Source: a virus (taxonomy: Duplodnaviria > Heunggongvirae > Uroviricota > Caudoviricetes). Taken from it: a DNA stretch of 64,000 nucleotides. Made by a program: the position numbers and the translations under genes. Under the pieces are notes generated by a model. That model was given only the letters and a program-made list of their open reading frames with translations. It searched no databases and had not been told where the DNA came from. Below, piece by piece: positions 1 through 64,000 of the stretch; positions within the stretch are counted from its first letter, which is position 1, and each line of letters opens with the position of its first letter. The stretch lies in the IMG/VR virus record IMGVR_UViG_3300020718_000011, positions 1 to 64,000 of that record, one strand, 5' to 3'.

Positions 1-150
1 TCTATACTTTACCCGGTTGGGAATTATCAACTGGTATCAAAGGGGAGATAGAATTCTGTAAAGCCCACGGCATTGAGGTCATCTATCTCGAAGAGGATAC
101 CTCCTTACCCTATGAAATGAAAATGACCCAATGAAAATGATTGAATATTA

Positions 151-208
151 TGCACTTGGTCATTAATTTGGTCGATTTTAAGCATAAAATTTAAACACCA
201 AAATTGAC
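151..208. repeat. intergenic element copy 1 (TTGGTCGATTTTAAGCAT family)
   Basis: cacttggtcattaatttggtcgattttaagcataaaatttaaacaccaaaatt; related copies at about 39005-39048 and 59471-59520. Confidence 0.55.
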
Positions 209-276
209 TTTAATCATTACATATTATATCACTTTTTTGGTATGTTATTGAGCAAGTATTTTAACCATTTTTAAAT

Positions 277-531
277 ATGTTTAATATTATTTTTCTTGGG
301 CTTTTTATAGTATCATGTATTTCTATATTTCTAATACCAAAAAAATTAATAGAAAAGATTGATAATTTATTGTCACCTAAGTATTATATTTCAATAAAGG
401 ATGAGATTAAGATGGGTAAGATAAAGGATTATGAAATTCATCTAAAAAATGATCTGGATCCTCTTCCATTAGAAATACAAAAAAAAGGAGAGAAATTAAC
501 TAAAGCTTATCATCTACTAAAAAGGAAATAG
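277..531 (+). CDS. small membrane protein, KLTKAxxLLKRK C-tail family
   Basis: 84-aa ORF; N-terminal TM helix; C-terminus GEKLTKAYHLLKRK matches the tail motif shared by about 10 ORFs in this window. Confidence 0.45.
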   Translation: MFNIIFLGLFIVSCISIFLIPKKLIEKIDNLLSPKYYISIKDEIKMGKIKDYEIHLKNDLDPLPLEIQKKGEKLTKAYHLLKRK

Positions 532-532
532 A

Positions 533-832
533 ATGTTTGATGAAATAGAAGATATAGATAGGGCAATATCAAAATTGAGGGATAGAGAAGCCGATTTATT
601 TATTCAATTGGACAAGGAGAGAAAAAGGAATATGTCCAATAAGGATCCCATAGAGGAAAAGATGGCCCGTGAAATGAAACTCCAGATGGATGCCGGTGCT
701 ATAATTTATGCTATCTCTGGATATGAAGAATCCAAACGTTACATATTAAAGAATCGTGCTCTTCGGAGATGGCTCTATTGTATTGTTGGTTTATCAATAC
801 TTGGTTTATATGTAATCATAAAACATTTATAG
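533..832 (+). CDS. hypothetical protein with C-terminal TM segment
   Basis: 99-aa ORF starting 1 nt after the previous stop; coiled-coil-like N-terminus and hydrophobic C-terminus. Confidence 0.4.
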   Translation: MFDEIEDIDRAISKLRDREADLFIQLDKERKRNMSNKDPIEEKMAREMKLQMDAGAIIYAISGYEESKRYILKNRALRRWLYCIVGLSILGLYVIIKHL

Positions 833-949
833 TTATGTTTTTAAATTCAACACAAGGATTACCAAATATGGGAATTTTTAATGATCTATTTATATTCTTA
901 GGAATTGTTATGATAATTTCTTATTTATGGATTAAATCAAACACTAAAA

Positions 950-1201
950 ATGGGAATGAAAAAGAAAACACCAGCGGAGGAATCGAATGATACAAAAATT
1001 TTGAGTGCAATACCAATGACTCTTCATGAGTTTCATTTGGAGCAATTTCCCAATAATGTGATGATTAGTCAGCCATTCACACACGGATACAAGGTCACTT
1101 ATGCAGATGGGTATATTTCATGGTGTCCAAAAGATATTTATAATCGTTTAAATCAAACTAATGAAAAAGCAAATGTTTCTCTTCCTACTACTCTTGCTTA
1201 G
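950..1201 (+). CDS. hypothetical protein
   Basis: 83-aa ORF in the plus-strand block; overlaps neighbouring ORFs, so start and reality are uncertain. Confidence 0.3.
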   Translation: MGMKKKTPAEESNDTKILSAIPMTLHEFHLEQFPNNVMISQPFTHGYKVTYADGYISWCPKDIYNRLNQTNEKANVSLPTTLA

Positions 1202-1442
1202 TGGATGTAGTGGTGAATTAGATCCAAGCAAGGATTGGAGAATATCCAAAAAAACTATTTATACCGAATACGTAAGTCAGTTGGGATTATCTTCTTATAA
1301 GGTTACTGATGGTACCAATTCAGAGATTTTTGATGACTCCACCTATAAATACCATGTAGGAGATACTATTGGGCATCATAAATTTATTCCTGAACCTACT
1401 GTTGATAGCTCGAGGCGGGACAGTTTGAAACTATTAAAATAA
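1161..1442 (+). CDS. putative lipoprotein
   Basis: N-terminus MKKQMFLFLLLLLSGCSG is a signal peptide with an L-S-G-C lipobox. Confidence 0.4.
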   Translation: MKKQMFLFLLLLLSGCSGELDPSKDWRISKKTIYTEYVSQLGLSSYKVTDGTNSEIFDDSTYKYHVGDTIGHHKFIPEPTVDSSRRDSLKLLK

Positions 1443-1449
1443 TCCGGAT

Positions 1450-1611
1450 ATGAAATTACTAATCACAATAGTCTTAATCCTAGCTATTATATTTTCGGTA
1501 ATACAAATTATCGTAACTATTAATTGCTTCAGGAATAAATGGTCACAAAACTTTTTTGCCCTGATAATGGCAGCAATTTTTTGGGGTATATTTTACTACC
1601 TCAAAAGTTAA
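1450..1611 (+). CDS. small membrane protein (53 aa, below ORF-track cutoff)
   Basis: Read by hand: ATG..TAA ORF encoding two hydrophobic helices (MKLLITIVLILAIIFSVIQIIV...), in otherwise ORF-free DNA. Confidence 0.3.
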   Translation: MKLLITIVLILAIIFSVIQIIVTINCFRNKWSQNFFALIMAAIFWGIFYYLKS

Positions 1612-1823
1612 ATAGATATTTTATGTTTGGAATGTTAATGCGTCCCTCTGCCGCCACTGAAGAGGAATATGAAAAAATTTGGCAGTAGTCAAATTTCTGG
1701 ACTGGTGAGGATTTCCGAGGTTTCTATAACAAATATATTACCGCATCTCAACATGTTATTGAGTGCGCCAAAATATATTGTATTAAGAACTGGGAGAAAA
1801 TAACAGACTGGACTGATCTGGAT

Positions 1824-2579
1824 GTGGCAATTCACGATAACACCGGTACCTCTACCGAGTATTACAATTATGTTCCTAATCCTCGCCTGGATCTTAAGCC
1901 TTCTCCTAATAGGGGCGGTACAGATGCAGAAAGGGGTATTAAAAGACCTCGTCCAGTTAGAAGTGATGTTCTGGATAAAATGCTTCGGGGATTAGATGCT
2001 AGGGATAAGGCTAAACATAATCCAATAGTTTCTATTACTAGGGTAGTTTTGGATCCTACTGATGGAGATTTTTCCTTAACTATAAATGGAAAGGATCATT
2101 TATGGATTGATGGGGAAGCTATTATTGTGATTGCAGATTATATAGAACAAAAATTAAAGATTGAAGTTAAGAAAGAGATATTAAAACCGAAACTCCCTGA
2201 GTCAATTACCGAGTTTACCAGGGATATGTTTAACCTTAACAATAAGGTTAAAATTTCATTGGGTGGTAATCCTTCAATAACATATGATGTTGCAAGAGAC
2301 CTCAAGGAAATAATAGATAAGAAACATCCGGATTGGAAAATAGTTAAAAAGATTTGGGGGTTGGATGAACATCCAACCCATTATATTTTGGATGTTCGTG
2401 GTTTTAATGCAGAGGAGTTTGTAGAAGAAATATTAGAGGTGAGTAAATCTGAACATGAATCAGACGGAGGATATCTTATTCATATAGAAAATGTAAATGG
2501 GAAATTCGTAAATTGGGAAGAAAGAGAGGTCTATTCAATATTGTGGAACCAAAGATGTAAATTTTTCAGTAGAAGATAA
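1824..2579 (+). CDS. hypothetical protein (GTG start)
   Basis: 251-aa ORF whose track start codon is GTG; no recognisable motif. Confidence 0.45.
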   Translation: MAIHDNTGTSTEYYNYVPNPRLDLKPSPNRGGTDAERGIKRPRPVRSDVLDKMLRGLDARDKAKHNPIVSITRVVLDPTDGDFSLTINGKDHLWIDGEAIIVIADYIEQKLKIEVKKEILKPKLPESITEFTRDMFNLNNKVKISLGGNPSITYDVARDLKEIIDKKHPDWKIVKKIWGLDEHPTHYILDVRGFNAEEFVEEILEVSKSEHESDGGYLIHIENVNGKFVNWEEREVYSILWNQRCKFFSRR

Positions 2580-2599
2580 GAAATTGATAAATATTTAAT

Positions 2600-3256
2600 A
2601 TGGAAGAATTTATTTTATTAGACGACTTTACAAAAGATATATTTGGCATCAAAGAATTCGGGGTAATTATTGACATTAGTGATGATACCGATTCTATCAA
2701 TAAGGAAATGTATAATGCTTTCCTGGGGTTTTTGGATAAGCATGATATTGGTTATAATCTCATTAGACAATCCAATGACGGGTTATATCAATTTAAGATT
2801 ACCAACTATAATGCGGAGGAACTAAGAAAGCTACTTCCAAAAATTGTCAATGATGAGGATGAAAAGGGAGTAGATGATATTACCATTCATGGGGAATGTG
2901 CTATTGTTCCTTCCGGAACAGGGGCTCTAGGAAAAAATCAAATAGATGCCTCAATAAAGTATAATATTTATTGGAATAGGGAAACTGGATTTTATAAAAT
3001 GTGGGATTGGCGTTGGGATCTTGAAAGCTCTATTTATAGTGGTAATGGTTCTTCTGGATCATCAGGAAGTGCTGGTACTTCTGGAAGTTCTGGTACTTCT
3101 GGGATGTATAGAGTCAATACAAGTACTTCCGGGACAGGAACTGTTAGCGGATCTAGCGGAACTAGCGGAACTAGCGGATTTTTGCTAAAAGATTTAGCGT
3201 TATTAGAAAGGTTAGTTAAGTTTATTGAAAAACCAATTACTTTCTTAAATGGATAA
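2600..3256 (+). CDS. hypothetical protein with Gly/Ser-rich linker
   Basis: 218 aa; low-complexity GSSGSSGSAGTSGSSGTSG...SGTSGTSG tract encoded by nucleotide tandem repeats around 3040-3190. Confidence 0.5.
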   Translation: MEEFILLDDFTKDIFGIKEFGVIIDISDDTDSINKEMYNAFLGFLDKHDIGYNLIRQSNDGLYQFKITNYNAEELRKLLPKIVNDEDEKGVDDITIHGECAIVPSGTGALGKNQIDASIKYNIYWNRETGFYKMWDWRWDLESSIYSGNGSSGSSGSAGTSGSSGTSGMYRVNTSTSGTGTVSGSSGTSGTSGFLLKDLALLERLVKFIEKPITFLNG

Positions 3257-3701
3257 TAAGATAAATGGTAAAAAAACAATATCTACAAATAGTGGATTAA
3301 TTGTAAAATCTAGTTATTTTACTGCTGCTCTTTTTGGATTAGAATATAGGGTTCATATTTCCTTTAATTATTGTGAAGTTGGGCCTAGGTATTTTGAAGA
3401 AGGATGGAGAGATGGTATTAATGCTATTGTTTACCAACAAATAGTTGATCTAATAGATACGCATTGTGATAGGCCTGAATTAACAGGACTTAATTCAACT
3501 ACATTTCGTTATAGCTTTATTGGGATTACTCCCGAAACATTAATTAATAAGTTGCCTTTAGTTGAACGTCAAAGCGACATCAATATAAAAGTAGTAGAAG
3601 CATTTCAAGGGGATCTATGGATTTATTGGAGACCTGATATTGGATTATATCGTAGCAAAACAAGAAGACATATTTGGGGCAACAATAGAGATTTTATATG
3701 A
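3249..3701 (+). CDS. hypothetical protein, tandem paralog A
   Basis: Shares FTAALFGLEYRVHI... and IYWRPDIGLYRSKT motifs with the next ORF. Confidence 0.5.
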   Translation: MDNKINGKKTISTNSGLIVKSSYFTAALFGLEYRVHISFNYCEVGPRYFEEGWRDGINAIVYQQIVDLIDTHCDRPELTGLNSTTFRYSFIGITPETLINKLPLVERQSDINIKVVEAFQGDLWIYWRPDIGLYRSKTRRHIWGNNRDFI

Positions 3702-4081
3702 AACTAAGTCCATTTACGGCTGTGTTATTTGGATTGGAAAAACAAATCCATATCTATTATCTTGGTTATAATAGATATGGTTCAAGGGATTATGAAAACG
3801 ACCATACACAAACCATATCTAAAATAATTGATTCAGTAATTCCGAGTTGGTTAATGGCTAATGCGGCTTATATCCATTTTATAGCGGAACAACCTTATAA
3901 TGATAGAAGGAGGGTTATTTATAATTTACCTGTTTGGGTAGATGAATTATATTATAGTTTACCGCTAATGGAAAATCAAGAATATCAATATCAATTGAGG
4001 ATGGCTCAGGTTGGTGATACCGGGTATAAAGATTACTATGTATATTGGAGAGAGGATTTCGGTCTTTATAGAACTACCTAA
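3698..4081 (+). CDS. hypothetical protein, tandem paralog B
   Basis: ATGA overlap with upstream gene; FTAVLFGLEKQIHI and VYWREDFGLYRTT motifs match paralog A. Confidence 0.5.
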   Translation: MKLSPFTAVLFGLEKQIHIYYLGYNRYGSRDYENDHTQTISKIIDSVIPSWLMANAAYIHFIAEQPYNDRRRVIYNLPVWVDELYYSLPLMENQEYQYQLRMAQVGDTGYKDYYVYWREDFGLYRTT

Positions 4082-4176
4082 ATATTACAATAAAATTAAT
4101 ATCTCAAGAACTGAAACATTGTTCAAATTTCTTGATAAAATTGTTATCTCTGTAACACCTAGGTTATGATGTATGT

Positions 4177-4866
4177 CTAAGAGCCCAAATTGAATTTCTC
4201 AAAACTTATCAAATGATTCAAGTTTTCATTGGGCATATCGCTTCGAGTCACCATATTATCAGTCGCAACTAGTTCAAGCGCTTTGACAGGAATTGCTTTA
4301 TTAGTCATATATGCTTCGTCCCCTACTGTATCATCATACCCATGTGGATCTTCTTCCCATTCACACATAGCGATTTTATTATCTATAAGCCAAATGTCAA
4401 AATTCTTGGCTCTAGAGATACAAATCTTATTAATTCTGGAATTTAATCTTCTTTCCAATTCCATCATATCTTCACTATATCCAAAGCTAGCAATTTTTTG
4501 TTGATGCTCGTTTCCCCTCATTCTTTCGTCATGCTCTGACTTAAATCTTGCTCTTTCTCCATCAAAATCAATATCCTCCTTCCCTTCCTGTACAATCTCT
4601 TCGTATTCTTCATCGGTAAACCCATGAACAATAAGAGGAACTGGAAATACTCTATTTCTAACATCAATTATATCATACGCATCTAAATCATTTCCCATAG
4701 GAACACCGAATATCTTGGGCTCCCCCAAACTTGCATGTAATTCTTCACGCTGCTCCTTATCAAATTGTTTACTCTCTATCACAGCCTTAGGTACCAATCC
4801 ATTCTCCAATATAGATTCCCTATTTTCATTAGATGAGATGTGCAAATAATATCTACTTTCCATATC
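4177..4866 (-). CDS. acidic hypothetical protein
   Basis: Track ORF runs to 4914, but its first 16 codons are the reverse complement of the conserved promoter element at 4886-4940; start moved to the internal Met (MESRYY). Confidence 0.5.
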   Translation of the reverse strand, partial: DMESRYYLHISSNENRESILENGLVPKAVIESKQFDKEQREELHASLGEPKIFGVPMGNDLDAYDIIDVRNRVFPVPLIVHGFTDEEYEEIVQEGKEDIDFDGERARFKSEHDERMRGNEHQQKIASFGYSEDMMELERRLNSRINKICISRAKNFDIWLIDNKIAMCEWEEDPHGYDDTVGDEAYMTNKAIPVKALELVATDNMVTRSDMPNENLNHLISFEKFNLGS

Positions 4867-4885
4867 GTATTTATCTTTTATATTT

Positions 4886-4940
4886 TCTTTAACATTTAGT
4901 ATTTTTTTTGTCAAAGACTTTTTATTATATTTGTATGTTT
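4886..4940 (+). promoter_or_regulatory. class-A phage promoter (TCTTTAACA...TATATTTG)
   Basis: ttctttaacatttagtattttttttgtcaaagactttttattatatttgtatg; -7 box TATATTTG = Bacteroidota TAnnTTTG; about 15 nt before ATG 4955. Confidence 0.6.
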
Positions 4941-4954
4941 AAAAAATGTATTAA

Positions 4955-5290
4955 ATGAAACGACTATTTATACCATTACTGCTATTAATAGGAGCATGTA
5001 ACAATCCAGTAGCCCAGACAAATTTTGACAAGGTTAAGGCAGAACATCCAGCCGGGCGAATATTCTCGGAGCAGCCACAAGTAAATGGAAAAGACTGGGT
5101 TGTCCGGGAAGGGGATGCTATTTACAATGTAGAAATGGATCAAAATGGTGTCCCAAAATCTACATTATTAATTGAAAGGTGGAATCCAGCCTGGGATACT
5201 GCAACACCAAAGAAAGACACAGTTCCAGCAGATGCTCCTCCATTGGATAGTATTAAGAAACTAAACAATGATTCCATAACACACAAATAA
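4955..5290 (+). CDS. putative lipoprotein
   Basis: MKRLFIPLLLLIGACNN signal peptide and lipobox; preceded by canonical phage promoter. Confidence 0.5.
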   Translation: MKRLFIPLLLLIGACNNPVAQTNFDKVKAEHPAGRIFSEQPQVNGKDWVVREGDAIYNVEMDQNGVPKSTLLIERWNPAWDTATPKKDTVPADAPPLDSIKKLNNDSITHK

Positions 5291-5297
5291 TACCAAA

Positions 5298-5603
5298 ATG
5301 AGTTTACCAAAGAAAAGTTCGAACAATGCCAAAGGCATATCGTTAATCGCTTTCCTCCTTATTGGGGGATCAATTTTATTGTGGCAATGTACAGGAAATT
5401 ACCGAGCAAGGTATTTGGGTGGTAGCCAAACAATCAACCTTCCTGCCGGCCAGAAACTGATGAATGTTACCTGGAAGGACAATGAGATCTGGTATCTCAC
5501 ACAGCCAATGTCTCCGAATGAAGTTCCTGTAACTTCTACCTTCCACGAAAAATCTTCTAAGGGAGTTTTGGAGGGTACAATTATTATTAACGAGTCTAAA
5601 TAA
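5298..5603 (+). CDS. membrane protein
   Basis: 101 aa with an N-terminal TM helix (ISLIAFLLIGGSILLW); 8 nt after the upstream gene. Confidence 0.45.
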   Translation: MSLPKKSSNNAKGISLIAFLLIGGSILLWQCTGNYRARYLGGSQTINLPAGQKLMNVTWKDNEIWYLTQPMSPNEVPVTSTFHEKSSKGVLEGTIIINESK

Positions 5604-6025
5604 TTATTAGGGAAACCTGGAAAAAGTGGGTTATGTGGATTCCAGTGGCGGGGTTTTTAACCGTATCTAATCCCGACATAAAAAGGATACTGGATGATAA
5701 GAAATATCTATCCTGGATATATGGAATTTGGCAAGCCCTTGCAATTATTGGAATTATAATTTTAATGCAATATCCGCATGTTGGGAAGTAAACTAAAATG
5801 TGCTTCTGAGGTAATAATGGAACATTGAAAATTACTGATGGGGAATACAAAAATAAGGATAAGGGGAAATTCTATTTTGCTATTGATCCAGTAAATAAAG
5901 ATGCTAAAATCCAACTTTTACCAAAAATTGATGTGACAAGTAGATTTGTTAAAATGGAGCTGATAAAAATACTTTTATCTCAACCGGTAATAGAATAATA
6001 GAACAACTTTTAAAAGATAGAATCA

Positions 6026-6673
6026 ATGCTAAATAAGGATTCCACAAAGGAGGAGATATACCAGGAACTCCTAAAACGTACTGGATATAAAGACGACCAA
6101 GTAATCGAGGCTTATATGTACGGGTCTCGTGTATATGGTAATTCTCGGTCTGATTCGGACTGGGATTTTATTGTTATTATTAAAGCCAACCAAATTCATA
6201 CCGAACAATTTTCAGACAATTTAATAAACGTTAATTTCTATTACTTACACCAACATCACCAGAGGATTAATGAACACGAACCTTCTGCCCTGGAGTGCGT
6301 GTTTTTACCAGAAAAATTCATTCTTAAATTAAAGGACCCAAATTTTTATAAGTCCTTTAAACCAGACCTAGTTAAATTGAGACATGCTTTTTGTGCAAAG
6401 AGCTCTAATTCCTGGGTTAAGGCAAAGAAAAAATTAACAGTACCTGAATCATATAATGATAGCGTTGGAAAGAAATCATTATGGCATGCGATCCGTATAA
6501 TCTTTTATGGCATACAAATTTCTACGGAAGGAAAAATCACTAACTATGCCTGCTGTAATGGATTCTATGACAATGTTATGTATTGTAATGACTGGAGCGA
6601 ACTTTATGAAATATACAAAACCAAGTATAATGAGACACTAACAGAATTTCGTAAACACGCCAAAAAAGAATAG
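6026..6673 (+). CDS. Pol-beta-superfamily minimal nucleotidyltransferase
   Basis: YGSRVYGNSRSDSDWDFIVII fits the GS-x9-13-DxD nucleotidyltransferase signature; 215 aa. Confidence 0.5.
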   Translation: MLNKDSTKEEIYQELLKRTGYKDDQVIEAYMYGSRVYGNSRSDSDWDFIVIIKANQIHTEQFSDNLINVNFYYLHQHHQRINEHEPSALECVFLPEKFILKLKDPNFYKSFKPDLVKLRHAFCAKSSNSWVKAKKKLTVPESYNDSVGKKSLWHAIRIIFYGIQISTEGKITNYACCNGFYDNVMYCNDWSELYEIYKTKYNETLTEFRKHAKKE

Positions 6674-6674
6674 T

Positions 6675-6872
6675 ATGATTTTCACAGGAGGAAGGGATAA
6701 GCTTATGGAGGCTGCACAGAGACATCGTAATTTAGCTGGGAAATTACAACAGATTAAAGATCCAGACGAAAAAACTCTTCATAACATAGAAGCCCATATT
6801 CGCTGTGCTAATCGAATAACCTCATTATACGTATCTAAATATATTAGAAATTTACATAGCTCTGGATTATAA
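6675..6872 (+). CDS. small hypothetical protein
   Basis: 65 aa; TAATG-coupled to flanking genes. Confidence 0.35.
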   Translation: MIFTGGRDKLMEAAQRHRNLAGKLQQIKDPDEKTLHNIEAHIRCANRITSLYVSKYIRNLHSSGL

Positions 6873-7384
6873 TGGACACAAATAATATAGTTGAGAAAAT
6901 TGAGAAAATCCTAGGGATTAGGATAAAGAATATTGATCTCCAAACTCCTATTAAGGAAATTACCCATAAGGAAGCATTAACGGATTTGGATGCTGTTGAA
7001 AAGTATATCATTGAATTGCGTAGGGCTATCAAGAAAATGCCAGTAATAGTAGAGGCAGACCGAATACCTCCTGGGCTTGATCCACATCAGGTAATTTTGG
7101 AAACTGATAAGTGGCTCAAAGAAAGGAAAATGACAAATCCAGATTGGGAAATTCTTTGGATTCATCCTAAAACAGGACAAGTAGTATATTCCAAATATCT
7201 CTGCGATCCAGAAGACGATGGGTATATTAAAGGATTCCAAATAGCATTTGATATAAGCACTAATAAAATGATTTGCCGTAACTGCGATAATATTTGGGTA
7301 TCTTTAAATTCAAGGGGATTCGTAAGAGTAGAAGGCTCATTAGAAGAATTTAAAACAACTTATTCAAAATGGACAAACAAATAG
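6872..7384 (+). CDS. hypothetical protein
   Basis: 170-aa ORF; no recognisable motif. Confidence 0.5.
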   Translation: MDTNNIVEKIEKILGIRIKNIDLQTPIKEITHKEALTDLDAVEKYIIELRRAIKKMPVIVEADRIPPGLDPHQVILETDKWLKERKMTNPDWEILWIHPKTGQVVYSKYLCDPEDDGYIKGFQIAFDISTNKMICRNCDNIWVSLNSRGFVRVEGSLEEFKTTYSKWTNK

Positions 7385-7993
7385 AAGTAAGTATTCCTGT
7401 AAATTTTATTGGCATACTGGGAGAGGATGGTAGATGGCTAAGAACAGAAGGCTATGGAAGGATTTGGGTTGATGATATAACAAAAGGGGCTATTAAGAAC
7501 CCTGTCCATATAAGAACCTTACAAAGAAAACTGTAAAGGGGTATGAAAGAAAATACCTATCCATATTCAGAAGGAGTAAATCCCCAAGTAGTTAGGATAA
7601 AAGAAGTAATAGTTGAAATAATAGAACCTAGATTCACACTCACTGATTGGTTGGATTTTTTAGAAGAAGTAAGAAATGGAGAATTCTAATTTAAGGCATT
7701 CATGTAAAGAGTGTCCATGGACTAATGATTCTAAGAATAATAGAACTATGATAGAATCTATTAATAGATGGTGTGAAAATGGGGGTAGAAAGAATACTGA
7801 GCATAGGTGTCATATGATTAGTACAAACATATGGAATACAACAACACCTGAAAATATTTGTATTGGATCATTAAATAATACATCACATTAAGAAAGTGAA
7901 GGATAATGAAAGTGGTTTCTATAAAATAGATTATTATTTAGGATTACTTTCTAACACCACCATTTAGTAAATAAGAATAAAAACACAACCTTT

Positions 7994-8644
7994 ATGATTC
8001 GCATTGGTATTACAGCCGGAATTGGCGCAGGAAAAACAACAGTATGTCAGGAATTTGAAAAAGTGATGAAAATTCCTGTGTACTATTCAGATCATTGGGC
8101 CAAGTGGCTGATGGTGAATGATCCACAGGTTAAACAAGACATCATCAATCTCCTTGGTGCTGACTCCTATCAACCCGATGGTCTTTTAAATCGTAAACAT
8201 ATTGGAGATCTAATATTTAATAATCTGGAGCTGGAAAAGAAGGTTCAGATAATATTAAAGGAGCCATTCAAAAAGCATTTAGACAATTGGTGTAAAGAAC
8301 AGGAAGAGAATATGAGTGATTGCCATTATGCCCTTATTGAATCTGCAATTTTCTACGAAACAAATACATCTAACCAAGTTGATCTTATGGTTGGTGTGGA
8401 TGCCCCATTGAATATGAGGATTGCTAGAGCCATGAAAAGGGATATGGTAACCGAAGCAGAAGTAATGCGTCGTATTAAACTCCAAAAACATGATGAGAAT
8501 ATGAAGTATTGCGACTTTATCATCCATAATAGCAATAAGGAGGAGATGGTAAAGCAAACAAGGGGTCTTCATATTACACTAATTAAAATAGCATATCTTG
8601 CATTAGGTATTAGCGTTAATTGCGGAGGAGTTTCTATTCGATAA
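7994..8644 (+). CDS. dephospho-CoA kinase-like P-loop kinase
   Basis: N-terminal IGITAGIGAGKTTV Walker A at the CoaE position, plus CoaE-like downstream pattern (DxD region, RD.V..E). Confidence 0.55.
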   Translation: MIRIGITAGIGAGKTTVCQEFEKVMKIPVYYSDHWAKWLMVNDPQVKQDIINLLGADSYQPDGLLNRKHIGDLIFNNLELEKKVQIILKEPFKKHLDNWCKEQEENMSDCHYALIESAIFYETNTSNQVDLMVGVDAPLNMRIARAMKRDMVTEAEVMRRIKLQKHDENMKYCDFIIHNSNKEEMVKQTRGLHITLIKIAYLALGISVNCGGVSIR

Positions 8645-8655
8645 GAATAATTTTT

Positions 8656-9255
8656 CTAGTTAATCCTATTACTCTTTTTAATATTATCAATTTTCCATAA
8701 TGGTTGAAAATTACTATAATGATTTAATTTAATAAGATCCTCTTCATTTAAAGCCGAACTAATAGGTATTATATGATCATATTCCCATTCACCATAATTA
8801 TTCCATGACATCCCATCCACGAATTTATTCTCTATCCATATTTTAAATTCTTTATACGAACAACCCAAGATTCTATATGTTTTTGATGTTTTTGTATATC
8901 CTTGATTTTTAATAGCATTTCTTATAAGATTTCTAATGTTACTACTCATTTTAAAAATAGGATCAATATTTCGTTTTTCGTTCACATAATTGTTTCTCTT
9001 TTTTCTAATTTTTGTTAGCTCTATTTCAGATTTTTTAATTGAACTTTTATCTTTAATTTTTACTTTTTCTCTATAATAATTTTTTGCATATTCGTTTAGT
9101 TTTTTTCTGTTATTTTTACTATATTGATTAGAATAATTTTTCCTTCTCCCTAACTCTTCGGGGTCCTTATGAGTTTCTAAATATAATTTAGTTCTATTAG
9201 AGATAGTTTCCTTGTTCTTTTTATAATATTCCTTATAATATTCTTTCCTATCCAT
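8656..9255 (-). CDS. HNH homing endonuclease
   Basis: C-terminal ILGCSY..W..DHIIPISSA...NHYSNFQPLW..DN..KSN His-Me finger motifs; Lys/Tyr-rich YYKEYYKKNKE N-terminal repeats. Confidence 0.8.
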   Translation of the reverse strand: MDRKEYYKEYYKKNKETISNRTKLYLETHKDPEELGRRKNYSNQYSKNNRKKLNEYAKNYYREKVKIKDKSSIKKSEIELTKIRKKRNNYVNEKRNIDPIFKMSSNIRNLIRNAIKNQGYTKTSKTYRILGCSYKEFKIWIENKFVDGMSWNNYGEWEYDHIIPISSALNEEDLIKLNHYSNFQPLWKIDNIKKSNRIN

Positions 9256-9257
9256 TA

Positions 9258-9268
9258 TCTATATATCA
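9258..9268 (-). promoter_or_regulatory. class-B ATATATA box
   Basis: Minus strand reads gatatatagataATG, immediately before the HNH gene start at 9255. Confidence 0.3.
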
Positions 9269-9291
9269 AATAGCTTTTAAGATTTTATATA

Positions 9292-9346
9292 ATCTTTAAC
9301 ATTTAGTATTTTTTTATTCAAAAACAATTTATTACTTTTGTCTTAT
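9292..9346 (+). promoter_or_regulatory. class-A phage promoter
   Basis: atctttaacatttagtatttttttattcaaaaacaatttattacttttgtcttata; -7 box TACTTTTG; drives 9359. Confidence 0.6.
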
Positions 9347-9358
9347 AAATTTTAATCA

Positions 9359-9868
9359 ATGAGTGAGATTATAAAAAACTTAAAGAAAGGTTCCTTACTG
9401 ATAGCAGAACCCGATATGATTGATCCTGTCTTTTCCCAATCGGTTATATTAATTTGTAACCATGACGAGGATGGAACATTGGGATTGATTCTTAATCAGG
9501 TGTTTCCTCAAACGATGGAAGCTATGACTGGTATGACAATCCATTCAGGTTTTCCTGTTAATGTTGGAGGCCCAATGACAGAGGGTGGCGGAATAATGCT
9601 CCATCATGATAACTCCCTCTATGGTGGTGATGAAATAGCCAATGGAATTTATATTGGAACGAAGGATTCCCTCAGAGCATTAGAGGGATTTATATCACAC
9701 CAGGATGCCAACAAGAACAAGGCAAAAATATACGTGGGATATGCCGGTTGGGGTAAGGGCTCTTTGGAGTTAGAAATCCTTGACGGCAATTGGGCGGTAA
9801 AAGAAAGTACCGTAGACATAGTTTTTAATTCAAATGCAGATACGCTCTGGACAACATTATCCAAATGA
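9359..9868 (+). CDS. YqgE/AlgH (UPF0301) family protein
   Basis: GSLLIAEP.M.DP.F..SVILIC.H...G..GLILN...GGP.....I.LH....GYAGWG.G.LE.EIL.G.W matches YqgE/AlgH across its length. Confidence 0.6.
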   Translation: MSEIIKNLKKGSLLIAEPDMIDPVFSQSVILICNHDEDGTLGLILNQVFPQTMEAMTGMTIHSGFPVNVGGPMTEGGGIMLHHDNSLYGGDEIANGIYIGTKDSLRALEGFISHQDANKNKAKIYVGYAGWGKGSLELEILDGNWAVKESTVDIVFNSNADTLWTTLSK

Positions 9869-10344
9869 CTATAGACAAATTCTTCGAAACCTTAGACAAA
9901 TTCTACACAAAAGTAGGACATACTCCTTGTTGTATAAAATTCTATGCACAACAGAGTACCTTCAGCTTTGAGGTTCATGACAGCACACAAACTTGTTATA
10001 CTGATGAATCCTTAATCTATGAATCTCAGGTTTATTGGTGGAGATCACCAAAGGATATGGACAAGATTATTAAGAATATCAGGTCTTTCTGTAACGACTT
10101 TAAAGAGAAAGCAAAGAAATGGCCAGTTTGGGTTGGAGCATTACCAGATAATGCTCCAGATGGGCCAGTACATTATAATCCATTACCTACCAAAAGGGCT
10201 GAAGTTTATACCGGAGAGAATGCAATTCCCTTCTTCTATACGGAAAAGGCTTGCCAAAACTGGTGTGATAATCATACCTACCAGGGCGAATGGCTATGGG
10301 AAGGAAAAGATCATAGACACAAAAAACCGAAGGTAAAAAAATGA
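9865..10344 (+). CDS. hypothetical protein
   Basis: 159 aa, Cys/Trp-rich with basic C-terminus; ATGA overlap upstream. Confidence 0.45.
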   Translation: MTIDKFFETLDKFYTKVGHTPCCIKFYAQQSTFSFEVHDSTQTCYTDESLIYESQVYWWRSPKDMDKIIKNIRSFCNDFKEKAKKWPVWVGALPDNAPDGPVHYNPLPTKRAEVYTGENAIPFFYTEKACQNWCDNHTYQGEWLWEGKDHRHKKPKVKK

Positions 10345-10970
10345 TGTGGAACGAACAAGAAGCTGATGTTTACCTAGAAAAGGTATTAACAAATCTCGAA
10401 AGAATTAAACCATTTGAGGTAACAGTTCTTACTGGAGCCAATGGTTCTGGTAAATCATTAGTTCGTAAGGTCCTACCACAAAGGATGGCAGAGGAATTAA
10501 ATATACCAAAGGAAAGGGTTATAGGATCTACCTCGATGGAAAGAAGAATGGGAACACCATTCCTAAGTGATAGCCCATGGCAGCCAACCTCTATGGAAAC
10601 ATGGAATCAGATACGCCAAATCTTAAATCAACTGGATCGTTATATTGTTATAGATGAACCGGAAATTGGTACTGACGAGGATGTCCAAATGGCAATCATA
10701 GGTAAAATAAATGATGCGGTAAAGGAAGTTTATGACAAAGGGGATTTTAAAGGTTGCCTTATCATTACCCATAGCAAATTATTTGTTCGCCTTATCAGAC
10801 ATCACCAATTTATAAACCTTAATGGTTTAAGTGAGGATGAATGGCTAGATCGGTTACCAGTAAGAGCAGATCTGGAAGAATTAAAACATAATACTCACGA
10901 ATTAAAACATAATACTCACGAATTATTTCTGGCGGTAGAACGTCGAATTAAAGCTAATAAAGATAAGTAA
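10341..10970 (+). CDS. P-loop ATPase (ABC/AAA-like)
   Basis: Walker A LTGANGSGKS, Walker B YIVIDEPEIGTDED, H-loop IITHS; C-terminal in-frame ELKHNTH tandem duplication. Confidence 0.55.
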   Translation: MMWNEQEADVYLEKVLTNLERIKPFEVTVLTGANGSGKSLVRKVLPQRMAEELNIPKERVIGSTSMERRMGTPFLSDSPWQPTSMETWNQIRQILNQLDRYIVIDEPEIGTDEDVQMAIIGKINDAVKEVYDKGDFKGCLIITHSKLFVRLIRHHQFINLNGLSEDEWLDRLPVRADLEELKHNTHELKHNTHELFLAVERRIKANKDK

Positions 10971-11530
10971 TGGACCAAGAAAATACACTTCATTTAGTAA
11001 AAATATTTGCCGATATTGCTCATGGCGAGCAAAAACGGAAGTATACAGGAGAAAGGTATATTGTTCATCCAGTTCGTGTAATGGAAATTTGCAAAACGGT
11101 TACGGATGATATTCCAACATTAGTTGGTGCATTATTACATGATGTGTTTGAAGATACTACTACAACCGAGGCTGAGGTAAGAAAATTTCTAAGGGAATTA
11201 ATGACAGAGGAAGAGACCGAAGAAGTAATATTGATCATCCACGAACTTACCGACGAATTCATCAAAGAAAAATACCCTCAGTGGAATAGGGAAAAAAGGA
11301 AAAAATTCGAGGCGGAAAGACTCGGAACGATTACTGCAAAATCCCAGACTATTAAATATGCGGATGTGTATGATAATACAGAGGACATCCTTGCCTATGA
11401 TCGCAAATTTTCCTTTACCTATGTTCCAGAGGCTATGGATATGATGACCCAAATGAAACGGGGCAATAAAACATTACGAAAGAAAGCGCTGGAAGGCATA
11501 ATGGTAGCACTTGAAAAACTAGATCTCTAA
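10970..11530 (+). CDS. HD-domain (p)ppGpp hydrolase-like protein (SpoT/Mesh1 type)
   Basis: AHGEQKRKYTGERYIVHPVRV ... ALLHDVFEDT matches the SpoT/RelA hydrolase HD motifs. Confidence 0.65.
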   Translation: MDQENTLHLVKIFADIAHGEQKRKYTGERYIVHPVRVMEICKTVTDDIPTLVGALLHDVFEDTTTTEAEVRKFLRELMTEEETEEVILIIHELTDEFIKEKYPQWNREKRKKFEAERLGTITAKSQTIKYADVYDNTEDILAYDRKFSFTYVPEAMDMMTQMKRGNKTLRKKALEGIMVALEKLDL

Positions 11531-11531
11531 T

Positions 11532-12281
11532 ATGGCAGAGGAATATAAAGTTATCTTATACTTACAACCCGGTAATGAATTGCTGGCCAAGAGGAATGAG
11601 ATTTCTTATGCCGAACTAACTGTACTTGGGTGGGAACATCTAACGCACGATATTCGTGGTGTTCTTTCTGGTCGTCTTGAATTAGTTACATCCAGTGGAA
11701 CATTAAAGAAAGATAGCCTATTGGAAATACATCCAAGGGATCTAAAATCTGGCCATATACGTAAGGTAGAAATAATACCAACAAAAATTACAAAGGAATG
11801 GAAATCTTGGGGATTATCCTCTACCTTTATTGAATTTGACCCAAATTTATTAATGCCATTTAATACTCAAAGACTTCAGACTTGCAAATGTTTATACGAA
11901 CACCATACGGGATTACCTCGTACTAAAAATTGTATGAAAAGATGCGAAGCCCAAATAAACGCAACTAAAGAAAGAATTATGTTACCGCTTGAAAATCTTT
12001 TGGAAAAAGAAGACCTCACAATAGAGGAATTGAAAAAAAGACTGGACCATATTGAGAATTTGGTCAAAGATTTTAATGGTAGTCCGCGTAGGTATTATCG
12101 TATGAAAACACCTCCATCTGATATGGAAGGTGTTATAAGGGAAGCAGCTACGGTTTTATTTCCTGATATGAAGGTTGATAATCCTGTAGTTGTAGAATGG
12201 ATAATGGAATTTTATCCTGTTGACAAAAAAATTGAAATTTGGCCAGACGGAAGTGCCTGGGTAAGAACAATATTAGTATAA
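11532..12281 (+). CDS. hypothetical protein
   Basis: 249-aa ORF starting 1 nt after the upstream stop. Confidence 0.5.
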   Translation: MAEEYKVILYLQPGNELLAKRNEISYAELTVLGWEHLTHDIRGVLSGRLELVTSSGTLKKDSLLEIHPRDLKSGHIRKVEIIPTKITKEWKSWGLSSTFIEFDPNLLMPFNTQRLQTCKCLYEHHTGLPRTKNCMKRCEAQINATKERIMLPLENLLEKEDLTIEELKKRLDHIENLVKDFNGSPRRYYRMKTPPSDMEGVIREAATVLFPDMKVDNPVVVEWIMEFYPVDKKIEIWPDGSAWVRTILV

Positions 12282-12330
12282 GAGTGTTTATTTTTAACAA
12301 TCATCAATTAACCAAAACAAGTTAACGCGT

Positions 12331-13188
12331 ATGAAACGATTAAAGTTAGGGCTATTCGCAGCAATGGCCATCGCGTCCTTAGCAGGATGTTCCGGAGTAT
12401 CACCAGGAGGTGATGAGGAAGCAGTATTAATAGAGAAACCATGGATCTGGGGGCATGGAGGTGTTGATGATGAGCCAGTCACTTCTGGTAATTCTTGGGT
12501 GGCACTATCAACAGACGCCGTCAAGTTTAAAATTACCCCTGCTAAGTACACCGAGGAATTTGATAACTTGATGACCTCGGACAATAACCCGGTAACCTTT
12601 TCGGTGTACATTACACTCCAGGTACAAAAAGGAAAAACTCCCATACTTTATAAAGGCTGGGGCGACAAATGGTATGAGAATAGCCTACAGGCTCAGGTGC
12701 GTACGATGGTAAGAGACAAAGCCAGCCCATTCAAAATGTTTGATCTCACAACAAAAAGGGAAATTTCATCTACAATTGAGCAGGATCTTACAAAAAACAT
12801 CAATTCCCTTATTACCAGTATAAAGGATAAGGATGGTAAATCACTACCCGTTACTCTTATTAACGTAGCCGTTGGTGCTATTACTCCGCCGAAAGAGGTG
12901 ATAGATGAAACGAGCAAGACCGCTGCGCAGAACCAGGCCAAGCTTACCCAGGATGCCAGAATTGCAGTGGAGCAATCCCGTAAGAAGGCCGACATCGAAA
13001 AGGCCAATGCGGATATAGCCTATATGCAAACGATGAACTTTACACCCGACCAGTATTTACGGTTGAGGGAACTGGAAATTCGTAAGGAGACAATTGAGCT
13101 TGCCAAAGACGGTAAAGCTCCTCTATCTCTTAATGTCATAATGGGACAGGGGCAGAATATTACACCGACCGTACAGGTAGGTAAATAA
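12331..13188 (+). CDS. SPFH/band-7 domain lipoprotein
   Basis: MKRLKLGLFAAMAIASLAGCSG lipoprotein signal; C-terminal TPPKEVIDETSKTAAQNQAKL..ARIAVEQS..ADIEKANADIA resembles the SPFH/prohibitin region; GC noticeably above genome background; strong terminator follows. Confidence 0.6.
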   Translation: MKRLKLGLFAAMAIASLAGCSGVSPGGDEEAVLIEKPWIWGHGGVDDEPVTSGNSWVALSTDAVKFKITPAKYTEEFDNLMTSDNNPVTFSVYITLQVQKGKTPILYKGWGDKWYENSLQAQVRTMVRDKASPFKMFDLTTKREISSTIEQDLTKNINSLITSIKDKDGKSLPVTLINVAVGAITPPKEVIDETSKTAAQNQAKLTQDARIAVEQSRKKADIEKANADIAYMQTMNFTPDQYLRLRELEIRKETIELAKDGKAPLSLNVIMGQGQNITPTVQVGK

Positions 13189-13208
13189 TCAATACTGATA
13201 TTACAATT

Positions 13209-13245
13209 AACCTCGGCCAGCTGTGAGTTGGCCGAGGTTTGTGGT
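13209..13245 (+). terminator. intrinsic terminator after SPFH lipoprotein gene
   Basis: aacctcggccag-ctgtgagt-tggccgaggttt: 11-bp GC-rich stem, 9-nt loop, then TTTGTGGTT. Confidence 0.7.
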
Positions 13246-13260
13246 TGAAAATATTTCCTT

Positions 13261-13479
13261 ATGTCTAGTCATACAGTACTATTCTTTATTTGTGCGTTCC
13301 TTGTTTGGTATTCAATAATTTATATCTCACTATATGCACTCTTTTATAAAACCTTCGATCTAAGAAAGTGGATTCCAGACAAATATCTCGTCTGGATATT
13401 ACTAGCAGTAGCCCTAATCATTGACTACTTCTTATTCCCGTACGCCATGCTACTCTTGCTCCTACTAAATTTAATCTAA
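13261..13479 (+). CDS. small membrane protein
   Basis: 72 aa, two hydrophobic helices. Confidence 0.35.
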   Translation: MSSHTVLFFICAFLVWYSIIYISLYALFYKTFDLRKWIPDKYLVWILLAVALIIDYFLFPYAMLLLLLLNLI

Positions 13480-13484
13480 CTAAT

Positions 13485-13784
13485 ATGCGTACCGAAGAAG
13501 AAATAAAGGTGAAGCTGATCTCTCTTAGAGAGGTTGCTCATGATATACAGAAGAGAAGCGATAAACTATTTAGGGAAATGAGTGAAGGTCTTGGTCATCT
13601 GCCAATGGAAAGATTAGAATCCATTAATGAAGAAATTGGCATGATGAGGAATAGAGCTTTTGAACTTTTGGCAAACGCACGAGCCATGAAATGGTGTCTT
13701 GGTGAAATTGACGATATTGATTTCGCGATGAATACCGCTGCTGGAATCATAGAAAACGCACAGGATGGCTTTGATACTTTATAA
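13485..13784 (+). CDS. hypothetical protein
   Basis: 99-aa ORF. Confidence 0.4.
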   Translation: MRTEEEIKVKLISLREVAHDIQKRSDKLFREMSEGLGHLPMERLESINEEIGMMRNRAFELLANARAMKWCLGEIDDIDFAMNTAAGIIENAQDGFDTL

Positions 13785-13785
13785 A

Positions 13786-13845
13786 TTCTTTAACACTTGG
13801 AATTTTTTTATTCAAGAACAATTTATTACATTTGTCTTATATAAA
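13786..13845 (+). promoter_or_regulatory. class-A phage promoter
   Basis: ttctttaacacttggaatttttttattcaagaacaatttattacatttgtcttatat; TACATTTG; drives 13851. Confidence 0.6.
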
Positions 13846-13850
13846 ATTAT

Positions 13851-14072
13851 ATGAAAGAGTCAATAGTTAATATACTTGGAAAGAACCATAAGCATACAAT
13901 AGGCTTCAAGGAAACCCAAGAAATTAGTGGACTCTATACATACAAGGGAGAGATTTATTGTATCCATGCTGGTGAGGATTTTCCATTTGAGAATGTTTCA
14001 GAAGCTGGTAAAAAGAAAATACATCAAGCCATTTTAGATGGTAAATATAAAATCGATAGGACTATACAATGA
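13851..14072 (+). CDS. hypothetical protein
   Basis: 73 aa directly downstream of canonical promoter 13786-13845. Confidence 0.45.
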   Translation: MKESIVNILGKNHKHTIGFKETQEISGLYTYKGEIYCIHAGEDFPFENVSEAGKKKIHQAILDGKYKIDRTIQ

Positions 14073-14608
14073 CACCGGAACAAAGGAAACATTATTTTAA
14101 GGGGGGCAAATTTATTGCTATCTATGGTCCTGTAAAGCTAGATATAGCTTGGGAGTCTAAAATGATGATCGGGAAGAAAATTGAGGTCTATCAGAATTGT
14201 TTAAATACTCCTATGGAGAATGGGCAATTCAGATTTAATTCACCTGCTATTTATGGATGGTTTCCAGAAGAGGATATTAAGGATTTGGAAATTATTGACG
14301 AATTTATAGATTTTCCAGAACCTACTACACAATATTGTTATAGGATGACTCTCACTGATCCAGTAGCCATATTCAAAAATTTTGGTAAAGGCAATTGGGG
14401 AAAGAAAGTAATTACTACCCGGGAATATAATACAGACCAGGATGATTACGTTCTAAATAAGTTACTGGATCCTATGCCTGATACCATTGAAAAAAGGATT
14501 TTAGATTTAACCGTACCCGAAAATGAATATCCGGCATGGGAAGAAATCTATCCTCCTAAAATTAAGTCGAATATTAAATTAGAAGATATAAATGAGCAAG
14601 CCAACTAA
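14069..14608 (+). CDS. hypothetical protein
   Basis: 179 aa; ATGA overlap upstream. Confidence 0.5.
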   Translation: MTPEQRKHYFKGGKFIAIYGPVKLDIAWESKMMIGKKIEVYQNCLNTPMENGQFRFNSPAIYGWFPEEDIKDLEIIDEFIDFPEPTTQYCYRMTLTDPVAIFKNFGKGNWGKKVITTREYNTDQDDYVLNKLLDPMPDTIEKRILDLTVPENEYPAWEEIYPPKIKSNIKLEDINEQAN

Positions 14609-15020
14609 ACAAGTTATAGTTTGGAATAATGGGCTAAGGAATAAGTCTGGAGGAAAAATACGTGCAGGTAAATTCGCTGCCCAAATAAGCCATGCGAGTA
14701 TGGCATTTATAACACGGGGTGGATATTTTACAAAGCCTACTATGGTTGATGGTGCTATCTTTATGAACCCCAATATGTCTAATCCTGCCGAGGCAGAGGA
14801 TTGGATGGAAAATTCATTTACGAAAGTAGTACTAAAGGTTAATTCCGACGAGGAGCTTTTGGAAATTTATAACAAGGCAAAGTCTGCAGGTTTAGAGGTA
14901 CATTTAATAACAGATGCAGGCCGAACAGAATTTAATGGCCCTACAAGAACATGTGTTGGAATAGGACCAAATTATTCCGAACTTGTAGATGCTATCACTG
15001 GACATTTAGAACTCATGTAA
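14592..15020 (+). CDS. pth2: peptidyl-tRNA hydrolase, PTH2 family
   Basis: GKFAAQISHASMA and TKVVLKVNSDEELLEIYNKAKSAGL..HLITDAGRTEF..PTRTCVGIGP match the PTH2 signatures (GKxAAQxxHA, DAGxT..LAIGP). Confidence 0.75.
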   Translation: MSKPTKQVIVWNNGLRNKSGGKIRAGKFAAQISHASMAFITRGGYFTKPTMVDGAIFMNPNMSNPAEAEDWMENSFTKVVLKVNSDEELLEIYNKAKSAGLEVHLITDAGRTEFNGPTRTCVGIGPNYSELVDAITGHLELM

Positions 15021-15394
15021 TGGAAGAAGAAATAAAAACACTACCGGAAGGAATTGAAGAGGTAATACCTGCAAAGGTTCAGCCTGAAGTAATAATAGAA
15101 CCTTTGCAAGCACCTCTAAAGTTTGTGGCAGAATATGAATTTGCCCTAGTGGAAGTTCCAAAAGGAACTATGAAGTATTTTGAAACTTCTAGGGTCAAGG
15201 ATGAATTGGCAGATTGGTTAGTGAAAAATGGGTATCCTGATACTGGAGATTTTTATAAAAATTTTCGTTGTCTTCGTGATGTTTTAGGATTTAAACATGT
15301 AATGACTCAACTAAGACATAAATCCAAGGACAACATACAAACCTATACCGCAGAAATAAAAGAAAACTTAAAAGTGGAAAAAGAAACAGACTAA
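15020..15394 (+). CDS. hypothetical protein
   Basis: Track ORF starts at 14951 inside pth2; the TAATG-coupled Met (MEEEIKTL) is the likely start. Confidence 0.45.
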   Translation: MEEEIKTLPEGIEEVIPAKVQPEVIIEPLQAPLKFVAEYEFALVEVPKGTMKYFETSRVKDELADWLVKNGYPDTGDFYKNFRCLRDVLGFKHVMTQLRHKSKDNIQTYTAEIKENLKVEKETD

Positions 15395-15406
15395 AAAATA
15401 CTAACT

Positions 15407-15751
15407 ATGGATAAGGAAAATATGCGGAAATATGCCAATGATGTTTTAGAACTTACAAAAGGTATATCTAGAAACAATGCCAGTAATGAGTTAAGGGCAT
15501 TGGATGATCTTTCCGGATTCGTCTTGGAATTAACCCAAGAGCCTTATAAGAAATTGGAAGCAATTACTGACGAGGATGCTATAAAGGCATCAGAAATTCT
15601 TGGTGGTGTTGGTCATATATCAAATGAAGCAAAAATACACCAATTGAAGGAATTACTATCTAAATATCATAATGGCCAAACTAATATTCCTGGGTATAAT
15701 TGGTATAAGTTATTTCAATTTTTGGAGAAGGAGCTTTATATAATCGACTAA
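15407..15751 (+). CDS. hypothetical protein
   Basis: 114-aa ORF. Confidence 0.45.
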   Translation: MDKENMRKYANDVLELTKGISRNNASNELRALDDLSGFVLELTQEPYKKLEAITDEDAIKASEILGGVGHISNEAKIHQLKELLSKYHNGQTNIPGYNWYKLFQFLEKELYIID

Positions 15752-15762
15752 AAATATTAACT

Positions 15763-16230
15763 ATGGGATGGTGGGGATTTGGAATAATGGAAGGTGATTC
15801 ACCTCTTGATATGGAAGCAATCATATTTGATACTCTTAAGATAGATCAGTATGATCAAGCACAGCAGGATAAAATTGGTCCTGCTCTGACAGAGCAGCAG
15901 GAAAAAATCTTCCATATGATAAAGAACCATAAGAAAATTATGGCCGAGACCAAATGTATTGGACATCAGGTTCTGGCTTATCTTATGATGAAGCATGGAT
16001 CTACAATGAAGCCAGAGGTAAAAGAGCTTCTTATTAAATCCATCCAAAAAGATGATTGGGCTAAAGGTGATGACAAGCGGAAGAAAAAAATTTCTAAATT
16101 ACTTACTGCAGTAGTTGGATATGAAAATACCCAAATAGAATTACCACAAAAGGGATTATTTGAGGTTTTGGGGGAACATCTCAAAAGTGGAAAGTCTGGA
16201 TTAATAAACGTGATTCCAAAAACAAATTAG
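15763..16230 (+). CDS. hypothetical protein
   Basis: 155-aa ORF. Confidence 0.45.
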   Translation: MGWWGFGIMEGDSPLDMEAIIFDTLKIDQYDQAQQDKIGPALTEQQEKIFHMIKNHKKIMAETKCIGHQVLAYLMMKHGSTMKPEVKELLIKSIQKDDWAKGDDKRKKKISKLLTAVVGYENTQIELPQKGLFEVLGEHLKSGKSGLINVIPKTN

Positions 16231-16259
16231 TTTTATTTTTAAACCAATAAATAGTAAAA

Positions 16260-16622
16260 ATGAAAATTCTAAAATTGGCTGCATTGACAGCTATAGCCGT
16301 AAATGGCTCGAACACAGCAATCCCTGAATGGGCAAAAGAAAGTATTTGGGATCTTACAACAGAAGGTTATATAGCCCCACGGGTTATTGCTGCTGTTTCG
16401 GTAGATCCCCCGGGATACGTAGTAACAGAAAAAGGGCAGAAGCTGGTATCTATGTTGGAGGCATGTTCTGACTATTTCGGGGTGCACCAGGATCTAAAAG
16501 AGGGTGCAGCAGAAGCATACTCCGCAGCCAAAGAGGATACAGGAAAAATTATTAACGAGGGAAAGAAGAAGTTTAACAGTATGTTGGATTTTCTGAAAAT
16601 TCCATTACATGAAGAAAAATGA
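16260..16622 (+). CDS. putative secreted protein
   Basis: N-terminal MKILKLAALTAIAVNGSNTA signal-like segment; TGA/ATG coupling to rtcB. Confidence 0.45.
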   Translation: MKILKLAALTAIAVNGSNTAIPEWAKESIWDLTTEGYIAPRVIAAVSVDPPGYVVTEKGQKLVSMLEACSDYFGVHQDLKEGAAEAYSAAKEDTGKIINEGKKKFNSMLDFLKIPLHEEK

Positions 16623-17836
16623 CAGAAAAACAAATTGCAGTAGATTATTTCTGCGAACCTGATAAGATTGATGAGAATGCTAAAGCCCAATTAGACCAGT
16701 ATAGTAAAATGCCGGGATTGGAGAAGCTTTGTGCTTTCCCTGACATCCACTTTTGTGACGAGAAAGCCATTCCAGTAGGTGTGGCTTTCTCTACTCGGGG
16801 TATATTCTATCCACTCGTAACCGGCAAAGATGTTGGGTGTGGTGTTGGCTATGCCCGAATAGGAAAAAAGTATTTACTAAAACCTTTTGATAAGAGCAAA
16901 CATTACAATGCTTTGGAACGGGCTCATCGTGATATGACCGACGAAGGATTGGGGGGAGGAAATCATTTTCTATCTTTGGAAGAGGATGACGAATATCTTT
17001 ATGTCATTTGCCATACTGGTACAAGGAATAGGGGTATAGCTCTTTACCAAGAAGGCTATCAAATGGTAAAAGAATACTCCAATGAAATTGGGGAGGAGGT
17101 TAAGTATGTTTCCTGGGAATGGATGAGAGAGAAACATCCAGAATACTTAATGAGCGTTTTGAGAATTCCGGATTATGCAACCAAGCGCAGGGCGGATTTC
17201 GTATTCAAAACAATAACCTTCCTTCAAAAGAATGGGTATCTGGAAAACACAAAGCCCATAGAAAAAGATTACTTGTCCCGAGATTATTGGATTAAATCAA
17301 TAATGGATGAATACCATCCTGATCTTGGTATACCAGGGAAGGAGTGGCTCCCAAAGACAAAAAGGACTCCAATTGAAATAAATGGGATACCTTATGAGTG
17401 GCATGATTCGATGCACAATCATTTAGAATTCAAAGAAGATGGATCAATAATACACAGGAAAGGAAGTACGGAAATAAATCCTGGCGATGAGGTAGCTATT
17501 CCCCTTTCGATGACCAGGGGAACATTGATAGTAAAGGTTCATCCGTTTCATGATATAACAGGAGCACTTAATTCTTGTTCTCATGGAGCAGGTAGAAAGC
17601 TATCACGATTTGATTCCATGAAACATTGGCGAACAGTACTGAAGGCTAAGGAAAGAAAAGCATATGAGGAAAGGTTTTCGGAGCTACTTGATAAGAGTGG
17701 GAAATTTCCTTCTGGATACCTCCAGGAATTTGACTACGCATACAAAGATTCGTCGGACATTCTGACGATGCAACCATATTTAAGAAAGGTAACTCAAACA
17801 ATACCTATTGTAACTATTAAATACACAGAAATCTAA
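16619..17836 (+). CDS. rtcB: RNA-splicing ligase RtcB
   Basis: GKDVGCGVGYA, GGGNHFLSLEED, ICHTGTRNRG, WHDSMHNH and SHGAGRKLSR line up with RtcB metal/GTP motifs (GvDIGCGm, GGGNHF, HSGSRG, HNhA, HGAGR); 405 aa. Confidence 0.75.
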   Translation: MTEKQIAVDYFCEPDKIDENAKAQLDQYSKMPGLEKLCAFPDIHFCDEKAIPVGVAFSTRGIFYPLVTGKDVGCGVGYARIGKKYLLKPFDKSKHYNALERAHRDMTDEGLGGGNHFLSLEEDDEYLYVICHTGTRNRGIALYQEGYQMVKEYSNEIGEEVKYVSWEWMREKHPEYLMSVLRIPDYATKRRADFVFKTITFLQKNGYLENTKPIEKDYLSRDYWIKSIMDEYHPDLGIPGKEWLPKTKRTPIEINGIPYEWHDSMHNHLEFKEDGSIIHRKGSTEINPGDEVAIPLSMTRGTLIVKVHPFHDITGALNSCSHGAGRKLSRFDSMKHWRTVLKAKERKAYEERFSELLDKSGKFPSGYLQEFDYAYKDSSDILTMQPYLRKVTQTIPIVTIKYTEI

Positions 17837-18121
17837 TTTGATGATAGAGAAGATATTAATATGTTTTATTGTTCCTATCTTATATGTAGTAATAATGAAA
17901 ACAATTATAAAAATAGATGCAGATCGACAGCCACATCTATTATATATATCCTTTATTATTACTCTGTTTATTCAAATGGCTGTAGTTTATCATTTAAAAT
18001 GATGTAATGAAAAAGGTAGAAGTCAACGCAGGGAATTTCCAAAAACAATTGGCCATTACGAATATTATTGATACCGAATATTATAAAAATAACGACACTT
18101 ACTTTAATTTAGTAGAACAAG

Positions 18122-18871
18122 ATGGCACAGATAACTAATTTAGATACAATGACCTTAGATATTACGAAGCCTTTAGTTCTGCAAGATCAGGAATTAGAGT
18201 TTCGTAAGTTATCATTATTGACTGGTTATAATGGGGCAGGTAAATCTTTTATTCAGGTAAGTGCATTTGTTCTATGCCAGGTAGGAAATGTGATAGTAGC
18301 TGGGGGAAAGGACGAGGAATTAAAAATGTCTGCCCAATTCATCATTGATACCTGTTTTGATAGTAAGGAGATTACAGGATTACTTAGCTGTAAGTTTGAT
18401 AATGATGCCCTACTCCGCATAGTAATGGCCGAAGGAAAGGTAGTTTATGTTTACTTCGATGGATTCGCGGATGTAAAATATATTCCTTCTGTTACCTATA
18501 TGTCCTCTGCAATGAGAACTTTCAATGCAATTAAAAGTTATCTTGTTGCACGGAAGATGGTAATGAAAGCTGTGAATGGTGACATGAATCAATTGGTCGG
18601 AACATTAGTAGAGGACTTCAAACTATATGATGTAATGTATATTGAAGGCCTCATTATGAAGATGCCAAAGGTTGCGGATGAAAAGGTGATGAAATTCTTA
18701 GATTCATTTGAGCTAAAAACAAAGGTTGATGTTGTGTCATTCGGTGTTGACCTGGAAAAATCCGAATTCTATCTAATTGAAAAAAAGGACGGAGAAGAAA
18801 AAACAACTTACTTGTCTCAGATGAGCGTAGGTAATCAGGCTATTTATAATATGATGTTAGCAAACGCTTAA
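18122..18871 (+). CDS. P-loop NTPase-like protein (Walker A, ABC-signature-like, no clear Walker B)
   Basis: LLTGYNGAGKSF Walker A; C-terminal YLSQMSVGNQ resembles the ABC LSGGQ signature; no hhhhDE seen. Confidence 0.45.
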   Translation: MAQITNLDTMTLDITKPLVLQDQELEFRKLSLLTGYNGAGKSFIQVSAFVLCQVGNVIVAGGKDEELKMSAQFIIDTCFDSKEITGLLSCKFDNDALLRIVMAEGKVVYVYFDGFADVKYIPSVTYMSSAMRTFNAIKSYLVARKMVMKAVNGDMNQLVGTLVEDFKLYDVMYIEGLIMKMPKVADEKVMKFLDSFELKTKVDVVSFGVDLEKSEFYLIEKKDGEEKTTYLSQMSVGNQAIYNMMLANA

Positions 18872-18873
18872 TT

Positions 18874-19173
18874 ATGGAGAATAAATTTCCCGAGATAGAG
18901 GGTATTGATTATGGAAAAATTAACGAGACAATCAATAAGTTTGTTGAGCTCCTAAAAGCTAAAGATTATGAAAATGCTATTCCAGTAAGGAATGATATAG
19001 TAGAAATGTTAAAACCATTTAAGGCTTTAATGGTAGTTAATTCTTTCAATAACAAGAACAATCAATATGTTAATGAGGAAACTAAAGAGCTATTAAAACC
19101 TATTGATGAGTATATTAGAACTTTATCCGTGGAGGAGAAGGAAAAAATTAAATTAATACTAATAGGAAAATAG
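18874..19173 (+). CDS. hypothetical protein
   Basis: 99-aa ORF. Confidence 0.4.
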   Translation: MENKFPEIEGIDYGKINETINKFVELLKAKDYENAIPVRNDIVEMLKPFKALMVVNSFNNKNNQYVNEETKELLKPIDEYIRTLSVEEKEKIKLILIGK

Positions 19174-19178
19174 TTTAT

Positions 19179-19433
19179 ATGGCAACCTTTGTAGCAGATA
19201 AGTACGATTGGAAAAATGATCCAGATCTTCCAAAGGCAGGAAGCATCATTAATGATGGCAAATGGGAAGTAGTAAAAGCCGAAGCCGTCACAGTAGAAAA
19301 ATTAATGGCTTGGGCAGAAGATTCTGGAGGTAGGGAACCCGATTTAGTAGAAGGTTCAGGAGCGGTTACTATTATGGACCATTCATCTAGACCCTTCCTT
19401 AAATATATTGTTTGGTATAAAAATGTAACATAA
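19179..19433 (+). CDS. hypothetical protein
   Basis: 84 aa on the plus strand; the overlapping minus-strand ORF 19175-19447 is treated as shadow. Confidence 0.4.
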   Translation: MATFVADKYDWKNDPDLPKAGSIINDGKWEVVKAEAVTVEKLMAWAEDSGGREPDLVEGSGAVTIMDHSSRPFLKYIVWYKNVT

Positions 19434-19792
19434 TGGCGAAGGATCACTTAATGCTTTATACAATGTATCCCGCTGAAAATCTGACAGGAGAATTAACTAC
19501 TACGTTAGACTTATGCGAATGTGGATTAAGAACAGCTACAACTCGTAGTTATCCATTAGGAAAGGTTGGAGAGATTATTACATTTAATAAAAGGCCACAG
19601 CAATATAGGATAACAGAAGTAGTCAAATTGGATACAGTAAATACGATTGATCCAATTTGGATTGAACAATGGTCTAATAAAGAACAGTGGACAATTAATC
19701 ATTTTCATAAAGTAATGGGAGGAAAAACCGTACATCTTGGATCGTGGCAAACCTCCTTTGAAAAAATACCAATGTCAAAACCTTTAATGTAA
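19433..19792 (+). CDS. hypothetical protein
   Basis: 119 aa; TAATG coupling. Confidence 0.45.
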   Translation: MAKDHLMLYTMYPAENLTGELTTTLDLCECGLRTATTRSYPLGKVGEIITFNKRPQQYRITEVVKLDTVNTIDPIWIEQWSNKEQWTINHFHKVMGGKTVHLGSWQTSFEKIPMSKPLM

Positions 19793-19796
19793 ATAT

Positions 19797-20270
19797 ATGA
19801 CTGAATTTGATTTAAGAGAACTAGCAAATGTAACTCATTCCATTTCTCATTTCCATAGCTTACATGCACAACTTATACAATTAGCCTCTCATGAGACACC
19901 AATTCAGGATGGGTTAAAAGATTATTGGACAAGAAGAGTTATGCCGCATACCAAAAATAAAAGTATGGGTTGGCTCGAGCCAGGATATGAGACCTCTTTA
20001 TGGAGACAATGTAATATACATATTATAATCCAAAATTGGGGTAGTACATCTGGTGGCTGGGGTGGAATAGGAGGTGCTGCAATGACAGATTCCTATACTA
20101 CCATTATAGAAAACAAAATTTTCTATATTGCTGGTGTATACTATGGAGGAAGGTTGGCTTATCTTGTAGAGATTAATGATGCCTATATGGAATATAAGAA
20201 AGTGGGGTTTATTAGTATGCCAGCAATGGATTCAACCAGTGGATTAAAAATTCTTTATAAAAGTAAGTAA
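19797..20270 (+). CDS. hypothetical protein
   Basis: 157 aa; Gly-rich WGSTSGGWGGIGGA segment. Confidence 0.45.
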   Translation: MTEFDLRELANVTHSISHFHSLHAQLIQLASHETPIQDGLKDYWTRRVMPHTKNKSMGWLEPGYETSLWRQCNIHIIIQNWGSTSGGWGGIGGAAMTDSYTTIIENKIFYIAGVYYGGRLAYLVEINDAYMEYKKVGFISMPAMDSTSGLKILYKSK

Positions 20271-20277
20271 TTTTAAT

Positions 20278-20652
20278 ATGGTACGATCAGATTTATTTTT
20301 GCCTCAAGAGTTATCTAATTTATTAATTAGTAAAGGATTTGATTGGGAGGTTATTGGAATTTATGGGGGATCCACTGGAATAATGCTATCTAGTGCGAGT
20401 GTTGGATTTAAATCTGCTCACCATTATTATGAAAAGAACGGAGCAATTCTTTGGTATCAGGCGGAAGGATTTTTACGACAAAAAGGATACTCAGTAGAGA
20501 TTTCTTCTTCTTATAGTAATAGGTATAAAACCATTATATACGTATGGGAAATTCGTGTAGCAGGTAAGGTATTTGCAAATCCACGTATTGAACATAATGA
20601 CCATGATAAATGTTTACATGAGGGAATAATCGAGTGTATAAAATTATTATAA
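20278..20652 (+). CDS. hypothetical protein
   Basis: 124-aa ORF. Confidence 0.45.
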   Translation: MVRSDLFLPQELSNLLISKGFDWEVIGIYGGSTGIMLSSASVGFKSAHHYYEKNGAILWYQAEGFLRQKGYSVEISSSYSNRYKTIIYVWEIRVAGKVFANPRIEHNDHDKCLHEGIIECIKLL

Positions 20653-20731
20653 TCTAGTTTCAGTTTGAATAGAAATCTATTAACTATTACATACTTAATT
20701 TCATTATAATAATTGGTAATATATACAGGAT

Positions 20732-21445
20732 ATGAAGAACCTTAAAGATATAAACGAATTCCTTAATGAGAACGAAGAATCTGTAACCTTTACGGGTGCG
20801 GATATGATTAATGGTACCAAAAAATGGGAAATTTGCGGTGAATATTTTGGAAGTTTGATGGGATTAAGTGAAAGGGAAAAGGCAGTTGCTGGTGAATTCG
20901 AATATCTTATATCAGAGGGGAAAGAACAATGGGATGATAAATGGGATGACTATGAAGATACGTTAGATGATGATGAGATAGATCTCAGTGAATACGTTCA
21001 AATGGAAACAGATGAAGAATTATTGGGCCATATGATCTGGAATACCGGGGATCAAGTCCATGATGGAGCATATACAGAAGAGGAAAATCCAGATGGAGGA
21101 TGGTTTAGTGAGGAGGATTTTGATATCGTTATGGAAAAATATGTTTTAGTACCGGGATTATCTAGACCAGACCATATAGAATTTTATTACCTAACTGGAA
21201 TGGCTTTTGTCAATTATATGATGGATAGAAATCCAGTCTTTTGTTGGAAATATTTAGGAAAGGACCAAGTTATTGATAGTATTAAGTCTAATGTAGAAAA
21301 AGGAGTTCCTATGGATTATCTCCAAATTATCAAAATGATGAATACCAAAATACCCAATATTAAACAAATCATGATTAAGAAAGGGATTAATATGGAACGA
21401 ATTAATAAATTATCTAAAGGCTTTCGTCTTCTCCAAAGAAAGTAA
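20732..21445 (+). CDS. acidic protein, MKxLK / KLxKAxxLLKRK family
   Basis: N-terminus MKNLKDINEFLNE and C-terminus GINMERINKLSKGFRLLQRK match the family motifs; highly acidic middle; ATATATA box upstream. Confidence 0.55.
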   Translation: MKNLKDINEFLNENEESVTFTGADMINGTKKWEICGEYFGSLMGLSEREKAVAGEFEYLISEGKEQWDDKWDDYEDTLDDDEIDLSEYVQMETDEELLGHMIWNTGDQVHDGAYTEEENPDGGWFSEEDFDIVMEKYVLVPGLSRPDHIEFYYLTGMAFVNYMMDRNPVFCWKYLGKDQVIDSIKSNVEKGVPMDYLQIIKMMNTKIPNIKQIMIKKGINMERINKLSKGFRLLQRK

Positions 21446-21488
21446 TATATGGAAGGAAACTTATGAAAAGATTCAATCTATAACATTT

Positions 21489-21905
21489 ATGAAGTTAACG
21501 ACTAGAAGAGAAAAGAATGCCAAATTAACATCTGATGAACTGGATGATAATTTTCTTTATCTTGAGAGCTTGTTTAAAACCCGGGGGAGTGTAACAATTT
21601 CTATTGAAGAATATAACAATCTTTTCCGATATAAGGAACAAATAGATAAAGGTTTAGTATCTGTTACTATCACTCATAAAAATGAAAAAGGGGACGATGT
21701 AAGTGTAGATAATACATTAATGCTCCAAAGAAATATTACCTCCCCGATAACAGAAATACTGAATGCCAATAGGAATATGTTAAAATTATTAGAAGGAAAG
21801 AATTCTGAAATACTAAATTCCTATAAAAATGGTAAACTCCCATACAAAAGACCAAGCTTATGGCAGCATATCAAAGATTGGTTTAAAAATTCCCTTTGGC
21901 AATAA
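21489..21905 (+). CDS. small protein with fibre-type N-terminal motif
   Basis: MKLTTRREKNAKLTSDELDDNFLYL resembles the N-termini of fibre proteins 25616-27442 and 27773-29506. Confidence 0.5.
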   Translation: MKLTTRREKNAKLTSDELDDNFLYLESLFKTRGSVTISIEEYNNLFRYKEQIDKGLVSVTITHKNEKGDDVSVDNTLMLQRNITSPITEILNANRNMLKLLEGKNSEILNSYKNGKLPYKRPSLWQHIKDWFKNSLWQ

Positions 21906-21916
21906 ATTTTATATTA

Positions 21917-21970
21917 TCTTTAACATTTGGTATTTTTTTATTTAGAAACTTTTTATTATATTTGTATTCA
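21917..21970 (+). promoter_or_regulatory. class-A phage promoter
   Basis: atctttaacatttggtatttttttatttagaaactttttattatatttgtattca; drives 21982. Confidence 0.6.
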
Positions 21971-21981
21971 ATTAATTGAAT

Positions 21982-22302
21982 ATGAAAGATAAGGATTATA
22001 CATGGGATTCAGAATTTGCAGGCTATGTTAGCATGGGATCTACCCATGAATTTGCTATAGTCCAAATAAAGGATAAGTTCTTCATTGAAGATATTAGGGG
22101 TGAGGATCTTATGAATGCTCCTAGGTTACCATTGATAAAAGAATTAGCCAATCTCTATATAAATCAATTACAAGCATATTTAGATCAGGACCCTGATAAT
22201 CAGGAAAGCGAAAGACTTTATAATGGGGGCCTATTCAACAATATGTGTATTGAGTATTTTAAAGAAAACGCAGAAGAAAAACGAATTTTAGATAGTATAT
22301 GA
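21982..22302 (+). CDS. hypothetical protein
   Basis: Track start 21976 is TTG; the ATG (MKDKDY) 6 nt downstream follows promoter 21917-21970. Confidence 0.45.
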   Translation: MKDKDYTWDSEFAGYVSMGSTHEFAIVQIKDKFFIEDIRGEDLMNAPRLPLIKELANLYINQLQAYLDQDPDNQESERLYNGGLFNNMCIEYFKENAEEKRILDSI

Positions 22303-22511
22303 AAAAGGTAACAAATACACTCCTAATTGTAGTTGGAGGAATATTATTAATAGGACTAGGAATTACCGGTGGTGGGTTAGTAACTCAGGCTTTTAAAATA
22401 GAAGTACCTGAAAGAGTTGGAACCACCATTGAAAATACCAAACCAAATATTGACACTATACATTATCCAGCAATTAATCCACATGATTTGGATATGTGTG
22501 ATAACTATTAA
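22299..22511 (+). CDS. small membrane protein
   Basis: 70 aa; N-terminal TM helix LLIVVGGILLIGLGITGGGL; ATGA overlap. Confidence 0.4.
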   Translation: MKKVTNTLLIVVGGILLIGLGITGGGLVTQAFKIEVPERVGTTIENTKPNIDTIHYPAINPHDLDMCDNY

Positions 22512-22514
22512 TCC

Positions 22515-22838
22515 ATGGCTAAAAATAAAGAACGAATACTCTGTGCAGCTATACTTTTTAATGGAAGATTAGTAGCTGGGTATCGACATAGTGATTGCTA
22601 TGAATTAATAGAATCTTTGATCCCAGATTTAAAGTTACCAGAAAGCCTTCCTCATGGATTTCTTACATCTCATAAACGTTATGTGAGTAGGGAGGAAGGA
22701 TATTTGATTGCCAAGGAGAATGACCAATTGTTACTTAAACCAAAATTGGATGATAGAGGAGAAATACTAACCTCTGAGGATCTTTATTTTGATCCAGAGG
22801 ATTTCTTTGGATTAACAAAAAAAGTATATGTTGGTTAA
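22515..22838 (+). CDS. hypothetical protein
   Basis: 107-aa ORF. Confidence 0.45.
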   Translation: MAKNKERILCAAILFNGRLVAGYRHSDCYELIESLIPDLKLPESLPHGFLTSHKRYVSREEGYLIAKENDQLLLKPKLDDRGEILTSEDLYFDPEDFFGLTKKVYVG

Positions 22839-23061
22839 TTTTGCACCACTTACCCAAAATACATATAACATTATAAATATAATGGTTAATGATGGTGTTG
22901 TAGCAGATTATAAGAAATTGATTGGATTGGTTGAAAGTGACCTACCTGGTATAGATATAAGAAATGAAATGATTAGAAGGGGATTTGATTTCGAGAAGGC
23001 CATGAAATTAACTAGGGCCAAAATGATTCTAAAACGAAACCCTAATTCGTTTACCGAGTAA
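22828..23061 (+). CDS. hypothetical protein
   Basis: 77 aa; last gene of the plus block. Confidence 0.4.
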   Translation: MLVNFAPLTQNTYNIINIMVNDGVVADYKKLIGLVESDLPGIDIRNEMIRRGFDFEKAMKLTRAKMILKRNPNSFTE

Positions 23062-23305
23062 GTTTCTTATTATTTCCCAGCTGTACAAATATATCATGTG
23101 CATTACTATATGCTTCGTCAGTTGGACAATATGTGTGCCCATCTGGCATTAATTCTCCATAGCCGTTATTAGCAAACATATAAACCAGTGATGGCTTACT
23201 AGGCATTGTAGTTCTATTCGATACTATGGAGATTCCATTTATTACTAAGCTCCAAGAGGTTAGATCCATGGAAAATGTTAATGTGTAATAACTAGGTGAT
23301 GACAT
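23051..23305 (-). CDS. hypothetical protein (fibre module, distal)
   Basis: 84 aa, last gene of the minus-strand fibre operon. Confidence 0.4.
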   Translation of the reverse strand: MSSPSYYTLTFSMDLTSWSLVINGISIVSNRTTMPSKPSLVYMFANNGYGELMPDGHTYCPTDEAYSNAHDIFVQLGNNKKLTR

Positions 23306-23643
23306 TATAATATAGTTAGATTAGATATTTTTCCGGAAATGGTATCATAATTAAAAGAAACCTTAGTTTGTTTTAATATTAATTTACCCTTCTGATCCTT
23401 TGTAAGTACTTCTTTATTATATTGAATAGTACGAGCTGGACTAGTTTCTTCAAGTGTAATCGAAGTGGGAATTATATTAGATTCATATTTAGTATCAATA
23501 AATACAAATCCATTAGGTAGATCTGATTCTTTAAAAAATATATTGGGTTGTAATGGATCAGAAGATGCATCAACCAATATACTACCAGATTTGGTAATTT
23601 TATTATAGCTTAATATTATTCCTGTATATGCTTTTGCTGCCAT
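23305..23643 (-). CDS. hypothetical protein (possible fibre assembly/accessory)
   Basis: 112 aa immediately downstream of the 500-aa fibre-like gene. Confidence 0.45.
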   Translation of the reverse strand: MAAKAYTGIILSYNKITKSGSILVDASSDPLQPNIFFKESDLPNGFVFIDTKYESNIIPTSITLEETSPARTIQYNKEVLTKDQKGKLILKQTKVSFNYDTISGKISNLTIL

Positions 23644-23656
23644 TTTTTATTTTTTA

Positions 23657-25159
23657 TTAATCATAATAGTAATCTAATACCACATTATAGGCGAGTAGAT
23701 TTCCAGTATAATTTCCATCTACATCTTTTTCTCTCCAGAAACTAATCTCTCCTCCTTGCCCTCTATTTCCTATAGAAAATGGATCGGTTATAGGAGTTCC
23801 ATCATACCAAGTAGCTCCCCAGTTTCCAGGACCGAAATATTGGATTGTTCCAGCAGGAACTGTTATTTTAAAGTAATCAGGTAGCCACTGAAAGTTAGCA
23901 ATTACCCAAACCGTTGTATCTGAGGTTCCATCTCCTCCACCAATTACTATTTCTCCTGTCCAGTGTGAATATTGGTCAATATTTGCATCTATTAGAAATC
24001 CGTCCTGTATATAAAAAGTTCTTCTTAATGTACTTATACCTTCTGTCAAATTTACTGTTCCATAAAATGGCTGGTCTAAATAAATTACATCCCAATTCCA
24101 AGGTCTCCCAGTAAATGTACCAGATACTACTTGTCCTGCTTGCAAAGCACTTACGTCTAATATAACCTGATTATTTAATTCTACTCCATTTAATGAACAG
24201 TAAGATCCATTTGAGTTTATATATGAATATCCCCTAAAAGCAGATGCCTCCATAGATATATTAGCATTAACATAATTACTTCCTCCATCCTGTGAAAGAT
24301 CATTATCCCAAAAATTATCATTATTGAAAGGAAATGGATTATCGCTATAATGTGTTGACTTATTGTTATTAGAATCCCATTCTAATGAAGGTGAGGAAGA
24401 TTGGTCTTGTCCCCAAATTCCCCCATCTAAAAAATATTTTACGTTTCCAAAATAACCAAATGACAACGGAGGGGTATCTCCAGATTCTACTACCAATGTA
24501 ATTATAGTTGTACTATAATTTGTCTGGTCTATTGTATTCATCTCATATAGGTAGATATTGGTATTGTAATCAGTATACCAATTATCTTGATATCCATTAG
24601 TAAAATTACTAATTAACGTTGTCAATAGATTTGTTGATTGGTCAAATTCTATAGTATTTGATATTTGTGTTGATCCTATCATTAGATGGAATGCCCCGCT
24701 AGTATCTCCAGAATAACCACCTATTATTATTTCCCCTGGAATATATAAGGGTCTCTTAATTAAAATATTTTGATTAACTAACCCTTGTTTTACGTCTACG
24801 TAAATTCCAGAGCCAAAATCAGAGAAGATATCAGTAATATTATATTTACCATTAGCATAAAAACCCAAATTCTCAAATTGAGAAAGTGTTAGAGGAATAT
24901 ACCCATCATAAGTTAGAATCCTCTTTGAAAGGGATCTACTATAAGTTCCATCATATAGTAGTGTTAACTGATCACTATTATTTCCATCATACCTCGCAAT
25001 TAAATTAACGTTACCATCATCTATTAATATCTGATTAGAACTTATTGAATTGACATTAGCTGATTGGACCATTATCTGAATTCCATTAGCTGGTACTAAA
25101 GTAAATGGAAATCCCGAATTAGGTGCATTGTTAATTTGATTTATTATATATGTTGGCAT
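23657..25159 (-). CDS. tail fibre / receptor-binding-like protein
   Basis: 500 aa, Asn/Gly/Ser/Thr/Tyr-rich beta-rich composition typical of fibres; in the fibre operon. Confidence 0.5.
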   Translation of the reverse strand: MPTYIINQINNAPNSGFPFTLVPANGIQIMVQSANVNSISSNQILIDDGNVNLIARYDGNNSDQLTLLYDGTYSRSLSKRILTYDGYIPLTLSQFENLGFYANGKYNITDIFSDFGSGIYVDVKQGLVNQNILIKRPLYIPGEIIIGGYSGDTSGAFHLMIGSTQISNTIEFDQSTNLLTTLISNFTNGYQDNWYTDYNTNIYLYEMNTIDQTNYSTTIITLVVESGDTPPLSFGYFGNVKYFLDGGIWGQDQSSSPSLEWDSNNNKSTHYSDNPFPFNNDNFWDNDLSQDGGSNYVNANISMEASAFRGYSYINSNGSYCSLNGVELNNQVILDVSALQAGQVVSGTFTGRPWNWDVIYLDQPFYGTVNLTEGISTLRRTFYIQDGFLIDANIDQYSHWTGEIVIGGGDGTSDTTVWVIANFQWLPDYFKITVPAGTIQYFGPGNWGATWYDGTPITDPFSIGNRGQGGEISFWREKDVDGNYTGNLLAYNVVLDYYYD

Positions 25160-25644
25160 TTTAAATGGTCATAAATTATATTCACTATATTATTTTCTTT
25201 TATACCTTTATTTGGATACTTTGCCCAGGCTAGGTTAGTTACATCTATATATAGATCATCTACTACAACCCAATTTTCTACCTCATTATTTTGTAGCCAA
25301 TTCAAGATTTCTAATTTCCTATTTTCCTGTATAGATAAACCATTAAATCTAATTATAGGAGTAAATCCTATTGGTCTTTTAATAACCCCTTGTTTTATAT
25401 AAAAATCCCCCATATAATCCAGGGATACTCCAAATCTCCAATCAGAGGATATTACTATCTCACTATTTGTTTCTTCTAATATTCGATTTAATATTTTAAC
25501 TGCATCCTTATCAAAATCTTCAAATTTATTATGGCCTTTTAATTCGGAATATGTTGGAAGACTTGTTTTCTCCCTTATGATTTCCTTATTACTAAGACAC
25601 ATAATGCCATAATGGTCAAGAAATAAAACATTCATAATTTTCAA
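25144..25644 (-). CDS. HAD-fold-like protein (motif I degenerate)
   Basis: NVLFLDHYGIM (DxDG-like, second Asp missing) and WVVVDDLYID (HAD motif IV-like); overlaps the 3' end of the Hint-containing fibre gene. Confidence 0.35.
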   Translation of the reverse strand: MKIMNVLFLDHYGIMCLSNKEIIREKTSLPTYSELKGHNKFEDFDKDAVKILNRILEETNSEIVISSDWRFGVSLDYMGDFYIKQGVIKRPIGFTPIIRFNGLSIQENRKLEILNWLQNNEVENWVVVDDLYIDVTNLAWAKYPNKGIKENNIVNIIYDHLKCQHI

Positions 25645-27442
25645 ATTTTAATAAATTGTTAACATATTTTTCTATAGCAGATAAATCAAATACTTGTTCT
25701 GCTAATCTAAGCCCTTCATAATATTTATTTGGTATGTTTTCAAATTCATTCCTTTCTCTCATATTCCTGTTATCTTTAATAAATTTCATATTCTCTATAG
25801 GGTAAATATTATTATATCTGCATGAAGTTAATATATCATTTCCAAATAGATTTATGTGACCAGAAGTAATAATATTATAGTATTCTACATCCTCATTTAT
25901 AACTTCTTTACTTATTAGTTTAATTTCTTTACTATGTGAATTGAATGTGGTTGTTCCAATTGGAGTATCCTCTGTCATGGGGTATGTAAACATCCCCCTC
26001 TCTTTATTAAAAATCCTATGTTGACTAATGGTTTTTAATTCAGTCCCGTCACTAAAGGTCAATAGGTTATATTTGTTAGAAGTTCCTGGTAATTTAATCC
26101 ATAATGGCTTTGCAGAATCAAATCTTCCTTCATCAAAGTTCCAAACCATTAATGCATCCTCATAAGTAATATCTTCAATATTCTTATAGGAATAGTTAGA
26201 AAGTAATATTCTCGTACCTTTGGCTAAACATAATTCTAATATATTAATAATACCACAATATTGATAACCACTAAGATCTAATGTAGTTCCTGATAAAACT
26301 TGATCAATATAAAGGTTTACCGAGAAGGTAGAAATAGTATTGGTTAATACACATTTAGAATAGCTAATATCTGTAGGGAATGTGAAAACGCTCATATCAT
26401 TTGAATAAGAACACTCATAATGAGAGGTATCATTATTTAAAGAAATAGTACTAAAAGACCATCCATACCCGAATCCATTAAACTCGCAGTGCATAACATC
26501 ACCTTGGTTATTATAATGACTTACATAGGAATTGTTTTTATAGGTTGCATAAATTTCACCAGAATTACTATCTGCCCAGAAATATGATGTATCCTCTACA
26601 TATATTACTATAGTTCCGCTATTATTATTCGTTTGTATTCCTGAACTAAATCCCCTAACGTGACCTTCTATAGATCCAGTATTATAAGGAGCATAATAAG
26701 CCTGATAGTTGCCATTAACATCAACAAATATACTTCCCTGGTTACTATATAGATATACGTAAGCAGATGTTCCAGTTATCGTCCCAGTTATCGTCCCAGA
26801 ATTATTTAATGTGTCTATAGTTACTTCGTAAGTATTTATAATAAAATCGTGTATATTATCATCTCCCCATTGGAAATTAGTTAAATTACTACCACCTAAT
26901 GGTATTCTATTCCCTCTCTTATCTTCTCTCCAATATAATACATCCGATCCAAAATTATATTGTACTTTATCCCAATCCAAAATATATCCTTCCGTTAAAT
27001 TAGCAGTGAGTATACTATAAGCATTTCCGTTCTGATCTGGGGGTGTACCATTTATAGAAGTAATATCAACTACTTCATAATGAGAATTGTTCCATATAAC
27101 AATATCAGCATTATTATATCCGCTCTCTGAAAGTTGTTTCCAGACACCCCTAATATTGGAAGACAATTGACCCACCAGCTGAAAATCTGCTACATAAAAA
27201 CTTGCTATTGCATTCTCATCAATCGTATTAGGGGTTGTACAAAAAGCTATTAGCCCCGCATCTCCTCTATCCGAAATAAATATATGATAACCAGCAGGCA
27301 ATAGATTATTACCCTGGGTAGTTACCCAGTTTGCATAGGTATCGCTAATGATACCACCACCAGAGGATAATAATTCAAAATTATTATCTAAATCCGCCAT
27401 AGTTAATCTTGATCCCTTATCCCTTTTTAATATTAGACTCAT
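25616..27442 (-). CDS. tail-fibre-like protein with C-terminal Hint/intein-like domain plus 68-aa C-terminal module
   Basis: N-terminal MSLILKRDKGSRLTMADLDNNFELL fibre motif; Asn-rich repeats; aa 405-540 CLAKGTRILL..DGTELKTISQHRIF..VEYYNIITSGHINLFGNDILTS-C match intein/Hint blocks A, B, F, G. Confidence 0.6.
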   Translation of the reverse strand: MSLILKRDKGSRLTMADLDNNFELLSSGGGIISDTYANWVTTQGNNLLPAGYHIFISDRGDAGLIAFCTTPNTIDENAIASFYVADFQLVGQLSSNIRGVWKQLSESGYNNADIVIWNNSHYEVVDITSINGTPPDQNGNAYSILTANLTEGYILDWDKVQYNFGSDVLYWREDKRGNRIPLGGSNLTNFQWGDDNIHDFIINTYEVTIDTLNNSGTITGTITGTSAYVYLYSNQGSIFVDVNGNYQAYYAPYNTGSIEGHVRGFSSGIQTNNNSGTIVIYVEDTSYFWADSNSGEIYATYKNNSYVSHYNNQGDVMHCEFNGFGYGWSFSTISLNNDTSHYECSYSNDMSVFTFPTDISYSKCVLTNTISTFSVNLYIDQVLSGTTLDLSGYQYCGIINILELCLAKGTRILLSNYSYKNIEDITYEDALMVWNFDEGRFDSAKPLWIKLPGTSNKYNLLTFSDGTELKTISQHRIFNKERGMFTYPMTEDTPIGTTTFNSHSKEIKLISKEVINEDVEYYNIITSGHINLFGNDILTSCRYNNIYPIENMKFIKDNRNMRERNEFENIPNKYYEGLRLAEQVFDLSAIEKYVNNLLKFENYECFIS

Positions 27443-27453
27443 TTTAACTTCTT

Positions 27454-27780
27454 TTATTTAACTACTGCCATAAAAGGGGAATTGTTTACCTTATGTCCAA
27501 TATCACCTCTAACAATATCTCCAACTTTTAATTGATAGTTAACATCGATAACAATATCACCATTAACTGTTATCTCATAATTTTTTATCATATTAACTGC
27601 ATCTTGTAATGGAATAGATATTAATTCTGCAACAAAATTAGGAAATGCTTCAATAGACAATCTCCTTGTCTTATCTGTTACCTTTGGGTAATATTTTTTA
27701 TACTTACTATTAAAATCCCTTCTTATCTGATCCTTTTGTTGGGCTTTAGATAAAATACCGGATCCATTTGAATTAGTCAT
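27454..27780 (-). CDS. small protein, possible S4-like fold
   Basis: C-terminal ITVNGDIVIDVNYQLKVGDIV resembles the S4 motif (VNG..V....L..GD.I); sits between two fibre genes. Confidence 0.3.
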   Translation of the reverse strand: MTNSNGSGILSKAQQKDQIRRDFNSKYKKYYPKVTDKTRRLSIEAFPNFVAELISIPLQDAVNMIKNYEITVNGDIVIDVNYQLKVGDIVRGDIGHKVNNSPFMAVVK

Positions 27781-29506
27781 TTATATAAGAGTAATTTATA
27801 TTCTTTAGTGTGATCTCATAATATATTGTACCACCTGTTATTGTATTTGTTGCTACTGATGCTAATATTTGTTGGTAATTATCAGCAGGATTAACAGTAT
27901 AGCTAACTTCACCATTAGACAAATCAAAATACCAAATTTTGTTATTAAGATTACTAAATACACCATTTGTTGAATTAACAATGCAAGATGAATTACCAAC
28001 ACTAAGTCCCATTGTAAATACTGGATCATCCCCATCTGCCTTAGTGCCATCTATTAATTGTATTACTCCCCTTTCTATATAAAATCCATATGGTACTGGG
28101 ATTAATGGAATAGTTACAGAACCGATTGACCCTGCTCCACTATCACCATTAAACCCGAATTGTCCTTGATATCTTATAGTATTATAATGATAGTCGGTTG
28201 ATGAAAAAGTAAGATTATTGATTGTACCAAAATCACCCATATATAAATAAAAACCTTGTAAGGATTGATTATTTATATATAAATTAGTTCCCACTATGGT
28301 ACTAAGTCCAGAACCAATAAGAGTACTCAATTCAAAACTACTACTAGTTATGTTTATTCCATAAATATAACTTCCATTGGTAGTAATACTATCCATATTA
28401 CTATTTGTTAATGTTATATTATTCCAATAACTACTATTAGTTAATTCTAAATAATAAACATTTGAATTGGATAGGGTTGTACCCTGAAAACTAGACTCAT
28501 TATTCATATTAAGATTATAAATACTTGACCCAGTAAAAGTACAATTATAAAATTGGGAATAATTATTTATTGTTATTTGGTAGATACTTGTATTTGTTAA
28601 ATTGAGTTCCCCCAGATCAGAATTATTGTTAATGGAAATATTATATAAGGATGAACTATCTATAGTAAGACCAACAATAGAAGAACCATTTGTTACTAAT
28701 ATATCTTCTAGATATGGATTACTACCAATTAATTGATATGCTCCAAAGATAGAATAGTTTAATAGTGTTATTGCTTGTATAGAACCAGTAATATTGTTTA
28801 GGCATTCAAAATAGGAGTCCTCTATATTACAAGAACCAATACCCCTTGATCCATTATAAGGATCCCCCCACCTAAAAACAGCTATTGGATTAAATCCACA
28901 AAAAAACCAGTTTCTTGTTTCATAAGTAATAGAAACTCTATTATTAGAAACAATTTCATGCCTGGATGAGATGAAGTCATCAGCAAAGTCATAGGTAATT
29001 TCATCCCATGAAATATTATAATAAGAAGATATATTATCCCCCGTCGGAGGTAGAGAAATCCAGTCAGTAGTTTCAAGAGTAAAATAATCAACACTAGTTC
29101 CAGTAGATCCTGTTAAATTTTGCCATAATGTTCCACCATAGATAACAACATCATTTATATTATAAGATCCATTATAATCCCAAACCGGAAAATTTAAATA
29201 TTGGGGATTATAAAATTGACCAATCCCATTTGGAGAAAACTGATTTGTAGATAAACCATTAATTAAAATATTAGTACCCCCATACAAAGAAATATCTACC
29301 CCTGATATTATATAAATTTGTCCTGGAATAACACTTGAATTGGATACAAGGGTTTGGGCATCAGTTAATGATAGAGAAGTTATTCCTATAAAGGAAGAAT
29401 CATCATCGGTTATATAGTTAATACAATCCCTTAAATAGGTAAAATTACCATCCATTTCCACGTATGTAAGCTTTGAACCTTTATCTTGTCTTAATATTAG
29501 ACCCAT
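27773..29506 (-). CDS. tail fibre / tailspike-like protein with Asn-rich beta-helix-type repeats
   Basis: N-terminal MGLILRQDKGSKLTYVEMDGNFTYL; long run of N-x-S/T repeat units (NISINNNSDLGELNLTNTSIYQITINNYS...). Confidence 0.55.
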   Translation of the reverse strand: MGLILRQDKGSKLTYVEMDGNFTYLRDCINYITDDDSSFIGITSLSLTDAQTLVSNSSVIPGQIYIISGVDISLYGGTNILINGLSTNQFSPNGIGQFYNPQYLNFPVWDYNGSYNINDVVIYGGTLWQNLTGSTGTSVDYFTLETTDWISLPPTGDNISSYYNISWDEITYDFADDFISSRHEIVSNNRVSITYETRNWFFCGFNPIAVFRWGDPYNGSRGIGSCNIEDSYFECLNNITGSIQAITLLNYSIFGAYQLIGSNPYLEDILVTNGSSIVGLTIDSSSLYNISINNNSDLGELNLTNTSIYQITINNYSQFYNCTFTGSSIYNLNMNNESSFQGTTLSNSNVYYLELTNSSYWNNITLTNSNMDSITTNGSYIYGINITSSSFELSTLIGSGLSTIVGTNLYINNQSLQGFYLYMGDFGTINNLTFSSTDYHYNTIRYQGQFGFNGDSGAGSIGSVTIPLIPVPYGFYIERGVIQLIDGTKADGDDPVFTMGLSVGNSSCIVNSTNGVFSNLNNKIWYFDLSNGEVSYTVNPADNYQQILASVATNTITGGTIYYEITLKNINYSYIND

Positions 29507-29518
29507 TATATCCTTATT

Positions 29519-29701
29519 TTATTCTACGTAACCATCATCTACATATCCATCTACAATGTAATCGGATCCTTGTCCATATCCAGTAATTGCATATGTTAGT
29601 AATATTTCATTCCTATAAAGAACATATTTTCTCTCAATCTCTTGTTCAGAAAGATCCAGATACAAAAATTGCTCCTTAAATCTATCTAATGTAGGTACCA
29701 T
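29519..29701 (-). CDS. small hypothetical protein (first gene of fibre operon)
   Basis: 60 aa; ATATATA box just upstream. Confidence 0.3.
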   Translation of the reverse strand: MVPTLDRFKEQFLYLDLSEQEIERKYVLYRNEILLTYAITGYGQGSDYIVDGYVDDGYVE

Positions 29702-29747
29702 GATAGTATTATATATCTGTTATATAATATTCCTTTTTGTCAGTATT

Positions 29748-30539
29748 TTATTTTCTCTTTAGTAATTTGTTAGCCTTATCTAATTTAGTTAATCTTTCCA
29801 TTTCTATGCCTCTTGATCCCATTTTACTCTCTATATCAGGAATAGCTTGCTTAAATAAATTAATTATAAATCCATAATCTAACATAGTTCCCTGGTCAGA
29901 AATCTCTTTTAATTGGTCCAATACTAGATTTACCCCGGTATTTTCTCCGATACCTCCAACTAATTCATCCAATTTTTGAATTATGTGTACTGCGTCCCGA
30001 TTTTTATATAGTTCAGTCTTAAAGAAATGGTCAGTTATGAAAGTTCTCATTCTACCTGTTTTAGTTGCTCCCAAAAATATAAAATGTTTGGTTCTAGCTT
30101 CCATTTCAATAATAAACTTACCAACTGTGGGTGGAAGAGGTGGCTCCCATTCATTAAATGTCCTACCACCATTTAGACTATGGTGTGGAGAAACATCGTC
30201 AATCGTCATAAAAAAGAAGATCCTTTTATAAATTTCGCTCTGGCATCCTCTTTCCCAATCTTCCTCAGCCTTTTCCATACATTCATTGTATTCATCTGTA
30301 CCCTCTTCAAATTCAATAAAATCCCCGTCTACATCATCAAAAAATATGGTTGAAATATCAGCGGGGGTGCCTTTTTGTGGTTTTTCTTCAGAAAGTGGAT
30401 ATAGTGTAAAAAGCATACCACCGGTCTCATCATTCCCTTGGGGAACGCCCCACCAACAGTAGCTATTAATCCACCTTTTATTAGAGGGGGCTACTTCTGA
30501 CTCATTTAAGAAATTATCCCAATTAATTATTTTTCCCAT
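29748..30539 (-). CDS. acidic protein, KLTKAxxLLKRK C-tail family
   Basis: C-terminus SRGIEMERLTKLDKANKLLKRK; N-terminus MGKIINWDNFLNE resembles 20732-21445. Confidence 0.55.
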   Translation of the reverse strand: MGKIINWDNFLNESEVAPSNKRWINSYCWWGVPQGNDETGGMLFTLYPLSEEKPQKGTPADISTIFFDDVDGDFIEFEEGTDEYNECMEKAEEDWERGCQSEIYKRIFFFMTIDDVSPHHSLNGGRTFNEWEPPLPPTVGKFIIEMEARTKHFIFLGATKTGRMRTFITDHFFKTELYKNRDAVHIIQKLDELVGGIGENTGVNLVLDQLKEISDQGTMLDYGFIINLFKQAIPDIESKMGSRGIEMERLTKLDKANKLLKRK

Positions 30540-30542
30540 AAG

Positions 30543-30552
30543 GTATATATAG
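30543..30552. promoter_or_regulatory. palindromic TATATATA box in 27-nt divergent intergenic region
   Basis: aggtatatatagaaaaataatcaagc lies between divergent family genes 30539(-) and 30567(+). Confidence 0.3.
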
Positions 30553-30566
30553 AAAAATAATCAAGC

Positions 30567-31229
30567 ATGAAACATTTAAAACAATTCTTATTAAATGAGG
30601 GAAAAATATCTAAAGATATTTTAAATTCTATTATTAGTTTAGATAGATGGGGAGCATTTGAGCTTTATATTAAATGTATTACACCTGATACAGAAGAAGG
30701 AATAGCAATACAAAAAGAAATGATAAGCTGTTTTAGCCAAGGAAAAGGGGAATGGGATGTAGGTACAGATCTATATAGAGAGGATGAATTGGAAAATATT
30801 CAAAATGGTACATATGTACAGGATCAGAATGATATGGAATTAATTATCAATATCTGGCAATCAGTTATTGATAATGCCGATGTTGATAATAATTTTGGAA
30901 ATGTTGAAATCCATTCAAATGATGCGGAAAAATTCGGAGAAGAATATATGTACGATTCTAATGATTCCTTTATAGCAGAATTAGAGCCCCTCGAATTCTT
31001 AGAAGAAGTAATAATTAGGATAGATCCAGAAATAGAAAAATTAATAAATTCAGGATCCATTAAAAATGCAGTGGGAATGGGTATTATAGTAGATTATGAT
31101 CTACTATTACCGATTATTTTTAAACTTTACCCACCAATAGAGAAGAAATTTAGATTAGAGGGTGTAGATGTAGAAAGAATGAATAAATTAACAAAGGCAT
31201 CAAGAATTTTGATTAGAGGAAAAAATTAA
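30567..31229 (+). CDS. acidic protein, MKxLK / KLTKAxxIL family
   Basis: N-terminus MKHLKQFLLNEG; C-terminus GVDVERMNKLTKASRILIRGKN; divergent from 29748-30539 with a shared palindromic TATATATA box between them. Confidence 0.5.
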   Translation: MKHLKQFLLNEGKISKDILNSIISLDRWGAFELYIKCITPDTEEGIAIQKEMISCFSQGKGEWDVGTDLYREDELENIQNGTYVQDQNDMELIINIWQSVIDNADVDNNFGNVEIHSNDAEKFGEEYMYDSNDSFIAELEPLEFLEEVIIRIDPEIEKLINSGSIKNAVGMGIIVDYDLLLPIIFKLYPPIEKKFRLEGVDVERMNKLTKASRILIRGKN

Positions 31230-31798
31230 AGCCCTATTCTCTTAATAAAGTCATTTACTTCTTGGTCGTGTTCTAAGATGATAAGCCAAATGAATAATAG
31301 TACAATATGAATTGTTTCGGGTATAGCCAAGCTTCCAATTAAATGAACACAAATTCCTGGTAAAAATACAGATAAAATTCCTATAAACATACTTAATTGG
31401 GCAATTCTAAAACTAATTTTGTGTATCTTCATACCAAAAAGGAAAATTAATACAGAGACCCCGATAAAATAAGCAAAAGCTACAAAATCATGTAGACTAT
31501 AGTTCATATTTATAACTGCAGTAGCTATGAGATTTCCAATAAGAAATTTATTAACCCATTGTAAAGTTCTAGAATCAGTAAATCTACTTATGGAATCCTT
31601 TATCTTATAATAAAGAAGTGCAGATACTAATAATAATCCTCCATTCCATATCCAGCCATTCTCATTAATCCCTAACATCGATAGAGACATCTTACTAAAT
31701 TTTAGATCCTTAGTATGAAAGGTGTAGACCAAAATACTAACGAATGCTAAAATAGAAACATATAAATGTATAGCTTTTATTAATCTAACCTTTTTCAT
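31226..31798 (-). CDS. polytopic membrane protein
   Basis: 190 aa with about 5 hydrophobic helices. Confidence 0.5.
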   Translation of the reverse strand: MKKVRLIKAIHLYVSILAFVSILVYTFHTKDLKFSKMSLSMLGINENGWIWNGGLLLVSALLYYKIKDSISRFTDSRTLQWVNKFLIGNLIATAVINMNYSLHDFVAFAYFIGVSVLIFLFGMKIHKISFRIAQLSMFIGILSVFLPGICVHLIGSLAIPETIHIVLLFIWLIILEHDQEVNDFIKRIGL

Positions 31799-31839
31799 AT
31801 TAATATCTATCCATGATAACTATTAATATCTTTTATATT

Positions 31840-31895
31840 TTCTTTAACATTTAGTATTTTTTTTATCAAAGACTTTTTATTATATTTGTATATAA
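31840..31895 (+). promoter_or_regulatory. class-A phage promoter
   Basis: ttctttaacatttagtattttttttatcaaagactttttattatatttgtatata; near-identical to the 4886 copy; drives 31908. Confidence 0.6.
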
Positions 31896-31907
31896 AATTA
31901 GGGAATT

Positions 31908-32330
31908 ATGATAGTAAACATATTAAAATTAACGTCCCATAATCTACTCTTATCCAGTGATATAATCACTGGAAACGGAGCATTACTACTAATAGTGGGA
32001 ATAGGTTTATTAGCCCTTTGGGGACTTTTTGAATTGATAGACAGAAATAAATACGAAATCTATAAAGAGGACGCGGAGATAATGGATCATTTATTTACGA
32101 ATGATTCTGCAGGGGAACAAATGACAGTAGGGATTGCTACTGGTGGGATGGTATCTGCTTCTACTGATACGTGGAGTTTAAAGATCCGGAAAAAAGATGG
32201 AAATATTATTAAGGTTGAAGTTGGACCTAAATATTATAATTCAATAAAGAATGGAGATAAGGTTCATATAGGTTGTAAGGTATTTTGGATATCAAAGAGG
32301 CGTTCGTCCTGGTCAATTTATCATAATTAG
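31908..32330 (+). CDS. membrane protein
   Basis: 140 aa; TM helix LLLIVGIGLLALWGLF; preceded by promoter 31840-31895. Confidence 0.45.
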   Translation: MIVNILKLTSHNLLLSSDIITGNGALLLIVGIGLLALWGLFELIDRNKYEIYKEDAEIMDHLFTNDSAGEQMTVGIATGGMVSASTDTWSLKIRKKDGNIIKVEVGPKYYNSIKNGDKVHIGCKVFWISKRRSSWSIYHN

Positions 32331-32331
32331 T

Positions 32332-32607
32332 ATGTCAAGGTATAAGAATTTTAGCTCGGATAGAAGATATGAGGTGGCATATGGATATGATCCAGTACCA
32401 ATGGGAGGTTATTTCTTTCAAGTATTCGATAGGAATGCAATTAATGAAACAAACGACGAGGGTGTAATAGTTGACGAAGGACTTATGCCAGGAATACCAA
32501 GTAATGAAATGTTAGCACATTTGGAAAATTTGGAAAAATGGAATATCAAACTTACGGACAGGATAGCACAGCACAAGGTATTAGTAGCGTTAGATATGCC
32601 GATATGA
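32332..32607 (+). CDS. hypothetical protein
   Basis: 91 aa; first of an ATGA-coupled chain. Confidence 0.4.
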   Translation: MSRYKNFSSDRRYEVAYGYDPVPMGGYFFQVFDRNAINETNDEGVIVDEGLMPGIPSNEMLAHLENLEKWNIKLTDRIAQHKVLVALDMPI

Positions 32608-32819
32608 GTCAAGCACCTAAAATACCCGATGTAGTAATAGTACCCTTTAAAAACTTCTATGTTATTAAAGGATTTACTGACGTGGCAAAAGAAAAGTTTA
32701 AACCTTCGGAAGGTCACAAATATGCTTACTATACCAGATCATTTGCTGCACTAAATACTATTATAGTTGTATGTCTAATGTCCGGACTTTCTTGGCACAA
32801 GGAAAAAGAAATAGAATGA
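32604..32819 (+). CDS. hypothetical protein
   Basis: Track ORF 32538-32819 trimmed to the Met (MSQAPKIPD) whose ATG overlaps the upstream TGA stop (ATGA). Confidence 0.35.
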   Translation: MSQAPKIPDVVIVPFKNFYVIKGFTDVAKEKFKPSEGHKYAYYTRSFAALNTIIVVCLMSGLSWHKEKEIE

Positions 32820-33073
32820 GTAAAAATGGAATAGAGAAAGCTCGTTATTTTGATTGGGGTCTTATTAGAATTATAAAGCCTAAACGAAGAAGGCAATTAA
32901 GAACCTTATATAATTCTCTCCGTGAATCCAACCAGGAATTTTTTCACAGGATGTATGGCTCTGATATAGATGCTATACCTAAAGAGAAGCTCCGAAGAGC
33001 AATTGAACAATGCCAGGTAACAATAAAAAAGGATATTGAAAATATAGAAGCGACATTCATACGAATAAAATGA
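32816..33073 (+). CDS. hypothetical protein
   Basis: Track ORF 32771-33073 trimmed to the ATGA-coupled Met (MSKNGIEK). Confidence 0.4.
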   Translation: MSKNGIEKARYFDWGLIRIIKPKRRRQLRTLYNSLRESNQEFFHRMYGSDIDAIPKEKLRRAIEQCQVTIKKDIENIEATFIRIK

Positions 33074-33624
33074 CAAAAGAAACCAGCCCTGCTTTAAATA
33101 AGATAAGGGATTTTAAAATAAAACTCCTAACTGACCTATACAATTCTATAGGTAAAGAGGATCAAATAATTTTCCAAGATTTGTTTGGGTTTCCAATCGA
33201 GGAAATCGAGGATATGGTATTTGAAACTGCAGTTACCATGTGTGAGGATGTGATTACTAAACAAAATGCAGTACTACGGGAAACTATATTAGCCAAACAA
33301 GAATTAAACCATCTTGGACTTCTTGGATATGATTACTTATCCTCTTGTATAACTGAAAATGGTAAAGGCGTTCTTTGGGTATTTAACCACGGCAGCTATT
33401 CTAAAATAAGACACCATCTCTGTGAGTTTATAGATAATGATCGTAAGTTCTCAGAGATAGAGGACTGGTTGATAGACACCTTTTATGATTATAAGTTTCC
33501 TGCAATCCCTACTATTACTTCGATAGAATCAGGGAATAAGGAGCAATATGACGGTAGTTTATTAATTAATTATCCGTCCGGTGAAATTGGTGAAGAATGT
33601 ATCAGGATAAATTTTAAATACTAA
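33070..33624 (+). CDS. hypothetical protein
   Basis: 184 aa; ATGA overlap upstream. Confidence 0.45.
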   Translation: MTKETSPALNKIRDFKIKLLTDLYNSIGKEDQIIFQDLFGFPIEEIEDMVFETAVTMCEDVITKQNAVLRETILAKQELNHLGLLGYDYLSSCITENGKGVLWVFNHGSYSKIRHHLCEFIDNDRKFSEIEDWLIDTFYDYKFPAIPTITSIESGNKEQYDGSLLINYPSGEIGEECIRINFKY

Positions 33625-33626
33625 TT

Positions 33627-33992
33627 ATGAGACCAACATATTTATTAGCCATTGCAATTATAATTCTATCGATTGCTAATTCCATACAAGATATGAGGAT
33701 TAGTAGGCTAAGAGATAGATTAAATCATACTAATGAATTACTATTAATGGTAGATGAGAAGGTAAATCTCATATACGAATCCCAAAAAGCAAATGATACA
33801 ATCTATTGGAGGAACTTTGCCTATCAGGATTCTGTTAATGATACTGTTGCCTATTATATAAGGACTCTTGATAATAGGGCCCTTAAACTATATGGTAATG
33901 ATACATTCTTAAAAAGGAAAATATATCAACTCTATGGTAATGATACTTTCTTAAAAAACGAAATAACTAAGCTTAAAAATAAACACGACTAA
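33627..33992 (+). CDS. membrane-anchored protein with in-frame tandem repeat
   Basis: N-terminal TM helix; LYGNDTFLK(R/N) unit repeated twice, encoded by a 39-bp tandem repeat (about 33888-33966). Confidence 0.4.
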   Translation: MRPTYLLAIAIIILSIANSIQDMRISRLRDRLNHTNELLLMVDEKVNLIYESQKANDTIYWRNFAYQDSVNDTVAYYIRTLDNRALKLYGNDTFLKRKIYQLYGNDTFLKNEITKLKNKHD

Positions 33993-33995
33993 ACA

Positions 33996-34559
33996 ATGGC
34001 AAAGACAACAAAAAACAGGAAGGCTCAAAAAGCCGAAGTAACAAAGGTTCAGTTTGACAAGGCACTTGGGGATTACAGCACTAATCTTCAAACCCTTACG
34101 GATATAACTTCCGCACGGGATGTCAAGATAAAGGCAATCATGGATGAGTATGCAGGACAGATTGGAAATCTCCAGTCAGTACAGGGTGCTCAATTTGAAA
34201 CCCTAAAGAACTTCTGCCTGCAGAACAAGGATACTCTCTTCTCCGAAAAGAAAAGGAGTATGAAAACCGCATTACTGATTCTTGGCCTACGAAAAGATAC
34301 ACCAAGTGTTGTCTTGAAAAGCGGAAAGAGGTGGGAAGATGTTATCAAGTTGATGAAGGAAAAACTTCCCGGTTTCATTCGTACCAAGGAGGAGCCCAAC
34401 AAAGATGAGATTTTGGCGAAGAGGTCAGAAATTGGCCTGCAGTTAAATGAATGCGGAATTACAATCAAGCAGGAGGAGAAATTCTTCATTACCCCAATAG
34501 GGAAAGAAGAAACTCCAATTGTAACATTGGCCCCGGAAGCGGTAGAGGAAGTAAAATAA
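33996..34559 (+). CDS. hypothetical coiled-coil protein
   Basis: 187 aa, basic N-terminus, helical-looking. Confidence 0.45.
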   Translation: MAKTTKNRKAQKAEVTKVQFDKALGDYSTNLQTLTDITSARDVKIKAIMDEYAGQIGNLQSVQGAQFETLKNFCLQNKDTLFSEKKRSMKTALLILGLRKDTPSVVLKSGKRWEDVIKLMKEKLPGFIRTKEEPNKDEILAKRSEIGLQLNECGITIKQEEKFFITPIGKEETPIVTLAPEAVEEVK

Positions 34560-34576
34560 TTAAATAATCCTATAAA

Positions 34577-34885
34577 TTGAGAGCTATGCAAATTTGTGAA
34601 TCCCCTTTTGATTTTTGGTATTGTTTTACAACCTTTTATATAGCTACTATTTTTCTGGCTGGAGAGTTTGTCAGAATGGAAGCTAAATATGAAGGATGGA
34701 AAAATCCAGAAGAAACAGAGTTAATATTCTTTTATTGGATACCAATTATCAATACCTGTCTATTGTTAATGTTTTATGCCAGCTTCCGATACGACCTTTA
34801 TATACTTAAACATCGTATGGTGAGGGAAGTAGAAAAGATAATAAGGGAAGATGATGGAGAGGATATTATAAACAAATTTCTATAA
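34577..34885 (+). CDS. membrane protein
   Basis: 102 aa with two hydrophobic helices. Confidence 0.4.
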   Translation: MRAMQICESPFDFWYCFTTFYIATIFLAGEFVRMEAKYEGWKNPEETELIFFYWIPIINTCLLLMFYASFRYDLYILKHRMVREVEKIIREDDGEDIINKFL

Positions 34886-35233
34886 ATGTCGGTATCCAAG
34901 AAAATTCAAGAGCTAGTAAAGGACTCGGTTGATTATGGCATTAATCAAGCTTTACCGGAATTTATGATTTTCTTTGTCCATGCTAAGGCAAGAAGATTGC
35001 CACAAAGGGGTTGGGCTGTTATCGGAGCAACTACCAAAAAAGAAGCGAAAGAGATAGCTCAAAATGATGGATGGCTACATACTGCACGGGTAGTATCTGT
35101 CTATACCTTTGAAGAGTATTGTAAGGGAATATGTTATATTGATAATCCGGACGAAGAGTATAATCGTTTGAAGAAACTTAAAAAATTACCCAAGAAGATT
35201 CGGGATTGGCACGAATTGGAATGGGGAATATAA
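34886..35233 (+). CDS. hypothetical protein
   Basis: 115 aa; starts 1 nt after the upstream stop. Confidence 0.45.
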   Translation: MSVSKKIQELVKDSVDYGINQALPEFMIFFVHAKARRLPQRGWAVIGATTKKEAKEIAQNDGWLHTARVVSVYTFEEYCKGICYIDNPDEEYNRLKKLKKLPKKIRDWHELEWGI

Positions 35234-35238
35234 ATATT

Positions 35239-35721
35239 ATGACGGACGCAATACAAAATGGTTATACCTGGATTAAGGTAAAACAATTCAAGGAGGAAGA
35301 CTATCCCACCTTAGAAGAAAAGTACGAAGCTCTCAAGGTTCATCACCAAAAGGAGACAGAGTTCTTGATTAAGAAGGTTAGGCAATTGGACAAAGAGGAA
35401 TCTGAGTCTCCTTGCCAAAATTTCATAATGTCCTTATTTGATGTAACCAGATTATGCCAAAGGTGTAAGGATTCCAAAACGGGAAAGTGCTCTGTTATTT
35501 CTAATGTGAAGGATGTAGCAAAAAGATTGCAGGAGGCTGCGGATGCATTGATATTTGATACAGACATTAACGATGCCATAAATGCAGTAGATGCACTGGA
35601 TAGTTTAAATAGCCTCAACGTTCTTGAAAAAGAACAAGCCGATACTCTAATAGAGAAACTAAAGGTCTCATTGAGATCTATTCGTAACCGTAACAAAATG
35701 GATAATGGCAAAAAAACATAA
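35239..35721 (+). CDS. hypothetical protein
   Basis: Track ORF 35206-35721 trimmed to the first non-overlapping Met (MTDAIQNG). Confidence 0.45.
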   Translation: MTDAIQNGYTWIKVKQFKEEDYPTLEEKYEALKVHHQKETEFLIKKVRQLDKEESESPCQNFIMSLFDVTRLCQRCKDSKTGKCSVISNVKDVAKRLQEAADALIFDTDINDAINAVDALDSLNSLNVLEKEQADTLIEKLKVSLRSIRNRNKMDNGKKT

Positions 35722-36433
35722 TAGTATTGATGAAGCCCTAAAGGCTGGCAATAAGCTCCACATCTTCCGCTCGGGTGGAGGATTACGTGTTATTAACATG
35801 TGGGATCGTAATGATGTAACCGAAGGATCTATTTATTATGGGGAATGCTTTAATTTAAAAGAGGCACTCCGCATATTAGGTGATGATATTAAAGCAGGCG
35901 GACGTAAATATAAAGAAGTGTATGGTCCAATAGAACCGCATTATCTAACTGGTGCATATTGGGAAGGTACGGACAAAGGAGATCGTTGGGTAGTACTTGG
36001 ACACACAATAGATGCCGAATGGTGTGATGAATTCAAAGGCCATGAACATATGGAAGTTACGCTGAAGGGTCTTTTGGATTACAGAAGAACCCCCAAAGAA
36101 ATAACTGGTCCTGCAGAGAAGGGAGAAACAATTTGGTGGAAATATACTGATTCCGAAATGGTATATCTCACCGAACAATTCATCTTTCCTGGTAATGGAG
36201 AAATTGGAGCATCAACTAAAACAATACTAAATCCATTAAAGGAAGAAGAGGTACGTTTTCCTAAAGCATTAGTCGTTGGCGAAGGGGATACTTTTCAATC
36301 CGCATTGGATGATGCCATAATAAAAGTGGAAATTCTCGAAGAAGAGAATAAGAATAAGCCATACGTAATTATGGATGGAGCAGACAGAAAAGCATATTTA
36401 CAAAAACATAAAAACCCAGAGGTAAAAGTATGA
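35705..36433 (+). CDS. hypothetical protein
   Basis: 242-aa ORF. Confidence 0.5.
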   Translation: MAKKHNSIDEALKAGNKLHIFRSGGGLRVINMWDRNDVTEGSIYYGECFNLKEALRILGDDIKAGGRKYKEVYGPIEPHYLTGAYWEGTDKGDRWVVLGHTIDAEWCDEFKGHEHMEVTLKGLLDYRRTPKEITGPAEKGETIWWKYTDSEMVYLTEQFIFPGNGEIGASTKTILNPLKEEEVRFPKALVVGEGDTFQSALDDAIIKVEILEEENKNKPYVIMDGADRKAYLQKHKNPEVKV

Positions 36434-36819
36434 CAGTACTAGTAATGGGAGGAGAGGAAAAGGAAAAACTCCACTCCCTGAAAGAATACGCAGAAGCTCA
36501 CGAGGTGTCGCTTGATGATCTATTTGACCAAATGAATGGTCATAGGCCTTCTGTTGGAACTATGCCAGAGTACACCAGGTATATCCCTGATAGTTTTAAA
36601 GTTGTCTATAGTATCGAACAACAGCCCAAAGCAGATGTTCGCCACTGTTCCATCTCGTGTAAAACCAAAGCTCCTGCCATCGAAGCAGTAGATATGATAA
36701 TGAAAGAGCTCGGTTATGAAAATACGCTCGAATCTGGGAATTGCCATGTATATCTCGAGGATATGGATGATGGAAAGAAAGCTGTCAATGTGATTGAGAT
36801 TATTCGAATGAGACCTTAA
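36430..36819 (+). CDS. hypothetical protein
   Basis: 129 aa; ATGA overlap upstream. Confidence 0.45.
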   Translation: MTVLVMGGEEKEKLHSLKEYAEAHEVSLDDLFDQMNGHRPSVGTMPEYTRYIPDSFKVVYSIEQQPKADVRHCSISCKTKAPAIEAVDMIMKELGYENTLESGNCHVYLEDMDDGKKAVNVIEIIRMRP

Positions 36820-36829
36820 GAATTTAGTT

Positions 36830-37399
36830 ATGACAGATAAAAAGATTAAGATACTAAATTACAAAGAAGAATTGGACAAATATATGGCTAATGAGGATTA
36901 CTACGAGCCACAAATGAACATCCTTCTTAATGCAGACAATCCACCACAAGGAGATTGGTATAAGGCTATCGGGAAAAGAATGTATGAACAATTCGGAGGA
37001 AACCTTCCAACCGCGTTAAAAAACTATGAGGATATTATAAAAGATACCTCATGGAAAGGGAGATTGAAAAGATTAACAGGTGATGTATATTCCCGGATGG
37101 CTATTATGTTCCTAACTAATACATTGGGTCCAACTTTACTAGAAGATATGTTTGGTAAGCCTCTTCTTCATAGTAAATTCGGAGAGGGGTTTGATCATGA
37201 TAGACACCAAGGAGAGCAATACGCATCATATTTTGTTGAGATACTTGGTATCAAAACGCATATAGGATATGATCACAGGGGAACATCAATTGAATTTGGC
37301 AAGTATAAAGATAAGATGGGAGGAGAGACTACACCAGCACCAACTATGTTAGCATATTGTATTGCCGAGTTAGTAGAAAGGGTAAAAGAAGTAAGTTAA
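36830..37399 (+). CDS. hypothetical protein
   Basis: 189-aa ORF. Confidence 0.5.
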   Translation: MTDKKIKILNYKEELDKYMANEDYYEPQMNILLNADNPPQGDWYKAIGKRMYEQFGGNLPTALKNYEDIIKDTSWKGRLKRLTGDVYSRMAIMFLTNTLGPTLLEDMFGKPLLHSKFGEGFDHDRHQGEQYASYFVEILGIKTHIGYDHRGTSIEFGKYKDKMGGETTPAPTMLAYCIAELVERVKEVS

Positions 37400-37418
37400 C
37401 AAATAAATAATATAAAAA

Positions 37419-37802
37419 ATGGCAGGAATTACATGGCTAATTGATACGGATCAATATACAAACAAACAATTAAAAAAATTGTCGGGTATACTTTATGATT
37501 ATGACTACTCTATCTCTAAACATATAGATCAAGAATTAGAGCAAAGAGCAGCTAAGGAAGAAGAATCCAAACGAATCCGAGATCAGGTAGCAAAAGTAGA
37601 GGCTGAAGAGGCAAAGAAACACCAGAGTAAAAAAGGAGAAGGTGGTATACCACTGGGGAGAAAACCAAAATGGACACCAGAAGCTATTCGCATAGAAGCA
37701 GTTAAACACAAACTTCGTTCAGATTTTTCGAAGGGAGCACCTGGTGCTTATTCGGCAGCTAAAGGTTTTGGAATGATGGAAGAATTATTTCCACTAAAAT
37801 AA
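37419..37802 (+). CDS. hypothetical protein, possible C-terminal HTH
   Basis: GRKPKWTPEAIRIEAVKHKLRSDFSKGAPGAYSAAKGFG loosely resembles transposase_8/InsN-type HTH; weak. Confidence 0.35.
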   Translation: MAGITWLIDTDQYTNKQLKKLSGILYDYDYSISKHIDQELEQRAAKEEESKRIRDQVAKVEAEEAKKHQSKKGEGGIPLGRKPKWTPEAIRIEAVKHKLRSDFSKGAPGAYSAAKGFGMMEELFPLK

Positions 37803-37810
37803 CAATAAAA

Positions 37811-38230
37811 ATGGCTAGAAGTAAATATAAAGAAATAAAAGACGCATCCCCATATTTTATTTTCTCTTTTGTGTTAATGATATTAACATTTTTGTTTATA
37901 ATTATAACTAAAGAAGAAAAAATGGAAATAAGTCATACCAGCTTATTCAAGTTAATTATTACTATTTCCCTTCTTTTTTCTATTTTTCTATTTTCAATAG
38001 GGGAATCATATGATCCAACATTAGATAGTGAGTATACCAAACTTAATCATATAAAGGATGGATTGGATTTTTTAATTGATGGTGATATAAGAAATTATAT
38101 AGAAACATCTCACAAATATTCTATTCCTAATTATGATAATTTAGTATTGAATTTAGCTAAAAAGAAAGGAATTGGGTTAAACATACTTAGAAAAAGAATT
38201 AAAGCTTCCAAAATATTAAATAGAAAATAA
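37811..38230 (+). CDS. membrane protein, weak member of the LLKRK C-tail family
   Basis: Two N-terminal TM helices; C-terminus GIGLNILRKRIKASKILNRK. Confidence 0.45.
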   Translation: MARSKYKEIKDASPYFIFSFVLMILTFLFIIITKEEKMEISHTSLFKLIITISLLFSIFLFSIGESYDPTLDSEYTKLNHIKDGLDFLIDGDIRNYIETSHKYSIPNYDNLVLNLAKKKGIGLNILRKRIKASKILNRK

Positions 38231-38253
38231 TTTATAAAAGTAGTATTGGATAG

Positions 38254-38706
38254 TTATTTATTAGAATTTTCTACATCTTCTAATTTCTTGAGTATATCCA
38301 GCATCATTTGATTCTGATTAGCTATCATTTCATTTTGGTTCTCAAGATGTTTTAGAATTGTTTCTACTTCTAACTCTGCTTTTTTGTTTATTTCAAAGTC
38401 TTCATCCGCCCTGGCTTCTGAATGGGCTGATTGTAGATTTTGTCCTATCATAATTAATGGTAGGAGTACCAATTGTAATAGAGATGAAGAGATAAACATA
38501 ATCACCGTCATTGTTGCAGGAAAAGCAACAGGAATCATTGTTAGGATAATAGTAAAGATAAAGAACCCGAATGTACCAACCTTACTTACAATCCACAAAG
38601 CAACCTTATTACCAATTGACATCCCTTCCCTTTGTTGGATATTAATATTTCTTATTGGTTCAATAATTGCTTTTATCTCATCAACACTTTTTGTTTTTTG
38701 GAACAT
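38254..38706 (-). CDS. membrane protein with C-terminal coiled coil
   Basis: Two TM helices then QNLQSAHSEARADEDFEINKKAELEVE..; the DUF1003 comparison is from memory and not an HMM hit. Confidence 0.4.
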   Translation of the reverse strand: MFQKTKSVDEIKAIIEPIRNINIQQREGMSIGNKVALWIVSKVGTFGFFIFTIILTMIPVAFPATMTVIMFISSSLLQLVLLPLIMIGQNLQSAHSEARADEDFEINKKAELEVETILKHLENQNEMIANQNQMMLDILKKLEDVENSNK

Positions 38707-39004
38707 AATTTTCTTTTATATTTTTAGTTTATTTTATTTAAAAGTTTCTCCTTGGACTATGGATTACATATTTGTTAAATCGTCTATTCCTTTCCAAAAT
38801 TCTATAGTCTAATAAAGGTAAGGGAACTAAATATATACATAATAAATAAAATTCTTTAATAAATATAATATGATACTCATTAACATTATTTATATACTAT
38901 CCGGGATTTCCTTCTCAACCTGGTTTATGAAGGAAGCTATTTATGACCAGTTTGGAAAATAGCTTTAATTCATTTAAAAATGATATAAAATATGCCCTTG
39001 GAAT

Positions 39005-39048
39005 GCACTTTTGGTCGATTTTAAGCATGAAATTTTAAATCCAAAATT
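39005..39048. repeat. intergenic element copy 2
   Basis: gcacttttggtcgattttaagcatgaaattttaaatccaaaatt; inverted ends ttttgg/ccaaaa. Confidence 0.55.
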
Positions 39049-39141
39049 ATTTTTAATATAAATCATTAGGGAGAAGAAATAGGATTGCTAACAAGCAACT
39101 ATATTAATTTAGTTATTTTTTAGCTATCTAGGTTTGGCCAA

Positions 39142-39717
39142 TTATTTTCTTAGTAATAATTTGGCTGCCCTTATTCTTTTTTCTATTCCTCCCAAATCTC
39201 CCCCTTCTTGAACCCACTTATCTTTAATTCTTTCTTCCCAATCTCTTATAAAAAATCCATTAAATATATCTACGTATTTACTTAAATTTGTTTTCAAAAG
39301 AGTTAAAGCATAATCCACATATAGTTCTTTATATTCTTCTGAATTGATAAGTTCCCAGAAACTACCCTTCGTATCTTGGCCATTATAATATTCCTCTTTC
39401 CATCTTGGTCCATAACCATATAGTTCATTTAGTTCCCCCGGATTTTTTTTACTTATTCTATAAGTAACAATTGTATCAACCCCATTCATTGGAGCATATA
39501 AACAAAATATATTCTCTCCCGTATAGTAATACCCCCATAATTTTTTACCCATTTCTCCATTTTTTGGTAAAATAAATTCTAATTGAGGATTTTTATCAAA
39601 CATTTCCTCAATCTCTGGGTATTGATTTAAAAAAGCCCAAAAATCATCAATTTGGGTAAACATATTCATTATGGGAGGATTAATAGACAACTCCTCATAT
39701 AGTTTTAAATGCTTCAT
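39142..39717 (-). CDS. MKxLK / LLLRK C-tail family protein
   Basis: Track ORF extends to 39882; the internal Met gives the family N-terminus MKHLKLYEEL and has an ATATATA box upstream; C-terminus GGIEKRIRAAKLLLRK. Confidence 0.5.
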   Translation of the reverse strand: MKHLKLYEELSINPPIMNMFTQIDDFWAFLNQYPEIEEMFDKNPQLEFILPKNGEMGKKLWGYYYTGENIFCLYAPMNGVDTIVTYRISKKNPGELNELYGYGPRWKEEYYNGQDTKGSFWELINSEEYKELYVDYALTLLKTNLSKYVDIFNGFFIRDWEERIKDKWVQEGGDLGGIEKRIRAAKLLLRK

Positions 39718-39996
39718 TATCCTTATATATTTCAATACTCCTTGGATAAATACTACCATGAAACATCTTTTAGAATGGGTAAAATATGTTAAGATCCATC
39801 GGAGGGATTTCGATCCGCCTAGAAGGATTAAATATGTCAAACCATATAATGATTTAGTACAGGATAAGGAATACGAAACCACATTTAAACATAAATCTCC
39901 AATAGACCATAAATGGTATTATCATATACCAGAATTAAATGGAGCATATAGAACTAATGCTTTTGTGGATATTTCGGTATAAATGACTTTAACATA

Positions 39997-40045
39997 TCTT
40001 TAACAAAGCTCTTCAATGCCATTCAGAATAAATGTCATATATTTG
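39997..40045 (+). promoter_or_regulatory. class-A phage promoter (variant)
   Basis: atctttaacaaagctcttcaatgccattcagaataaatgtcatatatttg; TATATTTG box; upstream of small ORF 40062. Confidence 0.45.
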
Positions 40046-40061
40046 CCTAAAGATAAATTGT

Positions 40062-40244
40062 ATGAACATACTCATATACGTTTGCCAAAAGGATATGATT
40101 ATCCCATTTGTTGATACTGACAGGGGAGGGGCAAAGAAGGATCCTACTTATAAAGGGATTAATAAAGGGATTTTATCGTTAAAGTTGATGGCAATCTTTG
40201 GTGGAAACCCGAAAAACAAGGAGATTCATTTCATTCACAGGTAG
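40062..40244 (+). CDS. small hypothetical protein
   Basis: Track ORF 40032-40244 begins inside promoter element 39997-40045; trimmed to Met MNILIY. Confidence 0.3.
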   Translation: MNILIYVCQKDMIIPFVDTDRGGAKKDPTYKGINKGILSLKLMAIFGGNPKNKEIHFIHR

Positions 40245-40298
40245 CTTCATTGGATGATATGCTAGATAACGAAGAATGGTTTAAAAGGAATTATTAAT

Positions 40299-40484
40299 AT
40301 GATCTGGATTATAATAGGAATATGGACTATAATAGCTATCGTCACAATGGCTATTACAAAGAACGAAAGACAAAAAAGTCAATTAATGAAAAATCACATG
40401 TGGTTATATAAAATATTAACTCTACCAATACAGATAGTGTTATTATTAATATTTGTTATAATTATACTATTTTCAGAAACATAA
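40299..40484 (+). CDS. small membrane protein
   Basis: 61 aa, two TM helices (IIGIWTIIAIVTMAI.., IQIVLLLIFVIIILF). Confidence 0.3.
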   Translation: MIWIIIGIWTIIAIVTMAITKNERQKSQLMKNHMWLYKILTLPIQIVLLLIFVIIILFSET

Positions 40485-40590
40485 AATTTAAAAATATGGG
40501 AAAGATAATAATGTTAGGCTTGATAGTAATAATTTTCCTTGTAGTTGCTTGGAAGAATGGATGGTTAAAAAACAATGGTGATGATAATAT

Positions 40591-41343
40591 TTGGCATTAA
40601 AAATAATTAGAATTTTTATGTTGTCTTGGTTCAAAAAATTTGGGGGAAAAGATAATTCACCTAAACCGGATTTAAGTGAATTATTTACTAGTAAAAAATA
40701 TCAGGATATCTTTCAATTGTTTGGAATCCATAGGGTGTATACGCCTGAAAAGATTAAGGATGATCCGAAAAATAAAGAGATGGGATGCTTAAAAATTGGG
40801 TGGTATTATTGTTATGAATTAGATAATGGAATTCTGGAAAATCCAGCCCTTTGGGGATTATTTTATCCTTTACTATTTCCAATTAAAGAAGCAGAAACTT
40901 TACAATTTGCTTCTATTATAGTTTATGGAAAAGAGAAGCGACGCCATATTATAAATAAGGCAACTCAAAGTATTACTGTTGGCCCTGCTTCTATAGAAGA
41001 ATTGGAAATGGCTATTTCCATACATTTCATTATGTGTATGAATGATCTAATAGAAAAGGGTAATATAATAAATTATTCCTGTATACCAAATCTAATTTAT
41101 GTTAGGATGATTGAGCATTGTTTATTATATCCCACTAGACCAGATGGATATAATCCGGTTGGAGTATTAATCTCAACATTGAATTCCTGTATACAAAAAG
41201 GAGATATATTGGATTATAAACATATAATAAAACAATCAGAAAAAATATGTACTAGTGATACTATTATCTCAGGAATCCAGGATATTAAAAGAATGGAGAA
41301 CTTAACAAAAGCGCACTCCCTCCTAAAAAGGAAACATAAATAA
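40591..41343 (+). CDS. KLTKAxxLLKRK C-tail family protein
   Basis: C-terminus GIQDIKRMENLTKAHSLLKRKHK; the IS element begins just after its stop; the true start may be Met-10 (MLSWFKKF). Confidence 0.5.
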   Translation: MALKIIRIFMLSWFKKFGGKDNSPKPDLSELFTSKKYQDIFQLFGIHRVYTPEKIKDDPKNKEMGCLKIGWYYCYELDNGILENPALWGLFYPLLFPIKEAETLQFASIIVYGKEKRRHIINKATQSITVGPASIEELEMAISIHFIMCMNDLIEKGNIINYSCIPNLIYVRMIEHCLLYPTRPDGYNPVGVLISTLNSCIQKGDILDYKHIIKQSEKICTSDTIISGIQDIKRMENLTKAHSLLKRKHK

Positions 41344-41346
41344 CTA

Positions 41347-42314
41347 TATAGGTATAGGCGTTTAGATCGCAATGCTGTAGCTTTGCCTTATGGAGAGGCG
41401 AATTACCTTTGCAGGTGTGAATTCAATTATGTTCCACCAACGGTTTAAAACAGACGACGACTGCCTGGAATATTTATCTGGCGTTAAATGGGAGAATGGA
41501 TTTAGCTGTAAGAGATGCAACAATGATAAATATTGTGCTGGTAAAAAGCCGTTCAACAGACGATGTACCAAATGTCGGTATGAGGAAAGTCCAACATCGG
41601 GTACTATGTTTGACAAGGTTAAATTTTCAATTTTAAAGGCATTTCACATTGCTTTTAAAATAAGTACAAAGAAGAAAGGGATGTCCAGTTTAGAGTTAAG
41701 CAATGAGTTTGACCTGCGCCAAAAGACTTGTTGGGAGTTTAAATGGAAACTACAGCAGGCCATGGCAAGCAGTCTAAAATACCCTTTAACAGGAACGGTA
41801 CACGTAGATGAGTGTTACATTGGGGGCCCCGAAGAGCAAAAAAGAGGTAGAAGTAAAGGCGATAAAAAACTCATTGTTTTAGTATTAGAGATTATTGATG
41901 GTGGTGTAGGCAGAGCATATGCTGAAGTGATAGAACATTCATCGGCTAAAGAATTGGGCGCATTTTTGAGGAAATATGTATCCAAGGATGCAAAGATTAT
42001 ATCGGATGAATGGCTCGGTTATACTCCCTTAAAAACAGAATTTACGAAATTGGAGCAAGTGGCATCGGATGACGGAAAAAACTTTAAAGACATACACATT
42101 CATATAATGAATATAAAAAGCTGGTTAAGAGGTATTCACCACCATTGCAGTAAGGAACGTATTCAAGGATACCTGGATGAATATCACTTTAGATATAACA
42201 GAAGACAAAAAATGGGGGTAATCTTTGATTCCCTTATAAAACGAATGGTCAAAAATGATCCAATACGCTTGTTATCAAAGGATTGATATTGCGACCTAAG
42301 TGCCTATACCTATA
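41347..42314 (+). mobile_element. IS1595-family insertion sequence (about 970 bp)
   Basis: Single transposase ORF flanked by 13-bp terminal inverted repeats TATAGGTATAGGC (41347-41359) / GCCTATACCTATA (42302-42314), and ACTA immediately outside both ends (candidate 4-bp target duplication). Confidence 0.65.
41390..42286 (+). CDS. IS1595-family transposase
   Basis: N-terminal zinc ribbon (CKRC...CTKC) and the hallmark VDECYIGGPEE (DEtyIGG) of ISXO2-like/IS1595 DDE transposases. Confidence 0.75.
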   Translation: MERRITFAGVNSIMFHQRFKTDDDCLEYLSGVKWENGFSCKRCNNDKYCAGKKPFNRRCTKCRYEESPTSGTMFDKVKFSILKAFHIAFKISTKKKGMSSLELSNEFDLRQKTCWEFKWKLQQAMASSLKYPLTGTVHVDECYIGGPEEQKRGRSKGDKKLIVLVLEIIDGGVGRAYAEVIEHSSAKELGAFLRKYVSKDAKIISDEWLGYTPLKTEFTKLEQVASDDGKNFKDIHIHIMNIKSWLRGIHHHCSKERIQGYLDEYHFRYNRRQKMGVIFDSLIKRMVKNDPIRLLSKD

Positions 42315-42649
42315 ACTATATTAATGTATTCCAAAAAGTTGCATAAGCATATCATCCGTTATTTCATTATTTCCCTTTGGTAATGGCTTATCTTCTTTAT
42401 ATGTTTCGACTAAAATTTTTTCAACCTTATAAACAATCTTCTCTTTTTGTTTTCACAAATTAGCTCATGTAGTCTTAACATTTCGTCATCTGTTGACATG
42501 TGTTTAACCCATCTTTTGGCATTATCCATGGATTCCTTATTGCTCTTAGCTGTATTAGCAACATCCCAACAAAACTGCATGCACTCCCCTTACATTTTAA
42601 TTGAGTACAAATCTATCCTATACTCTTGGGGAAGGATTAAATAATTAAT

Positions 42650-43048
42650 ATGGATTATAAATTAATAGCATACGAAAATAATATTCGCCTTACAGAGATT
42701 GGAGAATATGACGATGATGCTAATGAGTATCTAAACAGGAGTAGTTGCTGTGGTCATCTATATGGTGGGGAAGCAGAAATTATTTTGGGTGTTTATGAAG
42801 ACCAGGAATTAAAAGACCTTTCTTTCCTACATGAATTTGCCCATGTAAAATATACTTATTCTGATTGGAGTATTAATCACATACTAACTAGATATGAATG
42901 GGAGCTCCAAGTTTGGAATAATACTTATAAACTAGCCAATGAATATAAGTTCTATATTTCCCCTAATGCAATGAGATGGGCACATGAACAATTAGCTACC
43001 TATATAGGTTGGGAAGAAAGAGAAATTCGTAATTACAAAAGATATTAG
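42650..43048 (+). CDS. hypothetical protein
   Basis: 132-aa ORF. Confidence 0.45.
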   Translation: MDYKLIAYENNIRLTEIGEYDDDANEYLNRSSCCGHLYGGEAEIILGVYEDQELKDLSFLHEFAHVKYTYSDWSINHILTRYEWELQVWNNTYKLANEYKFYISPNAMRWAHEQLATYIGWEEREIRNYKRY

Positions 43049-43049
43049 A

Positions 43050-43313
43050 ATGCCATATATTAAACAAGAACAACGTCCAGAATTAGACGAAGCATTAAAA
43101 CCATTGATAGCAGCATTGAAAGCATCTGAAATGGATCAAGTAGATGGTAAATTAAACTATTCTATTACCAGAATACTAAAAGCAGTATATCCACGAAGCT
43201 ATTTCTCTATGAATAGGGCTCTTGGTGTATTGACTGCTATCCAATTAGAGTATTACAGAAGGGACGTAGCCCCTTACGAAGAGATTAAGGTTCGTGAAAA
43301 TGGTGATTTATAA
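43050..43313 (+). CDS. hypothetical protein
   Basis: 87 aa; 1-nt spacing upstream. Confidence 0.4.
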   Translation: MPYIKQEQRPELDEALKPLIAALKASEMDQVDGKLNYSITRILKAVYPRSYFSMNRALGVLTAIQLEYYRRDVAPYEEIKVRENGDL

Positions 43314-43321
43314 TTTTATAA

Positions 43322-43378
43322 TTTTTTTAACATTTGTAATTTTTTTAGTCAGATAATTTTGTTTATATTTGTATGAAC
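43322..43378 (+). promoter_or_regulatory. class-A phage promoter
   Basis: ttttttaacatttgtaatttttttagtcagataattttgtttatatttgtatgaa; drives 43398. Confidence 0.55.
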
Positions 43379-43397
43379 ATTAAATTTATAAAAAACT

Positions 43398-43775
43398 ATG
43401 AGCGATCCAAAAAACAAAAGGTCCAGCATTGGTTACTCTAAAGCGGACGACAAAATTATCAAGGAGCACGTAGCTGCTAATCCTGGTAACAAACAGGCAG
43501 CATTCAAATCCGCTGCCGCTATAATTGCCCGGAAATGGACGTCGATAAGCGCCCATTACTATGCACAGTTAGTAAAAAGTAAGAAGAACAAACCAAATGC
43601 TACATCAATTCCCACCCTAACAACTACACACGAACCCCAGGTACGTGTTATCCGAAGGGCTAAAAAGGGATACCCCGAACAGGAGATTGACCTCGGTGAG
43701 GTAGCTCTTTCCCTAATAATCCCAAAACTCAGCCAAAAGGCCAAGGCATCGCTTATCCGTAAGCTCCTGGCCTAA
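43398..43775 (+). CDS. basic hypothetical protein
   Basis: 125 aa, Lys/Ala-rich; preceded by promoter 43322-43378. Confidence 0.45.
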   Translation: MSDPKNKRSSIGYSKADDKIIKEHVAANPGNKQAAFKSAAAIIARKWTSISAHYYAQLVKSKKNKPNATSIPTLTTTHEPQVRVIRRAKKGYPEQEIDLGEVALSLIIPKLSQKAKASLIRKLLA

Positions 43776-43863
43776 TTAGTACTGAGCCTCTAAATAATGG
43801 AGTTCCCTAAAAAGGCTCCATTATTTAGTGTAAATGTATATGGGTTTCATCATATATACTTAT

Positions 43864-44541
43864 ATGAAGAACCTACTATTACTATTTGGGTTTATATTCC
43901 TAAGCCTGATAGCTTGCTCGTCCAAAAGAAGCTTTACGAAAGCAGTTCAAAAATCAACAAATTCGGTAGTAAGAGTAGTAGTCTATCTTCGAAATCCAAA
44001 TAACGATTCATTACAGGTTTACAAAATAGGATCAGCAATAGTAATCAAGAAGGAAGGATATATTGTTACCTGTAATCATATTATAGAATGTGCAGATAGT
44101 ATATTAGTGATAGCTAAATCTGATACACTAACTGCAAAAATAGTAAATCATAATCCTAAATTAGATATAGCTCTTCTAAAAGTTCATCAAGTCTCAAACT
44201 TGATCCCTATTAATATAGGAACTTCTAAATATTTAGAAGTCGGAGAACCAATTTTAAATATTGGATATCCTCTTTACTTAGGTAAAACAGTTACTTCCGG
44301 AATTGTTAGTGCAAGAATGAAATACCCAGATACTACTGTAGTTAATATGACTTATATCCAAACAGATGCAGTACTCAACCCCGGTAATTCTGGAGGAGCA
44401 CTTGTTAATATTGATGGAGAGTTAGTAGGAATAAATGGTATGCTCGTATCAATGACAGGATACTACATTGGATATTCCTTTGCAATTCCTATTGATGAAG
44501 TTCTTCCTACTTTAAATAAATGGATAGAGAAGGATAAGTAA
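43864..44541 (+). CDS. trypsin-like (S1) serine protease, lipoprotein
   Basis: MKNLLLLFGFIFLSLIACSS signal/lipobox; TCNHII..(His), DIALLKV (Asp), NPGNSGGALVN (Ser) catalytic-triad motifs in S1/HtrA order; start trimmed from 43834. Confidence 0.75.
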   Translation: MKNLLLLFGFIFLSLIACSSKRSFTKAVQKSTNSVVRVVVYLRNPNNDSLQVYKIGSAIVIKKEGYIVTCNHIIECADSILVIAKSDTLTAKIVNHNPKLDIALLKVHQVSNLIPINIGTSKYLEVGEPILNIGYPLYLGKTVTSGIVSARMKYPDTTVVNMTYIQTDAVLNPGNSGGALVNIDGELVGINGMLVSMTGYYIGYSFAIPIDEVLPTLNKWIEKDK

Positions 44542-44739
44542 CTTAAAGTGATTCCCTTAGAGCTTTAACTACTGCCTGTGTATGGGCTATTGTCTTTAAT
44601 CTCTTTACTTGATTGCTCCTATTTGGTTTTGGTGATTTGGGTGCCTTCTTTGCTTTTGCCATTGGATAAAATAATATTAGGCTATTTATCCTGATATTGC
44701 CTTGTTATTATTTTTACCATTCTATATACTAATTATATT

Positions 44740-45540
44740 TTAAAAAATTCCTTCTGGGTCTTCATCATCAGGAAGCCTATTGTCTAAATTCATAATTCGT
44801 AGATTCTCCTGATTCTTTAGTTCAATTCTTTCTGCTCTAGATAATACAACAGGACTATTCCTTTTCATTAAGTTTGCAGCAGCTGATAATTTTTTAGCTC
44901 TTTGAACATTCAATTTATTAAGTTCGGATGGTAATATTTTATTTTGGTCTATTAATTCCTTAAAAATAACTTCATAATTAATTAGAACCCCTGAATCTAT
45001 CATCTTTTTAATTGGACCTATCGCCATATCAGCGGAGTCAGGAAGTAACCAAATAAGTATATTTTTCGAAATTGGATTATCCCAAAATATTTTTTGGGAT
45101 AATAAATCTATAAATCCTATACCATTTTCTTTCATTGCAGTAATCTTATTCCTGTTATAGGTTCTTTTATTTTCATATCCATAAGCTACATTAGGATCAT
45201 TATCATTCTTAACCTTATTTAATTCAACTGCCGCCTGGTAGTAAACAAATTTACGAATACTAGTATTCCAATCATCTAAGGTTTCCATTTTAAGCCCATT
45301 AAGAATAATATACCTATCCTCTATTCTACCCTTCTTAGGGTAAAAAATATAAGTTCTTCCCATCAAATTTTCGTCTTTATGAAAAAATTCTACCTTTCTA
45401 GCACCAGAACCAGTCTCCTTATAAGGGACAAATCTCATTTCAAAACCTTTCCATACATCTTTCATGGCTGGAAGATTATTAAGTTGTTCGATAGTAGGAA
45501 TACTATCCCAATTTTCCGTTAATGGTATTAAATGTTTCAT
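44740..45540 (-). CDS. MKxL family-like protein with C-terminal extension
   Basis: Internal start gives MKHLIPLTENW; QRAKKLSAAANLMKRN tail motif followed by a 40-aa extension. Confidence 0.45.
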   Translation of the reverse strand: MKHLIPLTENWDSIPTIEQLNNLPAMKDVWKGFEMRFVPYKETGSGARKVEFFHKDENLMGRTYIFYPKKGRIEDRYIILNGLKMETLDDWNTSIRKFVYYQAAVELNKVKNDNDPNVAYGYENKRTYNRNKITAMKENGIGFIDLLSQKIFWDNPISKNILIWLLPDSADMAIGPIKKMIDSGVLINYEVIFKELIDQNKILPSELNKLNVQRAKKLSAAANLMKRNSPVVLSRAERIELKNQENLRIMNLDNRLPDDEDPEGIF

Positions 45541-45620
45541 ATATGAGGACATTTCAGTCCATTTAATTATATTCTATAAAGTAAGATACCTATCAAAATG
45601 GTTATAGGTTATTAAAAAAC

Positions 45621-46559
45621 TTATTTTCTCCTTAGTAGATGGAATGCCTTTGTTAATTTTTTTGCCCGTATCATATCATCACCATAGAACTTAACCTTTG
45701 GATATTCCTTTAACATCTCTATATAATCACAAAGGATACCATTCCTAATACCTTTATCGAAAAGATCCTGTAAATTAATACCCATTTTAATTAAGTCCTG
45801 TTCATTGTTACCAAGATCCGGTAACATCTTAAGCATAACACTATAGTATATTTCTACTATATCTTTAGGCCTATTAACCAATTGGATTAATTCTTCCTTT
45901 CTTTTTCCCAATTGGATTAAAGAATAAGTAATACTTCCATGATTTTTCTTTACGAATTCTTCCATATTAGATATAACTATTGGTCGTATACTATCTAATA
46001 AGACCTTTTTATCTATTCCAATGAATCCAACGATGTCATCCAACTTCATTTTAACCTGTCTTGGCCCATCTCTTACTATAATAATCTTCGTATACCCTTC
46101 AAAGTATCCAAGGAAAATGGGATTTAATGATTCTAATAATTCCTCTTTTGTAAATCCAAGAGTAATAAATCCATTGATATGATCTCCCAATGCTACTAGA
46201 CCGGCATGGGTATTAATTACCATCTGGGCATATTGTACAAGACTTGTTGTTACAAGCCCTTTAATTTTTTCTACCAATTCTCTTTCGGCAAAACCTAAAC
46301 TAATATATTCATTTTCCTTATTTTTTAAGGAATCTATTTTTTCGCCGTTGATAATAACGCTTTTGGCTTCCTTTGCAAAATCATTAAATACTAAATCCCT
46401 GATACCAGATAGTAATTTATCCCTATTAGCCCCATTTTTAATATAACCATTAATTTTTGCACGAAGAAGGCCGATCTTACCAAGGCCATTTGTGGTCTTA
46501 AAGAAGCTACGCAACTCATCAACATAGTCTATATCTTTATAGAACTTCAAATTCTTCAT
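45621..46559 (-). CDS. MKxLK / KLTKAxxLLRRK family protein with internal repeats
   Basis: N-terminus MKNLKFYKDIDY; C-terminus DDMIRAKKLTKAFHLLRRK; internal GFTKEELLESL.. repeats shared with 47579-48385. Confidence 0.55.
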   Translation of the reverse strand: MKNLKFYKDIDYVDELRSFFKTTNGLGKIGLLRAKINGYIKNGANRDKLLSGIRDLVFNDFAKEAKSVIINGEKIDSLKNKENEYISLGFAERELVEKIKGLVTTSLVQYAQMVINTHAGLVALGDHINGFITLGFTKEELLESLNPIFLGYFEGYTKIIIVRDGPRQVKMKLDDIVGFIGIDKKVLLDSIRPIVISNMEEFVKKNHGSITYSLIQLGKRKEELIQLVNRPKDIVEIYYSVMLKMLPDLGNNEQDLIKMGINLQDLFDKGIRNGILCDYIEMLKEYPKVKFYGDDMIRAKKLTKAFHLLRRK

Positions 46560-46580
46560 TACTCTATTTATCCATTATGT

Positions 46581-47075
46581 TTAGTGCAATATATGTAGTA
46601 AAATTGCTAATAGAAGAAGAGAAGAAAGCATACCCAGGGCAAACCAAATAAATTTGGCCAATCGTGGAGTTTTTTTATCCTCTACCTTGATGAGATCACT
46701 ATTTTTAGCATTGATATATTTTTCTAGCGTTTCCTGGTTAACCCCTGCCTTAAGAAGTAATTCCTTTTGAGTTATTAATGAGTTAACAATATCTCTGGAT
46801 ATTACTAGTTGATCCTCGTACTCCTTTTTTGCATAGGTGTATAGAGACTCAATTTTATTGGAAATTTTTCCGAGATCCCTACCCAATTCCTCCAGGTTTT
46901 TGCTATCTAATGGATTAGATTCTTGGAGATTCCAATCGGTTCCATAAGTATTCTTTTCTACTTGAGAAACTAGGGTACCAAGGAATTTTTCTACCTCTTC
47001 TTTGGAATTAAAGTTTCTCGTGATACTTAATTTTAACATGGTATCAGTAAATTTTGATGTTAACAATGAAAACAT
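46581..47075 (-). CDS. tail-anchored coiled-coil membrane protein
   Basis: 164 aa; C-terminal TM helix FIWFALGMLSSLLLLAILLHIL; canonical minus-strand promoter upstream. Confidence 0.45.
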   Translation of the reverse strand: MFSLLTSKFTDTMLKLSITRNFNSKEEVEKFLGTLVSQVEKNTYGTDWNLQESNPLDSKNLEELGRDLGKISNKIESLYTYAKKEYEDQLVISRDIVNSLITQKELLLKAGVNQETLEKYINAKNSDLIKVEDKKTPRLAKFIWFALGMLSSLLLLAILLHILH

Positions 47076-47079
47076 TTAA

Positions 47080-47135
47080 TAATATACAAATGTAATGAAT
47101 TGTTTTGACATAAAAAAATACCAAAAGTTAAAGAT
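47080..47135 (-). promoter_or_regulatory. class-A phage promoter on minus strand
   Basis: Reverse complement reads ctttaacttttggtatttttttatgtcaaaacaattcattacatttgtatatta; drives 47075 and probably 46559. Confidence 0.55.
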
Positions 47136-47282
47136 TTTATAAAGTAGCTTTAATTTATATAAACGATAAAATAGAATATCCATCTATTCCCGAAATTTTA
47201 TAGCAATAAAAAGCAAAGGAAATAGAACGTCTCTTGGTCTTTAAAACCTCTCCTGTTTCTGGATTAAATAAATCTAATGTGC

Positions 47283-47582
47283 TCACATTAAAATCATATT
47301 TACGTCCAATATATCCGGAATTTTTTGTTTGCTAACGGTTGTAAAAATTCTAATCACATCATATGGTTTAATTCCTTCATCAAATTCTGCAACAAAATAT
47401 CTATCATTTTGATACAAAACATTAAACATAAAGGAACCCTTCCCTTCAAAATGTTTTATAATATAAGGAAGTAAGTCCTCCGGAATGCTTGAATTTGTGG
47501 TAGATATCATGATATAATTACCAAGACTAAATAGTGCTTTAGTCCAATCACTTAATTGTTCATATATCTTTAGATACTTCAT
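47283..47582 (-). CDS. small protein with family N-terminal motif only
   Basis: MKYLKIYEQLSDW N-terminus but no LLKRK tail; ATGA-coupled to the upstream gene. Confidence 0.4.
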   Translation of the reverse strand: MKYLKIYEQLSDWTKALFSLGNYIMISTTNSSIPEDLLPYIIKHFEGKGSFMFNVLYQNDRYFVAEFDEGIKPYDVIRIFTTVSKQKIPDILDVNMILM

Positions 47583-48385
47583 TTTCTTTTTAGTAATTTG
47601 TATGCCTTGGTTAATTTGTTTGCTTTGTCCAATTCCTCTGGAGTAATTTCAATAGAAGGATATTTAGCTAACAATTCTTTGTAATCCATCAAAAACCCTT
47701 TCCTTATTCCACCTATAATAATATACTCTGACTTATCTATAATATCCTTCCTGTATTGTGGTAGTTTTAGGTATTCATCAAATAGGATATCATAAAAAGA
47801 ATCCATTAATCTATTTGGAGTATTAACTAATTCTAATAATTCACCCAATTTCCTTTTAATATACACAAATGGAGAAATTGAATTAATCATCATCTTAATA
47901 TACCTATCCATTCCTTCTATGACCAAATCCTCTATTAATCCCTTTAGATGTGATCCTTCTATACCAAGATCTTTATTCCAAGAATTAATTTTTAACTTGA
48001 CGTAAAAAGGTCCATTTGAACCTTTTAACATCATATTAGTGTAATCTATAAATCCTTGATCTATAATAGGTATTGCTCTGGTTATTAATTCATCTCCATT
48101 AAATCCAAGATTTATAAAATCATCCAATTTATTTTTTATAAATCTAGTATTGTCAGTCGATCCAATCATCATCTTGACATATTTTTCGAACCACTCTAGA
48201 ACTATATCATGAATACTGTCCAATAGATCTTCTTTTGGTATTCCAGCTTCTATGAAAATTTCCATATTTTGTTTAATGTATTTACTCGCATTGCTAGAAC
48301 CTATAAACATCCTGGTATATCTTATAAATTCTTGTATTCGTGGGTCTTCTGGATTGAAAGTCTCAAATATCTGGATATATTTCAT
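47579..48385 (-). CDS. MKxLK / KLTKAYKLLKRK family protein with internal repeats
   Basis: N-terminus MKYIQIFETF; C-terminus EELDKANKLTKAYKLLKRK; three internal Y..MMIGS..FIK.KL..F..LGF..EL repeats. Confidence 0.55.
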   Translation of the reverse strand: MKYIQIFETFNPEDPRIQEFIRYTRMFIGSSNASKYIKQNMEIFIEAGIPKEDLLDSIHDIVLEWFEKYVKMMIGSTDNTRFIKNKLDDFINLGFNGDELITRAIPIIDQGFIDYTNMMLKGSNGPFYVKLKINSWNKDLGIEGSHLKGLIEDLVIEGMDRYIKMMINSISPFVYIKRKLGELLELVNTPNRLMDSFYDILFDEYLKLPQYRKDIIDKSEYIIIGGIRKGFLMDYKELLAKYPSIEITPEELDKANKLTKAYKLLKRK

Positions 48386-48420
48386 TACTTATATATATTC
48401 GATATCTACCTTAAATATTT

Positions 48421-48480
48421 CTTAACGTTTCATTAACAATACATATTTTTTTCGTCAGAACTTTTTATGTACTTTTGTGT
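48421..48480 (+). promoter_or_regulatory. class-A phage promoter (variant)
   Basis: ttcttaacgtttcattaacaatacatatttttttcgtcagaactttttatgtacttttgtgtatat; TACTTTTG box; drives 48509. Confidence 0.45.
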
Positions 48481-48508
48481 ATATTCTCACATTAAAAAAC
48501 ACAATCGT

Positions 48509-49366
48509 ATGGGTATCAATTTAAAAAAAGAGCTCGACCAAAGTAAGGAGCAGCAATTAGAACGTTCCGTTAATGAGAGGGATTCTGTCCAGGAGGTAAA
48601 ACTGCTATTGGCAGGAGAGGACCAGGAAGATAAAAGGATCCTTCGCAATCTCGGTAGCAATTCCACCGTAATGCAGCTGGAAAACTTCAAGGGTGATAAC
48701 ATTCAATGGGAGAACCTGGAAAAGGAATATGGCCAAGTCTTTACTATAGACCAAATTAAACAATTGGCAGTAGACTACAGACTCCGCTTTCTTAATTCCA
48801 ATCACTTTGTTGGCGATATGGATCGAGAGGTAACCGCCAAGATAAAAGAATTCTCTAAGGCTACTGGAGTAAAATTGGACGATTCCACCTTACGCTATAA
48901 TTTCTATATCCTTTCTGTACCCAGCAGTTTTTCATTGACTACTGTTCGGGCAACCCGCTTTGAAGAGTGGAAGGAAAGGAGAAGGTTAGCAGCACTTGAT
49001 CCAGTACTCTTCTATAAAATAGACGATACGCACTATCGCCTGATTCACCAATGGGGCAAAGAGTTCACTACCTGGAGAAGAATTCTCGGGTATCGCTGGA
49101 GAAATCATAATACTTACCGAACTACAAACTTCTTTTTCCTGGTTCCAACATTCTCATTATTGATGGCTTTGATATTCCCTGGTGCTATTTGGAATAACCC
49201 GATATTAACCCCGTTCTGGATTCTTTTGGCGTCTGCCTTTTCTGCCTGGGTATTGAATATCAAGGTAATTAAGGAAAATGGGCATTTTTCTGAAGGTACT
49301 ACTGAATATCACGAAAATTTCTTCACCCCAACAAATTGGAACAGCACAGAAAAGCTGGTAGGATAA
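48509..49366 (+). CDS. membrane protein
   Basis: Track start 48467 lies inside promoter-like DNA; Met MGINLKK chosen; C-terminal half has 2-3 TM helices. Confidence 0.45.
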   Translation: MGINLKKELDQSKEQQLERSVNERDSVQEVKLLLAGEDQEDKRILRNLGSNSTVMQLENFKGDNIQWENLEKEYGQVFTIDQIKQLAVDYRLRFLNSNHFVGDMDREVTAKIKEFSKATGVKLDDSTLRYNFYILSVPSSFSLTTVRATRFEEWKERRRLAALDPVLFYKIDDTHYRLIHQWGKEFTTWRRILGYRWRNHNTYRTTNFFFLVPTFSLLMALIFPGAIWNNPILTPFWILLASAFSAWVLNIKVIKENGHFSEGTTEYHENFFTPTNWNSTEKLVG

Positions 49367-49367
49367 T

Positions 49368-49736
49368 ATGAAAAAGATAATCATACCATTAACATTTACT
49401 GGGCTTCTTTTAATCTCTGGAAGCTTCTTATACCTGTCGGAATTAAGGCACTTTAAAAATCAGCCGCAGTTCACATTAGATACCAAGGAAAGGCCTCTTT
49501 CTTTGGCAGAGGTTAAATTGACCAGCGTCAAGATACAACCAAATGTTAACTATTCCATTAAATATGCAATAGAAACAATGGTAATTACTACTGGATGGAA
49601 AATACATTCTCATTCCGATACGACATCAATCTGGATGCAGGCCGAATCTGAAACCGATGGTAATGGTAAAGCACTTACGCAGCCATCACTTCCAAAGGGT
49701 GGCAATTTTAATTGGGGAACATTAAACTTTAGATAA
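49368..49736 (+). CDS. putative secreted protein
   Basis: MKKIIIPLTFTGLLLISGSFLYL signal-anchor. Confidence 0.45.
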   Translation: MKKIIIPLTFTGLLLISGSFLYLSELRHFKNQPQFTLDTKERPLSLAEVKLTSVKIQPNVNYSIKYAIETMVITTGWKIHSHSDTTSIWMQAESETDGNGKALTQPSLPKGGNFNWGTLNFR

Positions 49737-50087
49737 TTGGATGCTATTGTAGTAGAAAATGAAATACCAAAGAGTATTGGGTATTTCTTGGACCAAAGAT
49801 TGGGGACAGAACCAGAATTATCTGATTGGAAGGTTGTTTTATATTCTAGAGTATCTCCGGAGAGAGCTGCATATGATCCTAACTACATAACGATCCATTT
49901 TAAATATATTGGTTTAAAATACCAACGTGTTCATGATGTGGATTTTCTGGCTGCTAAAATGGCATTACTTAGATTGTTTAATGCTGACCTTATCTGGTTT
50001 CAGATTAGTGAAACTAATGAGCATAGAGATTTCTGGGCTATCATTCGAGATATTGACCATTCTAAATCTTGGACTAGGTTTAAATAA
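49737..50087 (+). CDS. hypothetical protein
   Basis: 116-aa ORF. Confidence 0.45.
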   Translation: MDAIVVENEIPKSIGYFLDQRLGTEPELSDWKVVLYSRVSPERAAYDPNYITIHFKYIGLKYQRVHDVDFLAAKMALLRLFNADLIWFQISETNEHRDFWAIIRDIDHSKSWTRFK

Positions 50088-50092
50088 TTGCT

Positions 50093-50446
50093 ATGGTAAA
50101 TGAATTAGTAAAACATAAAACCCTATCAATGGGTATAGGATGTATAGCAAAGGTATACAAGAAACACTATACTGTTAATTGGGGACTTGATTCTCATTCT
50201 AAGGTTCTCCAAAAGGACGTAGAACTAATAGATACATCTCTTTGTCCTACTGTTAAGTTTAGCGATTATAAGAACAGGATCCTAATGGCAGATCCAGTAA
50301 CCAAAAATCTCAATGAAGTTATCCTCGGTAATGTTGTACAACGCTTCGTTGGTATTGGTTGGATTAATAGAAAGGTAGTAGACGAGAAAGACCTCAAAAA
50401 AATACCTAGAGTAGTAGCAGATGAATTATGGACACGGTTTAAATAG
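50093..50446 (+). CDS. hypothetical protein
   Basis: 117 aa; last gene before the 730-bp non-coding region. Confidence 0.45.
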   Translation: MVNELVKHKTLSMGIGCIAKVYKKHYTVNWGLDSHSKVLQKDVELIDTSLCPTVKFSDYKNRILMADPVTKNLNEVILGNVVQRFVGIGWINRKVVDEKDLKKIPRVVADELWTRFK

Positions 50447-50520
50447 CCCAGTATTCCCCAACCACATGACCCCCACCTAGTATACACACCCATCCCCCCG
50501 GGAGACCCCCTGCGTGTCTA
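50447..50520. repeat. C-tract-rich island (G-quadruplex potential on minus strand)
   Basis: cccagtattccccaaccacatgacccccacctagtatacacacccatccccccgggagaccccctgcg: six C-runs of 3-6 in an otherwise AT-rich genome. Confidence 0.5.
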
Positions 50521-50571
50521 TCTATAGTAAATAATTAAACCTCGAATTATTCTCCCCTAAATACTTAAAAC

Positions 50572-50603
50572 TTCCGAACCAAGAAATATTACTTGGTTCG
50601 GAA
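50572..50603. repeat. 12-bp perfect inverted repeat (hairpin)
   Basis: TTCCGAACCAAG-aaatatta-CTTGGTTCGGAA in the 730-bp non-coding region. Confidence 0.7.
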
Positions 50604-51074
50604 TAAATATGTGGATAAAATAACCAAAAGTGTTAGAACCTACAAAGACCGGAGTTAAGAAAAGTATATCACAATCTACAAGGATGGTAAAAATTACATA
50701 TAATGGAATTTCTATGTTAGCAGTAGCAATTAGTTTTGTTAGTGGAGCATATTATATGGAAAAATATTATCTACTACAAGATGGTAATATAGGTTTAGAG
50801 TATGGGGATTTTGATTCTATAGTTGGCATGAATCCATCCGAATTATTTAATAGTAAAATGTAATCTATTATAGATTTACCTTCATTATAATAGATAGAAA
50901 TTAATTAGGATTATCCCATAATCCCACCTCCGGTTTATGGATCCGGAAAAAGGAATCCCCTTCAATAGTTTGCGGGAAAACATTAAAGGTTTGTTAATGA
51001 CATTTGCATTCAGGTTTACAAAAAAAATGCAAACTCGCCCGAAGCACCCCCGCGGAATTTTCGGAGAACATATT

Positions 51075-51155
51075 TAACAAAGATTTAACAATGGAATTTT
51101 TTTTATTCAAGAACTATTATTATCGCGGGCGTGTGTGCGGGCTTCTTATTATTAT
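51075..51155 (+). repeat. promoter-like element with the -7 box replaced by a GC-rich block
   Basis: agatttaacaatggaatttttttattcaagaactattattatcgcgggcgtgtgtgcgggc; upstream half is class-A promoter, downstream half is a GC island related to the 56491 and 56615 blocks. Confidence 0.5.
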
Positions 51156-51177
51156 AAAAATTCAAGGAGTTTCTTAA

Positions 51178-51795
51178 CTATATAATTTTATTACTCTTTT
51201 TTAAATTATCTAATTTCCATAATGGTTGTAGATTTGTATAATGGTTTAATTTAATAACCTCTTCGAATGTTGTCGCACTATCTAATGGTATTATGTGGTC
51301 TATATGCCATTTTCCATAATTTTCTATAGTCATTCCATCTACAAATTTAGATTTAATATACTCTACGAAAAATTCAGGTGTACAACCTAATATATCAAAT
51401 GTCTTACTTTCTTTAACTAATCCTTTCCTCTTAAAAGAACCATATACTAAGTTTCTAGTATTGGCTTTAAATTTATACAATGGGTCAATTTTCATTCTGT
51501 TCTTACGGTACTCTTTCATTTCTTCCTTTACTTCAGAATATGGCTTTCTCTTTTTTGGTTTAATCTTATAGTATTCGTTTTGCTTTTTATTAAGTTCTTT
51601 TCTCTTTTCTGGTTCCTTTCTATTTTCTAGTATACTCCCTTTATTTTTTAGATAGTAACTATTAGACTCTTCCTTTATCTTATCCTCATTCTTTTTGTAA
51701 TACTCCTTTTTATATTTCCTAATTTTCTCTTTATTAAGTTCTCTATATTTTTTCTGGTACTCACTCATATTTTGAGTCTTATTGGGTTCTTTCAT
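51178..51795 (-). CDS. HNH homing endonuclease
   Basis: DPLYKF...ILGCTPE..W..DHIIPLDSA..NHYTNLQPLW..DN..KSN; KEYYKKNEDKIKEE N-terminal repeats; ATATATA box upstream. Confidence 0.8.
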   Translation of the reverse strand: MKEPNKTQNMSEYQKKYRELNKEKIRKYKKEYYKKNEDKIKEESNSYYLKNKGSILENRKEPEKRKELNKKQNEYYKIKPKKRKPYSEVKEEMKEYRKNRMKIDPLYKFKANTRNLVYGSFKRKGLVKESKTFDILGCTPEFFVEYIKSKFVDGMTIENYGKWHIDHIIPLDSATTFEEVIKLNHYTNLQPLWKLDNLKKSNKII

Positions 51796-51820
51796 GTCTA
51801 TTATATTTTATCTATATATC

Positions 51821-51830
51821 TGAGTTATTG
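51821..51830 (-). promoter_or_regulatory. class-B ATATATA box
   Basis: Minus strand reads gatatatagataaaatataatagacATG before HNH 51795. Confidence 0.3.
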
Positions 51831-51891
51831 CCTAATTTTTAGAAAACTTATTACGCATAACGAAAACGCACACAATTAAATTCCTTAACAA

Positions 51892-51950
51892 ATCTTTAAC
51901 TTAAAAAATTTTTTTATCTTGAAAACATGCTTTATATTTGCTTTATCAAT
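51892..51950 (+). promoter_or_regulatory. class-A phage promoter
   Basis: aatctttaacttaaaaaatttttttatcttgaaaacatgctttatatttgctttatca; drives 51984; this sequence block is duplicated at 56850. Confidence 0.55.
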
Positions 51951-51983
51951 TTAATTATTAACAATTAAACAAGTTTAAAAAAA

Positions 51984-52526
51984 ATGGAAAAGACAGCATC
52001 GGCCAACACGGCCACAGACACAAAAACAACCGGAGCACAGGGTGCAGAGGTTGTAGTAACAGAGCAGCCTGCTGCAAGCAGCGTTAGCATCGTTCCAACA
52101 GCGGTAGCCGTAGAGGTACCAAAAGTTCGCCTGTTCTGGCAGAAAGCGTGCGGATCTATGAAGGATTCTACCCTTACGCCAATTAAAGACGACGAAGTAT
52201 TTGTAAGGACCTCTCACCAGGTAGGCGTTATCCCTGCCGGCGCACCGGATGGCACTGCACCAGTTGCAGAGACCGTTTACAGCATGAAGCGCGGTAAAAG
52301 GATCTACTACACACCTTCTTCTTTCATTACCGATGCACAGCGTCTCGCTGCTGATACCGCGACTGACCTCAAGGTAAAAGAGAAAGAGGCAGCAGCCAAG
52401 GTAAAGGCTGATGAAAAAGCCAAGAAAGAGCAGGCGAAAAAGGATGCGGCAGCAGCCGGTCCAAAAGTAGTAGCTGGCCCAACAGTGGTAGCGGCTCCGG
52501 CAACAATTACCGAAAAATCTCTCTAA
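51984..52526 (+). CDS. Ala/Lys/Thr-rich protein, paralog A of a duplicated pair
   Basis: Core VPKVRLFWQKACGS..TLTPIKDDEVFVRT.H.VGVIPAGA..GTAPV..VYSMKRGKRIYYTPSSFITDAQR with AKVKADEKAKKEQAKKDAAAAGPKVVAG tail; GC and codon usage above background; own promoter and bidirectional terminator. Confidence 0.55.
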   Translation: MEKTASANTATDTKTTGAQGAEVVVTEQPAASSVSIVPTAVAVEVPKVRLFWQKACGSMKDSTLTPIKDDEVFVRTSHQVGVIPAGAPDGTAPVAETVYSMKRGKRIYYTPSSFITDAQRLAADTATDLKVKEKEAAAKVKADEKAKKEQAKKDAAAAGPKVVAGPTVVAAPATITEKSL

Positions 52527-52543
52527 AGGGGTACATCGGAATT

Positions 52544-52582
52544 AAAAGAAAAACATCAGCTTAGTGCTGGTGTTTTTCTTTT
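52544..52582. terminator. bidirectional intrinsic terminator between convergent genes
   Basis: aaaagaaaaacatcagc-ttagt-gctggtgtttttctttt: about 17-bp stem with A-rich 5' arm and U-rich 3' arm, between 51984-52526(+) and 52561-53394(-). Confidence 0.6.
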
Positions 52583-53394
52583 GTCCAATTTAATTTATTT
52601 CGTTTGCTTTGATTATCAGGAGCCCATAATGGCTGGAAATTTGTATAATGGTTCAATCTTATAATTTCTTTTTGGGTAGTAGCGGAACTAGATGGTATAA
52701 TATGATCAATTTGCCATAGATTTCTATTATCCCACGACATTCCTTCCCAAAATTGAGATTCTATATGAATTTTAAATTGTTCTATGGTACATCCTAATAT
52801 TTCTTGGGAACGTGAATTTTTACTAAATCCATTATTTTTTAGGGATTGCCTTATTAGGTTACTTGTCTCTTTAGAAAACTTAAATAAGGGATCTCTTTTT
52901 AATCTCTCTTTTATATAATTACCATTTCTTTTAGCGATGGCTTTTTTATTTTCTATATAATATTGTTTTTTATCAATGGAGACTTTATTCTTGTTTTTTA
53001 GATATTTCTCTTTATCCTTTTCTATCCTTTTCTCCTTATGTAATTGATATGATTTTTTGTTATTAGATAATATTTTCTCTTTATTTAATTGATAGAGCTC
53101 TCTTCTACGTGCTAATTTTTCTTCCCTATTTGCTTGATAGAGTTCTTTTTTACGAGTTAATTCCTTATCCTTATTTAGTTTATAATATTCTCTTTTATTG
53201 GAATTTATTTCATCCCTTTTTAATTGTCTATTTTCTCTCCTTCTTTTTAATTTCTCTCCCTTGTTTAATTTATAAAGCTCATTTCTATTAGATAATTTTT
53301 CCTCGTGTGTCATATAGTATTTTATATTAACTATATATTTAAGTTTCAACCGGGGTATGCTTGTGTTTATCCAATCCATCTTTGATCGATTCAT
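52561..53394 (-). CDS. HNH homing endonuclease
   Basis: DPLFKF..ILGCTIE..W..DHIIPSSSA..NHYTNFQPLW..DN..KRN; long Lys/Glu/Tyr repeat N-terminus; likely true start MTHEEK (about 53313), which is preceded by an ATATATA box. Confidence 0.8.
   Translation of the reverse strand: MNRSKMDWINTSIPRLKLKYIVNIKYYMTHEEKLSNRNELYKLNKGEKLKRRRENRQLKRDEINSNKREYYKLNKDKELTRKKELYQANREEKLARRRELYQLNKEKILSNNKKSYQLHKEKRIEKDKEKYLKNKNKVSIDKKQYYIENKKAIAKRNGNYIKERLKRDPLFKFSKETSNLIRQSLKNNGFSKNSRSQEILGCTIEQFKIHIESQFWEGMSWDNRNLWQIDHIIPSSSATTQKEIIRLNHYTNFQPLWAPDNQSKRNKLNWTKEKHQH
53329..53340 (-). promoter_or_regulatory. class-B ATATATA box
   Basis: Minus strand reads aaatatatagttaatataaaatactatATG before the probable internal start of HNH 52561-53394. 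Confidence 0.3.
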
Positions 53395-53468
53395 TGGTCG
53401 AGGGAGCGCCCCGCAATTCAGTAAGAAATTTAATAAAATCAGTAAAAGTGGAAAGATATATAGGGTAT

Positions 53469-53822
53469 ATGAAAACTATAAAAGAATTTGATAACTATAC
53501 TCCTCTTAATGAGGATGAAACTACCGGTGGCTCTTTTGACGTAGCTAGGTTTAGTATTGCTGTTAAAAGGTGTGCAGCAGCATTGGAAGAACATGATATA
53601 GGTAAATTTGTTAGTATCTACAGCAGCCAGATAAAGAGTGTAATTAATAGTCCAGAAGCTCGTCAGAGAACGGATTTAATTAAACAATTGGCAGAAAGTA
53701 TCGAGATAGCAAAGGAAGGAATGAGCCCAGAAGAAAAGAGAGAGGTATTTGTTCTTATTATGCCTAAACTAACAGAGCAAATAGATAAAGATCCTGAGTT
53801 AAGGGCTAAGTACGAAATATAG
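53469..53822 (+). CDS. hypothetical protein
   Basis: Track ORF 53361-53822 overlaps the HNH gene start; trimmed to Met MKTIKEFDNY. Confidence 0.4.
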   Translation: MKTIKEFDNYTPLNEDETTGGSFDVARFSIAVKRCAAALEEHDIGKFVSIYSSQIKSVINSPEARQRTDLIKQLAESIEIAKEGMSPEEKREVFVLIMPKLTEQIDKDPELRAKYEI

Positions 53823-53861
53823 GTTAGAGATCCCCCTGGAGGCCCCTTGTGTAAGAGAAGA

Positions 53862-54317
53862 TTAATGTATTCTTTGGAAGTCTGGTTCTGGCCAGACTTT
53901 TTTATTGTAGGCTTCCATTAGAATTTTCACTACGTGTTCAAATATAAATGGGATTTCTCCCATTTCAAAGGTTCTTATAGTAGAAGGTACCAAAGGATCT
54001 AATTCCGTTGCGTTGTATTCCTGTCCTTGTAAAACATTAAAAAACCAATTAGATTTTTCTATATCATAATATAGTATACATAAAACACCTACATCTTTAT
54101 AGATATCCTCTTCTGTGGAGTTCCCATATACATATGTGGATTGTGTCCAAAGAGAATTTGGATTAGGTAAAATATAATCAACCCTAGTTGTTATATGAAC
54201 AGCAGGCATTACCCACTTAGTCATAGCTGCTTGTGCATTCCTATAATGAGATAGCATAAAAAGAATGAGGATAATAATAAACACATTAGTCCCCCCTATG
54301 GGCCCCTTGTGTTCCAT
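53862..54317 (-). CDS. hypothetical membrane-anchored protein flanked by direct repeats
   Basis: 151 aa; N-terminal TM helix; the CDS is bracketed by near-identical 22-bp direct repeats containing GGCCCCTTGTGT. Confidence 0.45.
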   Translation of the reverse strand: MEHKGPIGGTNVFIIILILFMLSHYRNAQAAMTKWVMPAVHITTRVDYILPNPNSLWTQSTYVYGNSTEEDIYKDVGVLCILYYDIEKSNWFFNVLQGQEYNATELDPLVPSTIRTFEMGEIPFIFEHVVKILMEAYNKKVWPEPDFQRIH

Positions 54318-54580
54318 TATACCGTTACTTTAATGATGAGGATTTTATCTTTATATTTGTCCGTAGATTGCTCTAAGGTTTCGACGCGGAAGGTCTCGTT
54401 GGGCTTTGCTACGTGTTTATTAAGAAACTCTCCGACTGAGATTTTAGTTCCCTTATGTTCACCAGTAAACCCTATATCATCGAGTGCGTCTTTATGAGAT
54501 TTGATTAGTCTTAGTTGCGCCCAGTTCTCTGATTTACCCTGGACTCTTGTTACACGAAAGGTCTCGATTTTAACTGCCAT
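54317..54580 (-). CDS. hypothetical protein
   Basis: 87 aa with internal ETFRVTRVQG / ETFRVETLEQ repeat. Confidence 0.4.
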   Translation of the reverse strand: MAVKIETFRVTRVQGKSENWAQLRLIKSHKDALDDIGFTGEHKGTKISVGEFLNKHVAKPNETFRVETLEQSTDKYKDKILIIKVTV

Positions 54581-54908
54581 GGTTCGTGGTAGATTTAATT
54601 AGTTAGATAATTGTAATGGGGTTATTTCTTCTTTACGAAGTACTTATAGTATAGAACCGCACAAATGATAATTGCTACTACCATATATGCTTGAGGTTCC
54701 GTTTCTGCCTGTAGAAATAATGGACTTCGGATATGGAGAGTGGAAACTTGCATATTGGTATCGTTTTTGAGGATAAGTCAATAAAATGATATTAACAAAA
54801 TCTTAGAGCAAATTTAATGAAAAGTTAACAAATAAAAAAATCCAAAATGTTAAATTTGCGTTAAAGAATTTTAACATCTCCCGGCTTAATTCTGTATACT
54901 TATTTCCT

Positions 54909-54919
54909 GATATATAGAT
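54909..54919 (+). promoter_or_regulatory. class-B ATATATA box (T4-late-like)
   Basis: gatatatagat ends 3 nt before the ATG of GIY-YIG gene 54922. Confidence 0.3.
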
Positions 54920-54921
54920 TT

Positions 54922-55734
54922 ATGAAAGGTTATATTTATAAAATAACAAGCCCATCTGGTAAAGTTTATATAGGTCAAACTAAAAATATTTCTAATAGGA
55001 AGAATAGTTATAAAGGATTTAATACTCCTAGCACTTCTATAAAAGCTCAAATTAAATTATATAATAGTCTTAGTAAATATGGATGGGATAATCATAAATT
55101 TGAAGTTATAGATGAATGTCAATTTTGTGGTATTAATAATTGGCTATTGGATTCTTTAGAAATTCATTGGATAAATGAATATGATAGTTTTAATAATGGA
55201 TTAAACTGTACTAAAGGTGGATCTGGCCAGTGCGGACATAAACATTCAATAGAAGCTAAACTAAAAATGGGTAACTCAATGAAGGGAAGGGTTATGTCAG
55301 AGCAAACTAAACAAAAAATAAGTAATTCAAACAAAGGAATACTTATTCACACAAAAAGAAAACCTCTTTCTGATGAGACCAAACAAAGAATAAGTAATTC
55401 AAATAAAGGAAGAACTCATGCTAAATACGAGAGAACCCCTCATTCAGAGGAAACTAAACAAAAGATGAGTAATTCTCAAAAGGGTAGGGTACCATCAGAA
55501 GAAACTAAAAAGAAAATAAGTAATTCTAAAAAAGGAACGGTATGTTCAGAAGAAACTAAACAAAAGATGAGTAATTCTCAAAAGGGTAGGGTTACATCAG
55601 AAGAAACTAAACAAAAAATAAGTAGTTCACACAAAGGAAAGAAACAAATCCCGCATTCAGAAGAAACTAAAAAGAAAATAAGTAATTCTCTTAAGTCAAA
55701 GAAAACTAATTTGAATAATCTACTTCTATTCTAA
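54922..55734 (+). CDS. GIY-YIG homing endonuclease with NUMOD3-like repeats
   Basis: MKGYIYKITSPSGKVYIGQT (GIY-YIG), KYGWDNHKFEVI, NGLNCTKGG; about 7 repeated SEETKQKISNS(N/Q)KG(R) modules; ATATATA box upstream. Confidence 0.8.
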   Translation: MKGYIYKITSPSGKVYIGQTKNISNRKNSYKGFNTPSTSIKAQIKLYNSLSKYGWDNHKFEVIDECQFCGINNWLLDSLEIHWINEYDSFNNGLNCTKGGSGQCGHKHSIEAKLKMGNSMKGRVMSEQTKQKISNSNKGILIHTKRKPLSDETKQRISNSNKGRTHAKYERTPHSEETKQKMSNSQKGRVPSEETKKKISNSKKGTVCSEETKQKMSNSQKGRVTSEETKQKISSSHKGKKQIPHSEETKKKISNSLKSKKTNLNNLLLF

Positions 55735-56344
55735 AATTTGATATAGGTTGGTCTTCAATAATAAGGAGTAACTTAGATATAAGTTCTGCCCTATTTAGTG
55801 AACCTGCTAATGAGAATGTTACCTGGGAGTGAACTGGTACAGTTTCAATTGGTGGTGCCGGAGGTTGTATTGGTCCTTGGTGCTGTATAATTGGACTAAC
55901 ATCCAAGATAATAGTTTCTTGGTCTTTGGTCTTTACCTGTACTTGTTGTTTGGCTTTTGCTCTTTCATCGAGTATAGCCTGTCTTTCACGTTTCTCTTTT
56001 TCTTTGTGTTCCTTTTTGGCCTTCTTGAGTTTGTATTCCTCAGACGAATAATATGTGTAAGCCTTTTGATTAAGTTCGTAGATCGCTCCAGTTACTCTGG
56101 TAGCCAAATGAACTGCAGTTGTATTAGAAGGTTTGGAGTACTTCCAATCAAATACAAAGCCACCTAGTTTTGAGCTTTCCAATATTTCCAATACTCCCAT
56201 CTCTTCTAATACCTTAAAGAAGCGAGCATCTAATTTATGGTCTTCTATAAATGCGGTTTTTTTAATGGGAACCACCTTCTGTACCATATCCTGTAGTACA
56301 TTTAGTGCGTCTGTGTAATTTTCTATACTAAGTTGTTGTGACAT
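55706..56344 (-). CDS. hypothetical protein
   Basis: Track ORF starts at 56380; Met MSQQLSIENY chosen; Lys/Glu-rich coiled-coil middle and Pro-rich segment. Confidence 0.45.
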   Translation of the reverse strand: MSQQLSIENYTDALNVLQDMVQKVVPIKKTAFIEDHKLDARFFKVLEEMGVLEILESSKLGGFVFDWKYSKPSNTTAVHLATRVTGAIYELNQKAYTYYSSEEYKLKKAKKEHKEKEKRERQAILDERAKAKQQVQVKTKDQETIILDVSPIIQHQGPIQPPAPPIETVPVHSQVTFSLAGSLNRAELISKLLLIIEDQPISNFRIEVDYSN

Positions 56345-56443
56345 TTTTAAGAAAGAATTTAATATAACGTAAATATACATAAAATATTTTAAGGTTAAAA
56401 ATCAATAGCTGTAATATTTTGTTAAAGAAATTATTTATACACA

Positions 56444-56625
56444 TTAACAACTCCCTAACAATTTATTCAAAAACTATTGTTTATTATTCGCGCTCGTGCG
56501 CCCACCCGCGCGAGGAGAATTTCGCAGAGGCACCCCCGCGCATGATATTACAATGAGTTTAAAAGCTTTAACAACTCCCTAACAATTTATTCAAAAACTA
56601 TTGTTTATTATTCACACGAGCGTAC
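56444..56625. repeat. two 47-bp perfect direct repeats, each abutting a GC-rich quasi-palindrome
   Basis: TTAACAACTCCCTAACAATTTATTCAAAAACTATTGTTTATTATTC at 56444-56490 and 56568-56614; followed by gcgctcgtgcgcccacccgcgcg and, inverted, cacgagcgtacgcgcacgc. Confidence 0.7.
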
Positions 56626-56701
56626 GCGCACGCACTTTTTTATATTTATATCAAAAATTCAAAGAGTTTACACAAAGAGTTGGGTCTCTACTCTTTTAAT
56701 T

Positions 56702-56775
56702 TTCTTTAACATTACCTTAACAACATTTATTTTTTTATTTTGAAACGATTCTTTAAATTTGCTTCAACAATTTAA
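56702..56775 (+). promoter_or_regulatory. class-A phage promoter (upstream copy of a tandem pair)
   Basis: ttctttaacattaccttaacaacatttatttttttattttgaaacgattctttaaatttgcttcaaca; TAAATTTG box. Confidence 0.45.
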
Positions 56776-56849
56776 TTATTAACAATACAAAAAATAATTA
56801 AAATGGAGTATAAAAAAACGAAACGAAACTCTATTAAATTCATTAACAA

Positions 56850-56910
56850 ATCTTTAACTTTAAAAATTTTTTTATCTTAAAACGATTTCTTAAATTTGCT
56901 TTATCAATTT
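56850..56910 (+). promoter_or_regulatory. class-A phage promoter
   Basis: atctttaactttaaaaatttttttatcttaaaacgatttcttaaatttgctttatca; drives 56940. Confidence 0.55.
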
Positions 56911-56939
56911 AATTATTAATAATCAAAAATCAAAAAAAA

Positions 56940-57653
56940 ATGAGCAACAACAAACACAGTAAAGGACGCGGCGCAGCCGGTCACACAACAGGCAGCGAGC
57001 ACACTTCTGCTGAACACACTGACACTGCAATCGACACTGCAATCGACACTGCAGAACACACTGACACCGCAACGGAAGAAACCAAAACGGAAACTACCGA
57101 GGCCAGCGCAGAACACACCGACCCCGCAACAGAAACTGCAGAACACACAGAGCCAGCACCAGAAGTGAAAGTTACTGAAACACCTGCTGCTTCTACCCTG
57201 TCTATCGTGCCAACCGCAGTGGCCAAGGAAGTACCAAAAGTTCGTCTCTTCTGGCAGAAAGCGTGCGGATCAATAAAAGAAAGCACTCTCACCCCTATCA
57301 AGGATGATGAAGTATTCGTTCGCACTGCCCACACCGTAGGTGTCATCCCTGCAGGTGCAGCAGAAGGTACTGCACCTGTTATCGAAATCGTTTACAGCAT
57401 GAAGCGCGGTAAAAGGATCTACTACACACCTTCTTCTTTCATTACCGATGCACAGCGCGTTGCAGCCGACCTGGCCACTAATACGAAGAACGCAGAAAAG
57501 GAAACCGCAGCCAAAGTAAAGGCTGATGAAAAACTGAAAAAAGAGCAGGCGAAAAAGGACGCAGCCGCAGCCGGTCCTAAGGTAGTAGCGGGAGCAACAA
57601 TAGTTGCCGCACCAGCAGCAGCCACAGAAACCGCTACCGAAGAAGTAAAATAA
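56940..57653 (+). CDS. Ala/Lys/Thr-rich protein, paralog B
   Basis: Same conserved core and AKVKADEKLKKEQAKKDAAAAGPKVVAG tail as 51984-52526, plus N-terminal AEHTDTAIDTAIDTAEHTDTA repeats; tandem promoters upstream; terminator downstream. Confidence 0.55.
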   Translation: MSNNKHSKGRGAAGHTTGSEHTSAEHTDTAIDTAIDTAEHTDTATEETKTETTEASAEHTDPATETAEHTEPAPEVKVTETPAASTLSIVPTAVAKEVPKVRLFWQKACGSIKESTLTPIKDDEVFVRTAHTVGVIPAGAAEGTAPVIEIVYSMKRGKRIYYTPSSFITDAQRVAADLATNTKNAEKETAAKVKADEKLKKEQAKKDAAAAGPKVVAGATIVAAPAAATETATEEVK

Positions 57654-57711
57654 GAATATCCCATTTCGGGTATCATATTAAAGATGTCCGTGGCGGATTA
57701 GGTTAGAGAAC

Positions 57712-57748
57712 AAAACCCCGGCGGCGTAAGCTCGCTGGGGTTTTCTGT
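57712..57748 (+). terminator. intrinsic terminator after paralog B
   Basis: aaaaccccggcggcgtaagctcgctggggttttctgtg: stem AAAACCCC/GGGGTTTT with an extended inner stem, then a T-run; followed by the 14-bp palindrome tgtgtagctacaca. Confidence 0.6.
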
Positions 57749-57812
57749 GTAGCTACACATCTTAAAAAATCATATATTATTAAACACTGGACCGATGGGT
57801 TGTAGAGGGCGC

Positions 57813-58400
57813 CTACAAAATTTTATTACTTTTCCATATGTTATCAGAAGCCCATAATGGTTGAAAATTACTGTAATGGTTTAATTTAATTATCTCATCC
57901 TCGTTGGTTGCACTATCTATTGGTATGATATGGTCAAAATGCCATTTACCATAATTAGACCAATCCATTCCTTCCGTAAATTTATTCTCAATCCATATTT
58001 TAAATTCCTCATAAGAGCAGCCAAGTATTTGGTAAGTAGAGGATTTTTTCGTATAACCATTTCTACGAATACTTTGTGCTATGGTTCTTTTAATCTTTTG
58101 GTGTAATTTATAAAGTGGATCTACCTTCATTCTTTCTCTAAGACGTAATTTCCTTCTACTACTTCTCTCTTCTTTTGTTAGTGGTATTTTAGGTTCCTTT
58201 TTTGGAAGTTTTTCGTAGCATCTCTTTTTGGCAGCTACGCATTTCTCTTTATTGTTTTTATAATACTCTTTTTGGTATTCCTTCTTACTTTCCTTATTTC
58301 TTTCATACCATTCTGCCATTCCAGTCCTTTTGTGCATAATTTTTATTTTTATATATCTAATGTTTACGTCTCGAAAACCAGGAATTCTGTGTTTATACAC
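57813..58400 (-). CDS. HNH homing endonuclease
   Basis: DPLYKL..ILGCSYEEFKIW..DHIIPIDSA..NHYSNFQPLW..DN..KSN; true start probably an internal Met (MHKRTG/MAEWYER), which is preceded by an ATATATA box. Confidence 0.75.
   Translation of the reverse strand: MYKHRIPGFRDVNIRYIKIKIMHKRTGMAEWYERNKESKKEYQKEYYKNNKEKCVAAKKRCYEKLPKKEPKIPLTKEERSSRRKLRLRERMKVDPLYKLHQKIKRTIAQSIRRNGYTKKSSTYQILGCSYEEFKIWIENKFTEGMDWSNYGKWHFDHIIPIDSATNEDEIIKLNHYSNFQPLWASDNIWKSNKIL
58349..58360 (-). promoter_or_regulatory. class-B ATATATA box
   Basis: Minus strand reads agatatataaaaataaaaattATG before the internal start of HNH 57813-58400. Confidence 0.3.
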
Positions 58401-58403
58401 ATT

Positions 58404-58461
58404 CTTTAACGTTATCTTAACAAATAGTATTTCACAATACAGAAACGATTTGTTATATTTG
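58404..58461 (+). promoter_or_regulatory. class-A phage promoter with no downstream protein gene
   Basis: ttctttaacgttatcttaacaaatagtatttcacaatacagaaacgatttgttatatttg; TATATTTG; about 190 nt later an intrinsic terminator, no substantial ORF. Confidence 0.45.
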
Positions 58462-58464
58462 CTT

Positions 58465-58661
58465 TTTAATAATAATTATTTAAGCGTACCTAAATTGTTT
58501 GACTATGATAAGGAATAAAGGTTCTCCATAAGTAGTAACTTATTTATTATATTATATTTAGATTATGTCCGAAGACCGAATAAGTCCAGAGTAGGAAAAG
58601 ATTAATTTAGTTTGAGAATGGCAGGATAGAATTAGTTACTATTCTGCCATTTTTGTTTTTT
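58465..58661 (+). ncRNA. candidate about 190-nt non-coding transcript (promoter to terminator, no ORF)
   Basis: Class-A promoter 58404-58461 followed by only tiny ORFs (under 12 codons) and the strong terminator at 58617-58661. Confidence 0.3.
58617..58661 (+). terminator. plus-strand intrinsic terminator
   Basis: tggcaggatag-aattagtta-ctattctgcca: 11-bp stem (one G.U), then TTTTTGTTTTTT; overlaps the 3' end of minus-strand GIY-YIG gene. Confidence 0.6.
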
Positions 58662-59330
58662 AGAGTGAGCTATCTTTAATGAATTACTCATCTTTTGTTT
58701 GGCTTCAGGAGTATTAAATTTTTCCTTCATCATAAGTTTTAATTTTAACTTATGCTCATCAGATAATGGTTTTCTTTTAGCCCTATTATTACCTTCCCTA
58801 ATTTTTTGTTTAGTCTCTTCAGATATAGGATTTCTAGTTTTACCCTTTAATGAGATGGATATTTTCTTCTTAGTTTCATCCGTAACAAATTTACGTTTAT
58901 CTATTTTTGGTTGATCTATTTTAGCCTTAGCTATTTTTGGTTTACTATCTCTATCTTTTATTAATCCCAATAAATTTCTATTTTTATTTCCTTTTAATGA
59001 ATTGGATATTTTTATTTTCATCTCTTCGGATATACTAGTAGTTCCACCACCTCCTTCCGTACAATTTAATCCATCCTTAAATGAGTTAAATTTAGAAATC
59101 CAGTATATCTCTCTTTCAAAAAGTATAGGGTCCTTATTATTATCCAATGTGAGTTCTTCTATTACTTCTTTAGTATGATTCTCCCATCCATATTTATTTA
59201 CGGACCAATATAATTTATGTTGTTTCCTATCAACTCCATATTTATATCTTTCGTTTATACTATTTTTAGTTGTACACCCTATATAAATACGTCCGGTTGG
59301 GCTAGTAATTTTATAGATAAGTCCTTTCAT
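58632..59330 (-). CDS. GIY-YIG homing endonuclease with NUMOD3-like repeats
   Basis: MKGLIYKITSPTGRIYIGCT, KYGWENHTKEVIEEL, DGLNCTEGGGG; repeated SEEMKIKISNSLKG / TDETKKKISISLKG / SEETKQKIREGN modules. Confidence 0.8.
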   Translation of the reverse strand: MKGLIYKITSPTGRIYIGCTTKNSINERYKYGVDRKQHKLYWSVNKYGWENHTKEVIEELTLDNNKDPILFEREIYWISKFNSFKDGLNCTEGGGGTTSISEEMKIKISNSLKGNKNRNLLGLIKDRDSKPKIAKAKIDQPKIDKRKFVTDETKKKISISLKGKTRNPISEETKQKIREGNNRAKRKPLSDEHKLKLKLMMKEKFNTPEAKQKMSNSLKIAHSKKQKWQNSN

Positions 59331-59332
59331 GT

Positions 59333-59345
59333 TACTATATATTGC
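59333..59345 (-). promoter_or_regulatory. class-B ATATATA box
   Basis: Minus strand reads caatatatagtaacATG before GIY-YIG 59330. Confidence 0.3.
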
Positions 59346-59470
59346 TCTTACTTATACATCATTGCCTGGGTGTTAAGTAGATAACAATTTTAGCAGAGTT
59401 TTTCATTTTAGTTCCAGCTATTAATACATATTTGTTTTTCTTATATTACTCAACAAAATGCCCTATAATA

Positions 59471-59520
59471 ATCACTTTGGTATATCACTTTGGTCGATTT
59501 TAAGGCATATTTAAAGCGAC
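59471..59520. repeat. intergenic element copy 3
   Basis: tcactttggtatatcactttggtcgattttaaggcatatttaaagcgaccag; arms tttggtcg/cgaccag. Confidence 0.55.
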
Positions 59521-59620
59521 CAGAAGTAATTATAATATCATCAATAATGCCCCCGGGGTGGTGCTGAAATTTTGACACCAAAATAAAGACCTTCTGTGGT
59601 CAGGTAAAAATACTTTATAA

Positions 59621-59680
59621 TTTCTTTAACGATGGTAATTTTTTTATTTGATAACTATTTATTACATTTGTCTTATAATT
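59621..59680 (+). promoter_or_regulatory. class-A phage promoter
   Basis: ttctttaacgatggtaatttttttatttgataactatttattacatttgtcttata; drives 59687. Confidence 0.6.
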
Positions 59681-59686
59681 TTTTAT

Positions 59687-60031
59687 ATGAAACTTTCAAA
59701 GATAGTAGACCACATACAAACGATGCCACAGGGACTTAATGCCGAGGCACGTGATAAACATTGGTCCAAGCTAAAATTAACCGAAAACGAGATGCTATTA
59801 GCAGAGCGTTACTATAATGTAGAATGCTATGTTAGCTTACCAGATTGGGGAAGGTTTTGGTTAATGTGGGATATGTCTAACGGTCACAAGGGAGGTAAAG
59901 GTTATATGTGGGTGTTCCGTACTAAAAAGGAAGCTCTTGACCATAAGAGAGACCAGAAAAAAAGAGGTGGTGCTTCTTTAAGTTTACCACAAAAGGTGGA
60001 AATACCAAACCGTAAGAATATTTACAATTAA
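59687..60031 (+). CDS. hypothetical protein
   Basis: Track ORF begins with a TTG inside promoter 59621-59680; ATG Met MKLSKIVDH chosen. Confidence 0.45.
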   Translation: MKLSKIVDHIQTMPQGLNAEARDKHWSKLKLTENEMLLAERYYNVECYVSLPDWGRFWLMWDMSNGHKGGKGYMWVFRTKKEALDHKRDQKKRGGASLSLPQKVEIPNRKNIYN

Positions 60032-60044
60032 CTACTTTATATAA

Positions 60045-60098
60045 TCTTTAACGCTGGTAATTTTTTAATTTGAATACTATTTATTACATTTGTATTAA
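60045..60098 (+). promoter_or_regulatory. class-A phage promoter
   Basis: aatctttaacgctggtaattttttaatttgaatactatttattacatttgtattaag; drives 60114. Confidence 0.6.
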
Positions 60099-60113
60099 GA
60101 AAAAAATATAAAG

Positions 60114-60314
60114 ATGTTTGAATTAGACGAAATACCGGATTGGATGGTACAATACATCCCAGAAATTACAGATGGTTCTCATACTACCATCGAAGGGATT
60201 AAAGAGGATGTGAGAAAACTAAAACCCCTACATATGGAAGGTGGAATGGTAGTTATGCTCAACTCTCGGATAGCTCTTTTAAATAACCTCAAAAAGGCAG
60301 ACAACTTAAAATAG
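60114..60314 (+). CDS. small hypothetical protein
   Basis: 66 aa after promoter 60045-60098. Confidence 0.4.
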   Translation: MFELDEIPDWMVQYIPEITDGSHTTIEGIKEDVRKLKPLHMEGGMVVMLNSRIALLNNLKKADNLK

Positions 60315-60320
60315 TTAACT

Positions 60321-60737
60321 ATGTACGACAGGAACAAGGAAATAGAACGCGTATCAGAAGAACTCAAATACTATGCAAATAGTTGGGGTGTAGCAGTGGC
60401 AGAGGAGGGTGAGAAGAACGCAAAGTTGATATTCCAGAAATTGGTACACGAAGCTCGTATGCTTGGACTGGAAGCTACAAAAACATTTCCTGATGGTACT
60501 CCTGTATTCAAAACCATGATACTACAAATACCTGAAGAGCTAATAGGTGCAGACAATTCTGGTGCGGTACAAAGAGCTATTAATTCTTTATGTAAGGGTA
60601 TTCAAATTGGTTGGGTTTCTACATTGACAAGAAGGTTTGATGGGAACCAGGATTACCAAATCGAGTATCGTGAATTGAACCTCGAAGAGAAAAAACAACT
60701 CTCCATAAGGAGAACTTATAAGAAACATAATAAGTAA
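60321..60737 (+). CDS. hypothetical protein
   Basis: 138-aa ORF. Confidence 0.5.
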   Translation: MYDRNKEIERVSEELKYYANSWGVAVAEEGEKNAKLIFQKLVHEARMLGLEATKTFPDGTPVFKTMILQIPEELIGADNSGAVQRAINSLCKGIQIGWVSTLTRRFDGNQDYQIEYRELNLEEKKQLSIRRTYKKHNK

Positions 60738-60804
60738 ACATATGCTTAACTGGATTGATGTTGATGACCCTTATACGTCACACATCTATTAAATCGATAA
60801 CGAA

Positions 60805-61269
60805 ATGACCAACCAATTGCAATATCTACAATCCGTTGATGGCTTTTATAAGTACAAGGTCAATCATGAGTTACAAAGGATTACGCGTATCAGTAATAAT
60901 AAGCGTACCTTTCCCGAGTGGACAGAGTTGGATGAGATAATGAATAATACTACCAAGTTGTCCAAACAGAAATGGCGTATGGTAGAAAATACGTTCTACA
61001 TATCTCAAAAATGGGAATGGGAATATAATGGTGAAAGGTATCGTATATCTGATATACCATTCGAAAAGGAACAACTCCAACCTAATCCTAATTGGCAAAA
61101 TGGAGGAGGTTATCCTTCACTCGCTTTTAATAATGGACAGATATGGGAAACCGCAATTTGCGGTAACTACTTTCCCCAAATGCCACTAATCAGAACGGAC
61201 AAGGATGGTAAGGTAATTCGCAGATGGACTAATATTAAATATGTTCTCAACTTTGAAAAAATTTCGTAA
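60805..61269 (+). CDS. hypothetical protein
   Basis: 154-aa ORF, Trp-rich. Confidence 0.5.
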   Translation: MTNQLQYLQSVDGFYKYKVNHELQRITRISNNKRTFPEWTELDEIMNNTTKLSKQKWRMVENTFYISQKWEWEYNGERYRISDIPFEKEQLQPNPNWQNGGGYPSLAFNNGQIWETAICGNYFPQMPLIRTDKDGKVIRRWTNIKYVLNFEKIS

Positions 61270-61424
61270 TGACAATAGAACTGAAACCAATTTATCCACC
61301 ACAACCAAAATCAATGGTACCTCGCAAAGCTACCATCATTGTGGTTCAACCCGTAACTTCACCACGGGGAGACAAGGGGACAGCGTTTATAGGTGATATT
61401 CCAAACCAGCAAACAAGTTAAGTT

Positions 61425-61745
61425 ATGCCAGACCAGGAACAAAAATTAACGGACGACAAAATCCTCAACATCAAGAGCTATACCGAAAGGAGTTTTCTTG
61501 TTTGGGGTAAGGAAGCAACCATGTTACACAAGACCATGTTAATGGATCATGGTGGACAATATGGTAAGTTCTGGAAACAACAGAAACTCCAGGACAGAGG
61601 ACTTACACACGAGATACCTGATGACCGCAAGGAGAACAAAGGTGAAAACCTGAAAGGGTATATGTTCCCTGCCACCAAAAGGAGTGCGTTGATAACTAAC
61701 CTCATTATGATGGACATCAATTATACCGACTGGGATGCCCGTTAA
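61425..61745 (+). CDS. hypothetical protein
   Basis: 106-aa ORF. Confidence 0.45.
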   Translation: MPDQEQKLTDDKILNIKSYTERSFLVWGKEATMLHKTMLMDHGGQYGKFWKQQKLQDRGLTHEIPDDRKENKGENLKGYMFPATKRSALITNLIMMDINYTDWDAR

Positions 61746-62022
61746 GCCACTAAGCCAGAACATGCTGGACGTCAATGAACTAATGGTTCAGATTGACAAT
61801 TTAAGTACTGAGCTTAAGGATACGTGGACAGAGTATAATAGGCTCAATGGGAGGTTAAGGGAACTATTTGATACCAGAGTAGACGTTGAGTGGAGAGATA
61901 CCTGGAAATCCAAAGAGTCAGCCGATACCAAAATAAAAGACCTACGAAAAGTTATTCGTGAGAAGAAGCAACTCGCAGTAACCATTATAGACGGTTTAGA
62001 TAAAAAAATATATGAGCAGTAA
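61735..62022 (+). CDS. hypothetical coiled-coil protein
   Basis: 95 aa overlapping the upstream gene by 11 nt. Confidence 0.45.
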   Translation: MPVKPLSQNMLDVNELMVQIDNLSTELKDTWTEYNRLNGRLRELFDTRVDVEWRDTWKSKESADTKIKDLRKVIREKKQLAVTIIDGLDKKIYEQ

Positions 62023-62305
62023 TAAGGGTGGAACAACTGGCGGTACAAGTAACTTCGCAGACCTCGCAGACATACTTGCCAGAACATCAAAGGATGGTGT
62101 GGAATGCAGGGTTCATACTAATGCAAGTTGCGTTAATTGTGGGGTCATTCATAAAACAATGGTGCGGGTTGGAGCATTTATAATGTGTAACCCATGTTGG
62201 GAACACAACTTCAATGTGGACTTAATTCCTATGGAAGGTCCACTCCGAGAAAAGTATTTAGTATTCTTAAAAAGATACCAAAATGAAGTCGACAAAGAAG
62301 AGTAA
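62012..62305 (+). CDS. small Cys-rich (zinc-ribbon-like) protein
   Basis: C..C (CVNCGVIH) and C..C (CNPCWEH) pairs. Confidence 0.45.
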   Translation: MSSNKGGTTGGTSNFADLADILARTSKDGVECRVHTNASCVNCGVIHKTMVRVGAFIMCNPCWEHNFNVDLIPMEGPLREKYLVFLKRYQNEVDKEE

Positions 62306-62597
62306 AATTAAACATGGTGATATAGTATCCTGTATGTCAACCTCTGACCCTGGTAGTCTTGCCAATGGCGTTAAGAGAAGAGTGTTCTGTGTAGCACTCT
62401 ATGTGGACATACAAAAGAACCCAGGATTTATGGGTGGTGAAAAGAGTGGACTCTATTTATTCAGGGGTCAGTGGTATGGAAACAATAAGTTAAACAGTAG
62501 GAGCTACGGAAAGTGTTATGGTATGGTCTCCGAAGGATGGTACAAACCCATGTATCGTGTAGGTCATGCTAATAATTGGACAACTAATTTAAACTAA
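62283..62597 (+). CDS. hypothetical protein
   Basis: 104-aa ORF. Confidence 0.45.
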   Translation: MKSTKKSKIKHGDIVSCMSTSDPGSLANGVKRRVFCVALYVDIQKNPGFMGGEKSGLYLFRGQWYGNNKLNSRSYGKCYGMVSEGWYKPMYRVGHANNWTTNLN

Positions 62598-62598
62598 T

Positions 62599-62829
62599 AT
62601 GAGCTTTGTATTTACACCAATAGCAGGTTTACAATGTGAGGATAGCTACTTACATGGAGCAGGAAATCGGGACACAATGGGATATTCTGGATTTATCGAA
62701 TATGTTGGACCAGATTATTTCATACTAAGAATTTTTAGTGCACCTGACGAGTTACCAATAATAGTATACAAAAAAAGCTATCACGCAATACAGGAAAACG
62801 ATTTTGAACCTTCAAGAAGTAAAGGATGA
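62599..62829 (+). CDS. hypothetical protein
   Basis: 76-aa ORF. Confidence 0.4.
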   Translation: MSFVFTPIAGLQCEDSYLHGAGNRDTMGYSGFIEYVGPDYFILRIFSAPDELPIIVYKKSYHAIQENDFEPSRSKG

Positions 62830-63101
62830 AGAGATATAAAGTAATCTCCCCTAATTTTGGTGGAGTCGATAAGTTCGATGAAGATTGGTTGTTTCTGGTC
62901 ATGGGTATTAAAATAGAAATGACCAATATCGTAATGACCCGATTAAAAAAACTACCGGGTACTGACGTTAAGGAGATACAGGATGATGGTGTTGTCCAGG
63001 ACATAACCTCTTTCTATGCTAACCTAAACGAAAAACAATTGGAACAAATAAGAGCATTAGGTTTCTACTGCTCTGAACAACATGGTGCATTTAATCCTTA
63101 A
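62826..63101 (+). CDS. hypothetical protein
   Basis: 91 aa; ATGA overlap. Confidence 0.4.
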   Translation: MKRYKVISPNFGGVDKFDEDWLFLVMGIKIEMTNIVMTRLKKLPGTDVKEIQDDGVVQDITSFYANLNEKQLEQIRALGFYCSEQHGAFNP

Positions 63102-63150
63102 CAAATTCTTAACAAAGACTATTAAAACTATTCTTTATATTTGTATCTAA
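63095..63150 (+). promoter_or_regulatory. class-A phage promoter (short-spacer variant)
   Basis: cttaacaaattcttaacaaagactattaaaactattctttatatttgtatcta; drives 63163. Confidence 0.45.
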
Positions 63151-63162
63151 AATTAAATTTCT

Positions 63163-63477
63163 ATGTCAGTAAGAATTCGATCCACCTGCGATAAGCATGC
63201 AGGTCGCGCACTGGGTATCTCCGATGAACGTATCCAACAATTTGAAGAGGTAATTCAAAACATCCTCCAAAAGAACGAGAGGATTTGTTACACCAGAATA
63301 GGTGAGATCGTATCCCAACAACTCGACCTGAACGAGAAGGAGCTATTCTTCGTTGGTATGATGATTGGTGGTCTCGCCCAGTTCAACATGATAGTAGAAG
63401 GTGCAATACGTGCCAGCGAGATGATGAACATCGACGATTCTCCTGTACCTGTTGTAAAACAAATGGCTTACGCATGA
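63163..63477 (+). CDS. hypothetical protein
   Basis: 104 aa after promoter 63095-63150. Confidence 0.45.
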   Translation: MSVRIRSTCDKHAGRALGISDERIQQFEEVIQNILQKNERICYTRIGEIVSQQLDLNEKELFFVGMMIGGLAQFNMIVEGAIRASEMMNIDDSPVPVVKQMAYA

Positions 63478-63776
63478 AACGTAAACTAAAGAAATGGCTA
63501 TATGGTCCGAGTGTGTATGTACACAAGGGTAATAATCTTTGGGTACTTCGAGAACCTAATGTACCCAAGCCAACAAAACCATTATTTAAAACATTATGGT
63601 ATTTTGGTATGGGTATTCTAACTCAAATAGTTCTCATAAGTTTCGCAGGTTACTTATTTGGGAAACACGAATACCTTATTTGGTTAATAATGTTAGTACC
63701 TATTTCCATTCTTCTTGGTTCACTTAGGGAACTATTCAAAGAGTTTAAACATTATCTTTACTACCACGCTTTTTAA
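63474..63776 (+). CDS. membrane protein
   Basis: 100 aa, two TM helices; ATGA overlap. Confidence 0.45.
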   Translation: MKRKLKKWLYGPSVYVHKGNNLWVLREPNVPKPTKPLFKTLWYFGMGILTQIVLISFAGYLFGKHEYLIWLIMLVPISILLGSLRELFKEFKHYLYYHAF

Positions 63777-63915
63777 TTTCTCATCCCCCATAAACCTCCT
63801 GGCATTCTCCGTAAAGAGTGCCTTTTTTTTGACCAATTATATTATAAATATGAAGATATATTTTTTGCGGGGGTGCCTCACCTATATTTTAAATACAAGC
63901 AAACTACTTTATAAA

Positions 63916-63972
63916 ATCTTTAACAAATCTATTTGACAAACTTATTAAATTATTTCATACATTTGTATTAAT
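63916..63972 (+). promoter_or_regulatory. class-A phage promoter
   Basis: aatctttaacaaatctatttgacaaacttattaaattatttcatacatttgtattaat; a truncated ORF (MRMIK) starts at about 63986. Confidence 0.5.
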
Positions 63973-64000
63973 AAAATTAGGAATTATGAGAATGATAAAA

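What the first reader, a model, noticed from the sequence alone, without database searches (positions are those of the whole stretch)
51000..56640. GC-rich 'decapitated promoter' repeats sharing a GCACCCCCGCG motif upstream of both paralog loci
Three elements begin like the class-A promoter (..TTTAACA...ATTTATTCAA(A/G)AACTATT..) but replace the -7 box with GC-rich quasi-palindromes:
- 51075-51155: ...ctattattatcGCGGGCGTGTGTGCGGGC
- 56444-56512: 47-bp repeat followed by GCGCTCGTGCGCCCACCCGCGCGAGG
- 56568-56636: identical 47-bp repeat followed by CACGAGCGTACGCGCACGC, inverted relative to the first

Nearby is the motif GCACCCCCGCG (51045 cccgaaGCACCCCCGCGgaattttcgg; 56528 cagagGCACCCCCGCGcatg). 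A reverse-complement copy (gcgggggtgcctcacc) sits at about 63868, and a relative gcccccggggtggtgc at about 59552. The sequence cggaattttcgg at 51057 is a perfect 12-bp palindrome.

In a genome of roughly 30% GC these islands stand out. They may be operator sites for a phage regulator of the highly expressed paralogs, homing-endonuclease recognition sites, or recombination hotspots that generated the duplication.
Basis: seen in the sequence. Interest (0 to 1): 0.6.

Follow-up and report, generated by a model that had tools for sequence, protein, structure and literature searches.

The report
Split promoter with Z-DNA-prone GC tract
Upstream of two duplicated, probably very highly expressed genes of a huge freshwater phage sits a conserved promoter copy whose key recognition box is interrupted by a short alternating G/C-rich tract, most likely a DNA-level control element rather than an RNA gene, an endonuclease target or junk.

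Summary
The "perfect palindrome" cggaattttcgg is not one, and the 59552 motif belongs to another family.

Two elements are involved:
- **GCACCCCCGCG** is a degenerate copy of a clade-wide palindrome, GGGGYRCCCC. It lies 25-60 nt from TTAAC-N6-TTAAC promoter modules at 35 of 54 sites (11% expected, P~1e-20). It behaves as an operator or upstream activating site.
- **The "decapitated promoter"** is conserved in 12 independent instances from related phage contigs. It is a complete promoter upstream half, then an 11-34 nt alternating purine/pyrimidine (CG/CA)n tract starting where TTTG of the -7 box (TAnnTTTG) belongs, then a conserved GCGCACGCAC|TTCTTATTATTATA junction. It lies 100-120 nt upstream of the consensus promoter of the paralog gene.

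These tracts are the only such runs, and the most Z-DNA-prone segments, in the 64-kb window. I found no conserved RNA structure, no Rfam hit, no conserved inverted repeats and no consistent link to endonuclease insertion points.

Best reading (confidence about 0.4): a DNA-level, supercoil-responsive or factor-bound gate on a disabled tandem promoter copy. The main rival is a conditional second promoter.

The parts
51039..51064 (+). Locus A upstream GC motif: CCGAA-GCACCCCCGCG-GAATT-TTCGG. This is a degenerate copy of the clade palindrome GGGGYRCCCC, 20 nt (end to start; about 30 start to start) upstream of the TTAAC module.
51074..51123 (+). Locus A promoter upstream half: TTAACAAAGATTTAAC, a T-run, then ATTCAAGAACTATTATTAT, ending in a degenerate -7 box (TAttATCG).
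   Evidence: (D9)
51124..51142 (.). Island A: CGCGGGCGTGTGTGCGGGC, an alternating purine/pyrimidine tract (11-nt perfect run). It is the second most Z-prone segment of the window.
51143..51172 (+). Conserved AT-rich right flank TTCTTATTATTATAAAAATTCAAGGAG. It reads as a second, degenerate -7-like half.
   Evidence: profile hit 51129-51169, 27.6 bits
51178..51795 (-). HNH/endonuclease VII-type homing endonuclease gene, inserted between element A and its class-A promoter. It is absent at this place in L006.
51881..51959 (+). Class-A consensus promoter of paralog A: TTAAC-N6-TTAAC, T-run, and -7 box TATATTTG at 51933-51940.
   Evidence: (D3)
51984..52526 (+). Paralog A gene (180 aa, GC-rich, no known family or fold).
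56434..56489 (+). Locus B copy 1 of the promoter upstream half. This is a recent 56-nt duplicate of 56558-56613, specific to this phage.
   Evidence: D12; relatives have one copy
56490..56517 (.). GC block after copy 1 (GCGCTCGTGCGCCCACCCGCGCGAGGAG). It is not alternating and resembles a diverged tandem copy of the GCACCCCCGCG motif. Its first 8-mer is the reverse complement of the start of island B.
56526..56543 (+). Locus B upstream GC motif GAGGCACCCCCGCGCATG, a member of the GGGGYRCCCC family, 28 nt (end to start; about 38 start to start) upstream of the TTAAC module of copy 2.
56558..56612 (+). Locus B copy 2 of the promoter upstream half (TTAACAACTCCCTAAC .. AACTATTGTTTATTATT), ending in a degenerate -7 box (TAttATTC). 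It is the orthologue of the element in related phages.
56613..56635 (.). Island B: CACACGAGCGTACGCGCACGCAC, an alternating tract (16-nt perfect run) with one in-phase interruption. It is the most Z-prone segment of the window.
56636..56665 (+). Right flank TTTTTTATATTTATATCAAAAATTCAAAG. By eye it closely resembles the core (-7 box plus start region) of the real promoter at 63098-63160, about 24 of 28 positions in an ungapped comparison that no tool scored, with TAnnTTTG changed to TATATTTA.
   Evidence: by-eye comparison; the MAFFT alignment does not place these stretches in that register; 35.2 bits
56702..56917 (+). Two tandem class-A consensus promoters (56702-56780 and 56839-56917, with -7 boxes TAAATTTG at 56754-56761 and 56891-56898) driving paralog B.
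   Evidence: (D3, D8)
56940..57653 (+). Paralog B gene (237 aa).
55706..56380 (-). Divergently transcribed 224-aa gene, conserved next to locus B in relatives. It is a candidate regulator, but this is unproven.
63866..63881 (-). Reverse-complement copy of the upstream GC motif (GGTGAGGCACCCCCGC), 39 nt (end to start; about 46-49 centre/start to start) upstream of the TTAAC of the promoter module at 63902-63976.

Best explanation
**What it is (shown).** The window belongs to a 474-kb contig with Bacteroidota-type promoters (-7 box TAnnTTTG). Its promoters are modular: an upstream GC palindrome (GGGGYRCCCC), about 40 nt, TTAAC-N6-TTAAC, about 30 nt including a T-run, then the -7 box.

The 'decapitated promoters' are copies of one such unit in which the -7 region is split. 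The left half keeps TA but not TTTG. An 11-34 nt alternating (CG/CA)n tract follows, ending in GCGCACGCAC. Then comes a second degenerate -7-like half, TTCTTATTATTATA / TTTATATTTA. This unit lies 100-120 nt upstream of the true consensus promoter(s) of the paralog gene. It has been kept in that place in at least nine related phage contigs, while the spacer sequence around it diverged.

GCACCCCCGCG is simply this phage's degenerate version of the standard upstream palindrome.

**How it most likely works (inferred).** It acts as DNA, not RNA.
- The palindrome and TTAAC repeats still provide binding sites for whatever factor or RNA polymerase contacts serve all promoters of this clade.
- The GC tract replaces the part of the -7 box that must be recognised and melted, so this distal copy is shut or only conditionally open.
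- The tract is the most Z-DNA-prone sequence of the window. It sits where negative supercoils build up, behind the very strong paralog promoter and, at locus B, between divergent promoters.
- It would therefore flip from B-form to Z-form (estimated threshold sigma about -0.04 to -0.045) when the main promoter fires. That would absorb torsional stress and/or change the geometry between the upstream sites and the downstream promoter, acting as a supercoil-responsive gate or buffer.
- The nearly invariant junction GCGCACGCAC|TTCTTATTATTATA may additionally be read by a sequence-specific protein.
For: - **Conservation.** There are 12 independent instances with the same anatomy. The island end lies 100-120 nt from the class-A -7 box in 9 loci.
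- **Register.** The island starts where TTTG belongs. In L024 the left half is TATATTCG, one substitution from the consensus.
- **Alternation.** 88% of steps alternate purine/pyrimidine. Each of the 10 homologous islands tested (L024 and L111 were found later) is significant against shuffles, and the interruptions are single in-phase substitutions.
- **Rarity.** Alternating GC runs of at least 10 nt occur nowhere else in the 64-kb window, and in relatives almost only at the homologous sites.
- **Z-DNA propensity.** Using the published B-Z energies (PMC3024258), the islands are the top-ranked Z-prone segments of the window, with similar thresholds in all relatives.
- **Strand symmetry.** The variable 5' part of the tract shows no significant strand bias in composition, as expected for a duplex-level role.
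- **No RNA signal.** There is no conserved RNA structure from the island to the next promoter and no Rfam match.
- **Specificity.** A sequence profile of the module finds only the 12 known instances in about 220 kb, so it is not a general promoter class.
- **Upstream palindrome.** It is tied to promoter modules at 35 of 54 sites against 11% expected, P~1e-20.
- **Promoter duplication is common here.** Tandem duplication of promoters recurs at this locus (D3/D8; L020).
Against: - No transcript, binding or structural data exist. Z-DNA formation and the direction of any regulatory effect are inference.
- The B-Z threshold estimate is crude and lies above typical unconstrained superhelicity.
- The 3' ten nucleotides and the right flank are conserved in sequence and are strand-asymmetric (A much more frequent than T). 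A purely structural role does not require that; it points to a protein site or a core promoter.
- In L111 the module lies 26 nt upstream of an ORF with no other promoter in between, which fits a promoter better than a buffer.
- At locus A the upstream gene is co-directional, so the 'between divergent promoters' argument holds only for locus B.
- The spacing between the TTAAC module and the island end varies from 37 to 62 nt.
- Paralog-A loci of several relatives work without the element.
Confidence: 0.4

Rival explanations
1. Conditional second promoter (P2). The unit is still a promoter. Either the left half (TAnnTTCG/ATCG) followed by a GC-rich 'discriminator' and initial transcribed tract, or the right half (TATATTTA / TATTATTA) with the GC tract as its upstream element, is used by host RNA polymerase under special conditions (high negative supercoiling, or a phage-modified or phage-encoded sigma factor). 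This would give a long-leader mRNA for the paralog at another time of infection.
For: - All 12 instances point toward a downstream ORF.
- In L111 the module is 26 nt from the ATG of an endonuclease-like ORF with no TAnnTTTG in between.
- In L024 the left box is one substitution from the consensus.
- The -7 variant TATATTTA also appears to serve the 224-aa gene in the window and in L004.
- The spacing from GCAC to TATA is constant at 14-16 nt (counted by eye on the ungapped rows) and the junction is conserved.
- Tandem promoters of different timing are common in large phages (own knowledge, for example T4).
Against: - The TTTG of the -7 box, the main determinant in Bacteroidota promoters (own knowledge), is missing or damaged in both halves.
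- The module is not a promoter class: there are no further hits in about 220 kb.
- The spacing between the upstream module and either half is variable.
- The tract length varies from 11 to 34 nt.
Confidence: 0.25
2. Sequence-specific protein site. The conserved junction GCGCACGCAC|TTCTTATTATTATA(N)AAAAT is the binding site of a phage protein. Candidates include an autoregulator of the paralog, the divergent 224-aa gene product, or a replication or partition factor. On this reading the alternation is a by-product of the site's sequence and of slippage.
For: - The junction is nearly invariant in 11 of 12 instances, while the spacers around it are not conserved.
- The 3' ten nucleotides are strand-asymmetric.
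- A conserved divergent gene of unknown function lies next to every B locus.
- The C-terminus of the paralog is Lys/Ala-rich, like nucleoid proteins.
Against: - No DNA-binding domain was detected in any neighbour.
- The model of the 224-aa protein was unusable (pLDDT 50).
- The paralog fold has no match.
- The site is neither palindromic nor repeated.
- The 5' part of the tract varies in length yet stays alternating, which a simple operator does not explain.
Confidence: 0.15
3. Non-functional relic. An old tandem promoter duplicate was inactivated either by insertion of a small mobile GC cluster with target-site duplication, as with GC clusters in yeast mitochondrial DNA, or by expansion of a CG/CA microsatellite. 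It is carried along because it is harmless.
For: - The flanks on both sides of the tract are imperfect direct repeats of the -7 region, above chance (P 0.0015-0.017).
- Tract lengths differ by dinucleotide steps between relatives. For example, L011 and window B differ by GT/GC indels.
- Promoter duplications are frequent at this locus.
Against: - The element is kept at the same place, with the same junction sequence, across relatives whose adjacent proteins are only 45-60% identical, while the neighbouring spacer has diverged beyond alignment.
- Alternation is maintained in the variable part.
- There are no other copies, as a mobile cluster would leave.
- It occurs in two further, unrelated gene contexts in the same orientation.
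Confidence: 0.1
4. Homing-endonuclease target or recombination hotspot. The GC islands are cleavage sites of the neighbouring HNH/GIY-YIG enzymes, or break and recombination sites that drove the duplication of the paralog cassette.
For: - Five endonuclease genes lie within 8 kb.
- Three of the 12 islands have an endonuclease gene within about 100 nt (window A, L004, L111).
- One 56-nt duplication ends at an island boundary, and island 1 contains an inverted 8-mer of island B.
Against: - The insertion points are on different sides and at different distances from the island, and nine loci have none.
- The islands are equally intact in endonuclease-plus and endonuclease-minus loci, whereas a homing site is normally disrupted or altered in the endonuclease-carrying genome (own knowledge).
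- The tract sequence and length vary, which is unlike an endonuclease recognition site.
Confidence: 0.05
5. RNA or DNA secondary-structure element: a small RNA gene, an intrinsic terminator, a hairpin promoter or an invertible promoter bounded by inverted repeats.
For: - In the window, the left and right GC blocks are partly complementary around the promoter-like segment.
- One terminator-like hit covers island A.
- Many islands contain short palindromes.
Against: - There is no conserved structure or covariation and no Rfam or tRNA hit.
- Fold z-scores are weak, -1.0 to -2.05.
- Complementarity with upstream GC blocks is absent in all relatives.
- The palindrome content is no higher than alternation alone gives (P=0.07).
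- The enclosed segment (about 70-120 bp) is too short for recombinase-mediated inversion (own knowledge), and I did not look for a recombinase; none turned up in the partial scans of the neighbours.
Confidence: 0.03

Closest known systems
Bacteroidota sigma-A promoters (-33 TTTG / -7 TAnnTTTG)
   Same: The functional promoters of the window carry TAnnTTTG at a fixed distance from an upstream T-run. The element keeps all upstream parts in the same register.
   Different: In the element, the TTTG of the -7 box is replaced by a GC tract, and a second degenerate -7-like half follows. The TTAAC-N6-TTAAC repeats and the GGGGYRCCCC palindrome are clade-specific additions that, to my knowledge, have not been described for host promoters.
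Z-DNA-forming (CG)n/(CA)n tracts upstream of active promoters. This covers transcription-induced Z-DNA in plasmids, SIBZ theory (PMC3024258), and eukaryotic examples such as the HO-1 promoter (PMC3664823).
   Same: These are alternating purine/pyrimidine, CG/CA-rich tracts of 12-24 bp located upstream of a strong promoter, where negative supercoils accumulate. The islands rank top by published B-Z energetics.
   Different: Here the tract sits inside a disabled promoter copy in a phage genome. It is short, close to the 8-12 bp lower limit in some relatives, and has a sequence-conserved 3' end. No Z-DNA evidence exists for it.
Upstream activating sequences or operators of phage and bacterial promoters (palindromic sites for dimeric regulators)
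   Same: GGGGYRCCCC is a 10-bp palindrome at a preferred distance (mostly 30-55 nt) from the promoter modules. It occurs in either orientation, often midway between divergent promoters.
   Different: The binding protein is unknown. In the window phage most copies are half-degenerate (AGGCACCCCC). It lies unusually far upstream, about -100 relative to the start site.
Phase-variable promoters with simple-sequence repeats between the promoter elements (for example the (TA)n tract in Haemophilus influenzae hif; own knowledge)
   Same: A dinucleotide-type repeat tract is lodged between the upstream and downstream promoter elements, and its length differs between lineages in 2-nt steps.
   Different: The tract is GC-rich and imperfect. 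It adds 11-34 bp, which is far beyond a functional spacer. No length variation was seen between near-identical contigs.
Yeast mitochondrial GC clusters and ori/rep elements (promoter followed by a GC cluster in an AT-rich genome; own knowledge)
   Same: These are short GC-rich islands in a very AT-rich genome, placed directly after or inside a promoter, with flanking AT-rich direct repeats.
   Different: There is no family of dispersed copies, the islands are not clearly palindromic beyond chance, and there is no sign of a replication origin.
GC-rich discriminator promoters under stringent or supercoiling control (E. coli rRNA/tRNA promoters; own knowledge)
   Same: GC-rich sequence sits immediately downstream of the melting element, which would make opening dependent on supercoiling.
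   Different: Those promoters keep a good -10 element and a discriminator of only 6-8 bp. Here the recognition element itself is damaged and the tract is much longer.

Membership tests
Functional Bacteroidota sigma-A promoter | A -7 box TAnnTTTG at the canonical distance from the upstream elements | tested here: not met
   At the canonical distance the element has TAttATCG, TAttATTC, TAttCGCG or TAtaTTCG. The right half has TATATTTA or TATTATTA. All nine real TTAAC-module promoters of the window except the element have TAnnTTTG.
Functional Bacteroidota sigma-A promoter | A transcription start a few nucleotides downstream of the -7 box | not testable with these tools
   No transcript data are available.
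Z-DNA-forming sequence | An alternating purine/pyrimidine tract of at least 8-12 bp, rich in CG and CA/TG steps | tested here: met
   Perfect runs are 10-25 nt and 88% of steps alternate, significant in each homologous island. These are the only such runs in the window and rank top by B-Z energy (parameters from PMC3024258).
Z-DNA-forming sequence | A B-to-Z transition under physiological or transcription-induced supercoiling | not testable with these tools
   Only a crude estimate is available: a threshold of sigma -0.040 to -0.045 for a 5-kb domain.
Operator / upstream activating site (GGGGYRCCCC family, including GCACCCCCGCG) | A recurrent palindromic motif at a constrained distance from promoters | tested here: met
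   35 of 54 sites lie 25-60 nt from a TTAAC module, against 11% expected (P~1e-20). The window copies are at 51044, 56530 and 63866.
Operator / upstream activating site (GGGGYRCCCC family, including GCACCCCCGCG) | A cognate DNA-binding protein | tested here: inconclusive
   There are no Pfam or PHROG hits in the neighbouring genes, and the model of the 224-aa protein was unusable.
Structured small RNA | Conserved secondary structure with covariation, or a match to a known family | tested here: not met
   RNAalifold predicted 2 pairs with no covariation. Rfam returned nothing at gathering threshold or at E<=1 in the region. Fold z-scores were -1.0 to -2.05.
Intrinsic terminator | A stable GC-rich hairpin directly followed by a U-tract | tested here: not met
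   Hairpin potential is not above what alternation alone gives. Only island A is flagged, and that needs G-T pairs. The T-rich flank is interrupted (TTCTTATTATT).
Invertible promoter (inverton) | Conserved inverted repeats bracketing the promoter, plus a site-specific recombinase | tested here: not met
   Complementarity between the island and upstream GC blocks is found only in the window (8 nt) and is absent in eight relatives. I did not search for a recombinase gene. Only selected ORFs were scanned against Pfam/PHROGs, and the only mobility-related hit was an IS1595 transposase about 9 kb away.
Homing-endonuclease recognition site | A site next to the endonuclease insertion point, intact in endonuclease-free genomes and altered in carriers | tested here: not met
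   The islands are equally intact with and without adjacent endonuclease genes, and the insertion points are inconsistent. Cleavage itself cannot be tested here.
Mobile GC cluster (yeast mitochondrial type) | Many dispersed, related copies with target-site duplications | tested here: not met
   There is one module per paralog locus and none elsewhere in about 220 kb. The flanking direct repeats are only modestly above chance.
Simple-sequence-repeat phase-variable promoter | Tract length polymorphic among close strains, toggling a functional spacer length | tested here: inconclusive
   Tracts are identical in near-identical contigs. Lengths differ between species-level relatives, from 11 to 34 nt. 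No spacing matches a functional promoter.

The most novel reading that the evidence does not exclude
A clade of huge freshwater Bacteroidota phages keeps a 'Z-switch' in front of its most strongly promoted gene. This would be a promoter copy whose melting box is replaced by a (CG/CA)n tract that flips to left-handed Z-DNA when transcription-driven negative supercoiling rises. It would thereby sense and feed back on the activity of the adjacent promoter(s). It would be the first conserved, naturally selected Z-DNA regulatory element described in a bacteriophage.
Probability: 0.2. Interest if true: 0.75.

Novelty: new variant of a known kind. Interest (0 to 1): 0.5.

Why it matters
The transcription signals of uncultivated huge phages are almost unknown. 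This analysis yields a concrete modular promoter grammar for one clade: a GGGGYRCCCC palindrome, TTAAC-N6-TTAAC, a T-run and TAnnTTTG. It also identifies a conserved, highly unusual derivative of that grammar in front of a duplicated, probably very abundant protein of unknown function.

If the alternating tract works as a supercoil-responsive element, it would be a rare natural example of non-B DNA used for gene control in a bacterial virus, and a compact part for synthetic control in Bacteroidota. If instead it is a conditional promoter or a protein site, it still marks the paralog as a specially regulated gene and gives a defined 30-bp probe for finding the regulator.

Tried and rejected
- **Known RNA families and tRNAs:** none found.
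- **Single-sequence RNA folds of both loci and both strands:** weak z-scores.
- **Consensus RNA structure from island to next promoter in 9 relatives:** none.
- **Long-range inverted repeats (inverton or cruciform enclosing the promoter):** present only in the window, not in relatives.
- **Hairpin or palindrome content of the islands:** explained by alternation alone.
- **Similarity to GenBank phages:** only the endonuclease genes match.
- **IMG/VR and metagenome scans with the 47-nt repeat and with the 224-aa protein:** nothing.
- **Scans with the class-A promoter:** mostly the same contigs.
- **Genome-collection scan with the junction motif:** 74 hits. I estimate this is within the chance range for a pattern this size in 596 Gbp. 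The 14 most AT-rich contexts I read and an automated promoter-context filter over all hits showed none resembling the element.
- **Further junction patterns in IMG/VR:** only L024 and L105/L111 are genuine; the rest are chance or coding matches.
- **Pfam and PHROGs on the paralogs and neighbours:** no hits except HNH/endonuclease VII.
- **AlphaFold model of the divergent 224-aa protein:** unusable, pLDDT 50.
- **Paralog core:** modelled acceptably, but no fold match in PDB or BFVD.
- **Fixed helical phasing between the TTAAC module and the island:** not found.
- **ECF-type, sigma-54-type and sigma-70-type readings of the element:** considered by eye and with the consensus scan and dropped, because the spacings are not constant.
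- **Whether a Logan contig starting inside the -7 box marks a transcript 5' end:** it is an assembly break at a repeated promoter.

Full report
**Setting**

The window is 34% GC. It is identical to part of a 473,921-bp metagenome contig (ENA ERZ27271905 k141_26427) and to a 74-kb JGI contig from sample 3300020716. It has no close relative among GenBank phages apart from its homing-endonuclease genes.

The region 50-64 kb holds many small ORFs without family assignment. It also holds three HNH and two GIY-YIG endonuclease genes, and two GC-rich paralogous genes (51984-52526 and 56940-57653). Promoters are of the Bacteroidota type, with a -7 box TAnnTTTG (this consensus is established knowledge). 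That the contig is a huge phage of a Bacteroidota host is an inference from these features and from the viral classification of related contigs.

**Checking the observation**

All three promoter-like repeats and their GC islands are at the stated places:
- Island A is at 51124-51142.
- The GC block after copy 1 is at 56490-56517.
- Island B is at 56613-56635.
- The 56-nt repeat 56434-56489 / 56558-56613 is 93% identical, with its last ~47 nt identical.

GCACCCCCGCG is exact at 51044 and 56530. One-mismatch reverse-complement copies lie at 63866 and 30360. That is four matches against 0.05 expected.

Two details are wrong:
- cggaattttcgg is not a palindrome.
- The motif at 59549 is not related. 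Its L004 homologue looks like a terminator hairpin.

**The promoter grammar of this phage**

Exact TTAAC-N6-TTAAC occurs nine times in the window, against 0.4 expected. Eight of these are followed, after 22-31 nt that usually include a T-run, by TAnnTTTG. The ninth is element A.

In alignment with real promoters, the elements match up to the TA of the -7 box and then run into GC-rich sequence:
- Real promoters read TTATATTTG, TTACATTTG or TTAAATTTG.
- The elements read TTATTATCGCGG, TTATTCGCGTG, TTATATTCGCGC or TTATTATTCACACG.

'Decapitated promoter' is therefore a fair description.

**Relatives**

Homologues of the paralog protein (45-84% identity) led to related contigs from bog-lake metagenomes. 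In these, the same element sits upstream of the class-A promoter of the paralog: L004, L006, L007, L009, L011, L013, L019 and L020.

Pattern scans added two instances in other gene contexts:
- L024 has a TTAAC module, an island, another promoter and then an unrelated gene.
- L105/L111 has a 34-nt island 26 nt upstream of an endonuclease-like ORF, with no TTAAC module.

Near-identical contigs carry identical elements, so there are 12 independent instances.

The common anatomy is as follows:
- an upstream promoter half;
- an AT-rich TTATTAT(T)C;
- a GC tract of 11-34 nt ending in GCGCACGCAC;
- TTCTTATTATTATA(N)AAAAT;
- about 45-65 nt of unconserved spacer;
- the class-A promoter.

The island end lies 100-120 nt from the class-A -7 box. 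At window locus A an HNH gene (51178-51795) has been inserted between the element and the promoter; L006 lacks it. At window locus B only the upstream half has been duplicated once more (copy 1), and the class-A promoter is also present in tandem.

**Nature of the islands**

- 88% of steps alternate purine/pyrimidine.
- Perfect alternating runs are 10-25 nt. Each of the ten homologous islands tested is significant against shuffles. L024 and L111 were found later and were not part of that test.
- The interruptions are single in-phase substitutions (GAG, AAG, CTC).
- The GC block after copy 1 is not alternating.
- Alternating GC-rich runs of at least 10 nt occur nowhere else in the 64 kb. In relatives they occur almost only at the homologous places.
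- With the published B-Z energies (PMC3024258), the islands are the most Z-prone segments of the window. The crude thresholds are sigma -0.040 to -0.045 in all relatives.
- Their palindrome content is no more than alternation gives.
- The variable 5' part shows no significant strand bias in composition. The A-over-T bias comes from the conserved 3' ten nucleotides.
- The flanks on both sides are imperfect direct repeats of the -7 region, modestly above chance.
- By eye, the right flank of island B resembles the core of the real promoter at 63098, with TATATTTG changed to TATATTTA (my ungapped comparison of the sequences; no tool scored it, and the alignment does not show that register).

The island therefore looks lodged between two degenerate copies of the -7 region.

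**What it is not**

- Rfam and tRNA scans found nothing.
- There is no conserved RNA structure or covariation between the island and the next promoter, and single-sequence folds are unremarkable.
- Complementarity between the island and the upstream GC blocks exists only in the window, so a stem or inverton is not a conserved feature.
- A sequence profile of the module (R1) recovers the 12 instances (27-37 bits) and nothing else in about 220 kb, including 10 kb beyond the window. It is not a general promoter class or a dispersed mobile cluster.
- Endonuclease genes insert on different sides of the element or not at all, which argues against a homing site.

**The GCACCCCCGCG motif**

In relatives the corresponding motif is the palindrome GGGGYRCCCC, for example TTGGGGCGCCCCAA in L021 and CGGGGGTGCCCCCG in L013. 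Of 54 sites with a GGYRCC core and G/C flanks in ten loci, 35 have a TTAAC module 25-60 nt away, pointing away from the site. The random expectation is 11% (binomial P~1e-20).

The motif occurs in either orientation and often lies midway between divergent promoters. At B loci it precedes the element at the normal distance. At paralog-A loci that lack the element (L011, L021) it precedes the class-A promoter directly. The element is therefore a complete promoter unit, including its upstream site, in tandem with the real promoter.

The motif behaves as an operator or upstream activating site for a dimeric factor that is still unknown. No DNA-binding domain was detectable in the neighbours. The model of the conserved divergent 224-aa protein was unusable. 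The paralog core is a beta domain plus a long helix with no match in PDB or BFVD.

**Interpretation**

Shown:
- The element is a conserved, promoter-derived, non-coding module specific to the paralog loci and to two other genes.
- It is defined by an alternating GC tract at the position of the -7 box and by a conserved GC/AT junction.
- The GCACCCCCGCG motif is part of the clade's standard promoter architecture.

Inferred, with confidence about 0.4: the module acts as DNA. The distal promoter copy keeps its factor sites but cannot open normally. Its tract is Z-DNA-prone and lies where negative supercoils from the strong downstream promoter and, at locus B, the divergent promoter accumulate. 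It would then serve as a supercoil-responsive gate or buffer, possibly together with a protein that reads the conserved junction.

The main rival (0.25) is a conditional second promoter. It is favoured by the constant orientation toward an ORF, by the L111 context, and by the near-consensus left box in L024.

The other rivals are:
- a sequence-specific protein site (0.15);
- a neutral relic or mobile GC cluster (0.1);
- an endonuclease target or recombination hotspot (0.05);
- an RNA or DNA secondary-structure element (0.03).

**Verdict**

The element is a new variant of known kinds (promoter-associated cis-elements and Z-prone tracts). Function is unproven without transcript or biochemical data, and interest is moderate.

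Noticed in passing
window 58402-58640 (also L004:4220-4530, L007:15158-15445): A consensus promoter (TTAAC-N6-TTAAC .. TATATTTG) downstream of paralog B is followed by a conserved non-coding stretch, not by an ORF. The blocks TAAATTGTTTRACYATGA..AATAAAGGTTCNCC and ATTTAGATTATGYCCGAA are invariant, and L004 and L007 end it with a terminator hairpin. In the window it is cut by the GIY-YIG gene 58632-59330. It has no Rfam match and is a candidate phage non-coding RNA.
   Followed up: partly
window 53831-53852, 54291-54312, 50487-50514: 22-nt direct repeats (minus strand ACACAAGGGGCCnnnAGGGGG) bracket the ORF 53862-54317, and a third copy lies at 50487. The same CCCCC-N-GG-N-CCCC family occurs in L006 (9162) and L007 (9830, 12694). 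This is a second, unexplained family of GC-rich motifs, possibly cassette boundaries.
   Followed up: no
window 51178-51795, 52561-53394, 54922-55734, 57813-58400, 58632-59330: Five free-standing homing-endonuclease genes (three HNH/endonuclease VII-like, two GIY-YIG with NUMOD3-like repeats) lie within 8 kb around the two paralog genes. Related phages have fewer, and at other positions.
   Followed up: partly
window 51984-52526 and 56940-57653: The paralogs are about 45-50% GC in a 34% GC genome. They have an acidic Thr/Glu/Ala-rich N-terminus, a conserved beta-rich core (pLDDT 75-92), a long helix and a Lys/Ala-rich tail. There is no Pfam, PHROG, PDB or BFVD match. They are probably a very abundant protein of unknown function.
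   Followed up: partly
window 56702-56917: There is a tandem duplication of the class-A promoter (137-nt period) with a 25-codon mini-ORF starting at 56804 between the copies. L020 also has two tandem promoters here, so promoter duplication recurs at this locus.
   Followed up: no
window 53396-53415; L004:2395-2415; L007:10630-10650; L136:14292-14309: A sub-family of the GC motif, TCGAGAGAGCGCCCC(GCAA), is conserved upstream of the 117-124-aa gene homologues. It also occurs in inverted orientation near locus B in L007 (14057).
   Followed up: partly
L009:8860-9860: About 1 kb of C-rich, low-complexity non-coding sequence lies upstream of the paralog-A homologue in one relative. It replaces the element found in the window and in L006.
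   Followed up: no
window 41390-42286 and 16619-17836: There is an IS1595-family transposase gene (DDE_Tnp_IS1595 plus zinc ribbon) and an RtcB-type RNA ligase gene inside the presumed phage genome.
   Followed up: no
L013 (e.g. 12302, 15410), L011:4275, L004:4163, L020:276: In relatives the GGGGYRCCCC palindrome is often followed by a second palindrome, TTAAGAATTCTTGAA. The window has GAATTT(T)CG next to both GCACCCCCGCG copies, which may be a degenerate remnant.
   Followed up: no

Follow-up and report, generated by a model that had tools for sequence, protein, structure and literature searches.

Small DNA-associated proteins have been described in several forms. Among them are the archaeal chromatin proteins Sul7d (Sac7d/Sso7d) and Cren7; the tails of histone H1, Hc1, mycobacterial HupB, and AlgP, which are strongly basic and largely disordered; and the internal head proteins IPI-III of phage T4, a paralogue trio comparable to the one discussed below. 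Phage T4 also encodes MotB, an early, abundant, non-specific DNA-binding protein with predicted KOW/SH3-like and OB domains (PMC7827196). How DNA is organised, protected, and packaged in phages of 400-500 kb is largely obscure.

The stretch analysed here (the window: 64,000 nucleotides from a Caudoviricetes genome of roughly 474 kb) consists almost entirely of unannotated genes. Two of these, A and B, are surrounded by endonuclease genes (Table 1). An earlier reading of the sequence alone had called A and B copies of one gene, and their products indeed share 125 of 148 aligned residues (84%; BLASTP, E = 1e-89) downstream of differing N-termini. Codon comparison over these 148 positions (dN/dS 0.10) shows both genes to be under purifying selection; synonymous sites are saturated (dS 1.33). 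GC content is 0.50-0.54 in A and B versus 0.24-0.33 in neighbouring genes, and most of this GC-richness is accounted for by amino-acid composition. The distinctive codon usage proposed earlier also stands (A plus B against the remaining 85 window ORFs: chi2 = 249, df = 36, p = 1e-33). In GC3 excess the two genes rank third and sixth among 87 ORFs, and their codons are skewed to C-ending, optimal-looking forms. Several other window genes, evidently native, show the same bias; it therefore fits high expression and not recent acquisition, and A and B are, from their codons, apparently highly expressed.

Table 1. Features of the A/B locus (window positions)
Feature	Position	Strand	Remarks
HNH1, HNH-like free-standing endonuclease gene, upstream of A	51178..51795	-	PHROG 1035, 4e-13; weak Pfam HNH, E = 0.0088; DHIIP...N...N motif
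Promoter of A and AT-rich leader to ATG	51885..51983	+	TTAAC-N6-TTAAC, T-tract, TATATTTG at 51933-51940
Paralogue A	51984..52526	+	180 aa, pI 9.1; ORF as first described
Bidirectional hairpin terminator of A	52543..52583	.	18-bp stem, A and U runs either side; dG -27 kcal/mol, z = -5.9
HNH2, HNH-like endonuclease gene	52561..53394	-	Insertion relative to L006
Conserved intervening gene	53439..53822	+	61-71% identical orthologues in L006 and L004
Conserved intervening gene, 151 aa	53862..54317	-	From comparison with relatives
Conserved intervening gene, 87 aa	54317..54580	-	Own promoter of the same class, 54809-54864, minus strand
GIY-YIG + NUMOD3 homing endonuclease gene	54922..55734	+	Pfam GIY-YIG 1.7e-6, NUMOD3 1.3e-30
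Conserved gene, 224 aa, divergent from B	55706..56380	-	Orthologues in L003, L004, L006
Two copies of 56-nt repeat	56434..56613	+	TTAAC-N7-TAAC...; GC-rich tract after each; family D13
Distal tandem promoter and leader copy of B	56706..56783	+	More diverged copy
Proximal promoter and leader of B	56843..56939	+	TAAATTTG at 56891-56898
Paralogue B	56940..57653	+	237 aa, pI 5.6; ORF as first described
Hairpin terminator of B	57712..57744	.	AAAACCCCGGCGGC...GCTCGCTGGGGTTTT; 14-bp GC-rich stem, then UUUU
HNH3, HNH-like endonuclease gene	57813..58400	-	PHROG 1035, 1.7e-12
Further promoter, same class	58406..58461	+	Antisense GIY-YIG gene between it and next plus-strand gene
Second GIY-YIG homing endonuclease gene	58632..59330	-	PHROG 314, 9e-27; 43% identical to 54922-55734

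Three related megaphage contigs, L003, L004, and L006, were compared with the window. Both L003 and L006 carry a same-strand pair 4.4-5.4 kb apart; the stretch separating its members includes counterparts to the 87-aa and 224-aa genes and no endonuclease homologues. L004 has a B-type gene only, with the same neighbour genes, in a locus cut by the contig end. (The intervening gene at 53439..53822 is listed as an ORF starting at TTG 53361; ATG 53439 is the likelier start.) A third, diverged paralogue lies about 22 kb past the window; each genome has three paralogues. Because dS is near 1.3 and the pair is conserved in relatives, the duplication is old; comparison of these loci shows it to predate the divergence of the phages.

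Nevertheless, the copies resemble one another more within genomes (pN 0.12-0.14) than between them (up to 0.29). The L003 pair has a loop deletion common to both copies. Identical runs of 69, 23, and 20 nt within the window pair, and of 44 and 35 nt within that of L003, are not conserved between genomes. Such patterns show patchy gene conversion to be keeping A and B similar. Double-strand breaks made by the flanking endonucleases may fuel this conversion.

Those endonucleases are of two kinds. HNH1, HNH2, and HNH3 are mutual paralogues (41-48% identical), and a DHIIP...N...QPLW..DN..K motif is invariant across four HNH-like copies. Two of the three ORFs match PHROG 1035, 'endonuclease VII', at about 1e-12; the Pfam HNH match, seen in one copy only, scores 16.6 bits, under the 21.4-bit cut-off, and a PDB profile search with these genes found no match. 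A GIY-YIG domain with NUMOD repeats identifies the gene at 54922-55734 as a homing endonuclease gene, and PHROG 314 the one at 58632-59330; neither had been mentioned in the sequence-only reading.

That reading did point out endonuclease genes beside the pair, and proposed a recently acquired cassette, duplicated or homed by the flanking HNH enzymes. Of the window's six HNH and GIY-YIG copies, five do cluster in an 8.2-kb region surrounding A and B (p ~2e-4, a post hoc binomial estimate), and a T5orf172-type gene lies upstream of the third paralogue too. Recent, endonuclease-driven duplication is nonetheless very improbable, given the saturated synonymous sites, the native genes with the same codon bias, the synteny of orthologues in four genomes, and the retention in L003 and L006, where endonuclease genes are lacking, of both paralogues and the genes between them. 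Endonuclease positions, moreover, vary between relatives. HNH genes are absent from L006 and L003, and L004 has one in a different spacer, which lacks an HNH gene in the window; this gene, upstream of the B orthologue, has HNH1 as a 68% identical counterpart. Compared with L006, HNH2 stands out as a clean ~830-bp insertion, and the GIY-YIG gene at 54922-55734 has no homologue in L006, L003, or L004. Since the pair occurs in relatives lacking them, the endonuclease genes are shown by this comparison to be later, variable insertions in spacers around conserved units.

A and B have in common about 105 nt of upstream DNA, made up of promoter and leader. The pairwise nucleotide alignment that the sequence-only reading proposed finds this flanking DNA ~88% identical (51875-51983 versus 56833-56939), and the tandem promoters it saw at B are present, the more diverged second copy spanning 56699-56782. 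The shared upstream DNA is thus real, but it does not mark the duplication: it is conserved equally between genomes, and so represents a conserved promoter and leader and not the trace of a duplication event. The block is kept in all seven A/B genes across the four genomes. Its putative promoter class, TTAAC-N6-TTAAC-N32-TAnnTTTG, is phage-wide, with seven occurrences versus 0.05 expected. Its elements are two TTAAC boxes near -58 and -47, a T-tract at -33, and a -7 box, TAnnTTTG, which does not vary among the seven orthologous promoters. The AT-rich leader, restricted to A and both B promoter copies, has no Shine-Dalgarno sequence in the A/B genes. At the other end, the terminators proposed after each copy are borne out by strong folding at both; each has the GC-containing hairpin and U run of an intrinsic terminator, and that of A overlaps the 3' end of HNH2. 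Each gene would thereby be a self-contained, monocistronic high-expression unit: phage-wide promoter; family-specific leader; biased codons; and strong bidirectional terminator. Two independent lines indicate that the host is probably a member of the Bacteroidota; Bacteroidota MAGs contain copies of the window's IS1595 transposase at 95-96% identity.

What do A and B encode? Protein A comprises a disordered N-terminus (residues 1-45), a five-strand beta core (46-116), a K/E/A helix (117-157), and an Ala/Val/Pro tail (net charge +1 in A, -1 in B). B has the same core, helix, and tail behind a 98-aa acidic N-terminus (net charge -13) of AEHTDTA-type repeats, encoded by DNA repeats at 56990-57165 (family D7). 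AF2 models the core with five strands and a helix at pLDDT 80-89. The core, a predicted barrel of about 70 aa, carries a net charge of +4, and an invariant basic motif, YSLKRGKRIYY, sits on its beta4-beta5 hairpin. The protein matches no family in Pfam, PHROG, or NCBIfam (the HU/IHF fold, Pfam Bac_DNA_binding, included), no PDB chain by sequence, and no BFVD model; about 30 clusters at 50% identity were found among 1.84 billion representative proteins, the longest contigs being 401-474 kb. The family is previously unannotated and, judging from these sequences, confined to a clade of phages of roughly 400-475 kb.

Two clues bear on function. The core has a weak fold match to Sac7d; hhalign against Sso7d gave a probability of 0.2%. 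In addition, a complete ORF, P0020, whose gene adjoins one for a WYL regulator, joins a GIY_YIG_2 nuclease domain (1.2e-17) and an A/B-type core (profile E = 4e-21) in one protein. (The UDG-like identity of a second fusion, P0023, was not confirmed.) The fold match and the natural nuclease fusion, both indirect evidence, make a DNA-associated role plausible. Against a DNA-binding reading stand a K/A helix that is nearly neutral and a B protein that is acidic overall. Small beta-barrels are also known as RNA- and protein-binding modules.

The best explanation, given about an even chance, is that A and B are abundant, sequence-nonspecific, nucleic-acid-binding architectural proteins: ancient paralogues, homogenised by conversion, around which endonucleases arrived later. 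Their ligand would most likely be dsDNA, and they would coat or organise the phage DNA. DNA contacts would fall to the barrel, spacing or oligomerisation to the helix, and modulation of binding to the acidic N-terminus.

An Sm/KOW/ribosomal-SH3-like barrel might instead act on mRNA or ribosomes, in a host without Shine-Dalgarno-led initiation. Five-strand barrels with basic hairpins often bind RNA, the charged helical extensions look like ribosomal-protein tails, and so weak a fold match does not separate barrel subclasses. This alternative is unlikely: the sole confirmed fusion is to a DNA nuclease, and KOW, Sm, and ribosomal families go unmatched at any threshold. The same fusion, which argues for nucleic-acid targeting, weighs against a virion surface, decoration, or structural protein in which the barrel serves protein-protein contacts, with a linker or fibre formed by the helix and Ala/Pro/Val tail. 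With a strongly basic conserved patch and no structural-module context at the loci, such a protein is a slightly poorer prospect still.

More is to be said for a packaged internal head protein, although it too is on balance improbable. Here A, B, and the third copy would be late, abundant proteins that enter the prohead, whose protease would cut off the acidic N-terminal region as a propeptide at repeated [L/I/V]-x-E sites; the basic barrel and helix would condense the 474-kb DNA in the capsid and perhaps be injected, in the manner of T4 IPI-III or phiKZ inner-body proteins. The N-terminal regions of 34 members hold 104 [LIV]xE motifs versus 52.7 +/- 6.0 in residue shuffles (two-fold, z = 8.6), an enrichment overstated because of internal repeats and because the sequences are related. 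Subfamily 1 has an invariant or almost invariant V-x-E immediately ahead of the core, and B, net -8 as a whole, becomes basic once its N-terminus is removed. Three paralogues per genome and strong expression signals also recall such proteins. However, neither the window nor the other loci inspected showed a prohead protease gene or a structural gene; the neighbours, in divergent relatives as well as here, are small genes with accessory roles or roles in nucleotide metabolism; and the host-type -7 box suits early genes better.

A bolder scheme, held at the same low level of belief, joins several of these elements into a megaphage 'chromatin' protein: a Sul7d-like DNA condenser in three paralogous forms, whose acidic, [LIV]xE-rich N-terminus a prohead protease would remove. 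Its basic barrel and helix would be packaged and injected with the genome, possibly shielding it from host nucleases, and homing breaks would drive concerted evolution.

The nucleic-acid-binding reading makes the A/B family a concrete biochemical target: conserved, multi-copy, apparently very highly expressed, and with a predicted nucleic-acid-binding-type fold in a core that is easy to express. Should the proteins not bind DNA, an ordinary duplicated phage gene remains. The promoter class can be used for mapping a regulon in these uncultured phages. The locus is also a clean natural example of short-tract gene conversion keeping ancient paralogues alike, and of homing endonuclease genes colonising the spacers around conserved duplicated units.

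How does the locus compare with known systems? Its promoters share with Bacteroidota sigma-A promoters (-33 TTTG, -7 TAnnTTTG) an AT-rich leader and the -7 box; the assignment rests on that box, which alone is not enriched in the window. They differ in an invariant ATTTTTTTA tract, T7 without a G, at the distance expected for the -33 box, which sits about 20 nt upstream, and in two extra TTAAC boxes at fixed spacing that are apparently phage-specific. As with the free-standing Seg and Mob homing endonucleases of T-even phages, HNH and GIY-YIG genes occupy intergenic spacers beside conserved genes, vary in presence among related genomes, and are associated with local gene conversion; here, unlike there, they cluster at paralogous units with a common promoter and coding sequence.

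For the proteins, the sequence-only reading had suggested histone-H1/HU-like tails. The C-terminal half is Ala/Lys-rich, as in H1, Hc1, HupB, and AlgP; its Lys/Ala segment in A, however, has 11 K/R versus 9 D/E (net +2) and is predicted to form one long helix. Sul7d and Cren7 offer the barrel comparison, A and B having no Pfam, profile, or PDB sequence similarity to Sul7d. T4 IPI-III and the phiKZ inner-body proteins are likewise several small paralogues per genome, with a possible [LIV]xE-rich propeptide and a basic mature part in common; no homology to them was found, and the genomic context of A and B is not structural. T4 MotB has no detected sequence relationship, another domain make-up, and a single copy. 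Its DNA binding was shown experimentally. MotB is nevertheless a plausible functional analogue: it too is a small beta-barrel protein that a phage encodes in a non-essential region, and homologues of known function are lacking.

The paralogous genes A and B form an ancient, syntenically conserved pair that is under purifying selection and has undergone patchy gene conversion. The encoded proteins are 84% identical over 148 gap-free residues (E = 1e-89), whereas their N-termini are of unrelated lengths, and that of B carries AEHTDTA-like repeats also visible in the DNA (56990-57165). The likeness is not confined to protein: the approximately 105 nt preceding each ATG are about 88% identical, and B has an extra, more diverged copy of this promoter/leader block 137 nt further upstream. 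A strong hairpin follows each gene. An earlier, sequence-only reading had described just these features (a gene duplicated together with its upstream DNA, differing N-termini, tandem promoters at B, and two terminators), and its observation of the pair is confirmed; its interpretation is partly supported.

Features of the A/B region, of the remainder of the window, and of related loci
Feature	Coordinates	Strand	Remarks
A	51984-52526	+	180 aa
A terminator hairpin	52543-52583		18 bp, -27 kcal/mol, z = -5.9; flanking A and U runs
B	56940-57653	+	237 aa
B terminator hairpin	57712-57744		flanking A and U runs
HNH1	51178-51795	-
HNH2	52561-53394	-
HNH3	57813-58400	-
Fourth HNH-like gene	8656-9255	-	GC 0.24
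GIY-YIG gene with NUMOD3 repeats	54922-55734
NUMOD3 array	55236-55695		8 repeat copies
GIY-YIG gene	58632-59330	-
Box overlapping a listed ATG	48422-48477
Repeats with GC-rich tracts	56434-56613
Same-class promoter	58406-58461	+
Promoter-like second copy	59608-59691
GC3-excess genes	61425-61745; 43398-43775; 63163-63477
Mu Gam-like end-protection gene	33996-34559		PHROG 491, 1.8e-27
IS1595-family transposase gene	41390-42286		Pfam DDE_Tnp_IS1595 and zinc ribbon
SPFH/Band-7 gene	12331-13188		4e-18
RtcB-like RNA ligase gene	16619-17836		1.7e-24
Three large genes	23657-29506	-
P0058, third paralogue	L013 3001-3420		outside the window
T5orf172/MUG113-type endonuclease-like gene	upstream of P0058	-
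WYL-domain gene and P0020	L011 71-1465		PADLOC WYL 5.9e-20
Small-gene array	L003 262-7369		upstream of A orthologue

Over 148 aligned codons, A and B are 75% identical in nucleotides, with pS of 0.62, an essentially saturated dS of 1.33, pN of 0.125, and dN/dS of 0.10. These values of dS and dN/dS mark both genes as old and under purifying selection; the latter, together with the conserved protein family, rules out the reading of the GC-rich segments as RNA genes. The source contig spans 473,921 bp, and related megaphage contigs hold comparable loci: L003, with two same-strand copies 5.4 kb apart; L006, with two copies 4.4 kb apart; and L004, with a B-type copy among the same neighbour genes. 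In the relatives, the window's 87-aa and 224-aa genes have homologues situated between the copies; for the 153-aa and 151-aa genes, L006 has homologues as well.

Homologues of the window's HNH and GIY-YIG genes are absent from L006 and L003. In L004, the spacer upstream of B contains an HNH gene that shares 68% identity with HNH1; the same spacer in the window has no HNH gene. In a direct alignment with L006, HNH2 stands out as some 830 bp inserted between the A terminator and a conserved motif, which in L006 lies directly 3' of the A orthologue. Since relatives keep the pair without these endonuclease genes, the duplication predates the split of the phages; the endonuclease genes, variable among relatives and in the case of HNH2 inserted, are later arrivals. 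This contradicts the proposal that endonucleases mediated the duplication or homing of the cassette.

HNH1, HNH2, and HNH3 are mutual paralogues (41-48% identical) with a common invariant block, DHIIP...N...QPLW..DN..K. The flanking HNH genes of the sequence-only reading are present as three minus-strand ORFs, two of which match PHROG 1035 (about 1e-12); because the Pfam HNH match is sub-threshold, they are termed HNH-like here. That reading lacked both GIY-YIG genes, one of which contains an unusually long NUMOD3 array with mostly 51-nt spacing (SEETKQKMSNSQKGR). A fourth HNH-like gene, 49-52% identical to HNH1-3, lies far from the cluster and has the second-lowest GC content among the window's listed ORFs. 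The window has six HNH and GIY-YIG copies, and five of them fall within 51178-59330 (post-hoc binomial estimate, about 2e-4). This clustering around A and B is real, and its best interpretation is that such genes colonised the spacers flanking a conserved, duplicated sequence.

Sequence exchange between the copies is apparent in several comparisons. Within-genome pairs have pN of 0.125, 0.140, and 0.118, most between-genome comparisons being higher (up to 0.29), and a variable-loop deletion is common to both L003 copies. The N-termini track orthology: that of B resembles L004_B and L006_B, that of A resembles L006_A and the family member P0004. On a saturated synonymous background, A and B share runs of 69, 23, and 20 nt without a single mismatch; the L003 pair shares such runs of 44 and 35 nt. 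Synonymous sites in the 69-nt run vary in other genomes, which identifies it as a conversion tract, not a site of nucleotide-level constraint, and rules out an endonuclease target or RNA structure as its cause. The promoter block tends toward within-genome likeness as the coding sequence does (identity 0.81-0.88 within genomes versus 0.63-0.80 for most cross-genome pairs). Repair of endonuclease-made breaks would be a plausible driver of the A/B conversion tracts.

A and B are indeed GC-richer than their neighbours (0.50-0.54 versus 0.24-0.33) and differ in codon usage, as had been proposed. Most of the GC-richness stems from an Ala/Gly/Pro/Thr-rich composition, given the high GC1 (0.60) and GC2 (0.50). 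GC3 averages 0.29 (sd 0.08) across the window; the values for A and B are 0.45 and 0.43, respectively. Synonymous codon usage departs strongly from that of the other window ORFs (chi2 = 249, df = 36, p = 1e-33): ATC for Ile, 65% versus 13%; CAG for Gln, 100% versus 30%; CGC for Arg, 55% versus 4%; and CTC/CTG for Leu, 90% versus 12%. By GC3 excess over amino-acid expectation, A ranks third and B sixth among 87 ORFs, in a class that includes the Gam-like gene, the 87-aa gene from the A-B interval, and others (Table). This shared codon class and the syntenic orthologues fit highly expressed native genes. Of the suggestion that the gene is "highly expressed and/or recently acquired", the first part therefore fits, and the second does not.

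The upstream DNA common to A and B is a promoter-leader block that has been conserved; it is no scar of the duplication. All seven A/B genes, from four genomes, keep TTAAC-N6-TTAAC, a ATTTTTTTA tract, TA(t/a)ATTTG, and the leader CTTTATCAATTTAATTATTAAC. The composite pattern TTAAC-N(6-8)-TAAC-N(25-40)-TAnnTTTG occurs seven times in the window (0.05 expected), always with a geometry of 56-57 nt, and was found again in relatives, which defines a phage-wide promoter class. Within the window this class is limited to 39989-63098, and the A/B leader to A and both B promoter copies. Neither TAnnTTTG by itself nor the GC-rich palindrome GGGCGCCC is enriched in the window, and Rfam yielded no credible match in 50500-59800. 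TAnnTTTG at -7 and a leader lacking a Shine-Dalgarno sequence form what we take to be a Bacteroidota promoter type, after the Bacteroides consensus. A and B are autonomous promoter-leader-gene-terminator units.

All nine TTAAC-N6/7-TTAAC boxes, seven having the full promoter geometry, lie in the window's last 24 kb, and the first 40 kb are free of them; this distribution suggests a regionally confined regulon or a temporal class. One box overlaps the listed ATG at 48467, so the true start of that gene is probably further downstream. Upstream of B, a 56-nt repeat, TTAACAACTCCCTAACAATTTATTCAAAAACTATTGTTTATTATTC, occurs in two copies, with a GC-rich tract 3' of each (CGCGCTCGTGCGCCCACCCGCGCG; CACGAGCGTACGCGCACGCAC). 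In L004 the B promoter is preceded by a like tract, CGCACGCGCACGCAC, mostly alternating purine-pyrimidine; L003 has a shorter one. Candidate explanations for the repeats are a promoter that has degenerated, a small RNA, and a relic of recombination. Elsewhere, the antisense GIY-YIG gene lies between a same-class promoter (58406-58461) and the plus-strand gene that comes next (59648). Its position may reflect an insertion that split this promoter from its gene, the promoter having been duplicated or regenerated as the promoter-like second copy.

The IS1595-family transposase gene, inside the phage, offers independent support for a Bacteroidota host. Its product shares 95-96% amino-acid identity with copies in uncultured Bacteroidetes MAGs, although these most similar contigs may be mis-binned phage DNA, and 80-83% with those of Chitinophagales/Ferruginibacter; Bacteroidota account for nearly all of the 80 best loci. 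Other recognisable window genes are few (Table). No tRNA genes were detected in the window, and of the three large minus-strand genes, two have no Pfam family and the third has a sub-threshold pentapeptide-repeat match. The L003 array comprises about 17 consecutive small genes, head to tail and alike in length (101-159 aa, mostly 135-151), and may be a tandemly amplified paralogue family.

Together, A, B, and their homologues make up a new family of proteins that is confined to megaphages. No family in Pfam, PHROG, NCBIfam, or PADLOC matched A, B, or a third paralogue. INPHARED phages yielded no match to the region, B, or the divergent member P0055 by nucleotide and tblastn searches. Member-wise Pfam at E <= 10 returned scattered noise (best, DUF7635 in 3 of 32 members, 7.5e-4). 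Foldseek against BFVD gave nothing under E = 0.5, and neither a PDB sequence profile search nor hhalign against Sso7d gave any match. Pattern scans detected no members in GTDB species representatives or IMG/VR. A word-indexed search recovered 15 family proteins, and a HMMER profile run against all 1.84 billion representatives, only 30; a second profile search brought further members, among them the third paralogue, its equivalents on the contigs of L003 and L004, and some on contigs of 401-474 kb. The "moraphage" lineage reaches 307 kbp (PMC12619734); no link to the window's phage was found.

The third, diverged paralogue, P0058 (139 aa, 35% identical), resides on the same contig about 22 kb beyond B, with its own TTAAC-N7-TTAAC boxes and terminator. 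Equivalents are P0052, on the contig holding L003, and P0060, on that holding L004. Each divergent member likewise stands alone as a monocistronic unit, behind an upstream gap of 450-900 nt and amid nucleotide-metabolism genes.

Family architecture is constant: a low-complexity acidic N-terminus; the core, with nearly invariant residues W, K, C, K, T, T ... T ... S-x-K-R-x-x-R-I-Y-Y (consensus FWHKxC..K.ST.T.hK ... VYSLKRGKRIYY); and a charged helix. AF2 predicts five strands and a helix at 117-157 (core pLDDT 80-89), and a core-only model agrees. The core has a net charge of +4. The Lys/Ala helix, previously likened to histone-H1/HU-like tails, contains 11 K/R and 9 D/E (net +2) and so is no polycationic tail of the H1 type. 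B is acidic overall because its N-terminus has a net charge of -13.

The odds are about even that A/B is an abundant architectural protein that binds nucleic acid, most likely DNA, through a small SH3/Sul7d-like barrel. An extension of this idea, in which a packaged internal protein loses its acidic N-terminus at [LIV]xE sites, seems unlikely: the motif occurs 104 times in the N-terminal regions of 34 members (alignment A6), two-fold over shuffles (52.7 +/- 6.0), but repeats and relatedness of the sequences inflate this enrichment, and the genomic context is not structural. The [LIV]-x-E units, such as repeated VVNE, VTE, and IVNE, may be sites for a prohead protease or nothing more than a repeated motif.

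The best functional clue, an indirect one, comes from P0020, a complete 294-aa ORF that fuses a GIY_YIG_2 nuclease domain (1.2e-17) to the core (profile E = 4e-21). In GIY-YIG enzymes, the appended C-terminal module normally is the DNA-binding part. P0020 starts 4 nt downstream of a WYL-domain gene on L011, a contig of 1.8 kb that belongs to the same series of samples; the two genes look like a small defence-type operon. A second fusion protein, P0023, has an extra N-terminal domain, whose apparent likeness to UDG was unconfirmed on follow-up. The family is new and uncharacterised: it resembles the abundant DNA-architectural proteins of viruses and archaea, and belongs to no known family.

Follow-up and report, generated by a model that had tools for sequence, protein, structure and literature searches.

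The 64,000 nucleotides of phage DNA analysed here (the window) contain, between two endonuclease genes, a promoter that points into a stretch of roughly 190 nt without a long open reading frame and closed by a strong hairpin. Such an arrangement raises the question of whether a small RNA is produced from this locus and, if so, which part of the RNA is maintained by selection. An earlier note on this DNA had proposed a candidate phage sRNA, for example one that is antisense to the 3' end of the adjacent GIY-YIG gene. In sRNA surveys, units of this kind are assumed to be non-coding, and gene callers and surveys of small ORFs usually skip frames below about 15 codons.

Promoter, terminator and genomic surroundings

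The window has a GC content of about 33%, and its small genes are densely packed and mostly located on the plus strand. The protein encoded by ORF 56940-57653 is also found on a metagenomic contig of 473,921 bp, and the window is therefore assigned to a jumbo phage (roughly 474 kb, freshwater). Megablast and blastn searches of 50,697 phage records returned matches for the HNH gene only, and these lie in Flavobacterium phages. The promoters of the window carry the Bacteroidota -7 box TAnnTTTG and the nearest contigs come from freshwater metagenomes; infection of Bacteroidota-type hosts is the best explanation. The contig itself recurs in the metagenomes 3300000203 (sample TB18AUG2009E, whose TB prefix may stand for Trout Bog) and 3300020716. 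The position of the unit between an HNH and a GIY-YIG gene, both encoded on the opposite strand, agrees with PHROG and Pfam matches: ORF 57813-58400(-) matches the endonuclease VII PHROG and resembles HNH-annotated genes of Flavobacterium phages, while the other gene is recognized by the families listed in Table 1. Apart from the endonucleases, the neighbouring genes of the unit have no Pfam or PHROG hits.

Table 1. Coordinates of the unit, its elements and the flanking genes in the window.
Feature	Position	Strand	Remarks
Two upstream TTAAC elements	58406-58410 and 58417-58421	+	Both invariant across four lineages
Core promoter: T-rich, -33-like TTTC (58430-58433), 20-nt spacer, -7 box TATATTTG	58430-58461	+	
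Predicted primary transcript, about 190 nt	58466-58658	+	Predicted from promoter and terminator positions
Block just upstream of the AUG, CTAAATTGTTTGACT	58490-58504	+	A at -13, -12, -11 and -3; 12 of 15 columns invariant
Mini-ORF ATG ATA AGG AAT AAA GGT TCT CCA TAA (MIRNKGSP*)	58505-58531	+	First AUG of the predicted transcript
Degenerate second repeat copy, ATTATGTCCGAAGACCGAATAAG^TCCA...	58562-58594	+	Direct sequence comparison
Conserved GAGTAGG followed by a purine run	58589-58602	+	GGGGGAGGA in L001 and L004, GGAGGAAGA in L029
Intrinsic terminator: 17-bp stem, 9-nt loop, then TTTTTGTTTTTT	58613-58661	+	
HNH/EndoVII-type endonuclease gene, inserted; outside the unit	ORF 57813-58400; likely true start ATG 58339-58341	-	
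GIY-YIG/NUMOD3 endonuclease gene, inserted; outside the unit	58632-59330	-	GIY-YIG homing-endonuclease PHROGs, Pfam NUMOD3

The promoter that had been noted at 58404-58461 is present. Its region (58403-58461; TTCTTTAACGTTATCTTAAC...TATATTTG) is ranked first in the area by a generic sigma-70 scan (TTCACA-17-TATATT, 10/12 matches, with TG). Sigma-A-type promoters of Bacteroidota are characterized by a -7 box with the consensus TAnnTTTG (TAHHTTTG) (PMC6847099, PMC9723704), to which the box at 58454-58461 conforms. The accompanying -33 element, a TTTG located about 19-21 nt upstream, has been described as weak and AT-rich (PMC6847099); 20 nt upstream of the -7 box, TTTC is found in the window and TTTT in its relatives, compared with the consensus TTTG. 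In Flavobacterium promoters, the G of the -7 box is placed at -5 relative to the transcription start (PMC6847099), and because of this rule transcription would be expected to begin near position 58466.

Additionally, the proximal TTAAC (58417) and the -7 box are arranged in the exact geometry of a promoter family of this phage, TTAAC-N32-TAnnTTTG, and an AUG follows 44 nt past the box. The composite TTAAC-N(20-45)-TAnnTTTG occurs at 27 sites in the 64-kb window, compared with 3.8 +/- 2.1 sites in shuffled sequences, and none of 100 shuffles reaches 27. Almost all of these composite sites present the N32 spacing and nearly all lie immediately 5' of ORFs. TAnnTTTG by itself is not enriched in the window (99 occurrences vs 88 expected). 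The locus defines a strong phage promoter family, TTAAC-N32-TAnnTTTG, within which the unit belongs to a subtype with a second TTAAC 11 nt upstream of the proximal one. This double-TTAAC subtype also occurs at 51885, 54864(-), 56706 and 56843; the paralogues 51984 and 56940 have promoters of this subtype, and the promoter of the unit is itself paralogous to the ones at 56706, 56843 and 51885. Genes 51984 and 56940 themselves form a neighbouring, abundant-looking gene family, and the gene under the 54864(-) promoter is an ORF of about 44 aa. Two further observations were set aside: the similarity between the unit and the 5' UTR that follows the 54864(-) promoter is confined to the promoter, and a 25-aa ORF downstream of the 56706 promoter results from a promoter duplication specific to the window.

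At the other end of the unit, the strong terminator that had been placed at 58617-58661 was recovered as a hairpin with arms at 58613-58629 and 58639-58655, in which a GC-containing core of about 12 bp is lengthened by A-U and G-U pairs to the full stem. Its folding energy is -20.6 kcal/mol, compared with -7.7 +/- 2.0 kcal/mol in shuffled sequences (z = -6.35), and none of 200 shuffles is as stable. A simple terminator scan missed this hairpin, as its loop limit is 8 nt and the actual loop has 9 nt. The terminator is also the only robust structure in RNAalifold predictions, and whole-transcript folds are unremarkable in the window (z = -1.8) and in a second phage described below (L008, z = -1.2). 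Structure prediction, which the earlier note had recommended, thus supports the terminator and yields no other conserved fold.

The absence of a long ORF downstream of the promoter also held, as AUG-initiated frames on the plus strand between about 58466 and the terminator comprise only 8, 9 and 3 codons. Frames of at least 20 aa, on either strand, are limited to the endonuclease genes and a TTG-initiated frame of 62 aa, which begins upstream of the promoter. A second short ORF, MSEDRISPE (58565-58594), was rejected as a gene, since it is not conserved and has no ATG in the related contigs L001 or L029.

Distribution of the unit among phages

Relatives were located through homologues of the 56940 and 60321 proteins and compared by blastn and alignments. 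They represent three lineages, namely L001 (the same contig as L002 and L006), L029, and L004 (the same lineage as L005 and L037), which together with the window make four. Orthologues of 55706(-), 56940(+), 60321(+) and 61425(+) are found in identical order in the relatives, and promoter, body and terminator are all present at the same syntenic position in L001, L029 and L004, where neither endonuclease gene occurs. In these three lineages, the gap after the 56940 orthologue is composed of a homologue of window positions 58375-58661 (72-79% identity) and, immediately next to it, a homologue of positions 59353-59678 (Block B; 74-82% identity). Since the three lineages carry the unit without the HNH or the GIY-YIG gene, comparison of the loci shows that the unit is the older element and that both genes were inserted later, one on each side of it. 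The HNH gene was inserted between about 57714 and 58374, homology with the endonuclease-free relatives starts again at 58375, and the insertion of the GIY-YIG gene lies between about 58662 and about 59352. Both endonuclease genes are present in strain L025, whose sequence matches the window without a difference over 331 nt. In the distant relatives L021 and L023, the unit is absent and the core of Block B is kept.

The degree of conservation varies strongly along the unit. In the four-lineage alignment (A4), invariant columns account for 68% of the promoter, 29% of the early 5' UTR, which contains indels, 80% of the 15 nt before the AUG and 78% of the 27-nt mini-ORF; the following segment of about 80-120 nt, in which large indels occur, has 20% and the terminator 33%. 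The best-conserved part of the transcript comprises 42 nt (58490-58531), i.e. the upstream block of 15 nt, the AUG and eight codons. The predicted transcripts of the relatives have lengths of about 198-235 nt. In the window and in all relatives a stable GC-containing hairpin directly adjoins a U-tract; the hairpins of the relatives are found at the same place, with different sequences (z -4.2 to -5.9), and the stem of the window is wholly unlike theirs in sequence. The stems of L001 and L004 differ by a compensatory change from A-U to G-C at one position and a change from G-U to G-C at another. As the hairpins are strong in every lineage despite these sequence changes, it is termination at this site that is conserved, and not the sequence. 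Because promoter, body and compensating terminator are conserved in related phages, the locus is a discrete, autonomous small transcription unit, which very likely gives rise to a functional small RNA.

Several collections were scanned for further members. Pattern scans of IMG/VR with four patterns gave no match to the unit, and IMG/VR searches with two flanking proteins gave no relative. A pattern scan of JGI metagenomes retrieved the contig of L001 again, a contig with a second occurrence (L008) and one GC-rich false positive (L007). Among 185,579 GTDB genomes, the 21-nt core has 12 matches, all of which are chance matches within coding regions of unrelated taxa, and there is therefore no evident host counterpart that is being mimicked. 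The Rfam scan that had been suggested for this region did not assign a family: Rfam 15 covariance models gave only chance-level matches in 57600-59700, the best one in the unit being to a miRNA model that scores 19 bits on the terminator (E = 4.1). ARAGORN detected no tRNA or tmRNA. The unit is a previously undescribed sequence family.

The second occurrence is located on contig Ga0208375_1000751 (L008/L033), which has a GC content of 22%, contains the phage-type genes dUTPase, RuvC-like and tail-sheath-like, and has no tblastx similarity to the window. Here, two tandem copies of ATAAGAAATAAAGGTTCTCCMTAA separate the final gene of an operon from a bidirectional terminator. The frame of the first copy reads MIRNKGSP*. 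In the second copy, ATA replaces ATG, and an in-frame ATG located five codons upstream gives MPEKKIIRNKGSP*. The flanks share weaker similarity with the window (ACTTAAA..T upstream and ATTATGYCNGAA downstream), and the units are therefore considered homologous and not convergent. The second mini-ORF of L008, which is intact, has its counterpart at window positions 58562-58594, where 12 nt have been deleted in frame; on direct comparison of the two sequences, this segment is a decayed version of the second copy. In the relatives of L008 (L030 and L031) the motif is absent, so that it is not syntenic there. The 24 nt that are near-identical between two very different phages could equally reflect constraint at the level of the RNA or of the DNA.

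The eight-codon frame and its proposed function

The first AUG of each predicted transcript opens the same frame, and no other ORF is shared by all lineages. The frame encodes M-(I/T)-R-N-K-G-S-P-UAA, with MIRNKGSP as the usual form and MTRNKGSP in L004. The AUG at 58505 lies 44 nt past the G of the -7 box; in the paralogous promoter-gene pairs this spacing is 44 nt (51940->51984) and 42 nt (56898->56940). In Flavobacterium johnsoniae, ribosome profiling showed that A at -3, -12 and -13 favours initiation independent of a Shine-Dalgarno (SD) sequence (PMC6847099), and the mini-ORF has invariant A residues at these three positions. The 15-nt upstream block is as conserved as the ORF, and its three variable sites would also be silent in frame, even though it contains no start codon; upstream extension of the ORF meets no start codon before an in-frame stop in the window or in L004. 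The initiation determinants may explain part of the conservation of this block, which also hints at an additional constraint at the RNA or DNA level.

Codons 2-8 contain six variable sites among six copies. At five of the six, only the third base varies, synonymously and each time in a different codon (ATA/ATT, AGA/AGG, AAA/AAG, TCT/TCA and CCA/CCC), the sole replacement being Ile to Thr. When sites and bases are randomised, p is 0.0013 (uniform) or 0.0007 (AT-biased), in a test that is small (six sites), post hoc and built on four lineages and one distant contig (L008). In the other two frames, only 1 and 0 of the same 6 changes are synonymous. This pattern points to selection on the peptide. 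With regard to the candidate sRNA proposed earlier, the stand-alone small transcription unit is upheld and is conserved, while the attribute 'non-coding' is probably incomplete, as a unit with an apparently selected reading frame (5/6 synonymous, p about 0.001) departs from a purely non-coding trans-acting sRNA.

The favoured explanation, which is given about an even chance, is that the unit would produce an autonomous small RNA, with the translated mini-ORF as its functional core and the octapeptide as the product seen by selection. In this mechanism, a TTAAC/TAnnTTTG promoter of the phage would start an RNA of about 190 nt that is ended by the strong intrinsic terminator, and the functional core would consist of the first AUG and the eight codons M-(I/T)-R-N-K-G-S-P-UAA and not of a folded RNA. 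Translation would use the SD-independent, A-rich initiation mode of Bacteroidota, and selection would act on the amino-acid sequence, above all on the C-terminal IRNKGSP. The effect would be exerted through the peptide, speculatively as a nascent chain that ends in Pro-UAA or as a free octapeptide, and the remainder of the RNA might, again speculatively, serve mainly for stability and for the terminator. Pro-UAA is a poor termination context that slows termination. Two further considerations count against the peptide: to our knowledge, no function has been described for a free, unmodified cytoplasmic peptide of 8 aa, and the family is rare, as reflected by the lack of IMG/VR matches and the exclusively chance matches in the GTDB genomes.

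Very short ORFs with a function of their own have precedents in other systems. The bar minigenes of phage lambda (AUG AUA UAA) act by translation and not via a folded protein, as they sequester peptidyl-tRNA, and their effect varies with the codons and tRNAs concerned and requires a host that is limited for Pth. Like these minigenes and synthetic ones of 3-8 codons, the unit contains a very short, phage-borne ORF, which also starts with AUG AUA and whose third codon is AGG or AGA, as in minigenes with early AGA/AGG codons. By sequence, it presents what is expected of a bar-type ORF of 2-8 codons with efficient initiation, namely eight codons, the first AUG and A at -3, -12 and -13. Unlike bar, however, the unit possesses a dedicated promoter and terminator, is conserved across phages and changes synonymous codons freely while the amino acids are kept. 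This tolerance of synonymous codons argues against a tRNA sequestration of the lambda bar type and favours an effect of the peptide. PMC2490762 discusses minigenes of 3-8 codons as well as AGA/AGG codons near the start of a frame.

Among bacterial peptide genes, the precursor gene of microcin C, mccA (7 codons), demonstrates that real genes of fewer than 10 codons exist, and the active part of the signalling peptides AimP (arbitrium), Phr and XIP consists of the C-terminal 5-8 residues. The copies in L008 resemble the latter in that they share the C-terminal IRNKGSP and differ at their N-termini. MccA ends in Asn and requires the adjacent MccB, whereas the peptide of the unit ends in Pro and no MccB is found among the neighbours. 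Signalling pro-peptides (arbitrium AimP, Phr, SHP/XIP) have an export signal and an adjacent receptor gene; in contrast, an ORF of 8 aa is too short for a signal sequence and the genes next to the unit lack Pfam hits. Overall, the unit would work most like a minigene or leader peptide or like a dual-function sRNA, none of whose defining features are fully matched.

A more far-reaching version is doubtful and is given a low probability. It holds that the octapeptide gene is among the smallest proposed for a phage, that its product acts through the conserved C-terminal IRNKGSP, either as a short ribosome-arresting nascent chain, stalled at Pro-UAA, which reprograms host translation, or as a free effector or communication peptide, and that promoter, minigene and terminator form a cassette that moves horizontally between unrelated large phages. 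If the mini-ORF is translated, phage genomes would hold a class of mini-genes that is invisible to current annotation, and the unit would offer a compact and testable system in which to study the action of very short peptides, or of their translation, in the infection of Bacteroidota, in which SD-independent initiation is poorly understood. The case combines a dedicated promoter and terminator, conservation across lineages that is centred on an eight-codon frame, and a synonymous substitution pattern.

Alternative explanations

A serious alternative, though on the unlikely side, is that the unit encodes a trans-acting base-pairing sRNA in which the unstructured 42-nt block (58490-58531) is the seed for phage or host mRNAs, for example for the start region UUAUGGAGAACC, and in which the mini-ORF is incidental. 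The own promoter, the intrinsic terminator and the size of about 190 nt would suit such an RNA, as would the predicted largely unpaired state of the conserved block and the extension of conservation to 15 nt upstream of the AUG. When the block was compared by RNAduplex with 135 start regions of the window, the best duplex (ORF 13261, -28.1 kcal/mol) is marginally beyond all 100 shuffles (best -28.0 kcal/mol), but it needs the AGG codon that is specific to the window and is therefore not conserved. The reverse complement of the core is matched nowhere in the rest of the 64-kb window (18-mer, up to 3 mismatches), nor is it matched exactly in the fetched loci beyond the unit. Additionally, a seed does not predict synonymous substitutions with a 3-nt period, and neither a conserved secondary structure past the terminator nor an Rfam match is present. 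A candidate helix of 9 bp, GGUUCUCC:GGAGGAC, is strong in L004 and broken in the window and L001, and was discarded.

Known trans-acting and dual-function sRNAs (SgrS/SgrT, RNAIII/hld, SR1/SR1P and GibS of Bacteroides) share with the unit a stand-alone promoter, an intrinsic terminator, a length of 100-250 nt and a conserved single-stranded segment. The unit differs from them in that it lacks conserved stem-loops and an Rfam family and in that no target was found in the window. The dual-function sRNAs known to us encode peptides of at least 26 aa. The RNA that carries the putatively translated mini-ORF may also base-pair and thereby have a dual function, and the unit may accordingly be either a tiny coding gene or a dual-function RNA.

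A cis-acting leader peptide or attenuator is improbable. Here, translation of the mini-ORF, or stalling on it, would set the balance between termination and read-through into the non-coding Block B (59353-59620) and the next genes. The anatomy of promoter, short ORF ending in Pro-UAA and terminator corresponds to such an element, with the ORF located between promoter and terminator, 81 nt before the hairpin, and in the endonuclease-free relatives the terminator directly adjoins the highly conserved non-coding block, which has no canonical family promoter. Leader and arrest peptides (TnaC, SecM, ErmCL, the cat/cmlA leaders and the 8-codon toiL) are likewise short ORFs with selection at the amino-acid level, and they often end at or near Pro and a stop codon, 5' in the transcript before a terminator or structured RNA. 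As far as we know, their target is always a gene further downstream in the mRNA that carries them. The unit, in contrast, has no shared antiterminator, as transcripts folded without the 3' arm of the terminator give different, non-homologous pairing partners in each lineage, and its U-tracts and stems look constitutive. It also persists where an endonuclease gene separates it from the downstream DNA: the phage of the window tolerates 700 bp of a gene on the opposite strand between the terminator and Block B. Furthermore, the next protein gene downstream is under its own family promoter (59626), and in L008 the unit stops at a terminator that faces a convergent gene, so that nothing downstream is left to regulate.

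Little probability is also assigned to a DNA-level element or relic, i.e. a duplicated 56940-type promoter with a leftover terminator, or a protein-binding site, with an RNA that has no function. The paralogy of the promoter with those at 56706, 56843 and 51885 is consistent with this view, as is a TTTAAC-like motif in the conserved block (GTTTAAC in the relatives). A relic, however, would not keep promoter, ORF and compensating terminator across lineages at 72-79% identity and would not recur in tandem in an unrelated phage, and a binding site does not predict variation at third positions.

Finally, a cis-antisense RNA that controls the GIY-YIG gene via the overlap at its 3' end, as the earlier note had suggested, is very improbable and would be at most a side effect: the last ~27 nt of the transcript (58632-58658) do overlap the coding end, and any minus-strand transcript that runs on from GIY-YIG into HNH would be complementary to the unit over its entire length, but the unit is conserved without either endonuclease gene in L001, L029 and L004. 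The overlap itself, which had been noted correctly, with the GIY-YIG stop codon (58632-58634) inside the hairpin, arose when the endonuclease ORF ran into the older terminator, into which its final ~10 codons extend. At this locus, free-standing homing endonucleases have inserted precisely between transcription units, treating the 260-bp unit like a gene.

Promoter family and the paralogous GC-rich genes

The promoter driving the mini-gene unit (promoter, RNA of about 190 nt and terminator) belongs to a phage-specific family, TTAAC-N32-TAnnTTTG, in which a T-run separates the two motifs and which is represented by 27 sites in the window against 3.8 expected. The fixed TTAAC suggests a site for a phage-encoded activator or a UP-like element that is added to the host sigma-A box. 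A subset of these promoters carries an additional TTAAC 11 nt upstream, and this double-TTAAC subtype is common to the mini-gene and to a pair of paralogous genes. The paralogs have a GC content of 41-46% compared with 33% for the genome, they encode Ala/Lys-rich tails, neither gene has a Pfam or PHROG match, and the family is present in two to three copies per contig in related phages; the products are probably highly expressed proteins. The promoter of the downstream paralog, 56940, is a tandem duplicate in the window (56703-56898, with copies at 56706 and 56843), while the related contigs L001, L004 and L021 each possess one copy only. A 25-codon ORF between the two copies was rejected as a by-product of the duplication.

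The spacer at 56436-56612 is AT-rich apart from two markedly GC-rich runs (GCGCTCGTGCGCCCACCCGCGCGAGG... and CACGAGCGTACGCGCACGCAC), each of which follows one of the two copies of a direct repeat (TTAACAACTCCCTAACAATTTATTCAAAAACTATTGTTTATTATTC, about 46 nt); a comparable run, CGCATGCATGCGCACGCGCACGCAC, is found in L001. A minus-strand promoter of the double-TTAAC subtype (54582-54864) precedes an ORF of about 44 codons with a hydrophobic product (MQVSTLHIRSPLFLQ...) and then an ATG at 54582, a small gene that was missed owing to the 60-aa cut-off of the ORF lists.

Positions of the features described in this section and below
Feature	Contig	Positions	Remark
Family promoters (examples)	window	4889, 9296, 13790, 21920, 31844, 43327, 47131(-), 51885, 56706, 56843, 59626, 60048, 63098, 63920	
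Paralogous gene pair	window	51984-52526; 56940-57653	
Block B	window	59353-59620; also ~120-215	non-coding
Block B counterparts	L001	4529-4857	
	L004	15432-15800	
	L021	~10760-10800	
	L023	~7225-7265	
Tandem mini-ORF core copies	L008 = L033	~14580-14320 = 4826-5100	L008 minus strand
Endonuclease-like genes, free-standing	window	8656-9255(-), 51178-51795(-), 54922-55734(+), 57813-58341(-), 58632-59330(-)	

Block B and the tandem mini-ORF copies

Block B, which directly follows the mini-gene unit in endonuclease-free relatives, is more conserved than the unit itself (82% between the window and L001). The 22-mer ATAACAATTTTAGCAGAGTTTT within it is invariant, and it also contains the hairpin TTTGGTCG...CGACCA, whose core recurs elsewhere in the window and is kept in distant relatives devoid of the mini-gene unit. 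No canonical family promoter is present in Block B, which could represent a second ncRNA, a site bound by a protein or a short ORF starting at TTG (MVDFKxDLKRP...).

In the unrelated phage contig L008 (22% GC), two mini-ORF cores, MIRNKGSP* and MPEKKIIRNKGSP*, are arranged in tandem and accompanied by a vestigial MSEK* repeat. The array, which comes after the final gene of an operon, ends in a bidirectional terminator; its tandem copies are absent from L030 and L031, close relatives of this phage.

Free-standing endonuclease-like genes

An RtcB-type RNA ligase gene is located at 16619-17836 (Pfam 1.7e-24), although no tRNA genes were found within the 64-kb window. Among the endonuclease-like genes, the plus-strand member shows a weak GIY-YIG Pfam match, seen on L025, a contig of an identical strain. 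Each of the four minus-strand genes lies between two plus-strand units, with the terminator of one unit on one side and the promoter of the following unit on the other. The first of the four and the HNH gene at 57813 have the sequence of their 3' ends in common. For the GIY-YIG frame at 58632, the last approximately 10 codons are supplied by the older terminator.
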